Of a stretch of 64,000 nt of DNA, positions 1 to 64,000 are shown one piece after another. A program made the position numbers and the translations under genes. The notes beneath the pieces are model-generated. The model was not told the origin of the DNA. It saw only the letters and a program-made list of their open reading frames with translations, and searched no databases. Origin of the DNA: an uncultured archaeon (GTDB lineage: Archaea > Aenigmatarchaeota > Aenigmatarchaeia > CG10238-14 > SCSR01); assembly GCA_964512235.1 (NCBI GenBank), contig CAZEGD010000003.1:101-64100 (forward strand). Direction: 5' to 3'. Each line of letters starts with the position of its first letter. Within the stretch, counting starts at the first letter, position 1.

Positions 1-1
1 T

Positions 2-676
2 AAAAAAGAGCAATTTCATACTGCTTCTTTATTTGCTTTTGTACCCTGTTCCTCAAGAATTGCTATAATAATGGGGGTAGTTGGATTTTATGGAGGCATA
101 AAGTTAGCTTTTTCTGTTTTTGTTACTTTGCTTGTTGCAGGTTTAATCTGGGCTTTTGGAATAAAAAAAGTTATTCATATAAAGAGTGAACCTTTGCTTT
201 TAGAACTGCCTCCTTATAGAAGGCCCTTGATTAAAAACGTTCTTGCTAAAAGCTGGATTAGAATGAAAGATTTTGTATATATAGTTATACCCTTGTTGGC
301 ACTTGGAGGAATAGCTTATGGTATTTTGAATATATTAGGCCTTGCTAATATCATAGTAGAACCACTTTCGCTAATCACCACTTGGTTAGGATTACCTGCT
401 GTGACTATTATTCCTTTAATCTTTGGATTTTTACAAAAAGATTTAACAGGAGCAATGCTGGTATCAGTCTTGGGCAGTAAGATATCCTTAGCTTTGAACC
501 CTCTCCAAATTTATACATTTGGTGTAGCAGCTACGATTGGAGTTCCGTGCATAATTGCTTTAGGAATGCTTTGGAAGGAATTTGGATTTAAAAGAGCTAT
601 GCTTTTAACAGTAACATCAATGGTTTATGGTCTTTTATTTGCTGGTTTGGCTTGGAGAATAATCTCAATTTTTTGA
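2..676 (+). CDS. feoB: Ferrous iron transporter FeoB, C-terminal membrane part (5' end outside window)
   Basis: The frame is open from nt 2 to the stop at 676. The translation contains LELPPYRRP (the FeoB-type ELPPYR motif) and a multi-TM Gate-domain-like region. Confidence 0.8.
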   Translation, partial: KKEQFHTASLFAFVPCSSRIAIIMGVVGFYGGIKLAFSVFVTLLVAGLIWAFGIKKVIHIKSEPLLLELPPYRRPLIKNVLAKSWIRMKDFVYIVIPLLALGGIAYGILNILGLANIIVEPLSLITTWLGLPAVTIIPLIFGFLQKDLTGAMLVSVLGSKISLALNPLQIYTFGVAATIGVPCIIALGMLWKEFGFKRAMLLTVTSMVYGLLFAGLAWRIISIF

Positions 677-796
677 ATAATGTTTAATAGGAGTAAATAT
701 AATTTCGTAGTGGCAGAGTGAATTTCGCACACAATAATTAAGAAGGATTTTTCTACAGAAGAGGTGCAGGAGGTGAACACAGAACAAAAAATTAGT

Positions 797-1294
797 TCAG
801 TGTTTAAGGATAGTCTCATAGAGTTCTGTTAATCTATATTGATTACCAACTTCTTTAACTAAACCCAATGATACAAGCAGATTCATATGACCCATTAATT
901 CTATCTTATCTTCATATCCTAAAAAGACAAAAGTTGAATCATTATAGAAACGTGGCATTTTTAACTCATCTCCATTTGCACCAGATAAAAATTTAAGTAG
1001 ATTCATATGCTTCATTCGTTTCCCTTTTCCCCCCGCTTCTATCTGAGCCAATGTCAATTCCTCATATTTGATATATTCTTTAGGTGATGATGGTTCTAAT
1101 TTAGGTAACAATTCTTTGAAATATAATTTTGGTACATATCCAGCAATTTTTATTTTCTCGCCTACTTTTTTTCCTATTTCTTTGACACGACTTATTTCCC
1201 AAGACAAAATTTTTGCAATTTCATCAGTATAGAAGCCGTCATTACGCATTTTAACATATAAAGACTCTTCTGGGGTCAATATATCTTTTGTCAT
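797..1294 (-). CDS. Hypothetical protein with helix-turn-helix-like segments
   Basis: ORF-track entry 797..1465 runs through a tRNA gene. I trimmed it to the internal Met at 1294 (MTKDILTPEESLYVKMRNDGFYTDEIAKIL...). The N-terminal segment looks like a sigma-r4/LuxR-type HTH. I recognise no family. Confidence 0.5.
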   Translation of the reverse strand: MTKDILTPEESLYVKMRNDGFYTDEIAKILSWEISRVKEIGKKVGEKIKIAGYVPKLYFKELLPKLEPSSPKEYIKYEELTLAQIEAGGKGKRMKHMNLLKFLSGANGDELKMPRFYNDSTFVFLGYEDKIELMGHMNLLVSLGLVKEVGNQYRLTELYETILKH

Positions 1295-1330
1295 GGTTAT
1301 TTTAAAAGAAGTTAGAGATTTAAGTATGAA

Positions 1331-1416
1331 TGCAGGGGGTGGGATTTGAACCCACGTAGGGACTAACCCACTGGGACCTGAACCCAGCCGAATTGACCAG
1401 ACTATCGGACCCCTGC
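1331..1416 (-). tRNA. tRNA-Leu (anticodon CAG)
   Basis: Reverse complement folds as GCAGGGG / D-arm / CTGGG-TTCAGGT-CCCAG / long variable arm / GTGGG-TTCAAAT-CCCAC / CCCCTGC-A. This is a cloverleaf with a long variable arm, typical of Leu. Confidence 0.9.
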
Positions 1417-1457
1417 ATACAATAAAACATTCCGACAGAAGTAATAAATCTTTGTTT

Positions 1458-2318
1458 TTAGTCATGGTTGCAGACTAGCTCATGGAACTTCTTCAGGTTC
1501 GGCTCGTCATTCACAGGAATCCAGTATTCGCTGGGCAGCAAGACTTTAAACATCTTCCCGTCTTTTGCAAGCTGCTTGAGCACCGTACGCTCAATCTTCA
1601 CTTCTTTGCCGCTAGGCAGAGACTGTATCAATGAAAATATGCTTTTGCTCAATCCAAATATGCCCGTGTTAGAATCTTTAGTTATGAATGGTTTCTCCAC
1701 AAAATCTACAACATCCCCGTCTTTGTCAATGACCTCCCCATACTGGTATAGCTTCCCGGGTACGCATACGACTACTGCCTCATACCCAGCCTTCATAGCC
1801 GCTATAAAGACTTTAACGAAATCTTTGGGGAATTCCTCATAGTTCATTATCTGATCATCCGGGAAATGAATGATTATTGACTTGCTTATGACACCATTTT
1901 CTATTGCTAGCTTGAGTGCGCCACCAGAACCAAGATTGCCATGCTCTACGGAATATTTATTTGTAACACCAAAGTCGCTGCCGTTTCTAAAATAGTTCTG
2001 TATGGACTCTCCCCTATGCGTATCGTCGATGAGAAAGCAAAAGTCTTTGAAGCCCGCTTTCTGCCAAAGATTGAATGTGTATCTGCATATGGGCAGACCG
2101 TTTATTTGTATCATATGCTTGGAGTACTTGTCATTGGTCACGTGCTTGAGCCTAGTACCCCCACCACCCATAAGGAAGACGGCCTGCACATCCTTTATTT
2201 CATCTTCAGACACAGAATCAAGGTCGAGCTTGTTGGACTTTACATAAAGGTGCTTGCCCACACGTTTGTACTTCTTAAGGCTATTCTCAGTATTTCCCTC
2301 GTCAAGTAATTCATGCAT
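1458..2318 (-). CDS. Sugar-phosphate nucleotidyltransferase (NDP-sugar pyrophosphorylase family)
   Basis: N-terminal LMGGGGTRL matches the GxGTRL signature of NTP-transferase enzymes. Size and the rest of the sequence fit the glucose/mannose-1-P nucleotidyltransferase fold. Confidence 0.8.
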   Translation of the reverse strand: MHELLDEGNTENSLKKYKRVGKHLYVKSNKLDLDSVSEDEIKDVQAVFLMGGGGTRLKHVTNDKYSKHMIQINGLPICRYTFNLWQKAGFKDFCFLIDDTHRGESIQNYFRNGSDFGVTNKYSVEHGNLGSGGALKLAIENGVISKSIIIHFPDDQIMNYEEFPKDFVKVFIAAMKAGYEAVVVCVPGKLYQYGEVIDKDGDVVDFVEKPFITKDSNTGIFGLSKSIFSLIQSLPSGKEVKIERTVLKQLAKDGKMFKVLLPSEYWIPVNDEPNLKKFHELVCNHD

Positions 2319-2330
2319 CTTTTACACCCT

Positions 2331-3146
2331 TTATTTCATTTTTGAACCGCCAACTTTTATGTCAATGCATACCTTGTAAGCGTGTGGACTATAAGCTGAC
2401 ACTACATGCTTATTAATGATTTTATATTCCCTGCCCATCTTTTTTAAGTTTTCGTCTATCAACTTCTCAGCCTTCTCAAAGAGCTTGGGCTCCCTTCCCC
2501 AGTTGTAAAAATGTATGATGCCTTCCCCTCTCAGGCAGTTCACTGCAATGTCCAGGAAATTTTCTGCTCCCAATGGCAGTGGCATAACTACGCGGTCGCA
2601 TTTGCCGTACCATCTTACACATACATGTCGCACGTCGCCTGGGAGAGAGAGTATCTTGTGGGAGAGCTTGTTGATTCTGATATTCTCATCCGCATATCGT
2701 ACAGCTTCCGGGTTTATCTCTACAGCAATGACCCTTTCAACATCAGTCTGCTTCTTTGAAATTGCCACAGCAAATGGTGCGACCCCACTGAACATTACCA
2801 TCACAACTTCACCAGCTTTCACCTGCTCGGCAACTCTCTGCCGTTCTGTAGCCTCGCGTGGTGAAAAATAGACTTTCTGCGGGTCAATTCTTATTCTGTA
2901 TCCATGTTCTTTATGCAGGACTTCGGTATCTGCATCTCCAGCGAGAAGATTGTACTTGCGCGTCCTGAATTCACCCTCCCGGTTCGATGTTTTCTGTAGG
3001 ACGGATTTTACGTTCTTATGGGCCTTAAGCAAAACTTCAGCAATCTCTTTTTTCTTTCCTTCCAAGTCGTCTGGAATTTCTATTATAGCTACTGCCTTCT
3101 CTCTCGATCCGATGATGTTGAAGCTTGAAGGAATCAGTTTTCCCAT
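2331..3146 (-). CDS. trm5: tRNA (guanine37-N1)-methyltransferase Trm5 (Met-10+ family)
   Basis: FNIIGSREKAVAIIEIP, YFSPREATERQRV, the SAM-binding MFSGVAPFAVAISK...VIAVEINPEA, and DRVVMPLP are characteristic of archaeal Trm5/Taw22. Confidence 0.85.
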   Translation of the reverse strand: MGKLIPSSFNIIGSREKAVAIIEIPDDLEGKKKEIAEVLLKAHKNVKSVLQKTSNREGEFRTRKYNLLAGDADTEVLHKEHGYRIRIDPQKVYFSPREATERQRVAEQVKAGEVVMVMFSGVAPFAVAISKKQTDVERVIAVEINPEAVRYADENIRINKLSHKILSLPGDVRHVCVRWYGKCDRVVMPLPLGAENFLDIAVNCLRGEGIIHFYNWGREPKLFEKAEKLIDENLKKMGREYKIINKHVVSAYSPHAYKVCIDIKVGGSKMK

Positions 3147-3242
3147 AAGATTAGTTGTAGAATTTAATTAAAATAAAATCATTTTCGATATGTAGATTTC
3201 CTTGAAGGATTGTAATAGAAACAGTTAGAAAGAGTTAGAGCA

Positions 3243-3515
3243 CTAATCTTTCTTGTCAAACTCATTTTTTAGTTTTTCCAAAAGAACTGGATCTAGCTTT
3301 ATTTTACCACGTTTAGCTTGATTAATTATGTAACCGAGCATTTTCTTTGTCGGATTGAAAAACTTGAGCCTTTGCCCCAGATATTTTATCTGCTTTTCGA
3401 GTTTGGTGGGTTCAGCATCTTTAATCTTTTTAACTTTAGCATTGATTAACTTCAGCATTTCTATGATTTTTTTAACTTCCTCAGGACTGTAAGTTTCCCC
3501 ATAATTATTTTCCAT
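3243..3515 (-). CDS. Hypothetical small basic/helical protein
   Basis: 90-aa ORF with coding-like, K/E-rich composition. No recognisable motif. Confidence 0.4.
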   Translation of the reverse strand: MENNYGETYSPEEVKKIIEMLKLINAKVKKIKDAEPTKLEKQIKYLGQRLKFFNPTKKMLGYIINQAKRGKIKLDPVLLEKLKNEFDKKD

Positions 3516-3670
3516 AAAACTATCTTTGTTTTTTTAAAATTTAAAGATTGACTACTATCCACTACTATCTGATTGGTCCGAAGTGGAGACCCTTCTTGAT
3601 ATGTATATTTCCTTGAAAAACTTTCATACAACTATACCTAGGATGGCACTGCCTATGATATTTGCAACCT

Positions 3671-4018
3671 TCAAAAAGGAATTCTCATTTCGACAATGGC
3701 AGTCCCGATAAGATTGGCGACTTTCATGTAAAATTCAATGAAAAATTCTATCACAACCTTCAAAAACCTGAACTCAAAAGGCTCTGTCACAAAAAATTGG
3801 CCAGAGTAGAAGTAGTACATGAAAGCGACTATGGAAAGTATGAACCCTATGCGCGCGACTTGGGTACCGATGAATTTGAGTGCTTCATCATCCGAGTAGA
3901 GCCAGAAGGCTAGGCCGATCAATGCTATGCCGAAATAGAGCGGCAGTTCAAAACCTACAAACAACGACGGTACTATTATTACCGGCAGCAACGCCACAAC
4001 TATCCACAGGCTTCTCAT
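3671..4018 (-). CDS. Hypothetical membrane protein (3-4 TM)
   Basis: The translation is strongly hydrophobic with several TM-length segments. I prefer it to the overlapping + strand 83-aa ORF. Confidence 0.45.
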   Translation of the reverse strand: MRSLWIVVALLPVIIVPSLFVGFELPLYFGIALIGLAFWLYSDDEALKFIGTQVARIGFILSIVAFMYYFYSGQFFVTEPFEFRFLKVVIEFFIEFYMKVANLIGTAIVEMRIPF

Positions 4019-4050
4019 AGATTAAAATTTGAACAGCATTGTATATAATT

Positions 4051-4080
4051 CAGGATGATTTTTAAACCTGCAAAGTTCAG
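4051..4080. repeat. Imperfect direct repeat, copy 1 (promoter-like ATGATTTTTAAAC..TGCAAAGT)
   Basis: caggatgatttttaaacctgcaaagttcag matches 4741-4770 (cagaatgatttttaaacatgcaaagtcatg). 24 of the first 26 nt are identical. Confidence 0.7.
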
Positions 4081-4184
4081 AACTATCTAGTTGATTGGAC
4101 TATTTCAAAATTGGCAGTACTAATCACTAGCTTCAACGTAAGAGTCGTATTAGACTTAAGTATTTAATGGATTAGTGATTAAAT

Positions 4185-4646
4185 ATGACAGACACCATTG
4201 TAGCATCCGACTTGGATGAAATAGCAACCTTATTATACAATGCATTAAGTAACGAGTATAAGCGTGTCTCGACTTCTACTTGGTCAAATGATAAACTAAC
4301 AGATACCGATTATTGGGGTCGAGCCTGGAATGTTGCTAGTGATAGCAGGACATGGATGGCAATAAAAAAGAGCTATGATAATGATAATATATCAGCAATT
4401 AGAAATTATAACTGCCCACTCGCAATGTCAGTCACTCGTGGAGGTTCGGGGATTTTCCATTCTCACTGGTTAACTTATAAAATATTTGACATACAGATTA
4501 TAGAGTCTCTTGCTAACTACGGTTATGTTCCACAGAGCCTAAGGATGAGACCGAGGTCATTCGAAGGTTGCTATACTTCTTGCGAGGAGGGTCACAACCC
4601 CAATACTAAGCGAATTATTCAAGAAGCTCTGGCAGTTTTAAAATAG
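4185..4646 (+). CDS. Hypothetical protein (orphan, W/Y/N-rich)
   Basis: 153-aa ORF with no motif I recognise. It lies between the two copies of the 4051/4741 repeat. Confidence 0.5.
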   Translation: MTDTIVASDLDEIATLLYNALSNEYKRVSTSTWSNDKLTDTDYWGRAWNVASDSRTWMAIKKSYDNDNISAIRNYNCPLAMSVTRGGSGIFHSHWLTYKIFDIQIIESLANYGYVPQSLRMRPRSFEGCYTSCEEGHNPNTKRIIQEALAVLK

Positions 4647-4740
4647 AGGTTAACGCCTAGGATGGCATTTGAGCCCATTGAAATTTCTTTTCTAAGGATT
4701 CTAGCGTTTTATATATCTCCTTGAATAACTCTCTTTCTTT

Positions 4741-4770
4741 CAGAATGATTTTTAAACATGCAAAGTCATG
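4741..4770. repeat. Imperfect direct repeat, copy 2; likely the dphB promoter (BRE/TATA-like TTTTTAAAC)
   Basis: Same sequence as 4051-4080. It ends about 20 nt upstream of the dphB ATG at 4789. Confidence 0.6.
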
Positions 4771-4788
4771 TTAATGAACGGTGTGTAA

Positions 4789-5535
4789 ATGCTTACTATA
4801 GTTGGATTGGGACTGTGGGATGAGAGGGATTTGACGCTTAGAGCCATAGATGCAGCCAAGCAAGCGGACAAAGCATACATCGAATTGTACACGAGCAAGT
4901 GGCACGGTGCAGAGAAAATAAAGGAAATCATTGGTAAGGATGCTGTAGAATTGAAGCGTGAGGATCTGGAGCAGAATGCGAGCAAGCTTGTAGGGGAAGC
5001 GAAGGAGAAGGATGTTGTCTTGTTTGTGCCCGGCGATCCTCTGGTTGCGACAACACATTTGACAATTTTAGAGGCAGCAAAAAAGGCAGGTGTGAAGACT
5101 AGAGTCATACATAACTCTTCAATCATTTCGGCAATTGCTGAGACTGGCCTTCATATATACAAATTCGGCTCTACTGCTACTGTGCCGTTCCCAGAGAAGA
5201 CGAAAGGCAAGCTGCCCGAGTCTGTCTATGATGTGCTGAAGCTGAACAAGCGAGCTGGATTGCATACACTGCTGCTGCTTGACATCACTCCAGAGCGATG
5301 TATGCTACCAAGGGAGGCAATGCAGCAGCTTCTTGCCATGGAAGAACAAAGGAAAGAAGGCATCTTCACCAATCAGACAGCTGTAGTAATCTTTGCCCGT
5401 GCAGGCAGCGAGGATTCAGAGATTGTCTATGGTAAAGTTAACGAACTGTTGGAGAAGGACTTTGGCAAGCCGCCTATGGTCATCATCGTGCCTGGAATTC
5501 TACATTTTACTGAAAAGGACTATCTAAAACTTTGA
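4789..5535 (+). CDS. dphB: Diphthine synthase
   Basis: MLTIVGLGLWDERDLTLRAIDAAKQADKAYIELYTS and GDPLVATTH are the tetrapyrrole-methylase-fold diphthine synthase signatures. Confidence 0.9.
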   Translation: MLTIVGLGLWDERDLTLRAIDAAKQADKAYIELYTSKWHGAEKIKEIIGKDAVELKREDLEQNASKLVGEAKEKDVVLFVPGDPLVATTHLTILEAAKKAGVKTRVIHNSSIISAIAETGLHIYKFGSTATVPFPEKTKGKLPESVYDVLKLNKRAGLHTLLLLDITPERCMLPREAMQQLLAMEEQRKEGIFTNQTAVVIFARAGSEDSEIVYGKVNELLEKDFGKPPMVIIVPGILHFTEKDYLKL

Positions 5536-5595
5536 AAATAGAGAAATGAATAATTATAGAAAGAAATTAAAGAAAAATCTTCTTTTTTTGAAGAG

Positions 5596-6231
5596 TTAGC
5601 CACGTCCCGCAGCACGGAGCATCTTATCTTCTTTGGGCGTCCTAATTAGCCACCACAGACCAAATGCAGTTAATACAATCAAAGCAAGGACAACAATATC
5701 CTGCGCAGAAAGCTCCAAGCTAGGTAAAATATCGGTTGAAATACCACCGACGCTTGGAAATAGTTCAGGGAACATTCCAAAGCCACCACTACTTGCAAAC
5801 AGAGCTACACCCACTAATAAAACTATGATGAGAGCTACCTTGGCAGCTCTTGGAAGTTTCGTGTTTTCATCTATTCCTGAAAATATATCTATTCCAACCA
5901 TCTTTGCTAGGATGTATATTATCATCCCTGCAGCTATTAGTGTAGTTAATATTATTGCTGTCTGACCGAACATCGTTGCAAAGAAGTTCGTTAGAGTAAA
6001 TCCAAGAGGTGTATATGCCATCAAGAACATAGCCGCTGCAAGCGAGAATACCAAGTTAATTGCTCTGGCTAGCCTAGCTTCCTTTAGCGCTGAAGCATTA
6101 AAAGGATCTCCAAATAACTTAAGCTTTGATAGTAACCCATAAAACAATGCAAACAGAATTATGAAAGGTAAATAGAATTCAAAAACACCAAACTCAGTAG
6201 CGAGTCCGACCAAATCTCCAATCGATGCCAT
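5596..6231 (-). CDS. Paralogous polytopic membrane protein, member 1 (subgroup A)
   Basis: N-terminus FGVFEFYLPFIILFALFYGLLSKLKLFGD is shared with members 2 and 3. 5-6 TM segments. Confidence 0.7.
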   Translation of the reverse strand: MASIGDLVGLATEFGVFEFYLPFIILFALFYGLLSKLKLFGDPFNASALKEARLARAINLVFSLAAAMFLMAYTPLGFTLTNFFATMFGQTAIILTTLIAAGMIIYILAKMVGIDIFSGIDENTKLPRAAKVALIIVLLVGVALFASSGGFGMFPELFPSVGGISTDILPSLELSAQDIVVLALIVLTAFGLWWLIRTPKEDKMLRAAGRG

Positions 6232-6303
6232 GTCATTCTCCTTAACTAATTATTCGTGATTTAAGTTTAAAAAGCTTTTTTCTCCCCACTCAACTCTTAA
6301 ATT

Positions 6304-6843
6304 CTATTTAGTCAAAAATACCAGCAATCCCACACTTCCCAGCATCGCTCCGAAAGTGACGGCTACACCTATCCACTCATCGCTACCTCCCCCCAGAGAT
6401 ATACCCTGCGGCAAGAATATGCCTACAATCCCGCTGGTGATGAGCACAACAACACCTATCAGCATGCCAAATATCAGTATTACCGCCCATATCCTTCCAC
6501 CTTTGAATTTATCAGCTAAAGTCTTTGGCAGGTCTGGCGGCATGAACAAGCCGGATACTATCAATCCGAGCATTACGACGAGAGTTGCTATCATACCATG
6601 CGTGAAAAACGTAGCAAGCTGCGTCTCTATATTCACACCCGCTATAATCGGGTATGCCCATACCATGAAAGCCGCTGCAATCGATATGACAGCATTGACT
6701 GTGACATTCCTGTCCGGGTCTCCAAATATCTTGCTCTTCCTGAGCGACCCGTAAAATATTGCAGCAGTGAGGATAAATGGCAGTATGAACTGGAAGAATC
6801 CCAGGTCTCTCATCTTCTGTATTGTCAGTTCCATTGGGTTCAT
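6304..6843 (-). CDS. Paralogous polytopic membrane protein, member 2 (subgroup A)
   Basis: LGFFQFILPFILTAAIFYGSLRKSKIFGD. The TM layout matches member 1. Confidence 0.7.
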   Translation of the reverse strand: MNPMELTIQKMRDLGFFQFILPFILTAAIFYGSLRKSKIFGDPDRNVTVNAVISIAAAFMVWAYPIIAGVNIETQLATFFTHGMIATLVVMLGLIVSGLFMPPDLPKTLADKFKGGRIWAVILIFGMLIGVVVLITSGIVGIFLPQGISLGGGSDEWIGVAVTFGAMLGSVGLLVFLTK

Positions 6844-6847
6844 TTAA

Positions 6848-7390
6848 TCACTCAGACTTCAAAGTCGTGGCAGCCGCGATTATCAAGACTACAATAAATA
6901 TTAACATTCCTCCGATAAGAGTGATTATGTCCGGGTTTATCACTGGACTGGTGGGTGCTCCAGACCCGCCAATAGCTCCAAGTATAGTAGGCAGGAAGCC
7001 GCTAATTACAGCCACAGTCAGGGCTATGGCAACCCCGACGTAGAGCATTGTCCTACTATGGGAGAACTTCTCTTTGAGCATACCCGCGAGATCGGGGTAG
7101 AAAAAACCCGATATTAAAAATGCGAAAAATATTACAAATATAAACAACATAAGCTGCATGAACATAGTCGTCATCGAAAACGTCAATGACGTCCCAGTTA
7201 TTATGGGAAAGCTGAATATGAGGAATGCACCGACAAACGCAACCAACCCGTTGATTGCGGATGACTCTCCCAACAGCTTAGTCTTCTTCAACAATGCAAA
7301 AAACAATGGCAATGCCAAAAGGAACAGCAAAAAGTCATAGAATCCAATATTCAGCAATTCATTTATCACTGTCTCGAACGGGCTTGCCAT
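6848..7390 (-). CDS. Paralogous polytopic membrane protein, member 3 (subgroup A)
   Basis: IGFYDFLLFLLALPLFFALLKKTKLLGE. The gene lies 4 nt upstream of member 2. Confidence 0.7.
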   Translation of the reverse strand: MASPFETVINELLNIGFYDFLLFLLALPLFFALLKKTKLLGESSAINGLVAFVGAFLIFSFPIITGTSLTFSMTTMFMQLMLFIFVIFFAFLISGFFYPDLAGMLKEKFSHSRTMLYVGVAIALTVAVISGFLPTILGAIGGSGAPTSPVINPDIITLIGGMLIFIVVLIIAAATTLKSE

Positions 7391-7467
7391 TTATTAAAAC
7401 ACCTAAATTAGATTTCGTTTGCCAGAAATTTAAGTTTAAAGATTGGGCACATAATTTTATGTTTTTT

Positions 7468-7935
7468 CTATTCGCTCTCCACCAGTTCTATTTCTCTTCT
7501 CAATCTCTCTATATTTTTATATAGAGCCCTTTTCTTATTTTTATTACCCTCAGTTCTTAACTTCTCAAATTCTTTATCACGTCTTTCCATGAGTCTTTTA
7601 AGCCTCCTTCCTTTAGAACCAGTCTCGAAGTAGATATCCCTGCCTCTGTTGATTGTCCAGAGTATAACACCACCTACAAATAATAGAAGGAATGCTGCAA
7701 CCGCTGTCATGCTGCCCAGCTGTATCATCCACTGCGAAACCATTGGAAATATGTCCGTGGATGCGAGGAAGAGCACCATGGCAAGCGAAATCACAATGTT
7801 GATTTTCTTGTTTTTGAAAATCCCCATCGCCGTTAAAATGCCCCAAAGCATTACGAAAATTACTACGAAAGGAATGAAGAATGTGTTAATGAGTTCCCAA
7901 GGTGCCAGTTCATATAATAGGTCTAGGATTGCCAT
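7468..7935 (-). CDS. Paralogous membrane protein, member 4 (short, with a charged coiled-coil tail)
   Basis: INTFFIPFVVIFVMLWGILTAMGIFKNKK, then 2-3 TM segments and the K/R/E-rich tail RRLKRLMERRDKEFEKLRTEG... Confidence 0.65.
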   Translation of the reverse strand: MAILDLLYELAPWELINTFFIPFVVIFVMLWGILTAMGIFKNKKINIVISLAMVLFLASTDIFPMVSQWMIQLGSMTAVAAFLLLFVGGVILWTINRGRDIYFETGSKGRRLKRLMERRDKEFEKLRTEGNKNKKRALYKNIERLRREIELVESE

Positions 7936-7988
7936 AAATACCTAATAATACTTTGGATTTGGGATTAAAAATTTGATTAGAAACTGAA

Positions 7989-8708
7989 TTATGGCTCAAA
8001 CCCTGATTTTCTCATATCTCTAGAAAGTTCCCTCTCTTTCTTTGAGAGATTTCCGTATTCCTTAACCAAACTTTCAACTTTAGATGGAACTTTACCACCT
8101 ACTTTCAATTTCGAAGGCCAGTCTTTAGTATCTGAAGTATTTAGCGCATGTTTAACATCATCACCATAGACAACATCATTTACATCTTTTCCAATTTGGT
8201 TAAGTATACTTGTTTTTCTCCTTGAAATGCCAGTTAAGTCACCTCTAATGCTAGAAACTTCTTTTGCCATTCCACCAAAATTGCCATACAACCTGAAGCT
8301 CGTGCCATATACCCATAGTATGACACCGATGATGAACAGTATACCAAATCCTATTAGGCCTATGAAGGCGCCAAACGCATAGAATATGTTCACTATATAA
8401 GTCAGTATGCCAGAAGGCAGAAGCAGGAATGCAAAGCAAAACGCAATCGTACCATGTAATTTGTTACTTCCTCTTCTGAATATTCTCAATTCTTTGAGTA
8501 TGCCGTAAATAACTACAAAGGCTGTAAAGAAAGGAAAGATAACATAATAGAGTACATTTGGTATTCTAAGCCAGTCTTCAGACATGCCCGGAAAAACCCA
8601 AGTTGCAAGTGCCTCTGGATCCCACAGAGACTCTAGGTAATTCTGCGCTAGACCTACCGTAGGTAACGTCAATAAGATTGCAAAAATTACAGCTGCTACT
8701 CGTCTCAT
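7989..8708 (-). CDS. Paralogous membrane protein, member 5 (subgroup B: signal peptide plus cytoplasmic tail)
   Basis: Signal peptide ending TVGLAQ, core YYVIFPFFTAFVVIYGILKELRIFRR, and a charged C-terminal tail. Confidence 0.65.
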   Translation of the reverse strand: MRRVAAVIFAILLTLPTVGLAQNYLESLWDPEALATWVFPGMSEDWLRIPNVLYYVIFPFFTAFVVIYGILKELRIFRRGSNKLHGTIAFCFAFLLLPSGILTYIVNIFYAFGAFIGLIGFGILFIIGVILWVYGTSFRLYGNFGGMAKEVSSIRGDLTGISRRKTSILNQIGKDVNDVVYGDDVKHALNTSDTKDWPSKLKVGGKVPSKVESLVKEYGNLSKKERELSRDMRKSGFEP

Positions 8709-8770
8709 TTAATACGCCTATTAATTATTTAGTTAGAAGGAATTTAAATTTGAATGGTTATGTTGAGGAT

Positions 8771-10003
8771 ATGGGTATTGAAACAAAGAATAAAGAAAAC
8801 ACGAATGAACTATATTATAAAAATCTTCTGAATTTCTATCTAAATGTAAAATCAAGACCAAAAACAGATTGGCGTTTTATTTTTGGGCAACATCCATATC
8901 TTGGCTATTCTTCTGATACCATACCTAAACTTGCTATCTTTGACTTTGACGGTATATTTGAAAAGCAGGATAAAGACGAACTATATAAACTAGTTCTTTC
9001 CAAGATGGTTAAAACTAATAGAAAACTTCAAAATAGAGTAAATGACTTAGTAAAATGGATTAAAATTTTACAGACACCAGAAGGCTATAAACCAGCTAAA
9101 GACAAAATTGTAGAAATATTTAAAAGCTGTAACCTCACTAGGTCAGAATATGATGAATCCAATGATGAAGCTGCAAAAGAATTTATTAAAAACTCTTTAG
9201 TCAACGGCGCAAAAACATGCATAAAAAGACTCAAATATAAAATGGGTTATTTACCTGCTATAATCTCAGCCGGTTTTAGGCCAGCTGAAATAAAGGTTTG
9301 TGAATATTTAGGAATATCAAACACAAATGTAACTGCAACCCAGTTTTTATTCGATGGTGATGAATTCTATGGAATCGATTTCGTATTAGGATCAAGAAGG
9401 ATGGATGCAAAAAGTAACTTATTGAAGAGAAAACTTGGTAGTAGATATGGATGCTACTTCATATTCGACAATGACCCAGTCCTAAACGCATCTATTCTTA
9501 AATCTGGATTAAACCCGTCAGTTATTATCGGAGATTATCCTAGAGAACAATTAATGCAACTTGACTTTGATGTGTTTACGTGCTGCCCAGAAGCTAGAGA
9601 CAATTTGTTAAATATAATACCATCAATGAACAGATTCGAGTATGGATGGACTGTTGCAAATATATTACCTAAGAAGATTATTAACAAATTTTTTAGTCTA
9701 TCAACCAAACAAAGAAAATTATTTAATCAATTAGAGGCTTTAGATGTAGCAAAGAGTGAATTTTCATCTTTGAGAGACAGGCTCGTTTCTTTATCGCTCC
9801 AAATTTTGAATATAAAAGAAAAGTTTCATTTGATTACAGAAGAGTCGGAGATTAGAGACGATTTGTGGAGATTACTAGTAATCAAAAAAGATGCAAAAAA
9901 GAAAATCAATGATATTTTCGAATTCTTTGAAACTAATGTACCAGAGACAGAATCTTTAGAAGAGTTATTGTATGATGTACAAAAAGAGTATAAACACAAT
10001 TAA
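8771..10003 (+). CDS. HAD-superfamily-like protein with C-terminal coiled coil (hypothetical)
   Basis: I trimmed the start to the ATG at 8771 (MGIETKNK) because the track start overlaps the neighbouring gene. LAIFDFDGIF resembles HAD motif I (DxDx), IISAGF resembles motif II, and FIFDNDPV resembles motif IV. The gene is very AT-rich. Confidence 0.5.
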   Translation: MGIETKNKENTNELYYKNLLNFYLNVKSRPKTDWRFIFGQHPYLGYSSDTIPKLAIFDFDGIFEKQDKDELYKLVLSKMVKTNRKLQNRVNDLVKWIKILQTPEGYKPAKDKIVEIFKSCNLTRSEYDESNDEAAKEFIKNSLVNGAKTCIKRLKYKMGYLPAIISAGFRPAEIKVCEYLGISNTNVTATQFLFDGDEFYGIDFVLGSRRMDAKSNLLKRKLGSRYGCYFIFDNDPVLNASILKSGLNPSVIIGDYPREQLMQLDFDVFTCCPEARDNLLNIIPSMNRFEYGWTVANILPKKIINKFFSLSTKQRKLFNQLEALDVAKSEFSSLRDRLVSLSLQILNIKEKFHLITEESEIRDDLWRLLVIKKDAKKKINDIFEFFETNVPETESLEELLYDVQKEYKHN

Positions 10004-10006
10004 ATC

Positions 10007-10813
10007 TTAAGCAATTCCCCTATTCTCTCTTTGTCTTTTAATAAAAGACTTGAGGTCAAATGAATACTCTCTTATTGTTTTCTCAGTTGCTTCATCTGGC
10101 TGCACTTCACCAGGCATATTTTTCAAGTTATCTTTTATTCTATAAGTTGTATTTAAGAATTCTCTATTTTCTTCAGTCAGATTACCTTCAAAAAGTTCTA
10201 TTTGTAAGACAGTTCCAACACTCTTGGATATAGAATCCATTACATCTCTCATAGTATCAACTTGTCTTTTCAAAAAGCTCTTTGATGTAAGTTCTTTGTG
10301 CAAAGCTTCTAGCTCTTCTAGTTCTTTTACATGTTTTGGTTTAACTTCTGCACTTTTATTTTCAATACTAGCACTAGACAAGGGGTTTGATGCTTCTTCT
10401 ACTTTTTTATTTAATATATCGGCTTCTGTTATTAAAAATTCTTTTTTAATATATGACCTTAATTCTCGAAATTTTCGAGGAATTTTAGTTAAGATATCTA
10501 TACATTCACTGTAAGTTTCATCATCAATTTTATTGCAATGTATTTCGACCCTTCTATATTCTCTTCTTTTTTCAACTCCTGGGATAATTTTTAAATCACT
10601 AAGAATACCTAAAAAGGTATAGTAATTTTTTCTTAATTTTTGGATCCACACATTCTGTATATGGAAAAGGTACGCCACACTATCATAAGGAGGAGCATTC
10701 GAATTTGTCTGCTCCAAATTTTGGAATAATTCATTTTCAAACTCTTGATATCTTTTTAAGGTACCTATTATTTTCGATTTTAATTCTAGATTTGCTATAT
10801 CTGTATCAATCAT
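10007..10813 (-). CDS. Hypothetical coiled-coil protein
   Basis: 268-aa ORF, AT-rich, with heptad-like K/E-rich segments. No recognisable domain. Confidence 0.5.
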   Translation of the reverse strand: MIDTDIANLELKSKIIGTLKRYQEFENELFQNLEQTNSNAPPYDSVAYLFHIQNVWIQKLRKNYYTFLGILSDLKIIPGVEKRREYRRVEIHCNKIDDETYSECIDILTKIPRKFRELRSYIKKEFLITEADILNKKVEEASNPLSSASIENKSAEVKPKHVKELEELEALHKELTSKSFLKRQVDTMRDVMDSISKSVGTVLQIELFEGNLTEENREFLNTTYRIKDNLKNMPGEVQPDEATEKTIREYSFDLKSFIKRQRENRGIA

Positions 10814-10976
10814 CTTAATCTAATTAGGAGATACAAAACTAACCTTTAAATACCTTTAACCTATCTAGAGTAAAAAAAAATTATGAACCCCAACCTATCT
10901 AATAAATGCATGTGTAAGAAGCTTACAACTCAACCAAAATACATTTTTATATACTTTTAAAACGAAATCTAATTTA

Positions 10977-11861
10977 ATGGTTAACATGAACAAAAAAGGG
11001 TTGATTCTATCATTCGTACTTTCTTTCATGCTTTTAACTAATGTAGCTCTTGCTCAGTATGAGTGGTTTAGCGACCTTGGTGAATTATTTGGAGCGGGTG
11101 GTGGTGGAGCGCCACCAGATGCGTTGATAGGTTTTTTAAACTATTTTGGAGTTCCAGAAGACATCCTTGTTGGTTGGGGAGGGATATTTTACTACATAAT
11201 CATACCATTGGCTACGTTTGCGCTAGTTCTGAAAGCCATACTCGTTGAGGAAATAATGGTAAACACGATGAAATTAGAAACATTCAGAGATTGGAGGGGG
11301 TGGCTGTTTATACTTTTAATTCTGGGGTTCTTGCTCCCAACTGGTCTTGTGGGAATGACTGCAATGTGGCTTTATGCCAGTGCTGGTATACTGGTCATAT
11401 ACGGGTTTGGGGCATTGCTGCTCATGGCTGTTATCCAAAAATTAACTTATATGAGAGGGGGGAGGGATTATTATACTTTGGTAATAGGAGTTATAGTTGC
11501 TGCACTTGTAGCAGCATTTATACCTAACGTAGGAATCGTATTGGCCGGATTAGCCATCTTTATGTCAATCGTTGGTTATAGAAGAACTCGTAGAATTGCT
11601 GTAATGGGTCCTTTGGGGGATAAAAAACAGAAAGAATTAGACTACGCTGATAATATCATGGGCAATATAAAGAGGCATTTGAAGGGAAAGAAAGAATTGA
11701 AGACATATCGTAACAAAGAGCCATTTCTTAGGGATGCTCAGAACCTAGCTAGCGATCTTATAAATGAAAGAATTAGCCTCACCAATGCAAGAAAAGAATT
11801 CAAAGCATTAAAGACAAGGATAGACGATGCAGATGCTGCAGCTAAACAGAAAAAACCTTAA
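10977..11861 (+). CDS. Paralogous membrane protein, member 6 (subgroup B)
   Basis: Signal peptide ending NVALAQ, core YYIIIPLATFALVLKAILVEEIMVN, 4 TM segments, and a basic coiled-coil tail. Confidence 0.7.
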   Translation: MVNMNKKGLILSFVLSFMLLTNVALAQYEWFSDLGELFGAGGGGAPPDALIGFLNYFGVPEDILVGWGGIFYYIIIPLATFALVLKAILVEEIMVNTMKLETFRDWRGWLFILLILGFLLPTGLVGMTAMWLYASAGILVIYGFGALLLMAVIQKLTYMRGGRDYYTLVIGVIVAALVAAFIPNVGIVLAGLAIFMSIVGYRRTRRIAVMGPLGDKKQKELDYADNIMGNIKRHLKGKKELKTYRNKEPFLRDAQNLASDLINERISLTNARKEFKALKTRIDDADAAAKQKKP

Positions 11862-11974
11862 TATTTAATTTCCTTAACTTCTTCTTCTCAGATTCTATGT
11901 TAATTCCCTTAGGACTTTTCCTCAATATTTTTTAACGATTTATGTCTTAAATCCAAAATTTAATCTAGGTTGAT

Positions 11975-12826
11975 ATGGACAGGAAAATCTTGATTCTCTC
12001 ATTTATCACTATCTATCTTCTTTTAGTCCCAGTTGTTCTAGCCCAAATTCCAGAATTTGAATTTGGCGTTGGAATCCCTAGTGACTTTGCAAACCTCTTA
12101 GAAAGTTTTGGAATCCCTAGAGGACTCAGCGTCGATTACGGACTCCTTTTAATCTACATCATAGTCCCGATGATAACCTTTATTATAGTTTTGAAAGCCA
12201 TACTCGTCGACCAGATAATGGTGAACTTATCTCCGAGTTTCAGTGGTGCAATGGGTTGGATATTCTGCATTCTAGTAATCATCTTCCTGCTGCCGACAGG
12301 GCTGATAGGTGCGGTAGCCATGATGCTCTATGCTTTATCAGGCATAGTCGTAATATACGGGTTTGGGTTTTTGATACTGATGGAAACATTTAATTATTTT
12401 ACAAGAGGTAAGCCATGGTGGTGGAAATTTATCATATTCGGCATCATAGGCTTTTTCATAGCAACAGTCTTCCTCCCTGGCATAGGTGTCTTAGTAGGAC
12501 TCATTATCGTGGCATACTCAATCTTTAGGGCTTGGAGGTCAAGGGCAAACATAAAGGCTGCATTGCTGGGACTAAAACCACTCGAGGGAGAGCTAAGAAA
12601 GGGAAAATTTGAAAAAGCTGTGAGAGATATTACTCGTGAGATAGGAAAATTACCATCCAATATGCGAGCAGACGCTGAACTAAAATATATAGAATCTCTC
12701 GAGGATGCAGGCGCAAAATACATATCTAACGCCATTGACGAAAATGCATGGAAAAAACAAATCAATAGTATCAAAGAAAGAATAAAAGCACAGAAAGAAG
12801 CCCATAAAAGAATAGAAAAGAGTTAA
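11975..12826 (+). CDS. Paralogous membrane protein, member 7 (subgroup B)
   Basis: Signal peptide ending PVVLAQ, core IYIIVPMITFIIVLKAILVDQIMVN, colinear with member 6. Confidence 0.7.
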   Translation: MDRKILILSFITIYLLLVPVVLAQIPEFEFGVGIPSDFANLLESFGIPRGLSVDYGLLLIYIIVPMITFIIVLKAILVDQIMVNLSPSFSGAMGWIFCILVIIFLLPTGLIGAVAMMLYALSGIVVIYGFGFLILMETFNYFTRGKPWWWKFIIFGIIGFFIATVFLPGIGVLVGLIIVAYSIFRAWRSRANIKAALLGLKPLEGELRKGKFEKAVRDITREIGKLPSNMRADAELKYIESLEDAGAKYISNAIDENAWKKQINSIKERIKAQKEAHKRIEKS

Positions 12827-12838
12827 TCTTTCAATAGT

Positions 12839-13543
12839 TTATCCTTCCCTTTTCATCCTCTGCACCAGATCGCTCAGCGCGCGCACGCTCTCTATCAGCG
12901 CAGGCAAAGTCTCCTTGAAAGCCTTCTCCAACCCAGACAATCGTATGTGTATGTCCTGCAAGCTCGTCCCCACACCTTCAACTTTCGTTATCACCTGGTT
13001 CTGCTCGCCGCTGCGGCCTTGTATTACCGTATTCAGCTGGTGCTTTATCTCTTCCATTCTCTTCTCAAGTTCTGTATAGCGGATGGCAAACTCATTCATC
13101 TGGTGCTGCACATCAGTCATTCGCTCGTTTATGGCATAATCAACATAGTCCTCAGTAGGATAGCTCTGGTAGTATTCTGATGGCAGGGACGTCTCGGGTA
13201 CTACTGGCTGCGACGGTTTTATCTGCTCCATCGTTGGCAGCATCGATGACTGCTGCGCTGGCGGGAATGATGGCTGCCTTGCATTCTGCTGCATGCCTTC
13301 CGCGGGCGTGAATGACGGCTTTTCAGCAGTATATGTTGTGACAGGCTCTCCCCTTACACCGCCCTTTAGCGTCTGCGTCAACGCCGAGTCTATCTCCTCC
13401 GGTGCAAATCCCTCTCTCCTCAACGCATCTATGACATCCGTTTCAGAGAAGCCTCGCGACATAAGTTGCTGCACTCTGTTAGTCGGTGCATATCCTTTGC
13501 CCTTTATTTTCTCCTCTTTGCCACTAAGAAAAGGTATCTTCAT
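12839..13543 (-). CDS. Coiled-coil protein with an N-terminal UBA-like helical module and a Q/P-rich linker
   Basis: N-terminus GFSETDVIDALRREGFAPEEIDSAL, a low-complexity P/Q/S linker, and a C-terminal heptad-rich region. Confidence 0.6.
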   Translation of the reverse strand: MKIPFLSGKEEKIKGKGYAPTNRVQQLMSRGFSETDVIDALRREGFAPEEIDSALTQTLKGGVRGEPVTTYTAEKPSFTPAEGMQQNARQPSFPPAQQSSMLPTMEQIKPSQPVVPETSLPSEYYQSYPTEDYVDYAINERMTDVQHQMNEFAIRYTELEKRMEEIKHQLNTVIQGRSGEQNQVITKVEGVGTSLQDIHIRLSGLEKAFKETLPALIESVRALSDLVQRMKREG

Positions 13544-13615
13544 TTATTTCGACCTTAATAATTTTTCTCGTTCTATTATAATAAATGTTTGTTAGTAGAA
13601 GAAAATTAAATTTTA

Positions 13616-14050
13616 TTAAACCCTTTTCCTCGTCTTCGTCATTCTGTCTTCAAGCGCGCGCTCAAGTTCGCCCTTTGTTATGAACTCCGAAGTTATGGGA
13701 TTGATAATATCTATAAATGTCTCAAGCTGCTTGACTTCATTTTTCGTTGCAGTCTTGTCAAGTCTGTTATTTATCCTAGCCACCTCATTCTCCATCGTTA
13801 TTATCCTGTCCGACACGTCTACAATCTTGTTAGATATCTTCTCCAGTTCCAGCTTCAGTTCATTCAGCTGCATGAGCACAGTCTCATCCAGGCTTCTCAT
13901 TCCATTCTCCATTCTTTCAATCTTCTGCTCCATGAAATGTATTCGTCGGGCGTTCTGGTTTATCCTCTGTATCAGCTCGGACATTACAGAATTGCTATCG
14001 CCTTTCCGCGGCTGCGACTGGAACGATTTTTGGATTTCGTCTGACGGCAT
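13616..14050 (-). CDS. Small coiled-coil protein
   Basis: 144 aa, nearly all heptad-like (IERMENGMRSLDETVLMQLNELKLELEKISNKI...). It is transcribed divergently from the pilus ATPase. Confidence 0.6.
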   Translation of the reverse strand: MPSDEIQKSFQSQPRKGDSNSVMSELIQRINQNARRIHFMEQKIERMENGMRSLDETVLMQLNELKLELEKISNKIVDVSDRIITMENEVARINNRLDKTATKNEVKQLETFIDIINPITSEFITKGELERALEDRMTKTRKRV

Positions 14051-14139
14051 GGCAATCCTCTGGATAATGATGACTACTATAAAGAATTTGTGTCGCCGTA
14101 GATAAATTTAATTAGGTATATGCAAGATGGTTGGAAAAA

Positions 14140-16380
14140 ATGGCAGTTGACTATAAAATTGAAGACGGTACAGCGAGAATAGACGCACGCAACTGGGTGA
14201 TAGAGCCAAGCATTGAGAATTCTGAGGCATGCATGGCCGTTGTCATTGACATATTGCAAGAATCGAAAAATATAGAGCGCATAGTTCTCGCGGAAGTGAG
14301 GGATGTGGAATACGACTTTGAGCAGACGCAATTGCTTGCAAGCATCGCTCGGGCACACAACAAAATATTGAATGAAGAAAAGCTGATGAGCATAGAAAAG
14401 CTCGGCCCGAGGGAGTGCTCGGTGCTGCTGCCCGCCAGGTTCAAGGAGCTGCAGTTCTTGATTCTGGAAGTCCTGCGCAAGGACCCGATAGGTGCCTACG
14501 TCAAAGTGAAGATGATGATAAACAAGGCACAGGAGAAGATGAAAAAGATGAAGATGAAACAGTGCTTCAAGCAGTACATAGATGAAGTGCTGATTCCGAT
14601 GAAAAATATACTGGAGTCTACAGAGATGATAAAGGCTGCACAGCCGTATCTACGCATCTTCAAATTCGGTGACCGCCGGATCTACAGGGAGCTGTTCAAG
14701 CCTGTGATCAGGCCAACATTCATGCTCACTCGCTACATGATCGTCCCACCAAAGGGAGGGAGGCTCATGGAAAAGTACAACATAGCAGCCAATACGACTG
14801 TAGAGATATTCAGCGTGCCAGGCAGGGTGAGGCACAGCTATTTCATAACCCCTCCAGAGTTCAGGTTGAGCGAAGAGAAGTATGCCGTGCTGGACATGGC
14901 GCGCCGGTATCTAGCAGAGCACAGGCCGAGCGAGACGGAGTTCGCAGACCCGGAGCGTGCGCGCGAGGTGTTTATGAACATAAGCCGCGACCTCATCGCT
15001 GACGTGTCAAGGTCGATGAATGTGATGCTTACTGTGAAAGAGATAGAAGAGCTCGCCGTGGTGCTGTCACGCTATACTGCAGGATTTGGTGTGCTTGAGC
15101 TGTTGCTTAGCGACGATAAGATACAGGATTTGTACATAAATTCGCCCATCGGGTTGACACCGATATATGTCTATCATTCAGATTTCGAGGAATGCATAAC
15201 AAACCTCATACCTACAAGGGAGGATGCAGAAGCTTGGGCGACCCGATTCAGGCTGTATTCTGGCAGGCCATTGGACGAAGCCAACCCAGTGCTTGACACT
15301 GAGCTGACAGTGCCTGGAGGGCGCGCACGTGTCGCAGCCATCACCCGCACACTAAGTCCTGAAGGACTGGCATTCACCCTACGCCGTCACCGCGAGAGGC
15401 CATGGACATTCCCACTTTTCATACAGAACAGGTTTATCGATCCGCTGTATGCAGGATTGATGAGTTTCATAGTCGATGGCGGCCGTGCAATATTGATAGC
15501 AGGCGGACGTAGCTCGGGGAAGACAAGCTTGCTAGGTGCGATGATGCTGGAGATATTGCGGAAGTTCAGGTTCATTGTGCAGGAAGATACTTTAGAGCTA
15601 CCTATAGTGTACATGCGAAAGCTAGGCTACAATGTCGAGCGGCTGAAGTCACGCTCCGTGATTACACAAATAGAGACTGAGCTGTCTGCTGATGAAGCTC
15701 TAAGGACAGCGCTCAGATTAGGAGATTCAGTCCTGATTCTGGGCGAAGTGCGCAGCGTAGAGGGCAAAGCATTGTTCGAAGCTATGCGCATAGGCGCGCT
15801 TGCAAATGTGGTCGCCGGTACAATACATGGTGAGTCTGCTTACGGAGTCTACGACCGTGTGGTGAATGATCTAGGAGTGCCGTCTACGAGCTTTAAAGCC
15901 ATAGATCTGATTACGATATGCAACATGCTGCACAGCCCGGACGGTCTGCATCGCTTCCGAAGAGTCGTTGCTTTGACAGAAGTGCGGAAGCACTGGAAGG
16001 ATGATCCTGGAGCAGAAGCCGGGTTTGTGAATCTCATGGAATATTCGGCAAAGGAAGACAGGATGAAGCCTACGGATACTTTGACTGACGGAGAGTCTGA
16101 GGTGCTTAATGAAATTGCAAAGCGCGTGCGTGAATGGCATGGTAGATGGGACGTAATGTGGGACAACATAATGCTGCGGACGAAGATAAAAGAGGCGATG
16201 GTGAAGTACTCTGAAAAATTCAATAGGCCAGATATGCTGGAGGCAGACTGGGTGCTTGACAGCAATGAAATGTTCCATTTGATATCCGACAAAGTGAAGA
16301 AGGAAGTCGGTGGATTGGATAGTAAGCTCATCTACAGCCGATGGGAAGATTGGTTCAAGAATAGGATAAAACAGAAGTAG
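14140..16380 (+). CDS. Type IV pilus/archaellum-family secretion ATPase (ArlI/FlaI-PilB/VirB11 superfamily) with a long N-terminal extension
   Basis: Walker A AGGRSSGKTS, Asp box IVQEDTLEL, Walker B ILGEVRSVEG, and His box GTIHGES. I placed the start at ATG 14140; the track uses an in-frame TTG at 14131. Confidence 0.9.
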   Translation: MAVDYKIEDGTARIDARNWVIEPSIENSEACMAVVIDILQESKNIERIVLAEVRDVEYDFEQTQLLASIARAHNKILNEEKLMSIEKLGPRECSVLLPARFKELQFLILEVLRKDPIGAYVKVKMMINKAQEKMKKMKMKQCFKQYIDEVLIPMKNILESTEMIKAAQPYLRIFKFGDRRIYRELFKPVIRPTFMLTRYMIVPPKGGRLMEKYNIAANTTVEIFSVPGRVRHSYFITPPEFRLSEEKYAVLDMARRYLAEHRPSETEFADPERAREVFMNISRDLIADVSRSMNVMLTVKEIEELAVVLSRYTAGFGVLELLLSDDKIQDLYINSPIGLTPIYVYHSDFEECITNLIPTREDAEAWATRFRLYSGRPLDEANPVLDTELTVPGGRARVAAITRTLSPEGLAFTLRRHRERPWTFPLFIQNRFIDPLYAGLMSFIVDGGRAILIAGGRSSGKTSLLGAMMLEILRKFRFIVQEDTLELPIVYMRKLGYNVERLKSRSVITQIETELSADEALRTALRLGDSVLILGEVRSVEGKALFEAMRIGALANVVAGTIHGESAYGVYDRVVNDLGVPSTSFKAIDLITICNMLHSPDGLHRFRRVVALTEVRKHWKDDPGAEAGFVNLMEYSAKEDRMKPTDTLTDGESEVLNEIAKRVREWHGRWDVMWDNIMLRTKIKEAMVKYSEKFNRPDMLEADWVLDSNEMFHLISDKVKKEVGGLDSKLIYSRWEDWFKNRIKQK

Positions 16381-16425
16381 CAAATCAATAAAGATATATG
16401 ACGAAAAAAAGAAATTTAATAGTAG

Positions 16426-16713
16426 ATGATTATGACTGGCAGAAAGGGTGCAATACCAATACCCTATATAATCGCCATAATTTTCGGGATAGTTGTAATT
16501 GCGATAATTGGCTACTGGTTCTTTACGACCGCCGGCGATATTGGCAGCGCTAGTCAACAAGCAGATTGTGAAACAGCATTGTTTGAATTCTGCATAAGCT
16601 GGATTAGAGAAGGAGAAGCTAATAAACCTTTTGATCATAAAGTAGTAGAAGATTGTGGACCTCTTGATATAGGTGTACCTACGTTTGCCCAATGCACAAG
16701 TGTCTATACCTAA
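16426..16713 (+). CDS. Class III signal peptide (type IV pilin-like) protein, 4 Cys
   Basis: N-terminus MIMTGRKG|AIPIPYIIAIIFGIVVIAIIGYWFF: a short basic leader, K-G, then about 22 hydrophobic residues. Confidence 0.8.
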   Translation: MIMTGRKGAIPIPYIIAIIFGIVVIAIIGYWFFTTAGDIGSASQQADCETALFEFCISWIREGEANKPFDHKVVEDCGPLDIGVPTFAQCTSVYT

Positions 16714-16789
16714 TAATTTAGGCATATCATAAACTCCTTTCAAACCAATTCTTAATACGGACAAAAGCCAAAACTATTTTTAGATATTG

Positions 16790-18742
16790 ATGGTCAGAAG
16801 AGTCTCTAGGGAATACGATGAATTCTTGCGCGGCAAAGTGGAAATCAAGCCCACTCTGTATAGCCAAGCGTGCAAATTTGCAGAGAAAATCCTGCCTATC
16901 CAACCGGGAAAGGATTTGAATAAAAGATACCAGGAAGCGATAAATTTCTCGCACTTGAATGTCACTCCAAAAGGCGCGTTTTCCCTTGCAATTCTAGCCC
17001 TGTTATTAGTCGCAATAATTCCAATAGTTTTAGCTATTCTCCTCGGTATGTTCACAATCGGCCTTGTGGCGATGGCAATGATTTTTGCCGGCGTCACATT
17101 CTACTACCTGTATGACTATCCTCTGCACCATTCCGTGATTTTCCGTATAAAGGCAAGCTCAGAGATGGTCCTAGCTATAGTCTATATGACAATAGCGATG
17201 CGCATATCTCCGAATTTGGAGAATGCAGTCAAGTTTGCAGCCCGCAGTCTTAGCGGACCACTCGCTACAGATCTAAAGCAACTCATATGGGACGTCTATA
17301 TGAGGAAATACGACTCTATGTCTGAAGCTTTGGACGCTTTCATAACCAAGTGGAAGGTCGAAAACAGGGAATTCACAGAAGCCATATACTTGATAAAGAA
17401 CTCTTCTATAGGAACCACTGCAAGAAGGGAGAGCGTGCTAGATGAGGCAGTCTCAGTCGTGCTTGAGGGTACAAAGGAGAGGATGAAGCACTACGCGCAG
17501 GATCTGAGAACACCAGTCACAATATTGAATGCGATGGGAATACTGTTGCCTCTCATAGGGCTTGTGTTTTTGCCGCTTGTAGGACTCTTTATGTCAGAGA
17601 TATTCCAGCCAGTCTTTATAATAGTGGGCTACAATGTGATACTTCCACTGTCCGTGTATTGGATGATGAAGACCACTCTTGAGAAGAGACCATATAGCTT
17701 CCACCAGCCAGACCTTTCAAGGCACCCGAAGTTCAGAAAAAAGAAGATTGACACAACACTCATCATCTCAATGCTAATTCCTCTACCCACTACGGTCTTT
17801 GGGTTCTACTATTTTATGACTATAAAAGAGATTTTCAGCAATACTCTGCTATACTGTTCGCTGATAACGCTGTCGGGAATAGTTGGTGGCATAGTATTCT
17901 ATTGCATAATGTCTACTTGGAAGAAACTGAAAATAAGGCAGGAGATTATTGAAATAGAGCAAGGATTTACTGAAGCACTGTTCCAGATTGGCAAGCAACT
18001 GCAGCGTGGTATACCTATAGAGAAAGCAATCGAAAGGTTTGTAATGAATATGAAGGACTTGAAGATTGCAAGGATGTTCGAAATGGTTCTTTACAACATA
18101 AAGACTTTTGGAATGACATTCGAGCAGGCGGTCTTCGATGAGGAAAGGGGTGCAATAAGACAATATCCGTCCAAGACCGTGGATGCCACAATGCGCGCAA
18201 TAGTCGAAATCTCCAAGAGAGGCATGAAAGTGGTCTCGAATGCGATGATATCAATATCGAGATATATGAAAGACGTGCATGTCGTGGAAGAGGACCTTAG
18301 AGACATGCTGTCCGAGACTACGTCCACTATGAACATACAAGCCCTCTTCCTAGCACCGTTGACATCTGGGATAGTGATATCGATTTCCGCAATAATGATG
18401 CAGATGCTGCTGTCGTTCAAGGGAATGCTAGAAAGCATACAGGACCAGCTGTTCGCCTCCGGCCCATCTGGGTTCATGAGCGGCGGGATACTGACGTCAG
18501 TCCTCAATATAAACAAGATGATACCTGTGCACATATTCCAGCTCATAGTGGGCATATACCTGATAGAAGTGGTAGCGATGCTCGCGATGTTTCTCAGCAA
18601 GATACAATACGGCGAAGAGAATCTGATAAGGACCTATAACATAGGCAAGATGCTCTTATTGGCTACAGTTATCTATATGCTTATCGCGTTTTCGCTCTAT
18701 TCGGTATTCACATCAATCATGCCGGTTTTAATCATGCAGTAA
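16790..18742 (+). CDS. Pilus/archaellum assembly membrane platform (ArlJ/FlaJ-TadC, T2SS-F-like)
   Basis: About 650-aa polytopic membrane protein with two cytoplasmic helical domains separated by TM clusters. It sits directly after the ATPase, which is the standard ATPase+platform pairing. Confidence 0.8.
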   Translation: MVRRVSREYDEFLRGKVEIKPTLYSQACKFAEKILPIQPGKDLNKRYQEAINFSHLNVTPKGAFSLAILALLLVAIIPIVLAILLGMFTIGLVAMAMIFAGVTFYYLYDYPLHHSVIFRIKASSEMVLAIVYMTIAMRISPNLENAVKFAARSLSGPLATDLKQLIWDVYMRKYDSMSEALDAFITKWKVENREFTEAIYLIKNSSIGTTARRESVLDEAVSVVLEGTKERMKHYAQDLRTPVTILNAMGILLPLIGLVFLPLVGLFMSEIFQPVFIIVGYNVILPLSVYWMMKTTLEKRPYSFHQPDLSRHPKFRKKKIDTTLIISMLIPLPTTVFGFYYFMTIKEIFSNTLLYCSLITLSGIVGGIVFYCIMSTWKKLKIRQEIIEIEQGFTEALFQIGKQLQRGIPIEKAIERFVMNMKDLKIARMFEMVLYNIKTFGMTFEQAVFDEERGAIRQYPSKTVDATMRAIVEISKRGMKVVSNAMISISRYMKDVHVVEEDLRDMLSETTSTMNIQALFLAPLTSGIVISISAIMMQMLLSFKGMLESIQDQLFASGPSGFMSGGILTSVLNINKMIPVHIFQLIVGIYLIEVVAMLAMFLSKIQYGEENLIRTYNIGKMLLLATVIYMLIAFSLYSVFTSIMPVLIMQ

Positions 18743-18767
18743 ATAAGATTTAGATAGGGGAATAACG

Positions 18768-18905
18768 ATGAATGGACGCAAAAGCGAAATGAACATGAAG
18801 TCGATATGGTTTCTGGTCCTGTTAATTCTACTTATCTTTCTGATAATTTTATTTTATACACTCGGCAATGAAATAATTGAGGTACTTACCTCCACCTTCG
18901 CTTAA
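18768..18905 (+). CDS. Possible 45-aa single-TM peptide (weak prepilin-like leader MNGRKS...)
   Basis: Not in the ORF track (below its size cutoff). ATG is preceded by GGGG. The peptide is MNGRKSEMNMKSIWFLVLLILLIFLIILFYTLGNEIIEVLTSTFA. Its stop lies 2 nt before the next pilin-like gene. Confidence 0.3.
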   Translation: MNGRKSEMNMKSIWFLVLLILLIFLIILFYTLGNEIIEVLTSTFA

Positions 18906-18907
18906 AA

Positions 18908-19135
18908 ATGGGGAATGATATGAAAAAAAGAAGAAAGGGAATTGCAATAGAGACTATAGTGTATTTGGTGCTTGCGATCGTGGGACTAATTGTTCTATGG
19001 GTTTTCCTTTCAGGTCTGGCCCCAGTAATCAAAACAACCGTAGAGGAGATAGTGAAGGGAATAGGCTGCAAGATATGCGAAATATTTGGGGTTGCCGGCT
19101 GGGTTCTTAGCGCATTTTGCAGGAACTGCCCATAA
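18908..19135 (+). CDS. Class III signal peptide (pilin-like) protein, 4 Cys
   Basis: MGNDMKKRRKG|IAIETIVYLVLAIVGLIVLWVFL. C-terminus CKICE...FCRNCP. Confidence 0.75.
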   Translation: MGNDMKKRRKGIAIETIVYLVLAIVGLIVLWVFLSGLAPVIKTTVEEIVKGIGCKICEIFGVAGWVLSAFCRNCP

Positions 19136-19161
19136 TAAGTAAAAGTTTCTTTGGACAAGAT

Positions 19162-19205
19162 AATCGACAGTTTTAATTCTAGGACTCGAAATAATAATTA
19201 TGGAA
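19162..19205 (+). repeat. Duplicated promoter/5' region, copy 1
   Basis: aatcgacagttttaattctaggactcgaaataataattatgga recurs at 19921-19964 with one mismatch. It includes the TTTTAAT TATA-like box and the ATG. Confidence 0.85.
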
Positions 19206-19865
19206 ATAAGAATGTCTGGGAGTAAAGGGGGAGGGATACCGACCAGGTGGATTGTCTTGGGATTTTTAGGTGTACTCGTCATATTGGGCATTTATGTAGT
19301 CTACGCGAAAGGTCATGAAATGTCTGGAGGTCTATTCGGTTTTTGGGACGACCTTTTTGGAGGAGGAGGACAAACGGGAGGAAAGACGGAGTTCGAGGCT
19401 GCCATAGAATGTGCTTATTACAGGTGCAAAGAGAACTGCCCGTATGCAATAACTAAAGCCGGAGCTGTCGGTGATTTTAATTGCCTAGATTATTGCAAAG
19501 AAGAATGGACTGATGACAATAGACGAATTTGTGATGGACATCCTATCGAAATACAGTTAAGTAGTGGTGAAACTATAGAGGCCAGTTGGTGGCGCCAGAT
19601 TACAGGGGGCTCCAACAATGCACTATCTCGATCGGACTGTATAGTGGACAGAATATATAGGTATAGCAATCTCAACCTAATTTTTCCAATAGACTCCTCA
19701 GAATGCAACATAGAAAGTGCTGGTGTAGATGGAATAATCTACAGCAGTTGCAAGTTGACATCAGATGGTACTTTTTACATATGGAGTGAAAAACACTATT
19801 GGCCAAATGAATGTACAGTTGGTGCTACTTGTATAGCTACCATAATTTGCGACAGGCAACCGTGA
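19200..19865 (+). CDS. Class III signal peptide protein, Cys-rich (12 Cys), paralog A
   Basis: MEIRMSGSKGGG|IPTRWIVLGFLGVLVILGIYVVY. It shares EFEAAIECAYYRCKENCPY with the next gene. Confidence 0.75.
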   Translation: MEIRMSGSKGGGIPTRWIVLGFLGVLVILGIYVVYAKGHEMSGGLFGFWDDLFGGGGQTGGKTEFEAAIECAYYRCKENCPYAITKAGAVGDFNCLDYCKEEWTDDNRRICDGHPIEIQLSSGETIEASWWRQITGGSNNALSRSDCIVDRIYRYSNLNLIFPIDSSECNIESAGVDGIIYSSCKLTSDGTFYIWSEKHYWPNECTVGATCIATIICDRQP

Positions 19866-19920
19866 AATATTTTGAGAATATAAATTTAGTCGATTTAGAC
19901 TCAATGATATGATAATTAAA

Positions 19921-19964
19921 AATCGACAGTTTTAATTCTAGAACTCGAAATAATAATTATGGAT
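19921..19964 (+). repeat. Duplicated promoter/5' region, copy 2
   Basis: See 19162-19205. The copies are 759 bp apart, which equals the tandem gene duplication unit. Confidence 0.85.
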
Positions 19965-20636
19965 ATAGAAACACCTAGAGGTAAAGGTGTCGCAATGAGA
20001 ACTATAGTTTTAGTCGCAATCGGCGTCGGCGGCTTGTTATTCGGTTTTATTATGCTTACAGGAATCGGAGATGCTAGGGAAAATATAATTGACATCCTCC
20101 TTGGTTTAGGTAGCTCTGCTAAAGGACCATCAAAATTGGAAGTGGCAATAGAATGTGCTTATTACAGATGTAAAGAGGGATGTCCACATGGTGCTGAGAA
20201 TGTTGAAATTATCGATGGTTTTGAGTGTTTAAAATTCTGCGACGAAGCAGTAGTCAATAGTGTTGATAGCAATGGAGACAAGAAAATATGCGGCTCCGAG
20301 TCCAGAGATTATCCGGTAACAATCTCGATAGAGGCAAGTTATGTGCATACTAACACGATTGATGATGCTGGCTCCGAGCTGAGCTCGATCGTAGAATTTA
20401 ACGAAGAAACCGTAGGCTGTGAAAACTTCAGGCCGTCATATGCATATCTATATGTAACTAGGTCAATGATAGTCGACGGAAAAACAGAGATCTGTCCTAC
20501 ACGCAATATGGCCTATGGTGGATACAACTGCTACGATAATGTTAAAGTAGCCGCAGGAGATTACTCTATTTGGGTACATAACATCTATGTTCTTGGCGTA
20601 TACGTCGGTACATCGCCTATAGTCTGCATGGGATAG
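19959..20636 (+). CDS. Class III signal peptide protein, Cys-rich (10 Cys), paralog B
   Basis: MDIETPRGKG|VAMRTIVLVAIGVGGLLFGFIML, followed by KLEVAIECAYYRCKEGCPH. Confidence 0.75.
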   Translation: MDIETPRGKGVAMRTIVLVAIGVGGLLFGFIMLTGIGDARENIIDILLGLGSSAKGPSKLEVAIECAYYRCKEGCPHGAENVEIIDGFECLKFCDEAVVNSVDSNGDKKICGSESRDYPVTISIEASYVHTNTIDDAGSELSSIVEFNEETVGCENFRPSYAYLYVTRSMIVDGKTEICPTRNMAYGGYNCYDNVKVAAGDYSIWVHNIYVLGVYVGTSPIVCMG

Positions 20637-20737
20637 TTCCATAAAAGTTTCTACAACTTTAGTGGAAATTAATAATTTTATTCAAGACTAACCTTTAAAA
20701 AGAAGGAATTGAAAATAAGATATAGGTGATAGGTAGA

Positions 20738-21061
20738 ATGATGAAAAAAGGAATAGCAGTTCCTTACATTATTGCCCTTATTCTGGGAATAGTAGTTGTA
20801 GCTCTGCTAGGTTACTGGTTCTTCATACTAGGTGGAACTTTCACCGGTAGAGCTTCAATCACAGAGTGCCAGACCAAATTGAGTACATACTGTGCTGCAT
20901 TCGCAGCTTCAGGCTATGACACAGCAGCGTTCGATCCCTTTACTAGTAGCACTTGCCCAGCAAGCGGTACAGTAGACGCCCCTGAATGTTGCTCACACTA
21001 TAGCTCTCTAATGACTGGTGCTAGCTGGACAGCCACTTGCACGAATTTAATAGGGCAGTAA
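20738..21061 (+). CDS. Class III signal peptide (pilin-like) protein, 6 Cys; paralog of 16426
   Basis: MMKKG|IAVPYIIALILGIVVVALLGYWFF. GGTGA lies 7 nt upstream of ATG 20738; the track starts at an in-frame GTG at 20726. Confidence 0.8.
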   Translation: MMKKGIAVPYIIALILGIVVVALLGYWFFILGGTFTGRASITECQTKLSTYCAAFAASGYDTAAFDPFTSSTCPASGTVDAPECCSHYSSLMTGASWTATCTNLIGQ

Positions 21062-21075
21062 AATAAAGTGGAAAT

Positions 21076-21282
21076 ATGAAAGGTAGTATACCAGTTCCTT
21101 ATTTAATAGCCATAATACTAGCTGTAGTCGTTATAGTTGTGCTTGTCTACATGTATCTTTCTGAAAGCGGATTATTCTCTCAAGTAATTGATGAGAAATA
21201 TTGCCAGGCAAAGTGTATGGAATGCAAAGCGACAGGGGGTTCAATGCCACCTGAGTGCATTGATTATCCTTGTGACCTGTAG
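21076..21282 (+). CDS. Class III signal peptide (pilin-like) mini-protein, 5 Cys
   Basis: MKG|SIPVPYLIAIILAVVVIVVLVYMYL. The mature part is only about 40 aa and contains CQAKCMECK...ECIDYPC. Confidence 0.75.
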   Translation: MKGSIPVPYLIAIILAVVVIVVLVYMYLSESGLFSQVIDEKYCQAKCMECKATGGSMPPECIDYPCDL

Positions 21283-21332
21283 CTGTTGACAACCAGACTA
21301 ACATCTAAATAAAATAAAAAGAAATATAGTTT

Positions 21333-21650
21333 ATGAAGGTCAAGCCAGCTACTACGGATTCTAAAGGCGTAGCAGTTCACACAATCGTAATAGTTATGAT
21401 ATTCGGGATTATGATGCTAATCCTTCTACTGGTATTTTCAGAATATCTTGGAATACAGAACTGCGAGGCTGCAAGGATGGCCTGCTCGACTGCTAGGGCG
21501 TCACACTGCTTCAGTTGGTGGAAAAACGACAATAGCTTTAGCTCTGGCGAGCCTGATTGGGAGAACATAAACGACTGCGACGATACCGGATTGGTGAGTT
21601 GTGACAAACCCGACAGGTCAGAATGCTTAGACTTGATATTCAGCGATTAA
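21333..21650 (+). CDS. Class III signal peptide (pilin-like) protein, 6 Cys
   Basis: MKVKPATTDSKG|VAVHTIVIVMIFGIMMLILLLVF. Confidence 0.7.
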   Translation: MKVKPATTDSKGVAVHTIVIVMIFGIMMLILLLVFSEYLGIQNCEAARMACSTARASHCFSWWKNDNSFSSGEPDWENINDCDDTGLVSCDKPDRSECLDLIFSD

Positions 21651-21706
21651 ATTTCTAGGTTTTGAAATGAAAAACAATTAATTAAACCAAAGAGTAATTT
21701 TTAATT

Positions 21707-22162
21707 ATGAGCCAAAAGGGAGACGCTACCATAAGCGTTCTCGGTACAGCTGTAATTATGGCCATCATGGTCATCTTTGTTGCAAACATCGTCCCAGATT
21801 ATGTAGTGTCTGCATTCGAGTTTATGAGCTCATCCTCGGCCGAGGTAGTCTCTAGGAATTTAGCAGGTTTTATAACAATAAGTGCGGCAGCTCCGAATGA
21901 AATCAGCATCGATTACTTTGCATCTAAAAGCAGTGAGTACAATGTGAAGATTGAGAACAGAGTTATAAATCTAGACCTGTTGTCCGCGAGCTTCGGCGCG
22001 AAAGGAGGTTCCATCACAAAAGCGGGTATAGACTCTATCTGCTATTATACGGACACTATCTGCAGATTCGACGGGGTAAATCACTTCACCATAAAGAAAT
22101 GGTCGGATGAGGACGGTTACATTTGTAATGTCAACGGTGAGATGAGTCTGAATGAAGATTGA
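21707..22162 (+). CDS. Class III signal peptide (pilin-like) protein
   Basis: MSQKG|DATISVLGTAVIMAIMVIFVANIV. Overlaps the next gene by 11 nt. Confidence 0.7.
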   Translation: MSQKGDATISVLGTAVIMAIMVIFVANIVPDYVVSAFEFMSSSSAEVVSRNLAGFITISAAAPNEISIDYFASKSSEYNVKIENRVINLDLLSASFGAKGGSITKAGIDSICYYTDTICRFDGVNHFTIKKWSDEDGYICNVNGEMSLNED

Positions 22163-22808
22163 CTGCTCTAAAAGAAGTAAAGGAATCGGAGATTTAGTAC
22201 CCTATGCGATTATGGCTTTACTGATTATAGGTGTAGTTGTAATCTTCTACATTCTCATGATGACAAAGTTTTTGGATATTAGAACAATTGTAATGGAAGC
22301 CGGTGTCGAAAGACATACCCTAAATTTGGCCCAAGTATTGCTGAGCTATGACAAGCTCGTGTATGTGGAAGAAGACTATTTCAGCATACATAGAGGTATA
22401 TTTGTCAAAGAAAAGCTCGATGAGCAATTCAAAGACGGTAGCGAACTTACAAATGAACTCGGCTATCCAGATTCTGTAATCCTATTGTATGTAAAAGATT
22501 TCGATGCTAACAAGGAATGGGCTCTAAGATACAAAGGCCCTTTCAACTTGGAAGGTTCTAAAGCAGCAAGTTTCATAGAATGTCTGAACGAGAAGACAGA
22601 ATTCGATGTCATACTTTTGTTTCAAATGATACTCTCACCTATTTCACATGTTGGCCCATGGGACTATTACACCATCGCTGAGTGCACATCATCGTTCGCT
22701 TCAGACTATGGAACCTCTGTTAGGAGGTTCCCAGTCGCAATCAAAGATGGAAATGAAATACACGCTGGTATATTGGTAGTTACAATTGACGAATGGACTT
22801 TGATCTAA
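22152..22808 (+). CDS. Class III signal peptide (pilin-like) protein
   Basis: MKIDCSKRSKG|IGDLVPYAIMALLIIGVVVIFYILMM. Overlaps the next gene by 16 nt. Confidence 0.7.
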   Translation: MKIDCSKRSKGIGDLVPYAIMALLIIGVVVIFYILMMTKFLDIRTIVMEAGVERHTLNLAQVLLSYDKLVYVEEDYFSIHRGIFVKEKLDEQFKDGSELTNELGYPDSVILLYVKDFDANKEWALRYKGPFNLEGSKAASFIECLNEKTEFDVILLFQMILSPISHVGPWDYYTIAECTSSFASDYGTSVRRFPVAIKDGNEIHAGILVVTIDEWTLI

Positions 22809-23293
22809 TGAAATACAATAATTTGAAAATTAAAGGGAGAAAGGGAATTGCACCCATTATCATAATCCCAATACTTTTAGCACTGATTACATTCTCAGCA
22901 GTAATCATTGCAGTAATGCCAATCATATTCCTCAAAGTCAACCTAGTCCAGATGATTACATTTGAATATAACTACAACAACGCGCAGCTGGCTCTGAATA
23001 CATTGCTCTCTCTAACGAAGACAGACACGACAGACGGTCAGGTAAAGCCTGTCTATAAAATTATCTCAGAGTATGTGTCATTGCCGCAAAAGCCAAATAT
23101 ACTTTTTCTGAGGGTCGAGCTTAACAGGATGGTAAATAATGGAATATTCAAGTGCTACAAGCTCACATCCCAGACAGCTGGCGAGCTGGCAAGGGGAAGT
23201 TGCGATCCCACTAGTGATGGTGAATATTACAAAGCAGTTTCACCTGTTTTAACACCTACATTCGTAGATAGACTGGAGTTGATGGTGGATTGA
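22793..23293 (+). CDS. Class III signal peptide (pilin-like) protein
   Basis: ...LKIKGRKG|IAPIIIIPILLALITFSAVIIAVMPIIF. Its stop overlaps the TTG start of the giant gene (ATTGA). Confidence 0.7.
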   Translation: MDFDLMKYNNLKIKGRKGIAPIIIIPILLALITFSAVIIAVMPIIFLKVNLVQMITFEYNYNNAQLALNTLLSLTKTDTTDGQVKPVYKIISEYVSLPQKPNILFLRVELNRMVNNGIFKCYKLTSQTAGELARGSCDPTSDGEYYKAVSPVLTPTFVDRLELMVD

Positions 23294-26200
23294 GAGCTAG
23301 AGCAAAGAAAAGAAGCAAAGGCCTAATAGTGGCGGCCATACTCGTCATAGCAGCTATTGCTATCGCTGGTGCAGGCATTTACTACTCCAATTTCATCTAT
23401 AGAGTCCAGACTACAGTGGAGATAGTGAAAGAGGCCACAATTGTAGAAGCGATAAACTATGTAGAGATGCTGAAGATAGGGCTACGTAACGCTGTAGGAT
23501 ATTCTGTCTATAGGGCATCGGATGACGTTTTGACTCTGGGCGGAATCTGCGAGCACAGCCTGCAATCCTCAGAGTCGGGATATTGCACAGAAGATTGCAA
23601 GATACCGGCAGGCACTCCAACATTCGAGTGTACTCCCTGGTGGAAGGTCCATGATAAAATATACGCCCCCACGAAAGGGGAATTCATGGAATATATGACT
23701 AACAGAACGCTCCAGAACTTTGAAGGATATGCGAATATGCTCGAAGTCCAAGACCTTGAGGTACCGAACTACTGTCCCCCTCTGGGAAGAGACTGTAGCG
23801 GGTGCTTGACAGATTCAGAATGTCCAGAAGGCTGCAACGGCTTAAGAGAGACTGGCGGAGTTGCCACCATAGAATCAACAAAAAGTTTAGACCCCGAAAT
23901 AAAAACAAAGATGGAGAGCAAGAATGACTATTTGAAGAATGAAAAAATAGAATACGAACGCGACTTCTTCACAGTAGCTGACAATTCATCTTTCACGGAC
24001 ACCGTCAAAGCCACTACTTTTTCACTGTTTGACTTTGCAAGAGACAAATTTATAGAGAATGACTATATCTCCCAAGTATTTGATCAGGGAGACGAGCCCA
24101 TGCCGAACACATGGTGTGCCATGACAGCAGATAACTACTGTGATGTAACCTCGGATTGTCGTCAGGACACAAACAACTGTTGGAATGGTGACTGTTGCTG
24201 TAAAGGCATCTATTACGGCAACGTATGTTTAGATGAATTGCCAAACTGTGAAGCAGGACTGGATCAATACTGTAAAAGAGACTATACAGGCACGACTTGC
24301 ATGGAAGCAGACTCTAATTGCGACAATACAATATCAGCGAAGGAATATTACAACTATACTGTGAAAGGACAGTTGTCGATAGACGAAGATGAGACTGATG
24401 CATATGGAAATAAATTCAGGGTAAAAACGGCTCTTGATGGATGCATAGAAGTTGGCACTGAATCTACACAGACATACAGTGAAATCGTGGAAGTGAATTG
24501 GTATGACTACGATCCTGTCGCAGACCAAGCAGACTGTGACGTGATTACAGCAGAAGGGTGTGGATGCGGAGAATACTGCACTGCATCTGATCCGGAATGC
24601 GGGGATTGTATAGGGATAACTCCTGGCATCTTCGATGGACCGTGTCCATGGGAGACGCTGAGCTGTCCAGATGAATGTTGTGGTCTGGAATGGGAATGTA
24701 TAGAATGGGAAGAACCAGGTCCGTGTGAAGAGCCTGAAGAAACAGATATTGCCGTAGAAGCTAACTTTCAATATCTCGTGCTTGCAGAAAGCCCTGTCTG
24801 TACAGATTCAGATGGCGGTGCCAATAACCTAGTCTATGGTTGCTGTGAATATGGTACAGACACTTATTGTGACTATTGTGATGGTACCAATGTTGTCGAA
24901 TACTATTGTTCACCTGTGATTAACCCAACACATTGCGGCTCTATAACTCACGGCTGTGTAGGGTGGTATGGTGCTGGTGCTACCTGCTCAGGTGGGAAAT
25001 GTATAGAACCTACGACCACAACCACAACTACACTTCCCCCTGTCTGTACAGATTCAGATGATTGTCCAGCCATAGATACAGATGGAGGCTATAACCTATA
25101 TGAGAAAGGTACTTGTTCATGGAGAATTTGTGATAGTGATCATAACTGTAAAGTTACTTACACTCAAACAGATTCTTGTATCAGTAGCACTAAAGTTTAT
25201 GAAATGCGTCCAGGCTCTCCAGTTAACTATTGCGATGGAGAAACAGAAAATTGCCCTTCTGGTACCATATGTTCAGATGGCGCTTGTGTTGAAACAACTA
25301 CAACAACCACCACGACTACCACAACACTTCCAGCGACATGTATAAATCATAATGAATGCTCTCAAGCGTGTACAGATCTATGTCCTTATATGGTATACGG
25401 TTGCTGCTACGGCTGTATGCTAGGTCAATGTATAGGTGGTACATGCCAGTGCATAGAGAAACCCACATATTGCTCAGGCAGTCCTATTTCTCAAGTCGGC
25501 AGTCAATGTATAGTTGGTCCAGTTTGCTCTGATATAGGATTAGGCACACCTTCTGTCAGTCCCTCAACCCCAACAGCTGGCAGCACATTCCAAATATCAT
25601 GCCCTGTCACTCAGGTAGGAGCAGACTGTATAGCAGCATATGCCAATGATATGAGCTCTAGGTGTAATTACACTCATTGGTCAGGCAATAACGCTGTTTT
25701 TAACTGTCCAGGTCTAGCAGCAGGTACTTATACTGCAAGGTGTACTTCCCAGACAGAAACCCCCAGCAATTGTTGTTATGATACAACAACAACATCTTAT
25801 GCTACAATAACACCTACACACGACATAGTAGTCGGTGTCACACAGGGCTCTGGAGCGGTAAATGTCGCTATAAATGGTATCCCAGTCCAGACTGTCACTG
25901 AAGCATCAACAGCCACAATCACGTTCGAGCACGGAGATAGTGCATCATTTGAAGCAATCCCATCATCAGGTTATACGCTAGAGAGCTATTGCGGCTGGGT
26001 CACTGATGGTGAGGTTGTATGTTGCACACCAGATGAGTGCCCTTCACCACTCATAAGACCAATTTGGGAAAGTGGTGGACTATATGTTAACTTTGTTGCA
26101 AGTGTAACATGTACTAAACATGAAATTAGGTTGGAATGTAGGGATTCTATCTGCGGCTTCCCAGGCTGTTGTAAAAAAGCCGCTTATATGAAAGATGTCA

Positions 26201-26709
26201 AGTGCGAATATGACTATGTGGGTACTGCTAATTTGAGCGTAGAAGTGTCGGATATGGCACACAAGTACCCGATAGGCACCGAAACAAAGAACCTGAAACT
26301 GCCTTTCTACATAGCTTCTGGCAATACATTAGAAGAAGATTTGCTATGCGGTGCTTCTACGACGGACGACGATCCGAATACGGAAGAAGTTGAATTCCCA
26401 CAATGGCAAGACTGCAAAGAACCCTATAAACATGAAATAACGGTTAGTGTTTCTAGCGGATTTGGAACAGTTGACATCTATAGAAATGACGAATTCATCG
26501 GAAAAGCCACCGAAGTAATATCGTTTATAGTCCAATTCAGCTCCGAAGACATTGCAAAATTTGTAGCGACTCCCTCAACAGGGTATAGTTTTGAGAGCTG
26601 GTGCGGAGATGATGATTGCTGTTCGCCACCGGACCCAGAATGCGGCCCTACCATTTCAAGGACAATTAATGCAGATGGTAATCTATATGCCAACTTCGAG
26701 TCAGTTTAG
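23290..26709 (+). CDS. Giant (1139 aa) Cys-rich surface protein with a pilin-like class III N-terminus, poly-Thr linkers and two C-terminal B-repeat-like modules (putative pilus-borne adhesin)
   Basis: TTG start; RARAKKRSKG|LIVAAILVIAAIAIAGAGIYY. Thr7 run at 25012-25032 and Thr11 run at 25294-25326. Repeated PVCTDSDGG/PVCTDSDDC Cys modules. Internal duplication between 25819-26103 and 26431-26706. Confidence 0.85.
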   Translation: MRARAKKRSKGLIVAAILVIAAIAIAGAGIYYSNFIYRVQTTVEIVKEATIVEAINYVEMLKIGLRNAVGYSVYRASDDVLTLGGICEHSLQSSESGYCTEDCKIPAGTPTFECTPWWKVHDKIYAPTKGEFMEYMTNRTLQNFEGYANMLEVQDLEVPNYCPPLGRDCSGCLTDSECPEGCNGLRETGGVATIESTKSLDPEIKTKMESKNDYLKNEKIEYERDFFTVADNSSFTDTVKATTFSLFDFARDKFIENDYISQVFDQGDEPMPNTWCAMTADNYCDVTSDCRQDTNNCWNGDCCCKGIYYGNVCLDELPNCEAGLDQYCKRDYTGTTCMEADSNCDNTISAKEYYNYTVKGQLSIDEDETDAYGNKFRVKTALDGCIEVGTESTQTYSEIVEVNWYDYDPVADQADCDVITAEGCGCGEYCTASDPECGDCIGITPGIFDGPCPWETLSCPDECCGLEWECIEWEEPGPCEEPEETDIAVEANFQYLVLAESPVCTDSDGGANNLVYGCCEYGTDTYCDYCDGTNVVEYYCSPVINPTHCGSITHGCVGWYGAGATCSGGKCIEPTTTTTTTLPPVCTDSDDCPAIDTDGGYNLYEKGTCSWRICDSDHNCKVTYTQTDSCISSTKVYEMRPGSPVNYCDGETENCPSGTICSDGACVETTTTTTTTTTTLPATCINHNECSQACTDLCPYMVYGCCYGCMLGQCIGGTCQCIEKPTYCSGSPISQVGSQCIVGPVCSDIGLGTPSVSPSTPTAGSTFQISCPVTQVGADCIAAYANDMSSRCNYTHWSGNNAVFNCPGLAAGTYTARCTSQTETPSNCCYDTTTTSYATITPTHDIVVGVTQGSGAVNVAINGIPVQTVTEASTATITFEHGDSASFEAIPSSGYTLESYCGWVTDGEVVCCTPDECPSPLIRPIWESGGLYVNFVASVTCTKHEIRLECRDSICGFPGCCKKAAYMKDVKCEYDYVGTANLSVEVSDMAHKYPIGTETKNLKLPFYIASGNTLEEDLLCGASTTDDDPNTEEVEFPQWQDCKEPYKHEITVSVSSGFGTVDIYRNDEFIGKATEVISFIVQFSSEDIAKFVATPSTGYSFESWCGDDDCCSPPDPECGPTISRTINADGNLYANFESV

Positions 26710-28763
26710 GCATACAGCTTTTCTGGTTCTCTACAGCAGCAAGCGGTTTTTGATTCACCATCAACTACGACATTATTGCAGAAATACTCATCTATATTTT
26801 CTGTATCAAAACACTTATCACCACAGGACTCTTCAGATCTGCAATAATAAGGACATCCTGGACAGAATTCCCTATTGATTGGAACGGAATTTCTCCACCC
26901 AAAGAAATTCTTCCCATCTAAATATCTATAAGTTAGATTTCCAACAAAAGAGAATGATTTGTAACTCTGTACATCAACTATAGCACTTTCAGGATCTATT
27001 TCTAGATTGCAAACAAAGCTCCTCGAACCCTCTAAGAACTTCTTTTGTCCACCTTTGTAAAAATCATCTTCTGATATTGTAATCTGATTTCCATCACGTG
27101 TACAATCCCCACTCACACCAGTCAACCACGACGGAAACCCACCTTCAAAGCTTCCTAAGGCTTCTATCGTTATAGCAGCTTTATCATCTATATCTATCGG
27201 TTTGTATTTACCAGTCTCCTTACCATTCACAACTTCAATTGTCATCCTTATTTCATTTCTTCTCATCTCTTCAAGGATATAAGGTGAATCAAAATCGATT
27301 ATCAAGTCAACTGGCCCGTCTGTCGGAATTTCATCGGACAGATGTTTTATAGCCCCCTGTCTAGAAGCGATATACTCATCGTCTTCAGTATTAGCAAGAA
27401 CCAAAGTTCTTGTATGCACGACTGACGAATCGTATCTCAGTTTTATTTCAAACTCCAGTTGTTGTACACCTTGATCCTCACATGGAAATGTGTTGAAATA
27501 GGAAAGCTGCGACACACCATTTATAACTGAATAATCGTTTGGGCAAGGGTCGTATTGCCAGTAGTTTATGCTACACTCTGTACATCCACCTAATGTACTA
27601 CTACTACTGTACCCATCAATTATACACACCTTATACCCACCTGCGAAATAAGATGCAAAAATCTTTAGTTCATCTTCTGGTCCCAACGTACATTCATTTT
27701 CATCATCACATATATCTATAGTCTGAGCCTCGTAAAGGAAGGGGTTTGCATTAGACCTCCTTCCAATAGTTCTATTAACATAGGCCCATACATGGGTTTG
27801 TCTCAATTCTACATTTTCTCTATCGTCTCCATTACCAATCACTATATTGCTAAAGACTAAACCACCACCTTCAGTATCCTCGTCATTCAAGTTTTTGATA
27901 TAGATAGGCAACACGTAGTCCGACTTCACATTATCTGTATAACCATATGGTGTAGGAATTTCGTAAGTTGTTTTTCCTTCTCTGAACCTTTTGTTACCTA
28001 TCTCTATTCCCAGTGTGTCATAAGACTTGTAACCTGCATATGAGATACCATCCTCAACTATTTGAGGGCAGAACATTGGATTGTCAGATCCTATGAGCGA
28101 ACAGAAAAGAGCTTGCGGATTACCCAAACTCGATATAAGCGATGATATATCATACCCAGACACCATTCCCAATGAGAATACTCCCACCGCTACAATTATT
28201 AAAAGCATTATAGGAGTGCCTATTTGCCACTCCCATCTTTTTGTTGAAATGATTAACACAAGACCTATCAGAAGACCTGAAATGATGAGAATCCAATGAC
28301 CTACAGAAAAGAAAAGGAAAGGTGTTAATAAAATGTCTGCAAGGAATGGAAACTGTTTATCTAAGAAACTAAAAATTGGATTGTATAACAAGAACAGTGA
28401 AGCAATTGAAATCCCAGATGAGACTACAAATGTTATACCATTTTTTAATATTTTGCCAATTTTTGTAAGTTGAATTTCAGGTTTCTCTAAATTTTCAATA
28501 TTAGCTCCACAATTTTTACATTTTTTAGATTCTCTTGGATTGCCCGTACCACAATTAGGACAAATCTTTTGAAAAGACCGATCCTTTACTTTACCATAAG
28601 CTTCTTTACCTTTCTCTTTGGCTTTTCCACCCCTTTCCTTGGCCTTCCCCCATTTTTCTTTTAGCCAATCATGTTTACCTTTTTTTTCACGGCCTAACCC
28701 TTGCATCCCAGCGGCTATTTTTTCTTCCTGCTCCTTTGTATATTCTTTTTTCTCTTTAGCCAT
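26706..28763 (-). CDS. Zinc-ribbon / multi-TM / large Cys-containing ectodomain protein (685 aa)
   Basis: K-rich N-terminus (GKAKERGGKAKEKGKEAYGKVKD), CPNCG...CKNCG zinc ribbon, about 4 TM segments, then about 460 aa ending in CPGCPYYCRSEESCGDKC...ACCC. Its stop codon overlaps the stop of 23290..26709. Confidence 0.75.
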   Translation of the reverse strand: MAKEKKEYTKEQEEKIAAGMQGLGREKKGKHDWLKEKWGKAKERGGKAKEKGKEAYGKVKDRSFQKICPNCGTGNPRESKKCKNCGANIENLEKPEIQLTKIGKILKNGITFVVSSGISIASLFLLYNPIFSFLDKQFPFLADILLTPFLFFSVGHWILIISGLLIGLVLIISTKRWEWQIGTPIMLLIIVAVGVFSLGMVSGYDISSLISSLGNPQALFCSLIGSDNPMFCPQIVEDGISYAGYKSYDTLGIEIGNKRFREGKTTYEIPTPYGYTDNVKSDYVLPIYIKNLNDEDTEGGGLVFSNIVIGNGDDRENVELRQTHVWAYVNRTIGRRSNANPFLYEAQTIDICDDENECTLGPEDELKIFASYFAGGYKVCIIDGYSSSSTLGGCTECSINYWQYDPCPNDYSVINGVSQLSYFNTFPCEDQGVQQLEFEIKLRYDSSVVHTRTLVLANTEDDEYIASRQGAIKHLSDEIPTDGPVDLIIDFDSPYILEEMRRNEIRMTIEVVNGKETGKYKPIDIDDKAAITIEALGSFEGGFPSWLTGVSGDCTRDGNQITISEDDFYKGGQKKFLEGSRSFVCNLEIDPESAIVDVQSYKSFSFVGNLTYRYLDGKNFFGWRNSVPINREFCPGCPYYCRSEESCGDKCFDTENIDEYFCNNVVVDGESKTACCCREPEKLYA

Positions 28764-28826
28764 CTCTATCTAGAATTAAATTGTCTTTTGTAAGACTAAA
28801 ATATTCCTCTTTCTAAATTGTTATTA

Positions 28827-29165
28827 ATGGCATGCGACTTGATTGTAAACATCTTTTTATGCGGATGGGTGCACATCTTCCGCGGAATCTTTGGAATCTT
28901 CGTACCCCTAGAAGGAATAGTGCTAACCATTGCCAGCGCTATAATATCCTCAATAATCATTTACATACTTGCCAAAACGCTTGGCAGGATTGGTGGTATG
29001 CTTCTGGCTGGAGTCGGTTTAGTCGGAGCTCTTTTTACAGCTGGTATTTCCCTAACTCTGACTATAATTGGCGTGCTCATAACACTCTTCGAGCGATCGG
29101 TGATGCTGATAGTCATAATCAACATAGGGCTGCATGCGACATGCATGCTGCTAGGCTGCGTTTAA
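28827..29165 (+). CDS. Small hydrophobic membrane protein
   Basis: 3-4 TM segments, G/I/L-rich. Start placed at ATG 28827 (track: TTG 28818). Confidence 0.5.
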   Translation: MACDLIVNIFLCGWVHIFRGIFGIFVPLEGIVLTIASAIISSIIIYILAKTLGRIGGMLLAGVGLVGALFTAGISLTLTIIGVLITLFERSVMLIVIINIGLHATCMLLGCV

Positions 29166-29284
29166 TCAAGACTTTAGGAAAAGGATTTAAATTTCACTGT
29201 TTAATTATGACTATAGTTAGATAGTAACTCAAAATGCTCATCTAATGCAAAAATACAAGGAAAAGATAAACGGAGGTACAATAA

Positions 29285-29635
29285 ATGGCAGAAGAGTCAT
29301 TCCAGACACAAGCTCCAAGAGAGACGCAATCTGCAAGTGTGTCAAATCTTGGAAACAGGAACAGAAAAGATGACAACGTAATCTTCGTAGGTCGCAAGCC
29401 GTCTATGGCTTACGTATTGGGCGTAATTACCCAGTTCAATGACGGGAGACCAGAGGTGCACATCAAAGCCAGAGGCAAATCCATAAGCCGGGCAGTTGAT
29501 GTTGCAGAGATTGCGCGAAGGCGTTTCCTAAGCGATGTGCAGATAAGAAGCATAGATATTGGAACGGAAGAACGAGAGCTTGAAGACAAGTCAAAAATCA
29601 ATGTTTCAACGATTGACATAACACTTGGAAAGTAG
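29285..29635 (+). CDS. albA: Alba (Sso10b) DNA/RNA-binding protein
   Basis: NVIFVGRKPSMAYVLGVITQF...VHIKARGKSISRAVDVAEI matches the Alba core. Confidence 0.9.
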   Translation: MAEESFQTQAPRETQSASVSNLGNRNRKDDNVIFVGRKPSMAYVLGVITQFNDGRPEVHIKARGKSISRAVDVAEIARRRFLSDVQIRSIDIGTEERELEDKSKINVSTIDITLGK

Positions 29636-29695
29636 GTTCTTGATTCACGCAAGTGCCAGTAAGCATACTCGTAAGTATGCTGAAATTTCTATTTT

Positions 29696-31246
29696 TTACC
29701 TTTCTAGAATGAACGATTTTTTGTGCAGGGGCGATTCTTTTACTTCATGCACGAGCATGTGCATGCGCTCGGCCACGTCCATCACAGGATCTTCCTTCAG
29801 GATTTGCTCAGCCCTTTTGAGCTTTCTCGCCTTATCCGCGTATATAGTGAACAGCCTGTCACCAATCTTTACAGCATCCCCTACTTTCTTATAGAGCTGT
29901 ACGCCTGCAGTCTTGTCCTTTGGCGAGCCTGCAGCTCTTGCCACGGCTATCAATGCCGAATTATTTATCCACAGGACGTAGCCCTTTCTTTCAGCCTTTA
30001 CATCCAGTCCATATTTACTCACTTCAAGGTCGTCCGGCTTTATCTCAGAGTCACCACCCTGCTCAAAAATTATCTGACGCAGCTTCTTCTCGGCCTTGCC
30101 GGATTTTAGCGCTTCCATTGCAACCTCCTGGCCATTACCTTTTGCCTTGCCAGCGAGCTCGAGGAGCATGCCTGCTATATGCGTAGCTTTGTCTACGAGA
30201 TCAGGCACCGCTGCCTTGCGCATGATTGCCTGCAATGCCTCTCTTGCTTCCAATAGAGGACCGACAGTATGACCTATGGGCTGCTCGCCATGTGTGATTG
30301 CACACTCTACGCGTACACCAACTTTCTTCCCGAGTTCTATAAAATCCTTTGCAAGCAAGTTCGCATCGCCTATTGTCTTCAGCTTGGAGCCACGTCCGCA
30401 CGGCATGTCTATCACAACATACTCAGCACCTACAGCCTTCTTCTTGCTCATTATGGAAGGCATCATCAACGGGTCAATGGACAATGGATACTCTATCTGA
30501 ACGAACTTGTCATCCGCCGGTGCAAGATGCAAGGCACCGCCCCATACTATGCAACCATTCGTCTTTTTGACTACAGTCTTCATATCGTCTATGTCAAGTG
30601 CAACAGGCATCAGGACTTCTGCCCTATCGGCTGTGCCGGCTGCAGATGTGATTGCACGTGACGATGTCTTAGGAATCACCACCCCACAAGCTGCTACAAT
30701 GGGTACGACAAGAAGCGTAGTCTTGTCGCCAGGCACACCACCTATGCTATGTTTGTCCACAATCGGGCCGTCTTTTATTTTCAGACGATCCCCAGTATCA
30801 ACCATAGCATTTGTCAGACCGGCAGCTTCGTCTATACTCAAGCCAAAAGCTTCCAAAGCAGTGACAAAAGCAGCAAGCTCTATTTCATCCAACCTGTCAT
30901 CCACCACATCTTGCACAATCTCTCTAAGATCTTCCTCGTTCAGCTTGCGGCCCTTCAGCTTGTCCCTTATGTGCTGCAACGATTTCGGAAACTTTGCAAC
31001 TTCCACTGTTATTTTTGCACCATCCTCTATATTCAAAGCTTTAGCCACTTCATCAAATACTCCTATAGTTCCCTCCTCTACAACACGCTCTGCCAGGTTC
31101 ACTATAGCTATGCGCTCTTTGCCTCTCAGCTGCAGCCACACCCTGCTATCGCTGCGTATGCCAAGATCTTCCGCATCCTCTACATTCAGGACTACAACCG
31201 GACTACCGCCCGACTCCATCCCCAAAATCTTTGCATTCAGTTTCAT
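29696..31246 (-). CDS. deoA: AMP phosphorylase (archaeal thymidine-phosphorylase family)
   Basis: N-terminal extension MKLNAKILGMESGGSPVVVLNVEDAEDLGI plus DKHSIGGVPGDKTT and a pyrimidine-nucleoside-phosphorylase C-terminal domain. It sits next to rbcL and e2b2. Confidence 0.9.
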   Translation of the reverse strand: MKLNAKILGMESGGSPVVVLNVEDAEDLGIRSDSRVWLQLRGKERIAIVNLAERVVEEGTIGVFDEVAKALNIEDGAKITVEVAKFPKSLQHIRDKLKGRKLNEEDLREIVQDVVDDRLDEIELAAFVTALEAFGLSIDEAAGLTNAMVDTGDRLKIKDGPIVDKHSIGGVPGDKTTLLVVPIVAACGVVIPKTSSRAITSAAGTADRAEVLMPVALDIDDMKTVVKKTNGCIVWGGALHLAPADDKFVQIEYPLSIDPLMMPSIMSKKKAVGAEYVVIDMPCGRGSKLKTIGDANLLAKDFIELGKKVGVRVECAITHGEQPIGHTVGPLLEAREALQAIMRKAAVPDLVDKATHIAGMLLELAGKAKGNGQEVAMEALKSGKAEKKLRQIIFEQGGDSEIKPDDLEVSKYGLDVKAERKGYVLWINNSALIAVARAAGSPKDKTAGVQLYKKVGDAVKIGDRLFTIYADKARKLKRAEQILKEDPVMDVAERMHMLVHEVKESPLHKKSFILER

Positions 31247-31253
31247 TTTCTCA

Positions 31254-32474
31254 CTAATACCATTTCTTTAGAGCGGCCGCAAGCTCTTTATGCTTCTTTG
31301 CATACTCACCCAAGCTGATTTTATTTATTGTAGCATATAGTGCTTGCCTAGCAGCAGTTGCACCTGCACGCGTGCCTCTAGGATGGCCATGGATGCCACC
31401 ACCCATCTGGATAATCACATCATTCCCAAACAGCTTAACAATCTTCGGCAGCAGTGCCGGATGCAAACCGCCTGATGCGACAGGCATAGTTTGCTTCAAG
31501 CCATGCATCTTTGACTTGAGCGCATCTACATTCTCCAGCACTTCTTGCTTAGTCTCATACATCTTTCCAACCCCGGTACCAACATGCAACTGATCTATAC
31601 CGACAATTCTTAGTAACTTTGCAAAGACTTTCATAGATATCCCATTCTTAGGATTCTTCGTTATAGCAGCATGCATCGCCCTATGTCCATGTAGTACCAA
31701 CCCAAAATTGTGCTCACGCATCGTCTGCAAGGCAGACCAGCCGGCTGTAAATACGTCTATCATAGCATACCTACCGCCACGGTCTTTCACAAATTTTGCC
31801 CTACGAATCATATCATCAGTCTCTGCGGTTATGTTTGGCATATATGCTTTGCATTTGCCAGTCTCTCTCTCTGCAAGATCCCGCATCTTGAGTGTCTGTA
31901 CTATGCGTTTGCTAAATACATTAAAGATTTGACTGGACAGGTTTTCATCGTCTTTTACAATATCACACCCACCAATCCAAGCATTGTAGGCAACTTTGGC
32001 ATGATGACTTGTCTTAAGCCCAAGCTTTGGCTTTATTATGCTTCCAATTAATGGCCTTTTCTCAACTCGCAACATCCTTCTTATCCCATCTATCCCATAG
32101 CGCGGGCCTTTGAAACTCTTTACGAGCTTCCTCGGCAGCTGTATGTCTTCAAGCCTCAAATTTTTCAATTCATTCAGACCAAAGACGTTGCCCGCCACAC
32201 TGCTGAGGATGTTTGCCATGTTACCTGGCTCGAAGAGTTTTTGGGGGTATGCAACTCTTACGCTATTGCCTTTTATTTCAAAGACATTCGCCTGCAGTTT
32301 CTCAATGTACTTGTGCATCGTGGCGACTTCAGTCCACGTACCTATACTGCTTTCAGCCGCGACTGCGCCCGCAGCTTTCTTCAGACTTATGCCTCTAGGC
32401 TCTACGTAGAATTCGCAAACCACATCACTCTTCTTTGGCTTGTACTTCAAATTTACAAAATCTAGATATTTCAT
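31254..32474 (-). CDS. rbcL: Ribulose-bisphosphate carboxylase large subunit, form III-like
   Basis: GGCDIVKDDENL (carbamyl-Lys motif), GHRAMHAA, LHVGTGVGK and QMGGGIHGHP. I placed the start at Met 32474, which forms an ATGA overlap with the e2b2 stop; the track start at 32546 adds 24 unlikely residues. Confidence 0.9.
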   Translation of the reverse strand: MKYLDFVNLKYKPKKSDVVCEFYVEPRGISLKKAAGAVAAESSIGTWTEVATMHKYIEKLQANVFEIKGNSVRVAYPQKLFEPGNMANILSSVAGNVFGLNELKNLRLEDIQLPRKLVKSFKGPRYGIDGIRRMLRVEKRPLIGSIIKPKLGLKTSHHAKVAYNAWIGGCDIVKDDENLSSQIFNVFSKRIVQTLKMRDLAERETGKCKAYMPNITAETDDMIRRAKFVKDRGGRYAMIDVFTAGWSALQTMREHNFGLVLHGHRAMHAAITKNPKNGISMKVFAKLLRIVGIDQLHVGTGVGKMYETKQEVLENVDALKSKMHGLKQTMPVASGGLHPALLPKIVKLFGNDVIIQMGGGIHGHPRGTRAGATAARQALYATINKISLGEYAKKHKELAAALKKWY

Positions 32475-33286
32475 CTCAACATCCTCTTCACTTTTGCAGG
32501 ACTCAGAATCCCCTTCTCGGTCACTATACCTGTAACGTACTTCCAAGGTGTGACATCGAACGCTGGGTTCCGCACATCAAATCCCTCTCTTTCTGTCTTT
32601 GTGACTTCACTCTGGTCTCTTTCTTCTATTACAAATTTCTTTCTCTTGTCAATCTTCATCAATCCGCCTATGAAATATACGGGGACTTTATTTTCCTTTG
32701 CAAGCACGGCAAGCATGTACGTGCCAATCTTGTTCACAACACCCTCTTTGCGTATGGCATCGCACCCAAAAATCATTGCATTCACATCTTTAATGTAAAA
32801 CCCTGCGGCCGCATCAACGATATAGACAACCGGTATGTCCGCATCTACCAACGTCCGAGCAGTTATCTTACCCTGCCACATAGGCCTAGTCTCCGTAACA
32901 ATAACTCTGAATTTTATTTTCTTCGTCTTGGCAACCTTCAACAAATCAACAACGCTACCGCTGTGGCAATGTGTCAGAAGTGTGGGATACTTCTTAATCA
33001 GCTTGTAGTTTACAGTTCCAATCACGTTCCCTATATTTTCAAAATAATATATCATCTCGTCTATGGTATCAACAGTCTTTCCCTTTTTGATTTTTTCCAC
33101 TGCATTGTAGAGCGTGACTGCAGTCGGCCTTGCACCGACCATTCTTTTGCTTGCAGAATTGAAACTCTTTCCAAACCCATCTTTTTTTGCAACAACTTTC
33201 AAAGCATTCAATCCAGCTATTGCTATTGATCTTGCTCCACGGATTCTCATGCTTTTAATGTCTTCCACTATATTCTCCAGACCCAT
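32471..33286 (-). CDS. Ribose-1,5-bisphosphate isomerase (eIF-2B alpha/beta/delta-like, e2b2)
   Basis: IRGARSIAIAG..., THCHSG and GCDAI...G.VNKIGT are eIF2B-family motifs. Operonic with rbcL and deoA. Confidence 0.85.
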   Translation of the reverse strand: MGLENIVEDIKSMRIRGARSIAIAGLNALKVVAKKDGFGKSFNSASKRMVGARPTAVTLYNAVEKIKKGKTVDTIDEMIYYFENIGNVIGTVNYKLIKKYPTLLTHCHSGSVVDLLKVAKTKKIKFRVIVTETRPMWQGKITARTLVDADIPVVYIVDAAAGFYIKDVNAMIFGCDAIRKEGVVNKIGTYMLAVLAKENKVPVYFIGGLMKIDKRKKFVIEERDQSEVTKTEREGFDVRNPAFDVTPWKYVTGIVTEKGILSPAKVKRMLR

Positions 33287-33295
33287 AATTCAATT

Positions 33296-33595
33296 TTATT
33301 TTCTGAGCTTATAATTTCTCACTGCTTTTTCAATATAGTTCAAGAATCTGACCAATACCTTTGCATGCCTCGGTTTCAGATATTTATCAGCAGCAAGATG
33401 AAGAAGAGCGGAAGCTAGACCTTTATACCCATCCATGAAGTACCCTATAAATGCAGCACTCAACGGATCGTGAAAGAGCACCCTATGACGCCTGCCTAGA
33501 AAACGATAAGGGTAGTCGATTGCCGCGTGCGTAGCATTGCAATCATCGCCCAGCAGCAGCTTTGAGAATTTCTTATGTGCAGTCCTATCTGGCAT
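33296..33595 (-). CDS. Hypothetical protein (His-rich helical)
   Basis: 99-aa ORF, 9 nt downstream of... (upstream in transcription of) e2b2 on the same strand. No recognised motif. Confidence 0.45.
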   Translation of the reverse strand: MPDRTAHKKFSKLLLGDDCNATHAAIDYPYRFLGRRHRVLFHDPLSAAFIGYFMDGYKGLASALLHLAADKYLKPRHAKVLVRFLNYIEKAVRNYKLRK

Positions 33596-33677
33596 AAAGA
33601 TTGATTCACGCTAAGCAGTGATAGCAATTTAGAACCAACTCAAGTGGTTATTTTTCAATAAAACAAATTATAATTTG

Positions 33678-34346
33678 ATGCCTAAGATAAGTTTTGAGAA
33701 GCAGCATAGTGAGCTAGTAAATCACTTGAAAGCAATGGGTTATGCAAAATCCAAAGCCATAGAGAGAGCTATGCTTAAAGTAAAGCGTGAGCAGTTTGTA
33801 TGGGTTACATACAAAGACGATGCGTATTCCGACACACCGCTACCGATACCGGGAGAAGTAACAATAAGCGCACCGCATATGCATGCCATTTTCATGTCTG
33901 CATTGAAGCTGAAGGCAGGCGATAAAGTTTTAGAAATTGGTGCTGGTAGTGGCATATTGCTGGCATATATGAAAGAAGTCGTTGGCAGTAAGGGAAAAGT
34001 ATACGGTGTGGAAATAATAAAAGAAACGTACGAATTTGCAAGGAAGAATCTGCAGAAAGCCGGCTATGGTAGAAAAGTTAAGCTCGTTCTTGGCGACGGT
34101 TCTAAAGGACTCCCTAAGTATACACCTTATGACAAAATAGTTTCCGGGGCTTCTGCTCCGAAGATACCCAAACCATGGATAGACCAACTAAATCCGGGTG
34201 GCATAATAGTCACGCCCGTCGGTCCCACGTACGGCAGCCAGGATTTAATCTATCTGGAAAAGACAAAGAAAGGGAAGATTATTAGGAAGAACTTAGGCGG
34301 TGTGATTTTCGTTCCCCTAGTTGGACAGTTCGGTTATGATTTTTAG
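33678..34346 (+). CDS. pcm: Protein-L-isoaspartate O-methyltransferase
   Basis: ISAPHMHA and VLEIGAGSGILLAYM (SAM motif I), with C-terminal GGIIVTPVG. Confidence 0.9.
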   Translation: MPKISFEKQHSELVNHLKAMGYAKSKAIERAMLKVKREQFVWVTYKDDAYSDTPLPIPGEVTISAPHMHAIFMSALKLKAGDKVLEIGAGSGILLAYMKEVVGSKGKVYGVEIIKETYEFARKNLQKAGYGRKVKLVLGDGSKGLPKYTPYDKIVSGASAPKIPKPWIDQLNPGGIIVTPVGPTYGSQDLIYLEKTKKGKIIRKNLGGVIFVPLVGQFGYDF

Positions 34347-34368
34347 CTCTCAAAGATAGATAATTACT

Positions 34369-34473
34369 ATGGACATCTTATCTGAGAATATAGTTCTGTT
34401 TTTCGGCTTATTCTTTACTATGACTGTTGGCATATTCTTATTTTTTTATTTGTGGCACAAGTCTACAGACTAG
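34369..34473 (+). CDS. Possible 34-aa single-TM micro-protein
   Basis: MDILSENIVLFFGLFFTMTVGIFLFFYLWHKSTD. Below the ORF-track cutoff. No RBS evidence. Confidence 0.2.
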   Translation: MDILSENIVLFFGLFFTMTVGIFLFFYLWHKSTD

Positions 34474-34492
34474 AAGATGGAAGCGCTACGAT

Positions 34493-34918
34493 TTAATCGC
34501 ATACCTTTTTCAAGTCGTTGTTAATAACTGTTGGTTTCATAGATTGTATCTCGTCGAGATATGGAGATTCTTCTGGAGACGGGTTTAGCAGAAATATCTT
34601 CTTGTTATGCTCGAATGCGATAGCCATCTCCAAGAACGTATTACCGCCAATGTAATTTTCCTTGCCGTTTTTGTCGTAGTTCAGAACCAGTATGGTATCA
34701 GAAGATTTTATCTTTTCAAAATGGTCACGTATCCTACGCTCTTTTTCATTCACAAAACTCTCAAAGTCTACCTTCTTTTTATTCTGCCAAAATTCCTTAG
34801 TCTGTCCCATCTCAGCAGATAATGGGAGAAGAGCTTCATGCCCCATATTTTCTAACTTCTCTTTCACGTCATTCATTTCATTTATGAAGGTGAGGCTTCC
34901 GCATAGAGTTATTTTCAT
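34493..34918 (-). CDS. Nucleoside 2-deoxyribosyltransferase-like superfamily protein (hypothetical)
   Basis: The track ORF extends into tRNA-Trp, so I trimmed it to MKITLCGSL at 34918. The pattern CGS...ILVLNYDKNGKENYIGGNTFLEMAIAF resembles that fold. Confidence 0.5.
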   Translation of the reverse strand: MKITLCGSLTFINEMNDVKEKLENMGHEALLPLSAEMGQTKEFWQNKKKVDFESFVNEKERRIRDHFEKIKSSDTILVLNYDKNGKENYIGGNTFLEMAIAFEHNKKIFLLNPSPEESPYLDEIQSMKPTVINNDLKKVCD

Positions 34919-34932
34919 AACATCACTTGAAA

Positions 34933-35050
34933 TGGGGTCGGAGGGATTTGAACCCCCACTAGCCGGTATCACCCTATCATCTTGGAATCAACGCTCCAAT
35001 TACATATAAGTCTGGAGCCGGATGTCCTAGCCAGGTTAGACTACGACCCC
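34933..35050 (-). tRNA. tRNA-Trp (CCA) with an intron of about 44 nt (about 34968-35011)
   Basis: GGGGUCG / D-arm / UCCGG-CUCCAG[intron]A-CCGGC / GGGGG-UUCAAAU-CCCUC / CGACCCC-A. One mismatch (27:43) in the anticodon stem under my parse. Confidence 0.8.
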
Positions 35051-35138
35051 TCAGCTAAAAATTGTTTGTTTTCAGCCTTTTATAACTTTAGCGTTTATTA
35101 ACTTTGTTTGACGTTAATAATTTATTGACGGTGGAAGC

Positions 35139-35891
35139 ATGAAAGTGAAGGCAAAACGCTTCTGGGAGATAGATGCGTTAAGAGGCATAGCAATAATCAT
35201 GATGATCATTTTCCACATAATATTTGACTTGAACTATTTCGGCATTTACAGATTTGATGTCTCTTCCAGTTTTTGGTTTATTTTTGCTCGTTTGACAGCT
35301 TCGATTTTCATCTTCCTCGTCGGCGTCTCACTCACTATAAGCTACGCTAGAACTACAAAGCAAGAGAAGTACAAAGGCAAGCATGCATTGTTTGGAAAAT
35401 ATTTGAAGCGAGGTCTGAAAATATTCTGTCTGGGTTTGGTAATAACATTTGCGACTTGGATTTCTATTGGATATGGCTTCATTGTCTTTGGTATTCTTCA
35501 TTTCATTGGACTTTCAATAGTCTTAGCCTACCCATTTTTGAAATCCCGTTTTTGGGATTTCTACCTTCCGCTCGGAGCATTTTTAATTATCGCTGGACTT
35601 CTGCTAAGGACACTCACTTTCAGCTCACCTTGGTTGATGTGGCTTGGATTTACACCAACAAACTTTTACACGTTCGATTACTTCCCACTTCTACCATGGT
35701 TCGGTATTGTTTTAATCGGTCTCTATTTCGGTAATTTATTGTATCCAAACGGACTACAACGATTTAAAGTCAAAGACCTTTCTAAGCTCCCACTCGTAAA
35801 AACACTTTCATTCCTTGGTAGACATTCGTTGGTTATTTATTTCCTGCATCAGCCGATAGTGATTGCATTGCTATATCTCTTTGTTTTGTAG
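35139..35891 (+). CDS. DUF1624/heparan-alpha-glucosaminide N-acetyltransferase-like membrane protein
   Basis: N-terminus RFWEIDALRGIAIIMMIIFH plus about 8 TM segments, typical of this acyltransferase-like family. Confidence 0.65.
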   Translation: MKVKAKRFWEIDALRGIAIIMMIIFHIIFDLNYFGIYRFDVSSSFWFIFARLTASIFIFLVGVSLTISYARTTKQEKYKGKHALFGKYLKRGLKIFCLGLVITFATWISIGYGFIVFGILHFIGLSIVLAYPFLKSRFWDFYLPLGAFLIIAGLLLRTLTFSSPWLMWLGFTPTNFYTFDYFPLLPWFGIVLIGLYFGNLLYPNGLQRFKVKDLSKLPLVKTLSFLGRHSLVIYFLHQPIVIALLYLFVL

Positions 35892-35899
35892 AAAATTAA

Positions 35900-35971
35900 A
35901 GCCTCAGGCGAGACTTGAACTCGCGACCTACTGCTTACAAGGCAGTTGCTCTACCACTGAGCTACTGAGGC
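35900..35971 (-). tRNA. tRNA-Thr (UGU)
   Basis: GCCUCAG-UA-GCUC-AGUGGUA-GAGC-A-ACUGC-CUUGUAA-GCAGU-AGGUC-GCGAG-UUCAAGU-CUCGC-CUGAGGC-U. Confidence 0.9.
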
Positions 35972-36023
35972 ACCATTGCAATAATTAAATACCTTTTACT
36001 TAATAAACTTAAAAGTGTTTATC

Positions 36024-36935
36024 ATGAAGTCACAGGTCCCAAAAGAAGCAAGAGAGAGATTTACAAATGCAGGCTACAGGATAGTAGGTACGCACTCAGC
36101 AGTGGAAATATGCCACTGGACGAGAGAGAGCTTGCGCAAGAATAGAGTCTGCTACAAAGAAAAATGGTACGGTATAGAGTCACACCGTTGTTTGGAGATG
36201 ACACCTGCTGTTGTTTGGTGTACCCATAAGTGCAAGTTCTGCTGGAGGCCATTACAATTTACTATAAATGGCGAACCCAAACCAGATGATCCTAAAGCAA
36301 TAATCGACGGATGCATAGAAGCAAGGAAGAAGTTGCTTAGTGGGTTTGGTGGTAGAGAGGGAATTGACAAGAAAAGACTGAAAGAATCATTTGTACCGAC
36401 AAGCGCAGCCATAAGCCTGGCAGGCGAACCTACACTCTACCCAAGAATAGCAGAACTTATAGAAGAATTCCACAGAAGAAGGATGCAATCCTTTCTAGTC
36501 ACCAACGGCACTAGACCGGACAGGCTGCAGAGCTTGACTAAGGAACCTACAAATCTCTACATCAGCCTCTGCGCACCAGACAAGGAGACATATCTGAAAG
36601 TGAACAGGCCACTGATTGCAGATGGTTGGGATAAGCTGAATGAAAGCCTCCAACTTATGAAGAGCTTCAATTGCAGGAAAGTACTTAGGCTGACTCTTGT
36701 GAACGGGTTGAACTTTTTCAAACCGGAAAAATATGCAAAGCTAATCTCAAAGACAGAGCCAGACTTCATAGAAGCCAAGAGCTACTCTTGGGTCGGAGAG
36801 TCTAGGCAGAGATTGCCCGGTACTGCAGTGATTTCCGTAGAGGAATTGAAAGAATTTGCGCAAAAATTAGCTGAAAATACAAATTATAAGATAAAAGATG
36901 TGGATAATGCAAGTAGGGTAGTCTTATTGGAGTGA
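36024..36935 (+). CDS. taw1: tRNA 4-demethylwyosine synthase Taw1 (radical SAM, TYW1 homolog)
   Basis: AGYRIVGTHSAVEICHWT, CYKEKWYGIESHRC and the radical-SAM cluster CTHKCKFC. Confidence 0.85.
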   Translation: MKSQVPKEARERFTNAGYRIVGTHSAVEICHWTRESLRKNRVCYKEKWYGIESHRCLEMTPAVVWCTHKCKFCWRPLQFTINGEPKPDDPKAIIDGCIEARKKLLSGFGGREGIDKKRLKESFVPTSAAISLAGEPTLYPRIAELIEEFHRRRMQSFLVTNGTRPDRLQSLTKEPTNLYISLCAPDKETYLKVNRPLIADGWDKLNESLQLMKSFNCRKVLRLTLVNGLNFFKPEKYAKLISKTEPDFIEAKSYSWVGESRQRLPGTAVISVEELKEFAQKLAENTNYKIKDVDNASRVVLLE

Positions 36936-36940
36936 ATAAT

Positions 36941-37630
36941 ATGGGAATGAAAAAGAAGTTCTGTCCAAAGTGCGGCCGCGAGGCAGACAAGATTTTTGAC
37001 GGAATGTGCGTAGACTGCCTTTTCGAGAAAAAACGTACAATCAAAATCCCGTCAAAGATTATTGTCAAAAAGTGCAAGCGCTGTGGCAAATATTTTCTGG
37101 GCAAAATCAAGAGCGAAAGAATAGAAGATATAGTCGATCCAGAGATAAAAAAGATATTAAACTCAGCAAAGCTTGCGGAAAGCGGGATAAAGTATATGAA
37201 CTATAGGGTAGCCGATGGTAAAGTGCATTTGAGCTTGAAATTCGACTTCAATGGCATTCAAAAGTCTGAAGAGCATGAGATTGAGATTGAAGAGAAGATG
37301 AAGACATGTCAATATTGTGCAATGTCCGGCACAAGATACTACAATGCAATCCTGCAGATAAGGGCACCAGAAGAAATTATTGATGAAGCATTGAAAGAAG
37401 TGATAAAGAGAGTTGCTGAAATGAAGTCGGACAATCTGGCATTCATTTCCGATATCAAGAAGCAGAGAAGCGGAGTAGACGTATACATCGGTTCAAAGGC
37501 CGCGGCAAGGAAGGCAGCAAGGGCACTCAAATCCAGATTTAATGCAAGGCTCAAAGTTACGAGAGAGATGGGTGGAAAAAAAATGGGAAAGCAAGTTTAT
37601 AGAGATACGATATTAATTCTTATTGAGTAG
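36941..37630 (+). CDS. NMD3-family protein (archaeal 60S export adaptor homolog)
   Basis: N-terminal zinc motifs FCPKCG...MCVDC and CKRCGKYF...TCQYC. GGAGTGA lies 6 nt before ATG 36941. Confidence 0.8.
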   Translation: MGMKKKFCPKCGREADKIFDGMCVDCLFEKKRTIKIPSKIIVKKCKRCGKYFLGKIKSERIEDIVDPEIKKILNSAKLAESGIKYMNYRVADGKVHLSLKFDFNGIQKSEEHEIEIEEKMKTCQYCAMSGTRYYNAILQIRAPEEIIDEALKEVIKRVAEMKSDNLAFISDIKKQRSGVDVYIGSKAAARKAARALKSRFNARLKVTREMGGKKMGKQVYRDTILILIE

Positions 37631-37649
37631 AGATATCATAGGTGATTGA

Positions 37650-37976
37650 TTGGCAAAGAAAAAAGAAGAGATGTCACGAGAGCAGATGGAAGTAGCGAGA
37701 ATAAGAATGCCCAGAAGAGGAGAAGTGCTTGGTGTAGTGGAGCAGATGCTGGGAGCGGACAGACTGCGCGTACGCTGCAAAGACGGACACACTCGTATTT
37801 GTAGGATACCAGGCAGGCTCAGAAAGAGGGTATGGATGCGCCCTGAAGATTTAGTACTTGTAAAACCGTGGATTGTGCAGACAGATGTGCGCGGTGACAT
37901 ATCCTTCAGATACACTAGGACACAGGCAAACTGGCTCAAGAGAAAGGGCTATGTGGATCCCGAGTTGGGATTCTAA
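37650..37976 (+). CDS. eif1a: Translation initiation factor aIF-1A
   Basis: RMPRRGEVLGVVEQMLGADRLRVRCKDGHTRICRIPGRLRKRVWMRPEDLVLVKPW, an S1-like OB fold. TTG start after GGTGA. Confidence 0.9.
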   Translation: MAKKKEEMSREQMEVARIRMPRRGEVLGVVEQMLGADRLRVRCKDGHTRICRIPGRLRKRVWMRPEDLVLVKPWIVQTDVRGDISFRYTRTQANWLKRKGYVDPELGF

Positions 37977-38028
37977 TCTTAAATTTTTACATTTCAACTC
38001 CCAAATCTATAATAGTTGGAGTCTATCT

Positions 38029-38529
38029 ATGATTGATTTCGTTTCAATCCCACACGAACGGATAAAGAAGTTTGACGAGCTGAAAAGGAAGTTGGAAGAG
38101 CTCATTGGTACAAAGATAGAAGTGAGCAGGAGCGAGGAGAATGCTGTAAGAATTGAAGATGATGATAGCTTGAAAGTTATGTCCTGCTCTAGGGTGGTGC
38201 ATGCGTTCGGCCGTGGATTCGATGTTGATGCAGCACTGAATCTACTGGACGATGAATACAATCTGGATATAATCGCCATACAGGAATATGCAGGCAAGTC
38301 CAAGCAAAGATTAATCACTCTAAGAGGCAGACTGATAGGCACTAAAGGAAAAACCAAAGATATGATTGAAAATACTGCTAGTGTTAAGTTGTCTATATAC
38401 GGAAAGACTGTCGCGATAATAGGAAAGTGGGACAGAGTGTCAGTAGCAAGGCAGGCAGTGGAAATGATTTTAAGAGGGAGCAAGCACAACAGTGTGTATA
38501 GATTTTTGGAAGAACAAAAAATTACATAG
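38029..38529 (+). CDS. KH-domain RNA-binding protein (Dim2/Pno1-like)
   Basis: The track ORF overlaps aIF-1A, so I trimmed it to MIDFVSIPHERI at 38029. Two KH-like units, with LIGTKGKTKDMIE as the GxxG loop. Confidence 0.75.
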   Translation: MIDFVSIPHERIKKFDELKRKLEELIGTKIEVSRSEENAVRIEDDDSLKVMSCSRVVHAFGRGFDVDAALNLLDDEYNLDIIAIQEYAGKSKQRLITLRGRLIGTKGKTKDMIENTASVKLSIYGKTVAIIGKWDRVSVARQAVEMILRGSKHNSVYRFLEEQKIT

Positions 38530-40146
38530 GTGAGAAGGTTGGCAGTCGAGCAAAGAATAGCTAAGCAGATGGCAAAGGATATGAAAGCCATAAGCATAGC
38601 CGAATTTTTCGAGAAGAACAGGCACTTGCTCGGCTATGAGAATTCGACAAAGGCTTTAATCACTGTTGTGAAGGAAGCCATGGACAACAGCTTGGATGCG
38701 TGTAATGAGGCAGGCATACTGCCGGATATTTATGTGACTCTGAAGCAGGTTGGCATAGACAGGTTCAAGCTCATTGTTGAAGACAACGGGCCGGGGATAG
38801 TCGAATCCAAGATACCATACGCGTTCGGCAAGCTACTCTTCGGCTCCAAATTCCACAGGCTCAGGCAGTCAAGAGGCACGCAAGGCATAGGCATCACTGG
38901 TGCCATTCTCTACTCCCAACTTACGACAGGAAAATCTGCATTGATAACATCCAGCACGGGTGACAAGAAGCTACACACCGTCAAGCTGATGATAGACACT
39001 GTGCATAACGAGCCACACATAATGTCGCGCGATGTCAAGTCAAACAAAGACAGCTGGCATGGCATAAAGATAGAGCTAGAGCTTGAAGGCAAATACGTTG
39101 AGCGCTTCCAGTCCATACCAGAATATCTGAAGCAGACTGCAATCGCTAATCCTTATGCACGCATAGTATACAACGGCCCGAACGGTGTAGAGAAGTTCGA
39201 CCGATCTACAGAAGTAATGCCAAAGCAGCCAAAAGAAATCAAGCCACATCCGTACGGCATAGAACTTGGAATATTAAGGCGAATGGCTAGGTTCACACGA
39301 TCCAGGAACACCACAGGTTTTATTACGAACGACTTCAGCCGAGTTGGTAAGCGGTCTGCCACGCAGATATTGAGACTTGCAAAGATAGACCCTAGGAAAA
39401 ATCCGAAGAATCTTGAAGCAGGCGAGATTGACAGGTTGCATAAGGCGATGCAAATGGTCAAGCTCATTTCACCGCCAACAAACTGTCTATCCCCACTCAC
39501 CAACCAGCTGATTGAAGATGGTCTGAAAAAGGAAGTGGATGCAGAATTCTACGTATCAGTCACCCGACCGCCTACTGTATATAGAGGAAACCCGTTCCAA
39601 GTTGAAGTGGGTATAGCATATGGCGGCAGCCTCAATCCAGCTACATCATGCAATATCTATCGTTTTGCAAACAAAGTACCGTTGCTTTACCATCAAAGCA
39701 GTTGCGCAATCACGGAATCTGTTACAGAAGTGGACTGGAGGCGATACGGTCTGCAGCAGAGCACAGGCAACATACCCAACGGTCCTGCAGTGATACTTGT
39801 GCACTTTGCATCGGTCTGGGTGCCATTCACATCAGAAGGCAAGGAGGCAATAGCAAAGTACCCGAAAATAATCAAAGAAGTTAAGCTTGCCTTGCAGGAT
39901 GCAGGCAGAAAGATGGCAAAATTTGTCAGGCAGAAAAAACACGCTAAGAGACTGCAGCAGCGCAGGCAAATGTTCGAGAGGTACATACCAGAGCTTGCGT
40001 CTGCATTGAACTCATTAACAAAGGAAGACAAAAATAAGATAATTAAAGGTTTGGAGAGGATATTGAAGAAAAACAATAAGGAAAATGGTATTGAAGAGGT
40101 AAAAGGTGAGAAGGTTGAAGAAGGAAAAGACGACGGAAAAGCTTGA
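38530..40146 (+). CDS. top6B: DNA topoisomerase VI subunit B
   Basis: ISIAEFFEKNRHLLGY, the Bergerat ATPase motifs EAMDNSLDA and DNGPGI, and GTQGIG. The start is uncertain: GTG 38530, TTG 38539 or ATG 38569. Confidence 0.9.
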   Translation: MRRLAVEQRIAKQMAKDMKAISIAEFFEKNRHLLGYENSTKALITVVKEAMDNSLDACNEAGILPDIYVTLKQVGIDRFKLIVEDNGPGIVESKIPYAFGKLLFGSKFHRLRQSRGTQGIGITGAILYSQLTTGKSALITSSTGDKKLHTVKLMIDTVHNEPHIMSRDVKSNKDSWHGIKIELELEGKYVERFQSIPEYLKQTAIANPYARIVYNGPNGVEKFDRSTEVMPKQPKEIKPHPYGIELGILRRMARFTRSRNTTGFITNDFSRVGKRSATQILRLAKIDPRKNPKNLEAGEIDRLHKAMQMVKLISPPTNCLSPLTNQLIEDGLKKEVDAEFYVSVTRPPTVYRGNPFQVEVGIAYGGSLNPATSCNIYRFANKVPLLYHQSSCAITESVTEVDWRRYGLQQSTGNIPNGPAVILVHFASVWVPFTSEGKEAIAKYPKIIKEVKLALQDAGRKMAKFVRQKKHAKRLQQRRQMFERYIPELASALNSLTKEDKNKIIKGLERILKKNNKENGIEEVKGEKVEEGKDDGKA

Positions 40147-41194
40147 AGGTTTGGGCAAGGATGTCTTGAAAGACATAGAAAAGAAGCAAAACCCGAGCAT
40201 AAAGATACCAATACGGTCTTTGTCCAATGTCATTTATGACAAAAATACCAAATCGCTCAAGCTGGGCAACAAAGTATCCAAGCGATTCCTCTTCAATGTT
40301 GCTCATGCCAAGAAATTCACGCAGACTATGATGGTCGCAGCATTTTGCAACCAGCTGCTTAAAGAGAAGATACATACAAGCCTGAGGGACATGTTCTACA
40401 ACCTCAAGCGGACATTCCCGAATTCCAATGAAAATACTTTTGATGAGCAGAGTGAGAGCGATCCTATAGTAGTTGATCTGGAGGTTGCACTTGACATACT
40501 GCGAGAACATCTGCACTTGAATGCGGACATACGCGGCCGGGTGGTTGGCCAGGCAAAAGTTGTTGACAGGGGTGATGTGGTAGACTGGTCCAAACTTGGC
40601 AGCGGTGGATGGGCCATACCGTCAAACGTTGAAGACATAAAATTGAAGCGGGTATCTGCAAAGTTCATCCTTGTCATAGAGAAGAACGCAGCATTCGAGA
40701 GATTGCATGAGGACAAGTTCTGGCAGAAGCACAAATGCATACTCATCACGACGCAAGGCCAGGCTGCTAGAGGGTGCAGAAGGTTGATACAGAGATTGGT
40801 GGATGAGTACAAACTGCCCGTGTACGTATTTTGCGATAGCGATCCCTACGGATGGTACATTTATTCCGTCATTAAGTACGGCTCCATGAGCTTGGCGCAT
40901 GTATCAGAGAGGCTCGGCACACCGAATGCAAAATACATAGGGTTGACTATGACAGACATAGAGAAGTTCAAGCTGCAGAAATTCACGATCAAAGCAAGGG
41001 ACGTAGACATAAAGCGCGCTAAAGATATGCTGAAGTATGAATGGTTCCAGCACCCTGCATGGCAGAAAGAATTAAAGCTTTTGATAAAAGACAAGAGAAA
41101 GGCAGAGCTGGAAGCATTGTCTGGTCGAGGATTGAAGTTCATGACTGAGGAGTATCTGCCGAAGAAGATAAAAAACAAAGATTTCCTACCTTAG
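40106..41194 (+). CDS. top6A: DNA topoisomerase VI subunit A (Spo11 family)
   Basis: Toprim region VIEKNAAFERL...LITTQGQAARGCRRL...VYVFCDSDPYGWYI. Start is GTG 40106 or TTG 40115. Overlaps the top6B 3' end. Confidence 0.9.
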   Translation: MRRLKKEKTTEKLEGLGKDVLKDIEKKQNPSIKIPIRSLSNVIYDKNTKSLKLGNKVSKRFLFNVAHAKKFTQTMMVAAFCNQLLKEKIHTSLRDMFYNLKRTFPNSNENTFDEQSESDPIVVDLEVALDILREHLHLNADIRGRVVGQAKVVDRGDVVDWSKLGSGGWAIPSNVEDIKLKRVSAKFILVIEKNAAFERLHEDKFWQKHKCILITTQGQAARGCRRLIQRLVDEYKLPVYVFCDSDPYGWYIYSVIKYGSMSLAHVSERLGTPNAKYIGLTMTDIEKFKLQKFTIKARDVDIKRAKDMLKYEWFQHPAWQKELKLLIKDKRKAELEALSGRGLKFMTEEYLPKKIKNKDFLP

Positions 41195-41238
41195 TTAAAC
41201 GCTATAACCTTTAAAATTGTAGTTTCCTTATCCTATTT

Positions 41239-41928
41239 ATGAAAAATGAAGTGTTTGCCATAGTACCGGCATACAACGAAGAAGAAAGCATAGTAGAAGT
41301 CATTAGCCGTATCAAAAAAATTGGTATTACACCAGTTGTGGTGGACGATCATTCTACTGATAGAACTGCAGATATTGCAAAATCCAACGGCGTAGCTATC
41401 GTAAGGCAAAAAAGAAACATGGGTAAGGGGCATGCCATGAGAGCTGGCCTGGACTATGTTATAAAGAATTATCCAGAAGCCAAGATTATAGTTTTTATCG
41501 ATGCCGACATGCAATACAAACCAGAGAGTATGGTGAAAATGATTGAGATGTTGCGAGCGGATAAAGCAGACTTTGTGACAGGCTACAGGGATTTGTCTAC
41601 AATACCATTTAGGCATAAGCTGGGTAATTTTGTGTGGCGTTCAACATTCAATACTTTATTTGGCACTAAGTTCAGGGACACAAACTGTGGATTGATTGCA
41701 TTGCAAAGAGATGCAATAGAAAAAATAAAGGGCAGTCTCACGGGCGGGTATATAATAGAGAATAGCATGTTCATTGAAGCGCTAAAGAACAATTTAAGAA
41801 TAAAACAGGTTCCTGTACCCGTGGTCTACAATAGAGTGAGTAGAATTAAGCGCGGTACTAGGACAGTAGGCGGTGTATTGCTGTTCATATTGAAAGAAGG
41901 GATAAACTACAGGTTTGGCAGGAGATAA
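41239..41928 (+). CDS. Family 2 glycosyltransferase (dolichyl-phosphate sugar synthase-like)
   Basis: FAIVPAYNEEESI, VVDDHSTDRT and FIDADMQ are GT-A/GT2 motifs. Confidence 0.8.
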   Translation: MKNEVFAIVPAYNEEESIVEVISRIKKIGITPVVVDDHSTDRTADIAKSNGVAIVRQKRNMGKGHAMRAGLDYVIKNYPEAKIIVFIDADMQYKPESMVKMIEMLRADKADFVTGYRDLSTIPFRHKLGNFVWRSTFNTLFGTKFRDTNCGLIALQRDAIEKIKGSLTGGYIIENSMFIEALKNNLRIKQVPVPVVYNRVSRIKRGTRTVGGVLLFILKEGINYRFGRR

Positions 41929-41958
41929 TTTTCTATAAAAGGAAGTAACGCCAAAATA

Positions 41959-42357
41959 ATGGCTATGATTTTAAATGAAATCGAAATAATTTTCAAAATA
42001 ATGCTGTGCGCTGCACTCATGTTCATCATAGGCAAGGAGAGGCAGAAGAAGAAAAGGTTTGTCGGACCCAGGACACTGATGTTGATAGGATGTGCAACTA
42101 CGCTCCTTTCAGCTATATCATCCAGTCTTGATATATCCTTCATACTCGGTGGGACAGTGACAGGTGTCGGTTTTCTGGGTGGTGGAGTGATAACAAAAGA
42201 AAATGGAAAGGTCAGCGGCCTTACGACAGCTTCGATGATATGGCTAGCCGCTATAATAGGGATATCCATAGGATTGGAACTCTATTTAACATCAATATTT
42301 GTAACAGTTTTCTCTTTCTTCGTCCTTAGAAACAAGAACATGTTGAGAGCGCTGTAA
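41959..42357 (+). CDS. MgtC/SapB family membrane protein
   Basis: GKERQKKKRFVGPRTLMLIG and VTGVGFLGGGVI...SGLTTASMIWLAAIIGISIG match the MgtC core. Confidence 0.75.
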   Translation: MAMILNEIEIIFKIMLCAALMFIIGKERQKKKRFVGPRTLMLIGCATTLLSAISSSLDISFILGGTVTGVGFLGGGVITKENGKVSGLTTASMIWLAAIIGISIGLELYLTSIFVTVFSFFVLRNKNMLRAL

Positions 42358-42416
42358 AGTTGTGGCACAAAAATCAATAAAGATTTTTAAAATCAAAAAG
42401 TAGATTAAAATGAGAA

Positions 42417-42490
42417 GGGAACGTAGCTCAGCCTGGGAGAGCAATCGGCTGAAGACCGATGTGTCGCGAGTTCAAATCTCGCCGTTCCCA
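42417..42490 (+). tRNA. tRNA-Phe (GAA)
   Basis: GGGAACG-UA-GCUC-AGCCUGGGA-GAGC-A-AUCGG-CUGAAGA-CCGAU-GUGUC-GCGAG-UUCAAAU-CUCGC-CGUUCCC-A. Confidence 0.95.
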
Positions 42491-42561
42491 CTCTCTTTCT
42501 AACAACACATTTATCCAGCCACCGCAAAATAAAATTAGATATTTAAGCATCGTAGTGGAAG

Positions 42562-43143
42562 ATGTTTAGTATGGCCGCAAAGGAAAAGACAAAAACATGG
42601 GAAGGAGAACTGGTAGGAAAGAGGGTGATAATCTGGGACCCTGCAGCCGTAGCTCTATATGACGAGTCTGGATATGGCAAGCCACTGCCAGAGAAAGAAA
42701 CCAACAGGTTAGAGCTAGAGCTTGTAGAGGCAACCTATCTTGTTGAGAAGAAGAAATTGAAAGTTAAGAAAAAAGGTAGGAAAAAGGTGCTTGCATTCAA
42801 GGATTTGATGAAGATTGCCACTGATGAAGTAAATCAATTCCACCCGCAGTTCATAGTTTTCCGTGATTTACGTGAGCGGGGATATCTGGTTAAGACGGGT
42901 TATAAATTTGGTGCACACTTTAGAGTATACGAACGCGGCGTTAAGCTCAGGCGCGGTCCAAAGGCCGCACACGAACATACGAAGTTCGTGCTACATGCCG
43001 TGCCAGAGGAGGCTGCATTCTCTCTACCAGAAATGTCTCGCGCGGTAAGGCTTGCACACAACATACGTGCCACATTTGTATGGGCAGTAGTGGACAAAGA
43101 GAGCGACGTCACCTACTATACAATACAGAGGTTGACTCCTTAG
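42562..43143 (+). CDS. endA: tRNA-splicing endonuclease EndA (single-unit size)
   Basis: GYLVKTGYKFGAHFRVYERG and HEHTKFVLHAV...RLAHNIRATFVWAVV form the catalytic C-terminal domain. The 193-aa length is typical of the homotetramer-type subunit. Confidence 0.85.
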   Translation: MFSMAAKEKTKTWEGELVGKRVIIWDPAAVALYDESGYGKPLPEKETNRLELELVEATYLVEKKKLKVKKKGRKKVLAFKDLMKIATDEVNQFHPQFIVFRDLRERGYLVKTGYKFGAHFRVYERGVKLRRGPKAAHEHTKFVLHAVPEEAAFSLPEMSRAVRLAHNIRATFVWAVVDKESDVTYYTIQRLTP

Positions 43144-43159
43144 ATCAGTAGGTGAAACA

Positions 43160-43369
43160 ATGGGAAACATAAAGACGTCTTTCGTAAAATCAGTCGCCCA
43201 TGAGCTGTATGAAGAGTATGCTGATAAGTTCACTACTGACTTTTCGAAGAACAAAGAAGTCGTCAAGCAGCTTGCGGATATAAAATCCAAGCGGCTAATG
43301 AATATGATTGTAGGGTACTTGACAAAGCTGAAGAAGCGCAATAATCACGAGAAGCTCGGTGCGCGCTAA
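43160..43369 (+). CDS. rps17e: 30S ribosomal protein S17e
   Basis: MGNIKTSFVKSVAHELYEEYADKFTTDFSKNKE. Confidence 0.9.
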   Translation: MGNIKTSFVKSVAHELYEEYADKFTTDFSKNKEVVKQLADIKSKRLMNMIVGYLTKLKKRNNHEKLGAR

Positions 43370-43465
43370 TTACACCCTTTTCCTCATGTACCATAAGAAT
43401 TAATTGTTTTAAAAATAACTTTATTTTAGGATATTTTAAGAGATTGAGCTTAGAGCGGTGAAACA

Positions 43466-44581
43466 ATGGCAGTCATACCGAAGATAGACGAATTCGCATT
43501 TGTCCTGCTAGGTGGGTTGTTGTTTATTTTCATCCTAATGGTAGTGTGGAGCACGCCGATAGAGCCGCCGCCAGTAATAGAGCCAAAGACAGTAAGCCTT
43601 GTAATCAGGCAGGGCTCCTCTGATAGTTTTGACATAGAATTCGACGGTACAGTCTCAGCCGTGAACCTAACTGCTCATGGTGAGATAAGCGGATGGGTGA
43701 CATTCAACAAACAGGACTTTAACATAAATGAAAAGGGTTCAGTAGGAGTGACGGTGGAAGTACCGGATAATGAAGATGAGGGTTTCTATAACGGCAGAAT
43801 AGAAGTGCATTCTGCAGGTGGCAAATCCTATGTATCTGTCAACATTGAAGTCTTGGAACAGACTGGAGAGGTGGTTTCAAAACCTGTATTTCTGGGAGAT
43901 TTTATCGTGAGCTATAGCGAAGGCGCTGAAGTATTGGATTCAAAGTCCACAACTACAGTATCTAAAAGCTACTTCAGCGAAAGAGCACTTACACTGACTG
44001 GCATTATGACAGAAGACAGGCTAACAATTGTCACAGACGCATATGTGCAGTTGGATGTAGAAGACACGAATATGGCAGGCAATCTCATAGTTAAAGTCAA
44101 CGGTGAGACTGTGTACAAGGATGTTACGGCCATCGGTACTCTGACCATCCCAGTCGATAAGGATTTGCTAGAGACTTCCAATACCGTAGAGATAAAAGCC
44201 GGTTCGCCTGGTTGGAGGTTCTGGATGAGCACTATGTACAAGTTGCGATCAAGCTTCGAGATAAGTTATATGGGCATATTTTCAGAGAGTTTTAACTTTG
44301 ACTTAAATGCTGTGCAGATTGCAAATTTCAAGGATTTGGGTCTGAACTACAGGGTACAAAACTACAACCTACCGTTGCCTGAGCTTATGATTAAAGTCAA
44401 CGGCCAGCTTGCATTCTGGGAGCGGCCGCCACTGGTGCTTGGAGACCATACATTCACAGAAGATGTCTTTGGAAATGATATAATTCTGAACGAAGGGAAT
44501 AACACAATATCGTTCAACTTTGAGCGCGAAGCATCCTACAGTGTAGCTGATGCAATACTGACTGTCAATTACTATGCCTAG
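43466..44581 (+). CDS. N-terminally anchored secreted protein with Ig-like beta-rich domains (hypothetical)
   Basis: Signal-anchor FAFVLLGGLLFIFILMVVW followed by a beta-strand-pattern ectodomain. Confidence 0.6.
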   Translation: MAVIPKIDEFAFVLLGGLLFIFILMVVWSTPIEPPPVIEPKTVSLVIRQGSSDSFDIEFDGTVSAVNLTAHGEISGWVTFNKQDFNINEKGSVGVTVEVPDNEDEGFYNGRIEVHSAGGKSYVSVNIEVLEQTGEVVSKPVFLGDFIVSYSEGAEVLDSKSTTTVSKSYFSERALTLTGIMTEDRLTIVTDAYVQLDVEDTNMAGNLIVKVNGETVYKDVTAIGTLTIPVDKDLLETSNTVEIKAGSPGWRFWMSTMYKLRSSFEISYMGIFSESFNFDLNAVQIANFKDLGLNYRVQNYNLPLPELMIKVNGQLAFWERPPLVLGDHTFTEDVFGNDIILNEGNNTISFNFEREASYSVADAILTVNYYA

Positions 44582-44583
44582 AA

Positions 44584-45378
44584 TCAGCCAAGTGCCATAA
44601 GAGCCAATAAATCTCTAGTTCCAGTCGCAGCACCAAGTACACCTATGACCAGTTTGACATACGTATTGAATTGCTTGTCATCCGAAAACTTGTCTATAGC
44701 CATTAACAGTACAGCAATTCCTACAGCTTTGACTACTATGAAAGATGCAGGTCCGAATATGTTTATGAAAGCTGTCGGCAGTATATGCTGCTCGTAGAAG
44801 TTGAAGAATTGTAAAGAGACAAACGTAGCTGTCGCATCAAGCATCTGCAAAGACATAACAGCCTTGTTCTCTCCACTCCATCTCAAGAATTTAAAAAGTA
44901 AAATCCAAGGGACAAAGAACACCACGAAGAGCAGTGCACCATAGAGATTGATATGAGTCATTAATGATGCTATCAAAACACTGAGTGGCAGCGACATCAA
45001 CAGAGTACCGAACATGCAGACAGGCTTGAAATACGGTATACCCCTCTTCTTTTCAATGAACAAAGACACAAGCAAAGCTGCAATCGTAATAGCAAACACG
45101 AAAACGTATATGCCTGGAGTGACGAATATGTTGCCATGTATGAGGCCAAGGTCTTCCAAGACTCTTATAGAACTACCTAAGACCACATAAGGTGCAATTG
45201 CTATTGCCAGTCTCCTATCAATTTTCACTTTCAACTTTTTCAATGTTTCATATATCACATAAACAGCCGCTACAAGCAACAAGCCATATGTGAGCGTCTT
45301 TGGCACGTCATAGCCGCTACGCTTTGGTTGAAGGAAGTATTCTAGTAATTTGTCAATACTGAAACTACTCAAATCCAT
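44584..45378 (-). CDS. DUF63-like archaeal polytopic membrane protein
   Basis: About 7 TM segments. The N-terminal YDVPKTLTYGLLLVAAVYVIYETLKKLKV and SSIRVLEDLGL resemble the DUF63 family. This rests on memory only. Confidence 0.5.
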   Translation of the reverse strand: MDLSSFSIDKLLEYFLQPKRSGYDVPKTLTYGLLLVAAVYVIYETLKKLKVKIDRRLAIAIAPYVVLGSSIRVLEDLGLIHGNIFVTPGIYVFVFAITIAALLVSLFIEKKRGIPYFKPVCMFGTLLMSLPLSVLIASLMTHINLYGALLFVVFFVPWILLFKFLRWSGENKAVMSLQMLDATATFVSLQFFNFYEQHILPTAFINIFGPASFIVVKAVGIAVLLMAIDKFSDDKQFNTYVKLVIGVLGAATGTRDLLALMALG

Positions 45379-45435
45379 ACAACTAATATATGACTTGGAT
45401 AAAATTAATATCCGCTCAAGCCCAAAGATTAATCA

Positions 45436-46395
45436 ATGGTAAATGCAAAAAAGACTCTAATTTTATTGCTAGTATTGGTAGTTGTAGTGAGCCTTTCAGG
45501 ATGCGATGAAGCTTATGGGGAAGAGCAGCAATACGACGATAATGTGATAACTATTGAATACTACTCCGTATCTTCGTTAAAACCATATGCTGAAAGACCC
45601 ACTACGATTAGATTCTTCTTGAGAAATAATGGACAGTATGATGTGGAAAATCTAGTAGTGGATTTCTTTAACATCCAAGACTTTAGTGTGACCGATATGT
45701 ATTGTGATGACGCAGATAATGCACTCTCTACAGGAATGATACAGATAATAGAAGGTAATCAAAACTGCACCTATAACACCTTTGAAGATTATGAGAAGAA
45801 AGTATGGATTATGCTGATGGCACCAGATAATGATAAAATTCCCAAACCAACAACACTTAGAGTCGATTATAACGTTAGCTATGATTATTTTGGAGTCAGG
45901 GAGGCGCATATACCTATAGTCGATGAAATGACAATCATAAAACCAATGTCTAAATTTACGCAGACTGCACATTCTCCTAGCCCTATACATGTAAGCTTTG
46001 AGCCACCTGTGGGTGATGTGAGAATAGAGGATGGTGTTGAAATAAAAGAGTATTGGGGCACCCAGAACGAGCCATTCGAGCTAAATATGAATTTCAAGCA
46101 TGTCGGCAGCAGCTCTGTCGGTACCATAGGCAAGTTGGAGATTGAAGAAGGGAATGTCAAATTAAGGTCAAGTGGCCTTAGCATATTCTCCGGCCTTCCT
46201 TGCGACTTCACCGTGAGCGGGGATGAGATGGTTTCCAATAAAGAAGTAGAAATCCCGGGAACTTTGACGTGTTATTTCGTTTTGAGCAATGAAAATCCAC
46301 TACCTGAAGTTACTGAGACGTTGCAGGCAGAGTTTACATTCTCATATAATTTCGTCAGAAGCCAGGAATTTGAAGTCCAGCCACTTTCGGACTGA
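45436..46395 (+). CDS. Putative lipoprotein, CARDB/Ig-like secreted protein (paralog pair A)
   Basis: Signal peptide with lipobox-like LSGC. Beta-rich and colinear with 46462..47379. Confidence 0.6.
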   Translation: MVNAKKTLILLLVLVVVVSLSGCDEAYGEEQQYDDNVITIEYYSVSSLKPYAERPTTIRFFLRNNGQYDVENLVVDFFNIQDFSVTDMYCDDADNALSTGMIQIIEGNQNCTYNTFEDYEKKVWIMLMAPDNDKIPKPTTLRVDYNVSYDYFGVREAHIPIVDEMTIIKPMSKFTQTAHSPSPIHVSFEPPVGDVRIEDGVEIKEYWGTQNEPFELNMNFKHVGSSSVGTIGKLEIEEGNVKLRSSGLSIFSGLPCDFTVSGDEMVSNKEVEIPGTLTCYFVLSNENPLPEVTETLQAEFTFSYNFVRSQEFEVQPLSD

Positions 46396-46461
46396 AAAAC
46401 AAAAAACACCTTAGATGTATTTAAATTGCTCGGTGCATAAATTAATTATAAGAGTGAGTAA

Positions 46462-47379
46462 ATGAAGAAAATAGTCTTAGCCAGTTTGTTCTTGGCGGTA
46501 TTCTTGGCCGGTTGTACAATCTTTGAAACCGTTTCAGGAACGTCGTCAGGGACTAATGGTATAATCATAAAAGACTTTGGTTTTGACTATTCCCCAATAT
46601 ATGCAGAAGAGTCAACGGGATTGACTCTGACGCTCCAGAACGTAGGTGGAGCTGAGGGAACAATAACAGAAATAACAATATTCGGCGTTGACGCGCCAGG
46701 TGCAAATGCAGGATCCCTCACTTGGGGTTATGGAAGTGGCGATGACTTCAGTTTAACTCCAGGTACAGAATTGTTGCCACCAGATCCAAGTACGGGATTT
46801 GATGGAGAGGAATACTTCCAAGAATGGATACCTGAGGCACCGACAAGTATAACAGCAGCAACAACTTACGATTTCCAGACGAGAGTCAAGTATACCTATA
46901 CTACGACTTTCACAGGGACGATTCAAATAGTCGACAACGACTACCTAAGGACTCTATCATCTAGCGATAGAGAATCATTGATAAAAGTAGGCGGAGTCCA
47001 AGACTCGACAGTAACGGGTGGTCCATTATCACTGAAGGCTGCAAGCAGCAGAAACTTCATAGTCAGAGATGGTGATACGGCAGAGAACAGAGACATTAAA
47101 TTCAAGATAACAAACGTCGGAAGCGGTTACCCGTATAAAGAACCTTGGAGTGATGTCAATCTACACATTGTTTCAGTTACGGTAGACGATGGGATAGACT
47201 GTAGTACACAAGACATAAAATTGAGCAGAGGAAAGACAGGAGTTTTGACATGTACTTTCACAACACCAGCACAAGGGAGTTTCACGAACAAAATAGACAA
47301 GATGTTCTCAATAACGCTAGGATATGGCTACTACGTTGACAGCGCTGCATCTATAACGGTAAACCCAATACTTGACTAA
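46462..47379 (+). CDS. Putative lipoprotein, CARDB/Ig-like secreted protein (paralog pair B)
   Basis: Signal peptide with lipobox LAGC. T/G/S-rich beta ectodomain. A T-rich stretch follows the gene. Confidence 0.6.
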   Translation: MKKIVLASLFLAVFLAGCTIFETVSGTSSGTNGIIIKDFGFDYSPIYAEESTGLTLTLQNVGGAEGTITEITIFGVDAPGANAGSLTWGYGSGDDFSLTPGTELLPPDPSTGFDGEEYFQEWIPEAPTSITAATTYDFQTRVKYTYTTTFTGTIQIVDNDYLRTLSSSDRESLIKVGGVQDSTVTGGPLSLKAASSRNFIVRDGDTAENRDIKFKITNVGSGYPYKEPWSDVNLHIVSVTVDDGIDCSTQDIKLSRGKTGVLTCTFTTPAQGSFTNKIDKMFSITLGYGYYVDSAASITVNPILD

Positions 47380-47460
47380 AACCAAAGGCTTGAGAGAATT
47401 TAAGAATCTTTTACAGCCTTCTTTTTATTTTAATTTTTACAGAATCATTTATCTTCCGTA

Positions 47461-47476
47461 TATGGGCCCGAGGAGA
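47461..47476 (-). other. Orphan copy of the 3' end of tRNA-Val (possible att remnant)
   Basis: tatgggcccgaggaga is identical to 48024-48039, which covers the discriminator, the 3' acceptor strand and the start of the T-stem of the tRNA-Val gene. Confidence 0.5.
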
Positions 47477-47522
47477 CATATTTATTTTTCTTGTTCATCA
47501 ATTAGAATTTACTATTTTGTAT

Positions 47523-47969
47523 CTAATAAAGAAACTTTTCACGTTCCTCTTCCGAAATATACCCTTTCTTACACGCCCATGATAGTAATGAAGCATTATG
47601 AATTCTAGCTGGTCGACCCTTTCCAATTAACTTCAATGATTCTGGAAGTGTTTTGTCTCTCGATAAATAATATGCAATTCCAACAGCAACACTCCTGCTA
47701 GTTCCAGATTCACAACAAATTAGGACATCACCTTTATCTATGCATTTATTAATGAACTCAATTGCAATATCAAAGGCGTAATAAGATATAGGAAAGTCAT
47801 CGTATAGTTGCATCTCTAGGCAAGGTTTACCTTCAACTATCCTTTCCTCCCCCTTCCCAGTTAAACAATTGATTACTGCAGCGGATGTGGAATATGGACT
47901 AGTCTTCTTATAGTCCAAATCCTCTAGACAGCCAATTATTATCTTATGTTTTGACAAACCGTTGCTCAT
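47523..47969 (-). CDS. Dual-specificity/tyrosine protein phosphatase (CX5R)
   Basis: VLICCESGTSRSVAVGIAY contains the HCX5R(S/T)-type P-loop (here CCESGTSRS). AT-rich gene. Confidence 0.75.
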   Translation of the reverse strand: MSNGLSKHKIIIGCLEDLDYKKTSPYSTSAAVINCLTGKGEERIVEGKPCLEMQLYDDFPISYYAFDIAIEFINKCIDKGDVLICCESGTSRSVAVGIAYYLSRDKTLPESLKLIGKGRPARIHNASLLSWACKKGYISEEEREKFLY

Positions 47970-48025
47970 AATAAAATTTTACAGGTGAGAGATTTATTTA
48001 GATGTTTTTATCTTCGATTCTAGTA

Positions 48026-48117
48026 TGGGCCCGAGGAGAATTGAACTCCTGTCTTTACCGTTCTCAAGTTTGAATCTGTCATGTGAGGGTAATGTCCTAC
48101 CACTAGACTACGGGCCC
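48026..48117 (-). tRNA. tRNA-Val (CAC) with a 21-nt intron (48061-48081)
   Basis: GGGCCCG-UA-GUCU-AGUGGUA-GGAC-A-UUACC-CUCACA[UGACAGAUUCAAACUUGAGAA]C-GGUAA-AGAC-AGGAG-UUCAAUU-CUCCU-CGGGCCC-A. A UGAG near the intron 3' end can pair with C32-A35, as expected for a bulge-helix-bulge (BHB) splicing motif. Confidence 0.85.
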
Positions 48118-48147
48118 AGTGATGTATAATTGGACTTCTGCTTTTAT

Positions 48148-49434
48148 TTATTTAAAATCTACAAGCCTCTTCTGCTCTTTAGCCTTCTTTTCCATCTTAG
48201 TCTTCAATTTTTCGTATTGAGCAGTGTCAAACACAGGTTGGCCGTACACACCATCATAACCCGGTATGTACTTTACCTTGCCCTCCCGCACTTTGATTAT
48301 CGCATCGGCTATGCTTTCTTTCGTCGCTTCCAAGAGATGCTCTTTAGGCACATTCAACAGTACGTTAAACTCATTGCCGAATCTCTTCACCAAAGCATCC
48401 TGTTGGTCAATCACACTTCTATTATACAGCTGACCGACACCCGTGGCAAATGATATTATCTCATACAAAGGTAGTAGCGATTTGTAAGGCACGGCACCAT
48501 CGGGCTTAAAGCCTTCCGGTCTGTCTGACAATTGCTCCACGCGCTGTAGCACACCGACAGTCATCCTACGGCCGCACTTCGGACATTTATTGTCAAACTG
48601 CAGAGACTGCTTAGGGCTTATATTGATACCGCAACTGCGGTGGCCTGTAAAATGGTATTTGCCGTACGAAGGCTCGACTTCAATGGTATACTTCAACTGC
48701 CCTTTCTTTATAGCTTCGTTTATTGCAGCATACGTAAGCGAGTTAATGCTGTCAATATCAAACTCGAATACATTCGCCTCCCTTCCCAATCTCCATATCC
48801 AAGGACTATGTGCATCCGAGTTGCTAAGCAGTGTGTACTTGTCAAGAGCGGACAGTCTCCAGTTCATAGGCGGATCGCTACTCATTCCAGTCTCCAGAGC
48901 ATGAATATGTTTCGTCTGGTCTTTGTAGCATTCCTCCATAGAATCGTAGCCAGAGAAAGAACCAAAAATAGCCCACCAGCTCGTCCAAACATGTGCTGGA
49001 TAGATGAGAATACCTTTGTCAACCTCCATCACAAGCTCAACAAGCTCGGGCGACGTGAGACCGGAGAACATAGGTCTGCCATCTACGGACAGGTTCCCTC
49101 TCTTACCCAACAATTCATTTACCTGTGCAACTACTTCCAAGCTAGGTGCGTGGATGACATGATGTATCTTTCTCGTCTTCCCGCCATCACCGTATACGGT
49201 TGCAACTTCAGTCGTTGCAATCCACAGCACACCACCATAACTGTATACGCCATCTCCAGCAGGCTCTAGCTTCTGCTTTAATTCATCAAACCAAGCTGGA
49301 AATGTGAAATCGCCAGTGCCCAAGAGATTCAATCCCTTCATCTTGGCATTCCTCGCCAATTGCTCCAAATCCATCTGCTTGCTCGTCGCACGGGAATATT
49401 TTGAATGTATGTGAAAATCAGCAATTATCTCCAA
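48148..49434 (-). CDS. Endonuclease Q-like PHP-domain protein with zinc finger
   Basis: N-terminus IADFHIHSKYSRATS...LNLLGTGDFTFP (PHP) and CPKCGRRMTVGVLQRVEQL. About 428 aa, as in archaeal EndoQ. Confidence 0.7.
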   Translation of the reverse strand: MEIIADFHIHSKYSRATSKQMDLEQLARNAKMKGLNLLGTGDFTFPAWFDELKQKLEPAGDGVYSYGGVLWIATTEVATVYGDGGKTRKIHHVIHAPSLEVVAQVNELLGKRGNLSVDGRPMFSGLTSPELVELVMEVDKGILIYPAHVWTSWWAIFGSFSGYDSMEECYKDQTKHIHALETGMSSDPPMNWRLSALDKYTLLSNSDAHSPWIWRLGREANVFEFDIDSINSLTYAAINEAIKKGQLKYTIEVEPSYGKYHFTGHRSCGINISPKQSLQFDNKCPKCGRRMTVGVLQRVEQLSDRPEGFKPDGAVPYKSLLPLYEIISFATGVGQLYNRSVIDQQDALVKRFGNEFNVLLNVPKEHLLEATKESIADAIIKVREGKVKYIPGYDGVYGQPVFDTAQYEKLKTKMEKKAKEQKRLVDFK

Positions 49435-49452
49435 CCAATCACACCTTTAATT

Positions 49453-50076
49453 TTAAACAAAGAAGATTAAGACGTTGATTATAACCAAGAAAAACCATGC
49501 CAAAGGTTTCCAAACGATTATTCTGTAACCATTTAATGGTTTTATGGGCAGCAGATTGAAGATTGCAAAGTAAGCACTTACAAAAGACATATAGCTGAAA
49601 AACGAACCCGGAAAGAGGCTAAACAGCATAGCGAGCATTATATTCGAAGCTGGGCCAATGAAGCCTACTAAGCCCTCTTCCATCATCGACAATCGCCTGC
49701 TCTTGAATCCCCACCTCCCGAAAGCAAAAGGATGTACAATAATGAGACCGACTACCGGAAACTTGAACCCCATAATCATCAGGAGCAGACCGAAAATTAT
49801 GCCAGGAAGCCATAATTTGTAGTATGCGGCACAACCAAACTTGCTTGCGAGCAGATTATGTGCAATCTTGTTGACGAAAAAGGCCACACCTACCGCCAGC
49901 AATGCAGGTATGACAGAATTTACAGTACCTACCGGATTCTGGAAATTATATGCAAATATCAGCGTAAGCAAAAGAATAGCCAAGACAGTGTCCCTAAAAT
50001 CTTTTGCAAGGAGGATTTTGCCCTTTTCCTTTGCAATCCTCTTTCTCACTAATTTCAATTTCTTCGCTTTTGCCAT
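49453..50076 (-). CDS. M50 (site-2 protease)-like membrane protein with degenerate catalytic motifs
   Basis: IAHNLLASKFG replaces HExxH, and FNLLPIKPLNGYRI replaces NLLPxxPLDGG. Both metal and catalytic positions are substituted. Confidence 0.65.
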   Translation of the reverse strand: MAKAKKLKLVRKRIAKEKGKILLAKDFRDTVLAILLLTLIFAYNFQNPVGTVNSVIPALLAVGVAFFVNKIAHNLLASKFGCAAYYKLWLPGIIFGLLLMIMGFKFPVVGLIIVHPFAFGRWGFKSRRLSMMEEGLVGFIGPASNIMLAMLFSLFPGSFFSYMSFVSAYFAIFNLLPIKPLNGYRIIVWKPLAWFFLVIINVLIFFV

Positions 50077-50085
50077 AATTACAAT

Positions 50086-50880
50086 TTATATTAGAAAATA
50101 TTTTAATGCCTCATTGATGGTGAATACTTCTTCCACTTCTATATCAGCTTCCTCGCTCACAGCAAGCCTTTGCTCCACATAATCCGTAGTGCAGTACGTT
50201 ATTGGCCCTATCCTCTGGCATTCTCTTTGCGGCTCGTAATAAACTATCACAGCCTGTCCACCGGGGACTATAAAGAGTTCGGCGCCTATATCCTTCGCTG
50301 CAGTAGCCTTTGTCACAATACCACCTACCGGTCCGACCAGACCGCCTCTGCTAATCGTTCCTGTGATCATCACACTCTCGTTTATAGTCTTGTTCTCCAA
50401 CGCAGCCACTGTTGCAACTGTCAGTGCAGCACCTGCCGACGGGCCCTCTATCACTGATGCATTAGTCTCTATGGTATAGACAATGTCCAGGCCCGACAGA
50501 TCCATTCCTGTAACATTCTGCGCGACTATCTTCGCACTCTGTATAGAGTATTGCGTGTCAACCCAGAACAGGAGTTGGTTGATGTTTACAAGTACACGTC
50601 CCTCGCCAGGCATAATGTCAACTTTAAGATTTGTCACCACACCATTGCCTTCGTTATCCACGGCAGGTACTTTGATTGTTGCCGACTGCTTCGACTCGGG
50701 AGATTCTGCCGTAGGTGTTATAAATTCAGGCAGAGTAATCTCTGTAGTCGTAGTGGCGGTTGGGACAATATAAGTCTCACCGCCCGTAACCATAAAATAA
50801 GAGGCAATTATTAGCACCGCCAGCAACGGGACTATGAGAATCAGCAGTTTTTCTATTGACAAATCAAAACCCCTTCTCAT
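50086..50880 (-). CDS. Membrane-anchored S16 (Lon C-terminal proteolytic domain) serine protease
   Basis: N-terminal TM segment, then IEGPSAGAALTVA (catalytic Ser motif) and GGIVTKATAAKDIGA (catalytic Lys region). Confidence 0.8.
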   Translation of the reverse strand: MRRGFDLSIEKLLILIVPLLAVLIIASYFMVTGGETYIVPTATTTTEITLPEFITPTAESPESKQSATIKVPAVDNEGNGVVTNLKVDIMPGEGRVLVNINQLLFWVDTQYSIQSAKIVAQNVTGMDLSGLDIVYTIETNASVIEGPSAGAALTVATVAALENKTINESVMITGTISRGGLVGPVGGIVTKATAAKDIGAELFIVPGGQAVIVYYEPQRECQRIGPITYCTTDYVEQRLAVSEEADIEVEEVFTINEALKYFLI

Positions 50881-50934
50881 TATACCACTTCAGTAGCCTT
50901 TTGTAATTGAATAAGTATTGGAAAAATATAAAGA

Positions 50935-51213
50935 GCGCAGGAAACACGCCATCAGTGGATACAACTTCATGAATTAGTTGACCCAAATCTCTTCCTCCAT
51001 CCCGTTGATTTACGAGCACCAAATTACATAGCTTATGGCTGCTCCATTCCTGGCCTCGCCAGTTTCGCTAGGTAAATGGCCCCGCAAGACGAGACTTCTC
51101 AGTCCGAAACTCGGACTAACTCACAAAAGTCATACCGCCCTCAGGCTTCGACCCCACCATAAACCGGATTTGTGGTTATAGAGAACCGGTAGCTCTCCAG
51201 TCTAGCTTCCTGC
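50935..51213 (-). ncRNA. ffs: Signal recognition particle RNA (7S/SRP RNA), about 280 nt
   Basis: No ORF. The 5' GCAGGAA pairs with the 3' UUCCUGC. GCUAGAC-UGG and UAUAACC loops look like Alu-domain loops. GGGGUCGAAGCCUGAGGGCGG resembles the archaeal helix 5. GGCCAGG...GGAGCAGCC resembles the helix-8 symmetric-loop motif, although the distal stem looks truncated. A T-rich tract follows. Confidence 0.7.
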
Positions 51214-51321
51214 AAAAGAATGTTTGCTAAAACCAATTTAAATATCTTACACTTATACTGTACAGACAATTAAAAAATTACTAATTCTCGGAAATACAAT
51301 TAATAGATAAGGCATGATCGA

Positions 51322-53058
51322 ATGAAAGTTGAGACTATTAAAAAGCAGTCGTTCAAAGTCGAGCCAAATCTGAAGGATTACAAAAAGACGTATAGGACTT
51401 TTGACTGGAGAGATGCACATAAAGAAGTGGACTGGTTCAAAGGTAAGCGGCTGAATATGGCATACAATGCTGTGGATAGGCATGCCGATGGTCTGAGAAA
51501 GAACAAAGTTGCGCTGTACTGGGAAGGTGGTGGCAAGGCTGAGAAATATACATTTTTGGATTTGCAGGGACTTTCAAACAAATTCGCAAATTTAATAAAA
51601 AGTCTTGATGTGAAAAAGGGTGACCGTGTATTCTTTTTCCTGCCTCGCATACCTCCGCTTTATTTTGGCTTCCTAGGTACCCTAAAGACCGGGGCTATAG
51701 CTGGAACAATGTTTGCCGCATTCGGTCCGGCTGGAATTAAAGACAGGCTTGAGAACAGCGGTGCAAAAGTTCTTGTGACAGCTCCAGAGCTGGTGAAGCG
51801 TGTGTATAAGGTAAAGAGAGAATTGCCGGATTTGAAAAAGATAATAATTGTCAACGGCTACAGTAAGAAAAAACACAAACTCAAGCGAGGGGAAGTGAAC
51901 TATGAGAAAGCCATGGCCAAAACATCAGACGAATTTAGAATATCGCGAATGAAACCAAGCGATCCTTCATTCATGCTATACACGAGCGGCACTACGGGCA
52001 AGCCCAAAGGCGTAGTCCATCAGCATTATGCACTGATTCAAGAGCATATGACTGCGAAATGGATTCTAGATTTGCACGAGGATGATGTATATTGGTGCAC
52101 GGCCGATCCTGGCTGGGTTACGGGAATAGCATATGGCATAATCGGCTCATGGTCTAATGGTGCTTCCTCCGTAGTCTCCGGCGACAGGTTCAGTCCCGAT
52201 GGCTGGTATTCGATTATTGAAAGGTATGGCATAACAGTCTGGTATACTGCCCCTACTGCTATTCGTATGCTTATGTCAGCTGGTGGCAAACTGGTAAAGC
52301 AGTACGACTTGAGCAGCTTACGTCATATATGCAGCGTCGGCGAGCCGTTGAACCCTGAAGCAATACGATGGGGAATGAAAGTCTTCAAGCTATCAATACA
52401 TGACAATTGGTGGCAGACTGAAACTGGTGGAATACTGATTGCTAATTATCCATCAATGGCAATCAAACTCGGATCCATGGGTAGGCCGCTGCCTGGAGTG
52501 CAAGCATCAATAGTCAACGATAAGGGCAATAGAATAAAGACTGGAAGAGAAGGCAATCTTGCAATAAAGCCAGGATGGCCTTCAATGATGATAAAAATAT
52601 GGAGACGGCCGAAGAAGTATAAGTCGTACTTTTTAAAAGGATGGTACATAACGGGCGATCGTGCCTTTATGGACAAAGATGGCTACTTTTGGTTTGTCGG
52701 TAGATCAGATGATGTGATTAAGACCTCCGGTGAAAGAGTAGGACCGTTTGAAGTCGAAAGTATATTGATTGAACACCCTGCAATCATCGAGGCTGGTGTA
52801 ATCGGTAAACCAGATCCGTTGCGCGGAGAAATAATTAAGGCATTTGTCGTTCTGAAGAAAGGTTACAAAGAATCGGACAAGCTGAAAGATGATATAAAGA
52901 AATTCGTCAAGCATCACCTAGCAGGCCATGCTTATCCAAGGGAGATTGAATTCGTGAAAAGTTTGCCAAAGACAAGATCAGGTAAAATTATGCGACGAAT
53001 TCTTAAGGCAAAAGAGCTTGGACTGCCAATAGGCGACACTTCTACTTTGATAAAATAA
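51322..53058 (+). CDS. acs: AMP-forming acyl/acetyl-CoA synthetase
   Basis: YTSGTTGKPKGV (AMP-binding motif), WWQTETGG, YITGDRA and the C-terminal PKTRSGKIMRR. Confidence 0.85.
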   Translation: MKVETIKKQSFKVEPNLKDYKKTYRTFDWRDAHKEVDWFKGKRLNMAYNAVDRHADGLRKNKVALYWEGGGKAEKYTFLDLQGLSNKFANLIKSLDVKKGDRVFFFLPRIPPLYFGFLGTLKTGAIAGTMFAAFGPAGIKDRLENSGAKVLVTAPELVKRVYKVKRELPDLKKIIIVNGYSKKKHKLKRGEVNYEKAMAKTSDEFRISRMKPSDPSFMLYTSGTTGKPKGVVHQHYALIQEHMTAKWILDLHEDDVYWCTADPGWVTGIAYGIIGSWSNGASSVVSGDRFSPDGWYSIIERYGITVWYTAPTAIRMLMSAGGKLVKQYDLSSLRHICSVGEPLNPEAIRWGMKVFKLSIHDNWWQTETGGILIANYPSMAIKLGSMGRPLPGVQASIVNDKGNRIKTGREGNLAIKPGWPSMMIKIWRRPKKYKSYFLKGWYITGDRAFMDKDGYFWFVGRSDDVIKTSGERVGPFEVESILIEHPAIIEAGVIGKPDPLRGEIIKAFVVLKKGYKESDKLKDDIKKFVKHHLAGHAYPREIEFVKSLPKTRSGKIMRRILKAKELGLPIGDTSTLIK

Positions 53059-53090
53059 TAGTGTAAATAAAAAATGTACAGATTTTACTA

Positions 53091-53117
53091 TTGCTCAGTT
53101 TTACTGAGCATGCTCAG
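53091..53117. promoter_or_regulatory. Three-arm palindromic element, copy 1 (TGCTCAG-N5-CTGAGCA-TGCTCAG)
   Basis: ttgctcag tttta ctgagca tgctcag. The same architecture recurs at 58928-58953. Confidence 0.6.
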
Positions 53118-53184
53118 CAAACTTTTAAATAGTTTTACATCACTTTAGTGAGTTATAGAAAGAAGTCCAAATCAGGGTGGTAAA

Positions 53185-53262
53185 ATGCTCGGCGATTGGG
53201 ACGAAGAAGACGAAGATCCAAATTGGAACGAACCTGAAGAAGAAATGGATGACTGGTTCTAG
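53185..53262 (+). CDS. Possible 25-aa acidic Trp-rich micro-protein
   Basis: MLGDWDEEDEDPNWNEPEEEMDDWF. GGGTGGT lies 5 nt upstream of the ATG. Below the ORF-track cutoff. Confidence 0.3.
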   Translation: MLGDWDEEDEDPNWNEPEEEMDDWF

Positions 53263-53310
53263 CATTTGAATATTTTTTTCTTTTTATTTTTCCCTTACGT
53301 ACTTTAATTT

Positions 53311-53901
53311 ATGCAGTTAAACTACCATGATGGAAAAGTCATTGTCAAGCTTGCCCGTCAGACAGTTGAGAAATTTCTTGAAAAGGGAAAGTTTGAGCTA
53401 GTGAAAGCTGAAAGGAAATCATTGCAAGGGAAATCACGCGCATTCGTGACTATAAACACGCATCCCGAACGCTTGCTCAGGGGGTGCATAGGTTTCACTT
53501 CACCGTTTCCACTATATGAAGTTGTGCAGCGCGCGGCACATGCAGCAGCGTTTGAGGATCCGAGATTCCCACCTATTACAAAAGAAGAGTTGGAAAGAGT
53601 TGTATTTGAAGTCTCCGTGTTGACAGATCCAGAAGAGTTGAAGTGTGAACCACGTGAATATGCGAATAACATAGAGATTGGAAAAGACGGTTTAATTGTT
53701 CAATATGAATCGCATAGTGGTCTGTTGCTGCCGCAGGTTGCAGGCGAGCAGAACTGGACGGCAGAAGAGTTCTTGGGACAAGTCTGCTTCAAAGCAGGTC
53801 TAACTCCGGATTACATACATGATAAATCTACAAAATTATGGAAGTTCCAAGCCCAGATTTTTACTGAAAAAGAACCGCATGGTGAAGTCGAGGAGATTTG
53901 A
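53311..53901 (+). CDS. AMMECR1 domain protein
   Basis: RAFVTINTHPERLLRGCIGF and FEDPRFPPIT are AMMECR1 signatures. Confidence 0.85.
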   Translation: MQLNYHDGKVIVKLARQTVEKFLEKGKFELVKAERKSLQGKSRAFVTINTHPERLLRGCIGFTSPFPLYEVVQRAAHAAAFEDPRFPPITKEELERVVFEVSVLTDPEELKCEPREYANNIEIGKDGLIVQYESHSGLLLPQVAGEQNWTAEEFLGQVCFKAGLTPDYIHDKSTKLWKFQAQIFTEKEPHGEVEEI

Positions 53902-53910
53902 AATCACTCA

Positions 53911-54462
53911 TCAATCATATATCTTGCGTTTTATTATTTTAAAATCTGTAGCAAAGTCACTACCGCCTATATGAAGTACTGGATTTATTGCTCGTAGGTC
54001 AACTTTTCCATCCTTTATTACACTACCCTTCACTTCCGCTTCCAGAATTTCTCCAAAAACAGCAATATGATCACCTATTTTTTTACTTTCTGTAACTCTA
54101 CACTCAAGCCATGCCGAAGCTTCGCGTATCCGCGGTGGCGAAACAAGTTTTGAGCTATACCAATCCAGATCGGCTTGCTGGATTTTATTCACACCCTCTT
54201 GGTATTTGGCTGCACATCGCAAGAGCTGGTCTATATAACGTTTGCCTAGGATATTCACTACGAATTCACCGCTGTTTATTATATTCTTGTATGTATGCCT
54301 CACTGGAGCTAGAGAGATCATTAATACTGGTGGTGATTTTGAAACAGGAGAAATGAAGCTGACAACGCATGCATTTGGCGTGTCTGTGGAATTCAGAGTC
54401 GTTATAGCTACAGCCAGTCTAGGCGAGATTAGTTTATAAGACTTTTTCAGGTCTAACCTCAT
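53911..54462 (-). CDS. Flavin reductase-like (FMN-binding split-barrel) protein
   Basis: PRLAVAITTLNSTDTPNACVVSFISPVSKSPPVLMISL...GEFVVNIL. Start placed at ATG 54462 (track: TTG 54483). Confidence 0.75.
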   Translation of the reverse strand: MRLDLKKSYKLISPRLAVAITTLNSTDTPNACVVSFISPVSKSPPVLMISLAPVRHTYKNIINSGEFVVNILGKRYIDQLLRCAAKYQEGVNKIQQADLDWYSSKLVSPPRIREASAWLECRVTESKKIGDHIAVFGEILEAEVKGSVIKDGKVDLRAINPVLHIGGSDFATDFKIIKRKIYD

Positions 54463-54577
54463 AATTACATTTACGCTATACAAGAGTTAATATTGTTACC
54501 ACTCTCCAAAAGTATACAAAGAGCTCACCACAACCTTTTTAACCCACCAATTAAATTTCAATTAGGTGAAATCAGTA

Positions 54578-54856
54578 ATGTGGTTTGCAAACGGTCTAAT
54601 CGACCTAGGAATAGCATTACTTGCTGTAGTGGCTTTAGCCGAGATAGCAAAAGTCAGAAAGAAATCCCCACGTGGCTATAGTTGGTTGGCTGCTGCGGGA
54701 GTATTCTCCATATTCGCTGGTGGAATGGGTGTACTACCAGCAACTGTCCCATACGTCGGGGATTTGTTCTTGGCAGAAATATTCTCGCTAATCGGCTGGC
54801 TATTCGCGATAATAGGAACGCTATTCATAGGATATGAAACACTATTGGAAAAATAA
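54578..54856 (+). CDS. Small 3-TM membrane protein
   Basis: AGGTGA lies 8 nt before ATG 54578. The protein is hydrophobic. Confidence 0.5.
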   Translation: MWFANGLIDLGIALLAVVALAEIAKVRKKSPRGYSWLAAAGVFSIFAGGMGVLPATVPYVGDLFLAEIFSLIGWLFAIIGTLFIGYETLLEK

Positions 54857-54942
54857 ATTTGAGAATTTTTTATTTTTCAATTTTCCAATAAATTCTGTAT
54901 GATTGTAGGGTTTTCTATATAGATTTTCTTATAAAGAATTAA

Positions 54943-55061
54943 TGCAGGGGCTGGGATTTGAACCCAGGAAAGCACTAAGCTAACAGGTTTCTTATCATCT
55001 TGTATCAACGCTCAAGAAGCTCTTGAGCCTGTCCCCTTTGACCAGACTTGGGTACCCCTGC
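54943..55061 (-). tRNA. tRNA-Leu (CAA) with an intron of about 33 nt (about 54989-55021)
   Basis: GCAGGGG / D-arm / ACAGG-CUCAAG[intron]A-CCUGU / long variable arm / CUGGG-UUCAAAU-CCCAG / CCCCUGC-A. Confidence 0.85.
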
Positions 55062-55110
55062 ACTCTAAACTAATGATTAATTAGTATTTAAAAATTAAGA
55101 AAACACCTGT

Positions 55111-55593
55111 CTAAGCCAAAGTTTCTATCTGTGATTTCAACTGGTTTATTTGGCTTCTGAGATCTTCCAGTGTCACTCCCAAGTTTTCAACATCCTGCAA
55201 CTGTGGCACTTCCTCTACAAATCCCGACGGTCGCATAAAGCTAGAATCTAGCGTCAGCATCCTCTGATCGACTGTGTTCACGGCATCCTCTACCATTCTG
55301 AGATTTTCATCCCTTAACTTGTCGAGCTCCTTTAGAATAGAAATGCTACTCTTTACGGCATTTATCGTAGTCTTCATATAGTTCATCGTATGCAGTATCT
55401 GTCTGTATTTGTTTATCCTGACAAACAAAGGTGCAAACTCCGGTTTTTGTTTTTTCTCTGCTTTAGGTGGAGTAGGCATTGCCTCTGCTTTTGGCATTCT
55501 TTTTTCCAATAACTTTTCTTCCTTATCAAGTTCTTTCATGACATCCTTGGCTTCCTTTACGCCTTTCTTTTTCTTTAATCCGAAAAGAGCCAT
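55111..55593 (-). CDS. Coiled-coil protein (hypothetical)
   Basis: 160 aa with a K/E-rich N-terminus, PLFVRINKYRQIL and a C-terminal heptad region. Confidence 0.55.
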   Translation of the reverse strand: MALFGLKKKKGVKEAKDVMKELDKEEKLLEKRMPKAEAMPTPPKAEKKQKPEFAPLFVRINKYRQILHTMNYMKTTINAVKSSISILKELDKLRDENLRMVEDAVNTVDQRMLTLDSSFMRPSGFVEEVPQLQDVENLGVTLEDLRSQINQLKSQIETLA

Positions 55594-55666
55594 AACATCT
55601 ACTATTTATTTTCTGTTTATGCAAAATATAAGTATTTGTTCTTAATAAAAGAGGAAATTTAAAAAA

Positions 55667-55741
55667 TGCGGTGACCGGGATTTGAACCCGGGTTCTAAGC
55701 TTGGCAAGCTTATGTCTTAGACCAGGCTGGACCATCACCGC
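55667..55741 (-). tRNA. tRNA-Gly (GCC)
   Basis: GCGGUGA...UAAGC-UUGCCAA-GCUUA-GAAC-CCGGG-UUCAAAU-CCCGG-UCACCGC-A. Confidence 0.9.
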
Positions 55742-55747
55742 ATACAC

Positions 55748-56065
55748 TCAGCCTAAAAATGAGCCGAAACCTTCAATCGCTTTATCTTCTTCTTCCTTTA
55801 TCTTTTTTATTATTTCTTCCGCTTTGCTACTCTCCACTTCCTCAGCAAACTCTGTAACATTACCCTCTTCATCCTCTATTTTGACAATTTCTAAAGCCCG
55901 TTGACATCGCTCATCAGTACCACTGATATAGCATACATAGCCATCTACGTCAAACCCTTTGCCTTCTTTGAATGTCATGCTCGCGCGGTTGACTATTTCA
56001 TCCTTGAGCAGCAAATCTTTTACTTTGCTTAGGTTCTCTGACTTTATCTTTAGCACTACTTCCAT
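55748..56065 (-). CDS. Small acidic protein with a ribosomal P-stalk-like C-terminal tail (hypothetical)
   Basis: The track ORF runs into tRNA-Thr, so I trimmed it to MEVVLKIK at 56065, which is preceded by GGGGGTG. The C-terminus is KKIKEEEDKAIEGFGSFLG. Confidence 0.6.
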   Translation of the reverse strand: MEVVLKIKSENLSKVKDLLLKDEIVNRASMTFKEGKGFDVDGYVCYISGTDERCQRALEIVKIEDEEGNVTEFAEEVESSKAEEIIKKIKEEEDKAIEGFGSFLG

Positions 56066-56086
56066 CTTTTCACCCCCGGTTCTCAG

Positions 56087-56173
56087 AGCCCTAGGCGAGG
56101 ATTGAACTCGCGACCTCCTGTTTACGAGATTCACCAAAGCATTCAGGTGCTCTACCAACTGAGCTACTAGGGC
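56087..56173 (-). tRNA. tRNA-Thr (CGU) with a 14-nt intron at a non-canonical position (after nt 30; 56130-56143)
   Basis: GCCCUAG-UA-GCUC-AGUUGGUA-GAGC-A-CCUG[AAUGCUUUGGUGAA]U-CUCGUAA-ACAGG-AGGUC-GCGAG-UUCAAUC-CUCGC-CUAGGGC-U. Only this excision restores a 5-bp anticodon stem and a U33-containing loop. Confidence 0.7.
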
Positions 56174-56298
56174 ACATTTAACTCATTTTCACTTCTATAA
56201 TTTAAAGTTTTTGCAACTCCTGCAGCTAATCTATATTACTATGCACAACCAATATAATACTTACGCGTTTCGTTTTTGAGCGATGGTTGGCTGTCATT

Positions 56299-57354
56299 AT
56301 GGCGAAGAGAAAGCGTAAAAACACTACTAAAAAGCTTCACGAGGCTATGCTCTGGCAGAAGGAGCGCAATGGCGTGCGTTGTTTCCTATGTGCCCGAAGA
56401 TGCTTTATACCCAAGGGTAAACGAGGATTCTGCCTAGTCCGTATGAACAAAGACAATGTTCTGTACACGTTAAACTATGGTAAACTGATAGCCGTGAATG
56501 TTGACCCTGTTGAAAAGAAGCCATTATTCCACTTTTATCCAGGATCTAAAACTTTGAGCATAGCCGCAAAAGGATGCAACTTCCGGTGCCAGTTTTGTGA
56601 CAATTGGCAGATAAGCCAGACTGTCGAAGCTGAAGTAGAAGATATAGAAGGGGATCCATACACACCAGAAGATATTGTAAAACTTGCTGAGAAGTATGAA
56701 TGTAAGATGATAAGCTATACTTATACTGAGCCAACAATATTCTTTGAATTTGCATACAAAACCGCGAAGTTAGCCCATCGTAACAACATACTAAATACTT
56801 TTGTAACGAATGGCTATATGACAGACGATGCGATAAAGAAGATATCTAAGTATTTGGACGCTGCCACTGTTAACATCAAAGCTTCAGCTGATCCGGAATT
56901 CTACAAGAAGTTTATGTCAGTCCCCAACGTCGAACCAATATTCGATTCGATGAAACGACTGAAAAAACAGAGGATATTCATGGAAATAACAAATCTTATA
57001 ATTCCGCAGATAGGTGATAGTGTAGAACGTTGTAGGCAGTTGGCCGAGAGGATAAATGCAAACTTGGGAACTGATATTCCTTTTCATATCTTACAGTTCT
57101 TTCCAAACTACCAACTAAAAGAGCTTCCCAGTACATCAATAGATGCTCTTGAGAGGTGTGCACGAGAGGCTAGGCAATCTGGGCTGCGCTACGTATATAT
57201 AGGAAATGTTCCTGGTCATCCAGAAGCAAATACCTACTGTTATAACTGCAGGAGTTTGTTAATAGAGCGTGACGGCATGCAAATACGATCTATAAACCTA
57301 GTCAACGATAGATGTTCACAGTGCGGCCAAAAAATAAACATCGTACAGGAATAA
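56299..57354 (+). CDS. AmmeMemoRadiSam-system radical SAM enzyme (PFL-activase-like)
   Basis: VRCFLCARRCFIPKGKRGFC, DPVEKKPLFHFYPGS and CNFRCQFCDNWQISQ. Confidence 0.85.
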   Translation: MAKRKRKNTTKKLHEAMLWQKERNGVRCFLCARRCFIPKGKRGFCLVRMNKDNVLYTLNYGKLIAVNVDPVEKKPLFHFYPGSKTLSIAAKGCNFRCQFCDNWQISQTVEAEVEDIEGDPYTPEDIVKLAEKYECKMISYTYTEPTIFFEFAYKTAKLAHRNNILNTFVTNGYMTDDAIKKISKYLDAATVNIKASADPEFYKKFMSVPNVEPIFDSMKRLKKQRIFMEITNLIIPQIGDSVERCRQLAERINANLGTDIPFHILQFFPNYQLKELPSTSIDALERCAREARQSGLRYVYIGNVPGHPEANTYCYNCRSLLIERDGMQIRSINLVNDRCSQCGQKINIVQE

Positions 57355-57425
57355 ATATCATTCTGAATGAAAAGAAATAAATCAATCCCAATCCTTTATA
57401 ATTTTAGCTATTAAACATATTTTAT

Positions 57426-58442
57426 ATGCTTTATTGGCGAACAATAATACAAACAATTTTGTTGGGTGATAGGTTGAAACAATCTGAAACAGTTTCATTA
57501 TATAGAAGAATTGTTTCACAGAAAGCTGTAACTGTTTCACTCATTGTGTCGTTTCTTTTATCGGTTCTCCTCATCAACTCTACAGTACTTGCCCAAATAC
57601 AGTATTATGAGATAAATACAGAATTATCAGAGAGTGGTGTAAGTACAGTAAGGATGGTCATAACGTTTGCCGAGCCGGAGACGGAGTTTTCATTCAATAT
57701 AATAGGAAGAGTGGAAAATTTTACTGCAGAGAGCATAGCTGGCCCAGTCGATTGTGAAGTGGACGTTACTGGAATAAGTTCAATAGATTGTAAACTCAAT
57801 TTGACAAAGGAGAAAAGGGAAGTGAAAATATGTTTCTTAACACCAGATTTTGTCAGAATATTGGAGGATAAAATTTTCTTTTCAGGTGATTTCACTTTGA
57901 ACAAGAATATAAATAGTATATCTGCATCGCTAAAGCTCCCCATAAACGCATTCTTAGTCGGTGAGAATGTTACTGCAAGTATGCTTTCATTTCCAGATAG
58001 TGTTTCTGTATTTATTGCAGAAGATGGAAGAGTACTTGTCAACTGGCGCCTAGTAAATATAGAGAAGGATCAATCATTGAGATTTGAAGCTTTATATCAA
58101 CATATACAAGAACCATTTTGGTTTGGACTTAGAATCAGGCACTTCATCTTTCTTGGCGTGGCATTTGCAGTTGTTTTTGGATTCATAGTTTTCAGATATT
58201 TTAGAAAATCCGAGAAATTAGTGCTTTCCGTCCTTGACGAGTATGAACGCCAAATAGTAAACATACTGCTCACCGAAGATAGGATAAAACAGAAGAAAAT
58301 AGTAGATATGACAAGATTGTCAAAAGCAAAAGTCAGTAGAGTTATCAAAAGTTTAGCCGAGCGCGGTCTAGTAGAAGTGGAACGTAGAGGCAGGACAAAC
58401 TTACTAAAATTGAAGAAGAAAAAATTGAGTGGTGAATTCTGA
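57426..58442 (+). CDS. Membrane-tethered winged-helix (MarR/ArsR-like) protein with an extracytoplasmic N-terminal domain
   Basis: Signal/anchor segment ending STVLAQ, an ectodomain of about 190 aa, the TM segment FIFLGVAFAVVFGFIVF, then a cytoplasmic YERQIVNILL...IVDMTRLSKAKVSRVIKSLAERGLVEVERRGRTN. Confidence 0.65.
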   Translation: MLYWRTIIQTILLGDRLKQSETVSLYRRIVSQKAVTVSLIVSFLLSVLLINSTVLAQIQYYEINTELSESGVSTVRMVITFAEPETEFSFNIIGRVENFTAESIAGPVDCEVDVTGISSIDCKLNLTKEKREVKICFLTPDFVRILEDKIFFSGDFTLNKNINSISASLKLPINAFLVGENVTASMLSFPDSVSVFIAEDGRVLVNWRLVNIEKDQSLRFEALYQHIQEPFWFGLRIRHFIFLGVAFAVVFGFIVFRYFRKSEKLVLSVLDEYERQIVNILLTEDRIKQKKIVDMTRLSKAKVSRVIKSLAERGLVEVERRGRTNLLKLKKKKLSGEF

Positions 58443-58448
58443 GTTTAA

Positions 58449-58814
58449 TTAACTTCTCATCAGGAGAAAGACACCACCGACTATTATTAACATGGCTATC
58501 CATCTCGTAGCAGATACGCTTTCGTTAAAAAAGAATATTGCAAGAAATGCCGTCAGCACGTACGCAAGGGATATGAATGGATAGACAAAACTTACATCTC
58601 CCATGGACAGGACAACTAGCCAAAAGACAGTTGAAATCACATAAAGCGATAGTCCTAAAAACACATTAGGATTGAAAAATGTTGTAAAGAACTTTGTCGA
58701 TAATATTTCGTTGAATTTAAGTCCACCAACTTCATTCAACCCTTTCTTAATATATACCTGGCCAAAACTTCCCAGTGTTACGCAGACCAAAACCAATGCA
58801 AGAAAAGTGAACAT
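58449..58814 (-). CDS. Small EamA/ArnE-like 4-TM transporter-family protein
   Basis: GGAGGT lies 6 nt before ATG 58814. FLALVLVCVTLGSFGQVYIKKGL... and a 4-TM layout. Confidence 0.6.
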   Translation of the reverse strand: MFTFLALVLVCVTLGSFGQVYIKKGLNEVGGLKFNEILSTKFFTTFFNPNVFLGLSLYVISTVFWLVVLSMGDVSFVYPFISLAYVLTAFLAIFFFNESVSATRWIAMLIIVGGVFLLMRS

Positions 58815-58927
58815 CTTTTTACCTCCAAACTTTTTTAATTTTATAACACTGAACTTATCAAATAATCTTTTTTTAACCATTTAAATCAATAAGATTAATT
58901 GAGAACGTAAATTAATAAATTTTTAAG

Positions 58928-58953
58928 TGCTCACTTTCTGAGCAATTGCTCAG
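58928..58953. promoter_or_regulatory. Three-arm palindromic element, copy 2 (TGCTCAC-N3-CTGAGCA-AT-TGCTCAG)
   Basis: gtgctcac ttt ctgagca at tgctcag. CTGAGCAATTGCTCAG is a perfect 16-nt palindrome. Confidence 0.6.
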
Positions 58954-59300
58954 TCAAAAAATGACAGAAATCATGCAAAAACAGTATTTCTTATTTCTTC
59001 CAATATTTGAGCATAACGGGATTAAAATAGACCTTATTCCAGCAAGATAGAGTCTATATCCCTTTTAGGAACAATTATAAAGTTTATAACTATACATTTG
59101 ACTAATTTTAAGACTTTGATTAGATAGCTCTAAACAGCTGTAAATTGTTTCATTCAATGTATAAGTATCATGTAAAACGAATTTTTTTCTAGAAAACCCA
59201 AGCACTACAGAGTATAGAGTGCATTATCTATTGCATGTACAACAATAGATATTGTAGTCTGGCTTTGTGGTGAGTTAAAAAGGATAAAAGGAAATAAAAA

Positions 59301-61601
59301 ATGAAAAAGCTAATCGCAGGATTTATAACTGCGCTAATGGCTCTACTAACTGTAGCGGCTCCGACATTGGCGGCTTCAGCACTGGGAGACTATCCTGGTT
59401 TGCTTGCAGCAACCGATGGAACATTGGACGCTTACGTGGTAGTTGGTACAGGCGGTACCGATCCAGCTGGTCTGGCTTCAGATATCGCAGGTGCTATTAA
59501 CATAGCCGTTAGATTAGCTGAAGTTGGAAAGACGTCAACAAGTGTATCGTGTGAAGGCGTAAGTGGCGCCGTAACAGGAACAGAAAAAGACACATGTCTA
59601 TTAACAACGCCTCTTTCACAAACAGGATGTTTGCCGGCAAGTGGTGTGTTAAAGAATGCACATTACTCAGGTCTGGCAGATACTACCTATGCATGGCGTA
59701 CAGACGACTATGACTTTCGTGAGCAGGTAAATGTGGCTGGTGTAGCACTGAGCCATGATTTGGCTGTCAGTAACGTTAATGGTACTGAAACGATGGTTGT
59801 AGAGACTGGCGACATAATATATCAATGGGTGGTCGAAGAGACACTCAAGGGTACAGGTAGCATAGCCGATCCTAACTATACATATCCAGTAAATATTGAG
59901 ATGCTTGGTGAAGCGTTCTCGATAGTCGGTACTGGAAGTACTAGTGTAAAGATGCTTACAGGATCTATTGGAACAGCGACAGCAACATCAGGCATAACAT
60001 ATGGTGATTACACCGCGTATTCAGATCTAGGTAGCGATGCTGCTTGGGCGAGAGTACAGATTAAGGATGCTGCCGATAACACAGTCGACACTCTGATAAT
60101 CAACGATGGAGAGAGTAAAAGCTCGACTGCAACAGGTTTGACTGTGCAAGTCACACAAACCAGGGCTTTGACAGATGGAACCATTGTGGGTGCAGATTTG
60201 GTTGTTGGTCCATCCACACAAGGTGTAGTCAAGACATACGATGTTACAGCCGATGTAACTTCAACAGGTACATCAAGCGACAGATTCCCAGGAGAGACTA
60301 ACTGGGGAGTTCAGGTTGAATCAGGAGACTTCGGAACCGATGGTCAACTAGTCGCAACTGACATAATTGAGGTAATCTACAAACCTAGCTCTACACAGTA
60401 CATAAAAGCTGGTGGAAAGGTTACCCTACCAAACGATTACGCAGACCTAGGATTCGAAGGTTTCAACACTAACAAGTTCGCAACAATAACCATTCAGCCA
60501 TTGAGTGGTACTGTATCTGCTTACAATTACAGTGCAGACACCCAAGCTTTCGGTAGCTTGAGTGGATTCGAGATAATCAGTGACGTTGGAGGCACAATAA
60601 TAAGTCAGGTAAACTCAAACGCATTTACCAAGGCTTATATATTGTACAACTACTCCACTCCAGACGAGTATCCAGTGATGATTGGTTTCTACGATTCCAG
60701 TAAACAGAAGATTATGGTAAACGGTAGTATCATAGAACCAGGTGTAGCAGCCGATACAACCGAATATGTTACCAAGAGGTTGAACGCAAGTAGTGGAGAT
60801 AATGTTACCTACGAATTCACACTATGTTACAGTAATTCATGTGAAGACAATCACTATCTGACTGTGGTCTTGAACGGATCAAATCTGATGTCGTTGATGC
60901 AACTAGGAAACTCATCAGCAAAGACAAGCGTCAATGTATCATACACAAACAAGACTGCTCCGGGAACATCAAATGCAGCAGAGTTCAAATTGGGTATTAC
61001 TGCAGCATCTGCTGAGACTACAGAAGTTGTAGCAACAACTGCAGGTACGGCAAGGAATGCAGGTAAACAATCTGGAGACGTGGTAGACGATACAGGAATA
61101 ATACTAGTGAGTACAGCGACATATGGAGGATCTGACAAAGTAGTGGTAAAAGTACCATTCAAGGCTCTGAGAACAAAGATTTACTTCGGTAAACTTGGTA
61201 CGGGAGTCACAGGAGATACAGTTTCATACGATAGCTATCCGTCAATTCCATTGACATCTGCTGTAGCTAAACTTGACAGCGAGGTCGGAACTACTGAGAA
61301 GGCGAAAAACCTCATCTCAATTGGTGGATCTTGTGTCAACAGCGTCACGGCAGACGCTCTTGGATTGACATATCCGACTTGCGGTGCAGCATCAACTATC
61401 CCAGAAGACAAAGGTCTCATTAAGGTAGTCGATGACATATTCACGACCGGAAAGGTTGTGGTAGTAGTCGCAGGTTGGGAGGCAGCTAACACAAGAACAG
61501 CAGCAAGCGTATTGCAACAGTACGATACACTATTGACTGGTCAGACTGCAGCATCAGTAGAAATAACTTCAGCTACAAGCGCAGGTATAACAGCGGTGTA
61601 A
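59301..61601 (+). CDS. Putative S-layer / major surface protein
   Basis: Sec signal peptide MKKLIAGFITALMALLTVAAPTLAAS. 766 aa, T/S/G/A/V-rich, with few Cys and many N-x-S/T sequons. About 400 nt of AT-rich upstream region and a strong downstream terminator. Confidence 0.65.
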   Translation: MKKLIAGFITALMALLTVAAPTLAASALGDYPGLLAATDGTLDAYVVVGTGGTDPAGLASDIAGAINIAVRLAEVGKTSTSVSCEGVSGAVTGTEKDTCLLTTPLSQTGCLPASGVLKNAHYSGLADTTYAWRTDDYDFREQVNVAGVALSHDLAVSNVNGTETMVVETGDIIYQWVVEETLKGTGSIADPNYTYPVNIEMLGEAFSIVGTGSTSVKMLTGSIGTATATSGITYGDYTAYSDLGSDAAWARVQIKDAADNTVDTLIINDGESKSSTATGLTVQVTQTRALTDGTIVGADLVVGPSTQGVVKTYDVTADVTSTGTSSDRFPGETNWGVQVESGDFGTDGQLVATDIIEVIYKPSSTQYIKAGGKVTLPNDYADLGFEGFNTNKFATITIQPLSGTVSAYNYSADTQAFGSLSGFEIISDVGGTIISQVNSNAFTKAYILYNYSTPDEYPVMIGFYDSSKQKIMVNGSIIEPGVAADTTEYVTKRLNASSGDNVTYEFTLCYSNSCEDNHYLTVVLNGSNLMSLMQLGNSSAKTSVNVSYTNKTAPGTSNAAEFKLGITAASAETTEVVATTAGTARNAGKQSGDVVDDTGIILVSTATYGGSDKVVVKVPFKALRTKIYFGKLGTGVTGDTVSYDSYPSIPLTSAVAKLDSEVGTTEKAKNLISIGGSCVNSVTADALGLTYPTCGAASTIPEDKGLIKVVDDIFTTGKVVVVVAGWEAANTRTAASVLQQYDTLLTGQTAASVEITSATSAGITAV

Positions 61602-61616
61602 ACTGCTGTTGAATCT

Positions 61617-61648
61617 GGGTCATATTTGACCCCCTTTTCTTTTCTTTT
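61617..61648 (+). terminator. Hairpin plus T-tract terminator after the S-layer-like gene
   Basis: GGGTCA-tatt-TGACCC followed by cctttt cttttctttt. Confidence 0.6.
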
Positions 61649-61710
61649 ACAATCTTAGCGCAAGCTACATCAAAGAAAGCTTTTAACTTTTCACACACAA
61701 TAATTCTAAT

Positions 61711-62316
61711 ATGGCTAGTAAAGATAGCGTGAAATTAAGACTAAAGTTCTCGCGCAATATGAAGATAGTACTGTTGATTTTTGCACTGGTTATTGTGGGA
61801 GGTCTAATTTATAGTGCGTATAATACTTACCTCTCTCCAAAACCGATAACTGCTTGGAACTATTATGGACAGACTTTAAATTTTCGCGCTGATTTAAGAG
61901 CCGCGGACAAAGTACCAGTATATCCGAGTGAGGATGCAGTCTATCTCGATCTCGTACACGGACTTGCAAAGAATGTGACGATTGTATACAAATACATAGA
62001 CGAGCCAGCAAGTGCAAATGCCTATTATACAGTACAAATCTTCCAAATCATACGAAACATACTTCCAGCATACGAACATGTGTGGAAATTTACACCTAGC
62101 TTCAATTTTACAGAGGTGGATTCATATGAGAACTTGCCAGGAAAGATACAGAACCCGATAATAGCAATAGTGCCGCCTCCTTACTCGGATGAAACTGCAA
62201 TAAGGACAGATTACCATGTCACCTATTTGAAAGCAAAGACGTACGAAGAATTGGATTTAGTCGTTACGAAGCTGTTGATGATTGCACTGAATATAGACTT
62301 GGAAGAGGCTATATAA
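61711..62316 (+). CDS. N-terminally anchored hypothetical protein
   Basis: Basic N-terminus plus the TM segment IVLLIFALVIVGGLIYSAY. No recognised domain. Confidence 0.5.
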   Translation: MASKDSVKLRLKFSRNMKIVLLIFALVIVGGLIYSAYNTYLSPKPITAWNYYGQTLNFRADLRAADKVPVYPSEDAVYLDLVHGLAKNVTIVYKYIDEPASANAYYTVQIFQIIRNILPAYEHVWKFTPSFNFTEVDSYENLPGKIQNPIIAIVPPPYSDETAIRTDYHVTYLKAKTYEELDLVVTKLLMIALNIDLEEAI

Positions 62317-62376
62317 ACCCAGCATTTTTATCCAAAGCATTTGAATATTTAAGTCGAATAATATTTTAGTGATTTT

Positions 62377-63609
62377 ATGATTAAGATACTATTTTTACTT
62401 TCCGTGACGTTTATAGGAATTTACCTAAATGTGTGGTTCCTACTGATAGTTCTTGGTAACAAGTCCAAGATTAGAGAAAAAAAGAAAGTAACAAGACTAC
62501 CTTCAATTTCGATATTGATTCCGGCTTATAATGAAGCTAAGACTTTATATAAAAGCTTGAATTCAGTACTCAAGCTAGACTATCCAAAGAACAAATTGGA
62601 AACGATAGTGATTGACAACGGTTCTACAGACGATACTCTAAAAGTTGCAAAAAAGTTCGCAAGATTCAAAGTGCGCACTTTCAGGCTAGCGGTACGTAGC
62701 AAGACAAAAGCTCTAAATCTAGGATTAAAACATGCAAAGGGTGAGTTAATAGGCGTGCTGGATGCGGACACATTCGTTACCAAAGGATGCCTGAAAAAGA
62801 TGATAGGACACCTTGATGATGACCGTGTCGGAGCAGTAACAAACCATGTAAAAGTTGCATCCCCACACAAGCTACTACCATCCATACAAGAGATAGAATA
62901 TATATTCTCGGCTTTCAGTAAAAAACTGATAAGCCTGATAGGCGCATTGTACATTGTGCCAGGTACGTTGTCTTTGATTAGAAAAGACATTATAGAAAAG
63001 ACAGGCTTTTCTGAAGATACTATAACGGAAGATATGGATATTGCACTCTGTATGTTGAAGAAAGATTATAAAATTGTGAATGCTATCGATGCAATTAGCT
63101 ATACTGAAGTACCAACATCGTTCAGAGGATTGCTCAGGCAGAGGGTGAGATGGTACAGGGGATTCCTACAGAACGTGAGGAAGCACTCAGATATGATTTT
63201 CAACAAAAGATATCCACATTTGGGATGTTTTATACTTCCCTTTTCAAGTTTCTTTGCAATATTTATCGGTGTAGTCCTTACGACTCTTCTAGTCTTTGGC
63301 ATGATTCGGAATGTTTTCTTTTTTGCAAAAGACATCCTTTATATGCCAGTTCTTGAAAAAATCGGTATGAGCATAGGTAATATATCTTTGGTAAATTTCA
63401 TCATGGAACCTTACTCTACGATAACTTATGTTATAATAATCTTGGGATCGTTTATAACACTACTTATATCATTCAGATATTTGAAAATCAAGTTAAAGAA
63501 AAGGCTTATAATCTTGCCACTCTATTTCTTTATTTACTATAACCTCATAATGCTGTTTTGGATAGTTTCAGCCTTCTTGGAATTAATAGGATGGAAGAGA
63601 GAGTGGTGA
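62377..63609 (+). CDS. Processive-type family 2 glycosyltransferase with integral membrane C-terminus
   Basis: ISILIPAYNEAKTL, VIDNGSTDDT, LDADT and QRVRWYRG (the Q-x-x-R-W motif of cellulose/chitin/NodC-like synthases), flanked by TM segments. Confidence 0.8.
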   Translation: MIKILFLLSVTFIGIYLNVWFLLIVLGNKSKIREKKKVTRLPSISILIPAYNEAKTLYKSLNSVLKLDYPKNKLETIVIDNGSTDDTLKVAKKFARFKVRTFRLAVRSKTKALNLGLKHAKGELIGVLDADTFVTKGCLKKMIGHLDDDRVGAVTNHVKVASPHKLLPSIQEIEYIFSAFSKKLISLIGALYIVPGTLSLIRKDIIEKTGFSEDTITEDMDIALCMLKKDYKIVNAIDAISYTEVPTSFRGLLRQRVRWYRGFLQNVRKHSDMIFNKRYPHLGCFILPFSSFFAIFIGVVLTTLLVFGMIRNVFFFAKDILYMPVLEKIGMSIGNISLVNFIMEPYSTITYVIIILGSFITLLISFRYLKIKLKKRLIILPLYFFIYYNLIMLFWIVSAFLELIGWKREW

Positions 63610-63615
63610 AAAATA

Positions 63616-64000
63616 ATGGCCAAGCGTACAAAAAGTGAGAGCACAAATGGCATAAGTCTATATGTGAAGACTTTCATCATTTCAGTGGCGATTTTTTCAT
63701 TCGGACTCATAGTCGGTCTATTCATAGAGAACTTTTTTGTATCCGACCTCTCTGCACGCGCGAGGATAATAGAGAATTCAGTGCGAGAGATAGAGCTTGA
63801 GATGCTTTATTTCCAAGAATTAACAGATACTGAGTCGTGTGGTGCTTTAAATGAAATAGTGAGGACGACGAACAATAACTTGGATACTCTTGCAGGTGAG
63901 CTTACACAATACTCGGAAAAGAATGTGTTATTTACGGGTAGTGAGATAAAAAACGTGAAGACGACATACACATCAATGCTGATAAAAGACTGGTTGTTAC
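63616..64000 (+). CDS. N-terminally anchored hypothetical protein (3' end outside window)
   Basis: GGTGA lies 6 nt before ATG 63616. The frame is open to the window end. MAKRTKSESTNGISLYVKTFIISVAIFSFGLIVGLFI... Confidence 0.55.
   Translation, partial: MAKRTKSESTNGISLYVKTFIISVAIFSFGLIVGLFIENFFVSDLSARARIIENSVREIELEMLYFQELTDTESCGALNEIVRTTNNNLDTLAGELTQYSEKNVLFTGSEIKNVKTTYTSMLIKDWLL

What the first reader, a model, noticed from the sequence alone, without database searches (positions are those of the whole stretch)
23290..26709. A 1139-aa protein fuses a prepilin-type N-terminus to Cys-knot-like modules, poly-Thr linkers and duplicated B-repeat-like domains
The gene starts at a TTG that overlaps the previous stop (ATTGA) and encodes RARAKKRSKG|LIVAAILVIAAIAIAGAGIYY. 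It could therefore be processed and incorporated like a pilin, but it carries more than 1100 aa of cargo. The cargo contains repeated modules starting PVCTDSDGG and PVCTDSDDC, each ending in ...C-[IV]-E-(P)-T(n)-LP. The Thr runs have 7 residues (25012-25032) and 11 residues (25294-25326) and are probably O-glycosylated stalk linkers. Two C-terminal modules are related to each other. The first is 25819-26103 (HDIVVGVTQGSGAVNVAINGIPVQ...FEAIPSSGYTLESYCGW...LYVNFVAS). The second is 26431-26706 (HEITVSVSSGFGTVDIYRNDEFIG...FVATPSTGYSFESWCGD...LYANFESV). Their pattern V..G.G.V...G....A.P..GY.F..W resembles the divergent InlB B-repeat (Flg_new_2) type of bacterial surface proteins. A giant pilin-anchored adhesin at the end of a minor-pilin operon would be the functional analogue of bacterial tip adhesins. 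I am not aware that such a protein has been characterised in archaea.
Basis: partly seen in the sequence, partly recalled or inferred. Interest (0 to 1): 0.75.

Follow-up and report, generated by a model that had tools for sequence, protein, structure and literature searches.

The report
Giant cargo-carrying pilin-like protein, DPANN archaeon
The last gene of a type IV pilus operon in a tiny, probably symbiotic archaeon (Aenigmatarchaeota) encodes a pilin-like protein from a previously undescribed family, here swollen to 1139 residues by inserted cysteine-rich and surface-protein modules, and it probably displays these at the pilus tip for attachment.

Summary
This covers the 1139-aa ORF, the TTG start in ATTGA, the KG|hydrophobic N-terminus, the two CTDSD modules, the T7 and T11 runs, and two related Flg_new_2-like modules (37% identity; Pfam 29.4 bits against a cut-off of 23.6).

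The interpretation needs correcting. The protein is not a short pilin stub carrying more than 1100 aa of cargo. About 560 aa (residues 1-481 and 939-1047) form a conserved family core. That core has no Pfam or NCBIfam model and no fold match in PDB or BFVD, although AlphaFold models it with high confidence (a 74-residue N-terminal helix and an alpha/beta head). About 457 aa of cargo are nested inside this core, and one Flg_new_2 domain follows it.

The family has 106 hits among 1.84 billion representative proteins. In the five related operons examined by gene table it lies at or next to the 3' end of an Aenigmatarchaeota operon of ATPase, platform and pilin genes. Relatives carry other cargo, including murein hydrolases and a polysaccharide lyase. 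In one relative the neighbouring pilin-like gene carries a cellulase.

The best reading is an archaeal counterpart of bacterial modular or tip minor pilins. Signal-peptide cleavage, filament incorporation, tip location and adhesion are inferred, not shown.

The parts
14131..16380 (+). Type IV filament assembly ATPase (749 aa), first gene of the operon
   Evidence: Pfam T2SSE E 4.1e-11. NCBIfam TadA-family E 2.4e-34 and FlaI E 8.8e-34. It is 56-72% identical to orthologs in 21 Aenigmatarchaeota or uncultured-archaeon MAG loci.
16426..16713 (+). Small pilin-like protein (95 aa; RKG|AIPIPYIIAIIFG...). It is one of three paralogs and a probable major pilin.
   Evidence: Sequence. Orthologs are present in related loci. 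The role as major pilin is inferred.
16787..18742 (+). Polytopic platform protein (651 aa, about 9 transmembrane segments)
   Evidence: The window protein itself has no Pfam hit, but 8 of 13 orthologs hit T2SSF PF00482, best E 2e-6.
18908..21650 (+). Six further pilin-like genes with [KR]G followed by a hydrophobic N-terminus: 18908-19135, 19200-19865, 19959-20636, 20726-21061, 21076-21282 and 21333-21650
   Evidence: Translations and pattern scan. All have orthologs in related loci. ORFs 19200 and 19959 are Cys-rich paralogs.
21707..23293 (+). Three pilin-like genes whose ends overlap each other and the target: 21707-22162, 22152-22808 and 22793-23293. Together with the target they form a conserved four-gene set.
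   Evidence: Overlaps of 11, 16 and 4 nt. Orthologs of all three are kept next to the family member in L001, L009 and L017 (L010 and L014 lack a detected 22793 ortholog; in L005 two of them lie just downstream). Their role as a minor-pilin complex is inferred.
23290..23322 (+). Predicted class III signal leader, M1-G11 (MRARAKKRSKG), with cleavage predicted after G11
   Evidence: K10 and G11 are invariant in close homologs. 87 family members show the same [KR]G followed by about 20 hydrophobic residues. Cleavage itself is not shown.
23314..23535 (+). Single long N-terminal helix (residues 9-82). Residues 12-32 are the hydrophobic alpha1N-like segment.
   Evidence: AlphaFold2 helix H9-82 with block pLDDT 78-98. 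The core-only relative P0013 has the same helix, H6-81.
23290..24732 (+). N-terminal part of the conserved family core (residues 1-481), including a Cys-rich middle segment at 276-481
   Evidence: 57-59% and 41% identity to P0001-P0003. A profile of this part finds 106 proteins among 1.84 billion representatives. pLDDT is about 90-98 except for residues 276-302. No Pfam or NCBIfam hit.
24733..26103 (+). Nested cargo insertion (residues 482-938), absent from core-only relatives
   Evidence: Insertion length is 479 aa in the target against a family median of 1. P0013 and P0018 have 0-1 residues at this site. pLDDT is mostly 25-60.
24793..25011 (+). Module A1 (residues 502-574), a six-Cys 'CxD[ST]DGG...EYYC...C..G..C..G.C' repeat unit
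   Evidence: Homologous repeats occur in 31 secreted proteins or lipoproteins of DPANN archaea, those carrying names being Micrarchaeota or Bilamarchaeaceae. Aligned with 148 repeat units.
25012..25032 (+). Thr7 linker (residues 575-581), followed by LP
   Evidence: mixed ACN codons. O-glycosylation is inferred only.
25039..25293 (+). Module A2 (residues 584-668), a second unit of the six-Cys repeat carrying extra insertions
   Evidence: 70% identical to the same module in P0001 and absent from P0002. Aligned with the repeat family.
25294..25326 (+). Thr11 linker (residues 669-679), followed by LP
25333..25524 (+). Module B (residues 682-745), very Cys-rich and seen only in this protein
   Evidence: No aligned counterpart in P0001-P0003. 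No Pfam hit. pLDDT below 35.
25525..25818 (+). Module C (residues 746-843), an all-beta module that may be Ig-like
   Evidence: 59% identical to P0001 and P0002. Strands predicted at pLDDT 53-77. No Pfam hit.
25819..26103 (+). Internal Flg_new_2-like module (residues 844-938)
   Evidence: 37% identical to the C-terminal copy. Pfam scores 17.8 bits for this copy alone, below the cut-off. 54% identical to the single C-terminal copy of P0001.
26104..26430 (+). Closing segment of the family core (residues 939-1047), with the motif C.YDY.GTA..SV.V.D....YPI......L.LPFY..SGN
   Evidence: Conserved in all four close homologs and across the family. pLDDT 83-98 over residues 940-1020. F1006 is nearly invariant.
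26431..26709 (+). C-terminal Flg_new_2 domain (residues 1048-1139) and stop codon
   Evidence: Pfam PF18998 scores 24.4 bits alone and 29.4 bits for the whole protein, against a cut-off of 23.6. pLDDT 67-83.

Best explanation
The gene encodes the largest known member of a previously undescribed family of pilin-like proteins. Members lie at or next to the 3' end of the type IV filament operon of Aenigmatarchaeota (DPANN archaea).

Proposed mechanism:
1. A prepilin-type (class III) peptidase encoded elsewhere in the genome cleaves after Gly11.
2. The hydrophobic start of the 74-residue N-terminal helix first holds the protein in the membrane. It then docks into the helical core of the filament built by the ATPase (14131-16380) and the platform (16787-18742).
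3. The protein is bulky and its gene overlaps the ends of three preceding pilin-like genes. By analogy it assembles with them into a priming complex that ends up at the distal tip, like bacterial GspK, CofB/TcpB and the modular pilins PilB and PilC.
4. There it exposes its cargo: two six-Cys repeat units on Thr-rich stalks, one further Cys-rich module, one beta module and two Flg_new_2 domains. This cargo is nested inside and appended to a conserved alpha/beta head.
5. The cargo probably binds a partner cell or surface.

Shown here: the sequence anatomy, the family, the operon context, the nested architecture and the modular turnover.
Inferred: cleavage, incorporation into the filament, tip position, adhesion and glycosylation.
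For: 1. N-terminus. The [KR]G motif followed by about 20 hydrophobic residues is invariant in close homologs and general across 87 family members, many of which begin simply MKG or MRKG. Ten preceding operon genes have N-termini of the same form.
2. Helix. AlphaFold2 predicts a single helix over residues 9-82 at pLDDT 78-98, followed by a confident alpha/beta head. The core-only relative P0013 gives mean pLDDT 91.6 and pTM 0.85 with the same layout.
3. Machinery. The T2SSE/FlaI-TadA ATPase and the T2SSF platform, identified through its orthologs, lie upstream on the same strand.
4. Position. In L001, L027 and L028 the family member is the last gene of the same operon; in L005 two pilin-like genes and in L029 one further same-strand gene lie downstream of it. 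It is also the last clear same-strand gene at L009, L010 and L014. It often overlaps the preceding gene by 4 nt.
5. Conservation. All 13 operon genes are conserved across the Aenigmatarchaeota loci taken together.
6. Swappable cargo. Close relatives lack A1, B and the internal Flg_new_2 copy. More distant members carry SLT, Amidase_2, NlpC/P60, Peptidase_M15_4, a polysaccharide lyase or a dockerin after the same core.
7. A second carrier. In L027 the neighbouring pilin-like gene, an ortholog of window 22793-23293 (E 5e-13), carries a Pro-rich linker, a cellulase and a beta-helix.
8. Cargo modules occur elsewhere in secreted proteins. The six-Cys repeat is found in DPANN lipoproteins and secreted proteins, and Flg_new_2 is a surface-protein module.
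9. Precedents. Bacterial modular pilins are proposed to sit at the tip (PMC8179133, PMC9934059). Interchangeable minor-pilin tips are described for Myxococcus (PMC12075869). Functionalised archaeal type IV filaments have been hypothesised (bioRxiv 10.64898/2026.04.22.720090).
Against: - No prepilin peptidase (Peptidase_A24) gene was found in the 64-kb window, so cleavage cannot be argued from context.
- No Pfam or NCBIfam pilin or class III signal model matches the target or its operon neighbours.
- The globular head matches no solved pilin or any other structure. Foldseek against PDB gives best E 0.066 and TM about 0.1; BFVD gives best E 2.8e-3 at probability 0.12; a sequence profile against PDB finds nothing.
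- The conserved Glu about 20 residues after the cleavage site, seen in most family members, is missing from the target.
- No cargo module has a demonstrated binding function, and the nested cargo is modelled at low confidence.
- N-glycosylation sequons are not enriched: 5 against 8.8 +/- 2.7 expected.
- The same anatomy fits an uncleaved signal anchor.
Confidence: 0.55

Rival explanations
1. The protein is a membrane-anchored surface protein and not a filament subunit. The N-terminal hydrophobic segment would act as an uncleaved signal anchor, or be cleaved but kept in the membrane. The protein would stay at the cell surface at the base of the machine, as a stator, anchor or alignment component comparable to archaellum FlaF/FlaG or bacterial PilN/PilO. 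Its modules would project from the cell envelope.
For: - A single transmembrane segment followed by a long helix and an alpha/beta domain is also the layout of bitopic assembly proteins (model).
- The head resembles no solved pilin.
- No peptidase gene lies in the window.
- Strict conservation of the core, with one copy per operon, would suit a machine part.
Against: - The cytoplasmic leader is only 2-15 residues and ends in the [KR]G typical of class III cleavage sites, in the same form as in the operon's small pilins. PilN/PilO-type proteins have no such motif (from general knowledge).
- A machine part would not be expected to tolerate cargo as variable as murein hydrolases, a lyase, adhesin-type repeats and 0-480 aa insertions.
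- The neighbouring pilin-like gene also takes cargo.
Confidence: 0.2
2. The operon builds a short pseudopilus or bindosome-like display scaffold and not a long adhesive pilus. Its minor subunits, including this one, would be carriers that hold binding modules and enzymes just outside the envelope, for substrate capture and degradation and not for cell-cell adhesion.
For: - Relatives carry enzymes on the same carrier or on the neighbouring one: a polysaccharide lyase, a cellulase with a beta-helix, murein hydrolases and a dockerin.
- Sulfolobus sugar-binding proteins use class III signals and the Bas system, and a recent survey proposes functionalised type IV filaments for scavenging (bioRxiv 10.64898/2026.04.22.720090).
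Against: - The target carries no enzyme or solute-binding domain.
- The operon holds three small paralogous pilins that look like major filament subunits.
- No ABC transporter lies next to the operon.
- This rival overlaps with the best explanation, since the carrier principle is the same.
Confidence: 0.2
3. The protein is an S-layer or cell-sheath component, or a secreted Cys-rich protein, that merely happens to be encoded next to the pilus genes.
For: - It is large, acidic and rich in Cys and Thr, with repeat modules shared with secreted DPANN proteins.
- Earlier surveys could not always tell adhesins from S-layer proteins in such loci (PMC4858521).
Against: - The position at or next to the end of the operon, with overlapping gene ends in several loci, is kept across distant relatives.
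- Most family members are only 280-450 aa, too small and too few per genome for a lattice protein.
- The N-terminus is of the prepilin type and not a Sec signal or a C-terminal anchor.
Confidence: 0.05

Closest known systems
Bacterial modular type IV pilins (Streptococcus sanguinis PilB with a vWA module, PilC with a lectin module; PMC8179133, PMC9934059)
   Same: Both have a class III-type N-terminus and a pilin-like module carrying modules that are not specific to pilus biology. Both are minor, low-copy subunits encoded in the pilus operon. Cargo differs widely between relatives, and both are proposed to sit at the tip.
   Different: This protein is archaeal, with a KG| leader and no N-methylation motif or Glu5. 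Its carrier module is about 560 aa here (about 280 aa in minimal members) with a head of no recognisable fold, whereas the bacterial carrier is a small canonical pilin. Most cargo is nested inside the carrier and not appended through a C-terminal linker. At 1139 aa it exceeds the 860-residue extreme reported in the bacterial survey.
Large tip or initiator minor pilins: T2SS GspK, and type IVb CofB and TcpB (PMC5207764; discussed in PMC8179133)
   Same: Each is the largest pilin-like protein of its operon and is encoded with a small set of other minor pilins. GspK also has a domain inserted into the pilin head, and CofB has beta-rich C-terminal domains.
   Different: No sequence or fold similarity was detected. 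The role in priming assembly is untested here.
Adhesin-like proteins and cargo proteins with class III signals predicted in archaeal type IV filament loci (Makarova et al. 2016, PMC4858521; Sivabalasarma & Albers 2026, bioRxiv 10.64898/2026.04.22.720090), including Sulfolobus bindosome sugar-binding proteins
   Same: Both are archaeal proteins larger than ordinary pilins, with prepilin-type signals, encoded in or used by type IV filament systems. Many are Cys-rich.
   Different: The described cases involve DUF2341/PilY-like, Ig-rich 'hook-like' or solute-binding proteins. This family has none of those domains. It occurs in an Aenigmatarchaeota operon that the held papers do not describe.
Myxococcus Kil (Tad) pili with interchangeable minor-pilin 'Tips' (PMC12075869)
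   Same: Sets of minor pilins expose variable domains at the filament end, and different variable domains suit different targets.
   Different: That system is bacterial and works with a T3SS-like apparatus. Here the variation is seen between genomes and not as alternative tip sets within one genome.
Flg_new_2 / InlB B-repeat domains of bacterial surface proteins (PF18998; PMC8900821)
   Same: The C-terminal module passes the Pfam cut-off, and the internal module is its paralog.
   Different: The hits are borderline (24.4 and 17.8 bits). Both copies carry extra Cys pairs (CC..P..C). No ligand is known for this divergent type.

Membership tests
Type IV filament subunit with class III (prepilin-type) signal, archaeal form | Short basic leader ending in [KR]-G, directly followed by about 20 hydrophobic residues | tested here: met
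   The N-terminus is MRARAKKRSKG|LIVAAILVIAAIAIAGAGIYY. K10 and G11 are invariant in close homologs, and the same pattern holds across 87 family members. KGLIVA fits the FlaFind-type pattern [KRDE][GA][ALIFQMVED][ILMVTAS]x3, which I recalled from memory and did not check against a source.
Type IV filament subunit with class III (prepilin-type) signal, archaeal form | Cleavage by a dedicated aspartic prepilin peptidase (Peptidase_A24: PibD, FlaK or EppA) | not testable with these tools
   No A24 hit among the 10 membrane ORFs scanned, and no GxGD-type motif in the other membrane ORFs of the window. The rest of the genome is not available.
Type IV filament subunit with class III (prepilin-type) signal, archaeal form | Extended N-terminal alpha-helix (alpha1) starting at the cleavage site | tested here: met
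   AlphaFold2 predicts H9-82 in the target at pLDDT 78-98 and H6-81 in P0013.
Type IV filament subunit with class III (prepilin-type) signal, archaeal form | Globular head resembling solved pilins or archaellins | tested here: not met
   Foldseek of a high-confidence core model (pLDDT 91.6) against PDB gives best E 0.066 and TM about 0.10, with no pilin among the 50 best matches listed. The full-length model gives best E 0.2. A sequence profile against PDB finds nothing. Pilin heads are very variable, so this weakens membership but does not exclude it.
Type IV filament subunit with class III (prepilin-type) signal, archaeal form | Encoded together with a T2SSE-family ATPase and a T2SSF/TadC/FlaJ-family platform | tested here: met
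   ATPase. The platform is identified through 8 of 13 orthologs hitting PF00482. All are on the same strand, and the order is conserved in relatives.
Type IV filament subunit with class III (prepilin-type) signal, archaeal form | Physical incorporation into the filament | not testable with these tools
   This needs filament purification with proteomics, or immuno-EM or cryo-ET.
Modular pilin (sensu Raynaud et al. 2021, PMC8179133) | A pilin module plus at least one module that is a domain not specific to pilus biology | tested here: met
   Flg_new_2 PF18998. The six-Cys repeat is shared with non-pilin secreted DPANN proteins. Relatives carry SLT, Amidase_2, NlpC/P60, M15, Polysacc_lyase or Dockerin on the same core.
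Modular pilin (sensu Raynaud et al. 2021, PMC8179133) | Extra module grafted onto the C-terminal end of the pilin module through a short linker | tested here: inconclusive
   This holds for the C-terminal Flg_new_2 domain and for enzyme cargo in relatives. However, 457 aa of the target's cargo is inserted between the core's N-terminal part and its closing strands.
Flg_new_2 (PF18998, divergent InlB B-repeat) | Score at or above Pfam's gathering cut-off (23.6 bits) | tested here: met
   The whole protein scores 29.4 bits and the C-terminal copy alone 24.4 bits. The internal copy alone scores 17.8 bits, below the cut-off, but is 37% identical to the C-terminal copy.
GspK / CofB / TcpB-type tip or initiator minor pilins | Sequence or fold similarity to these proteins | tested here: not met
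   No PDB sequence hit at E up to 1 or 10 and no Foldseek hit. Only the positional and architectural analogy remains.
PilY1/PilC-type or DUF2341-type non-pilin tip adhesins | PilY1 beta-propeller or DUF2341 domain | tested here: not met
   The Pfam scan of the target at E up to 1 returns only Flg_new_2.
   The modules have six conserved Cys but are modelled at pLDDT 25-60. There is no Pfam or PDB match. Disulfide topology is unknown.

The most novel reading that the evidence does not exclude
Aenigmatarchaeota may have a lineage-specific, new-fold 'carrier' minor pilin, together with at least one neighbouring minor pilin, that serves as a general socket for interchangeable cargo at the end of a type IV filament. 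Cargo would be adhesive repeat modules in this genome and murein hydrolases, a polysaccharide lyase and a cellulase in relatives. This would be an archaeal pilus tip armed for attaching to, and in some lineages enzymatically attacking, partner cells (including bacteria) or polymers. The nested-insertion design would be unlike any bacterial modular pilin.
Probability: 0.35. Interest if true: 0.75.

Novelty: new variant of a known kind. Interest (0 to 1): 0.6.

Why it matters
DPANN archaea such as Aenigmatarchaeota have small genomes. All cultivated DPANN archaea depend on direct contact with a host cell (10.1101/2023.02.24.529834), yet how most lineages recognise and hold on to partners is unknown. 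In the analogous ultrasmall bacteria (Saccharibacteria), type IV pili drive episymbiosis (PMC9894109, PMC11623550).

This locus gives a concrete and testable candidate. It is a conserved operon whose terminal subunit is a fast-evolving cargo carrier. The modules differ even between relatives with 55-57% core identity, which is the pattern expected of a host-range determinant.

The family also extends the 'modular pilin' principle to archaea. It adds a confidently modelled domain with no structural neighbour in PDB or BFVD. It also shows enzymes, including murein hydrolases, fused to pilin-like carriers in archaeal contigs, which raises the possibility of interactions with bacteria.

The general concept (adhesin-like or cargo proteins with class III signals in archaeal type IV filament loci) has already been proposed. 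The advance is therefore a new family and architecture, not a new principle.

Tried and rejected
1. Whole-protein searches of Pfam, NCBIfam and PDB sequences found only Flg_new_2.
2. The word-seeded homolog search with the 87-sequence full-length alignment was swamped by low-complexity words and returned only P0001 and P0002. That search was wasted.
3. The first genome-contig scan, using patterns from the close-homolog alignment, found no relative. This was a false negative caused by over-specific patterns. Scanning with the ATPase brought in 21 Aenigmatarchaeota or uncultured-archaeon loci, several of which encode family members.
4. The exact-sequence look-up of the target showed it is not on record.
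5. Foldseek of the full-length model and of the core-only model against PDB, and of the core against BFVD, gave no significant match. The hoped-for link to GspK, CofB or archaeal pilins was not obtained.
6. The search for a prepilin peptidase in the window by Pfam and by motif found none.
7. The platform protein alone gave no Pfam hit, and a PDB profile search was negative. Only scanning its orthologs revealed T2SSF.
8. Self-BLAST of the whole protein printed no internal repeats. Pairwise comparison of the excised modules was needed.
9. I considered replication slippage as the source of the poly-Thr runs. I rejected it because the codons are mixed and the tandem-repeat score is weak.
10. I considered the GTG at codon 14 as an alternative start. 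I rejected it because the KG motif upstream of it is conserved.
11. Enrichment of N-glycosylation sequons, as support for a glycoprotein, was not found.

Full report
OBSERVATION

The ORF 23290-26709 (+) is real and encodes 1139 aa. Its TTG start is the first possible start after an in-frame TAG at 23269-23271. It overlaps the TGA stop of the upstream ORF within ATTGA. The N-terminus is MRARAKKRSKG followed by LIVAAILVIAAIAIAGAGIYY. The motif positions (PVCTDSDGG at residue 502, PVCTDSDDC at 584), the Thr7 run (25012-25032) and the Thr11 run (25294-25326) are as stated, and the Thr codons are mixed.

The two C-terminal modules are 37% identical (E 2e-17). Pfam assigns Flg_new_2 (PF18998) at 29.4 bits for the whole protein, above the 23.6-bit cut-off. 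Scanned alone, the C-terminal copy scores 24.4 bits and the internal copy 17.8 bits. The protein has 90 Cys (7.9%) and 10.6% Thr, and is strongly acidic.

ORGANISM AND OPERON

The window carries an archaeal SRP RNA. It also holds Alba, an AMP phosphorylase, a RuBisCO large subunit (catalytic and N-terminal domains), an IF-2B-family gene and PCMT just downstream of the target.

The first gene of the operon (14131-16380) is a T2SSE/TadA/FlaI-family ATPase. It is 56-72% identical to genes in 21 MAG loci. Those that carry a name are all Candidatus Aenigmatarchaeota. The window is therefore from a DPANN archaeon of that group.

The 651-aa protein with about 9 transmembrane segments (16787-18742) has no Pfam hit of its own. 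However, 8 of 13 orthologs match T2SSF (best E 2e-6), so it is the platform.

Ten further genes between 16426 and 23293 all start with [KR]G followed by a hydrophobic stretch. Three of them (16426, 20726, 21076) share KG|xxPxPYxIA and are probably the major pilins; this is an inference. The last four genes (21707, 22152, 22793 and the target) overlap one another by 11, 16 and 4 nt. All 13 genes have orthologs in related loci. No prepilin peptidase gene was found in the window.

THE FAMILY

A word-seeded search of 5.8 billion proteins found only three homologs, P0001-P0003. The target itself is not on record.

A full HMMER search of 1.84 billion representatives, using the N-terminal 481 residues as a profile, found 106 proteins at E up to 1e-3 and 21 at E up to 1e-30. 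They are 105-998 aa long.

Nearly all of these begin with a short leader ending in [KR]G or KG, followed by about 20 hydrophobic residues. There is often an EG or EA pair about 20 residues later, which the target lacks.

Short members (280-450 aa) end with the motif C.YDYYGTA..V.V.D....YP......L.L.FYV.SGN. In the target this motif lies at residues 972-1012. The family core therefore consists of residues 1-481 plus 939-1047, and residues 482-938 are an insertion nested within it.

Partitioning 87 aligned members shows a minimal core of about 280-300 aa with 0-4 Cys. There are two expansion sites: the middle/insertion region and the C-terminus. The target is the extreme case, with a 479-aa insertion against a median of 1 and a total length of 1139 aa against a median of 405. 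No member's core matches any Pfam family, and the target has no NCBIfam match.

STRUCTURE

AlphaFold2 on the full protein with the 87-sequence alignment gives mean pLDDT 66 and pTM 0.60. The confidence is sharply divided:
- A single helix over residues 9-82 and an alpha/beta head (residues 20-275, 305-480 and 940-1030) at pLDDT about 90-98.
- The insertion at 25-60.
- The C-terminal Flg_new_2 domain at 67-83.

P0013 is a 424-aa relative that has the same core with no insertion and ends like the target's residue 1047. It gives mean pLDDT 91.6 and pTM 0.85 with the same layout, including two roughly 20-residue beta-hairpins.

Foldseek finds no significant neighbour for either model in PDB (best E 0.2 and 0.066, TM about 0.1) or for the core in BFVD. 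A sequence profile against PDB finds nothing. The N-terminal helix is pilin-like, but the head has no detectable known fold.

CARGO

Modules A1 (residues 502-574) and A2 (584-668) belong to a repeat of about 65 aa with six conserved Cys (CxD[ST]DGG...D.C...EYYC...C..G..C..G.C). The repeat forms tandem arrays in 31 retrieved secreted proteins or lipoproteins. Those that carry names are Micrarchaeota or Bilamarchaeaceae (also DPANN), and some also have Kazal domains. In all, 148 repeat units aligned with A1 and A2. The repeat has no Pfam model, its fold is unknown, and nothing supports a cystine knot.

Module B (682-745) was found only in the target. Module C (746-843) is all-beta and is shared with P0001 and P0002 at 59% identity.

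Close relatives differ in module content. P0001 has A2, C and one Flg_new_2 domain. P0002 lacks A2. P0003 replaces the C-terminus with Pro- and Cys-rich repeats. The target's internal Flg_new_2 copy is closer (54%) to the single C-terminal copy of P0001 than the target's own C-terminal copy is (41%). Position and descent therefore do not coincide.

More distant members carry SLT, Amidase_2, NlpC/P60, Peptidase_M15_4, Amidase_6, a polysaccharide lyase or a dockerin after the same core, often behind Thr-rich linkers.

CONTEXT OF RELATIVES

In the five relatives examined by gene table, the family member lies at or next to the end of an ATPase-platform-pilins operon. In L001, L027 and L028 it is the last same-strand gene; in L005 two pilin-like genes and in L029 one further gene follow it. 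It usually overlaps the preceding gene by 4 nt, and the operon is often followed by Alba and PCMT. These relatives are P0003 (L001-L004), P0087 with SLT and Amidase_2 (L005), P0011 (L027), P0031 (L028) and P0055 (L029). Family members also lie downstream of the ATPase in several MAG loci.

In L027 the preceding gene is the ortholog of window 22793-23293 (E 5e-13). It is 1444 aa long and consists of a pilin-like N-terminus, a Pro-rich linker, a cellulase and a beta-helix. Cargo grafting is therefore a property of this operon's minor subunits and not of one gene.

INTERPRETATION

The best-supported reading (confidence 0.55) is a class III-processed minor pilin-like carrier. It would join the filament through its N-terminal helix. 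Because of its bulk and its coupling to three other minor pilin-like genes, it would sit in a tip complex and expose its cargo there.

The sequence features, the family, the operon context, the nested architecture and the modular turnover are shown by the results above. Cleavage, incorporation, tip location, adhesion and O-glycosylation of the Thr runs are inferred.

Three rival readings remain:
- A membrane-anchored envelope or assembly component (0.2).
- A bindosome-like display scaffold for binding modules and enzymes (0.2), which overlaps with the main reading.
- An unrelated S-layer or secreted protein (0.05).

COMPARISON WITH WHAT IS KNOWN

The closest functional analogs are bacterial modular pilins (PilB and PilC of S. 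sanguinis, PMC8179133 and PMC9934059). That survey covered bacteria only, and its largest case was 860 residues. Other analogs are the large tip or initiator minor pilins GspK, CofB and TcpB, and the interchangeable minor-pilin tips of Myxococcus Kil pili (PMC12075869).

In archaea, large adhesin-like proteins and cargo proteins with class III signals in type IV filament loci have been predicted (PMC4858521; bioRxiv 10.64898/2026.04.22.720090). This core family, its nested architecture and the Aenigmatarchaeota operon were not found in the held literature.

Membership as a type IV filament subunit is met for the signal form, the helix and the operon context. It is not met for head-fold similarity, and it is untestable for cleavage and incorporation. 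Membership in Flg_new_2 is met, though only marginally.

VERDICT

The finding is a new variant of a known kind: an archaeal modular pilin-like carrier with a head of unrecognised fold, nested cargo, and the largest size seen in its family. Interest is 0.6. It is a good and testable candidate for a DPANN partner-attachment determinant and a new protein family. The underlying principle is already in the literature, and every functional step is still inferred.

Noticed in passing
L027:5652-9986 (ortholog of window 22793-23293): In a related operon the penultimate pilin-like gene is 1444 aa long. It has a pilin-like N-terminus (E 5e-13 to the window's 166-aa protein), a Pro-rich linker, then Cellulase (PF00150) and beta-helix or pectate-lyase-like domains. 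A second minor subunit of this operon type therefore also carries cargo.
   Followed up: partly
L005:10001-12280 (P0087); also P0043, P0079, P0011, P0048: Some family members in archaeal contigs (with Alba, GGR and UbiA neighbours) carry bacterial-type murein hydrolase domains after the pilin-like core: SLT, Amidase_2, NlpC/P60 and Peptidase_M15_4. Others carry a polysaccharide lyase or a dockerin. This raises the possibility that some Aenigmatarchaeota act on bacterial cell walls.
   Followed up: partly
window 23290-23400 compared with family N-termini: Most family members have a conserved EG or EA pair about 20 residues after the predicted KG| cleavage site, inside the hydrophobic helix. The target, P0001 and P0002 have G/A-G there instead. 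Its meaning is unknown. It might be a counterpart of bacterial Glu5.
   Followed up: no
window 25819-26103 compared with 26431-26706: The internal Flg_new_2 copy is 54% identical to the single C-terminal copy of P0001 and P0002. The target's own C-terminal copy is only 41-44% identical to it. Module position and module ancestry therefore disagree, which could reflect rearrangement or unequal divergence.
   Followed up: partly
window 26706-28763 (-): A convergent 685-aa gene has a zinc-ribbon motif (residues 66-90) and about 3 transmembrane segments, and its stop overlaps the target's stop by 4 nt. A gene of 441-718 aa lies on the opposite strand at the same position in L001, L005, L027 and L028; its homology to the window gene was not tested. 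Function is unknown.
   Followed up: no
window 19200-19865 and 19959-20636: Two Cys-rich pilin-like paralogs (31% identity, E 1e-16) share the motif AIECAYYRCKE.CP. Their counterparts in other loci range from about 250 to about 830 aa, so this is a second size-variable component of the operon.
   Followed up: partly
window 16426-16713, 20726-21061, 21076-21282: Three small paralogous pilins share KG|(A/I/S)(I/V)P(I/V)PY(I/L)IA and are probably the major filament subunits. One of them lies between the ATPase and platform genes, unlike in most related loci.
   Followed up: partly
P0108-P0138 (Micrarchaeota / Bilamarchaeaceae proteins): A tandem repeat of about 65 aa with six Cys (CxD[ST]DGG...EYYC...C..G..C..G.C) is widespread in these proteins. 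It occurs in DPANN secreted proteins and lipoproteins, sometimes together with Kazal inhibitor domains, and most of the retrieved proteins carry no precomputed Pfam domain.
   Followed up: partly
window 5596-8708 (-) and 10977-12826 (+): Two clusters of multi-pass membrane proteins of similar size (155-294 aa). The three scanned against Pfam (5596-6231, 10977-11861, 11975-12826) had no match.
   Followed up: no
window 29696-33286 (-): A cluster of AMP phosphorylase, RuBisCO large subunit and an IF-2B-family gene (possibly ribose-1,5-bisphosphate isomerase). This resembles the archaeal AMP salvage pathway and is syntenic with L001 and L027.
   Followed up: yes
window 34933-35050, 48025-48118, 56086-56173: Rfam finds tRNAs of unusual length (118, 92 and 87 nt). 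ARAGORN misses the first and cannot name the anticodon of the last. They probably contain introns, as is common in DPANN archaea.
   Followed up: no
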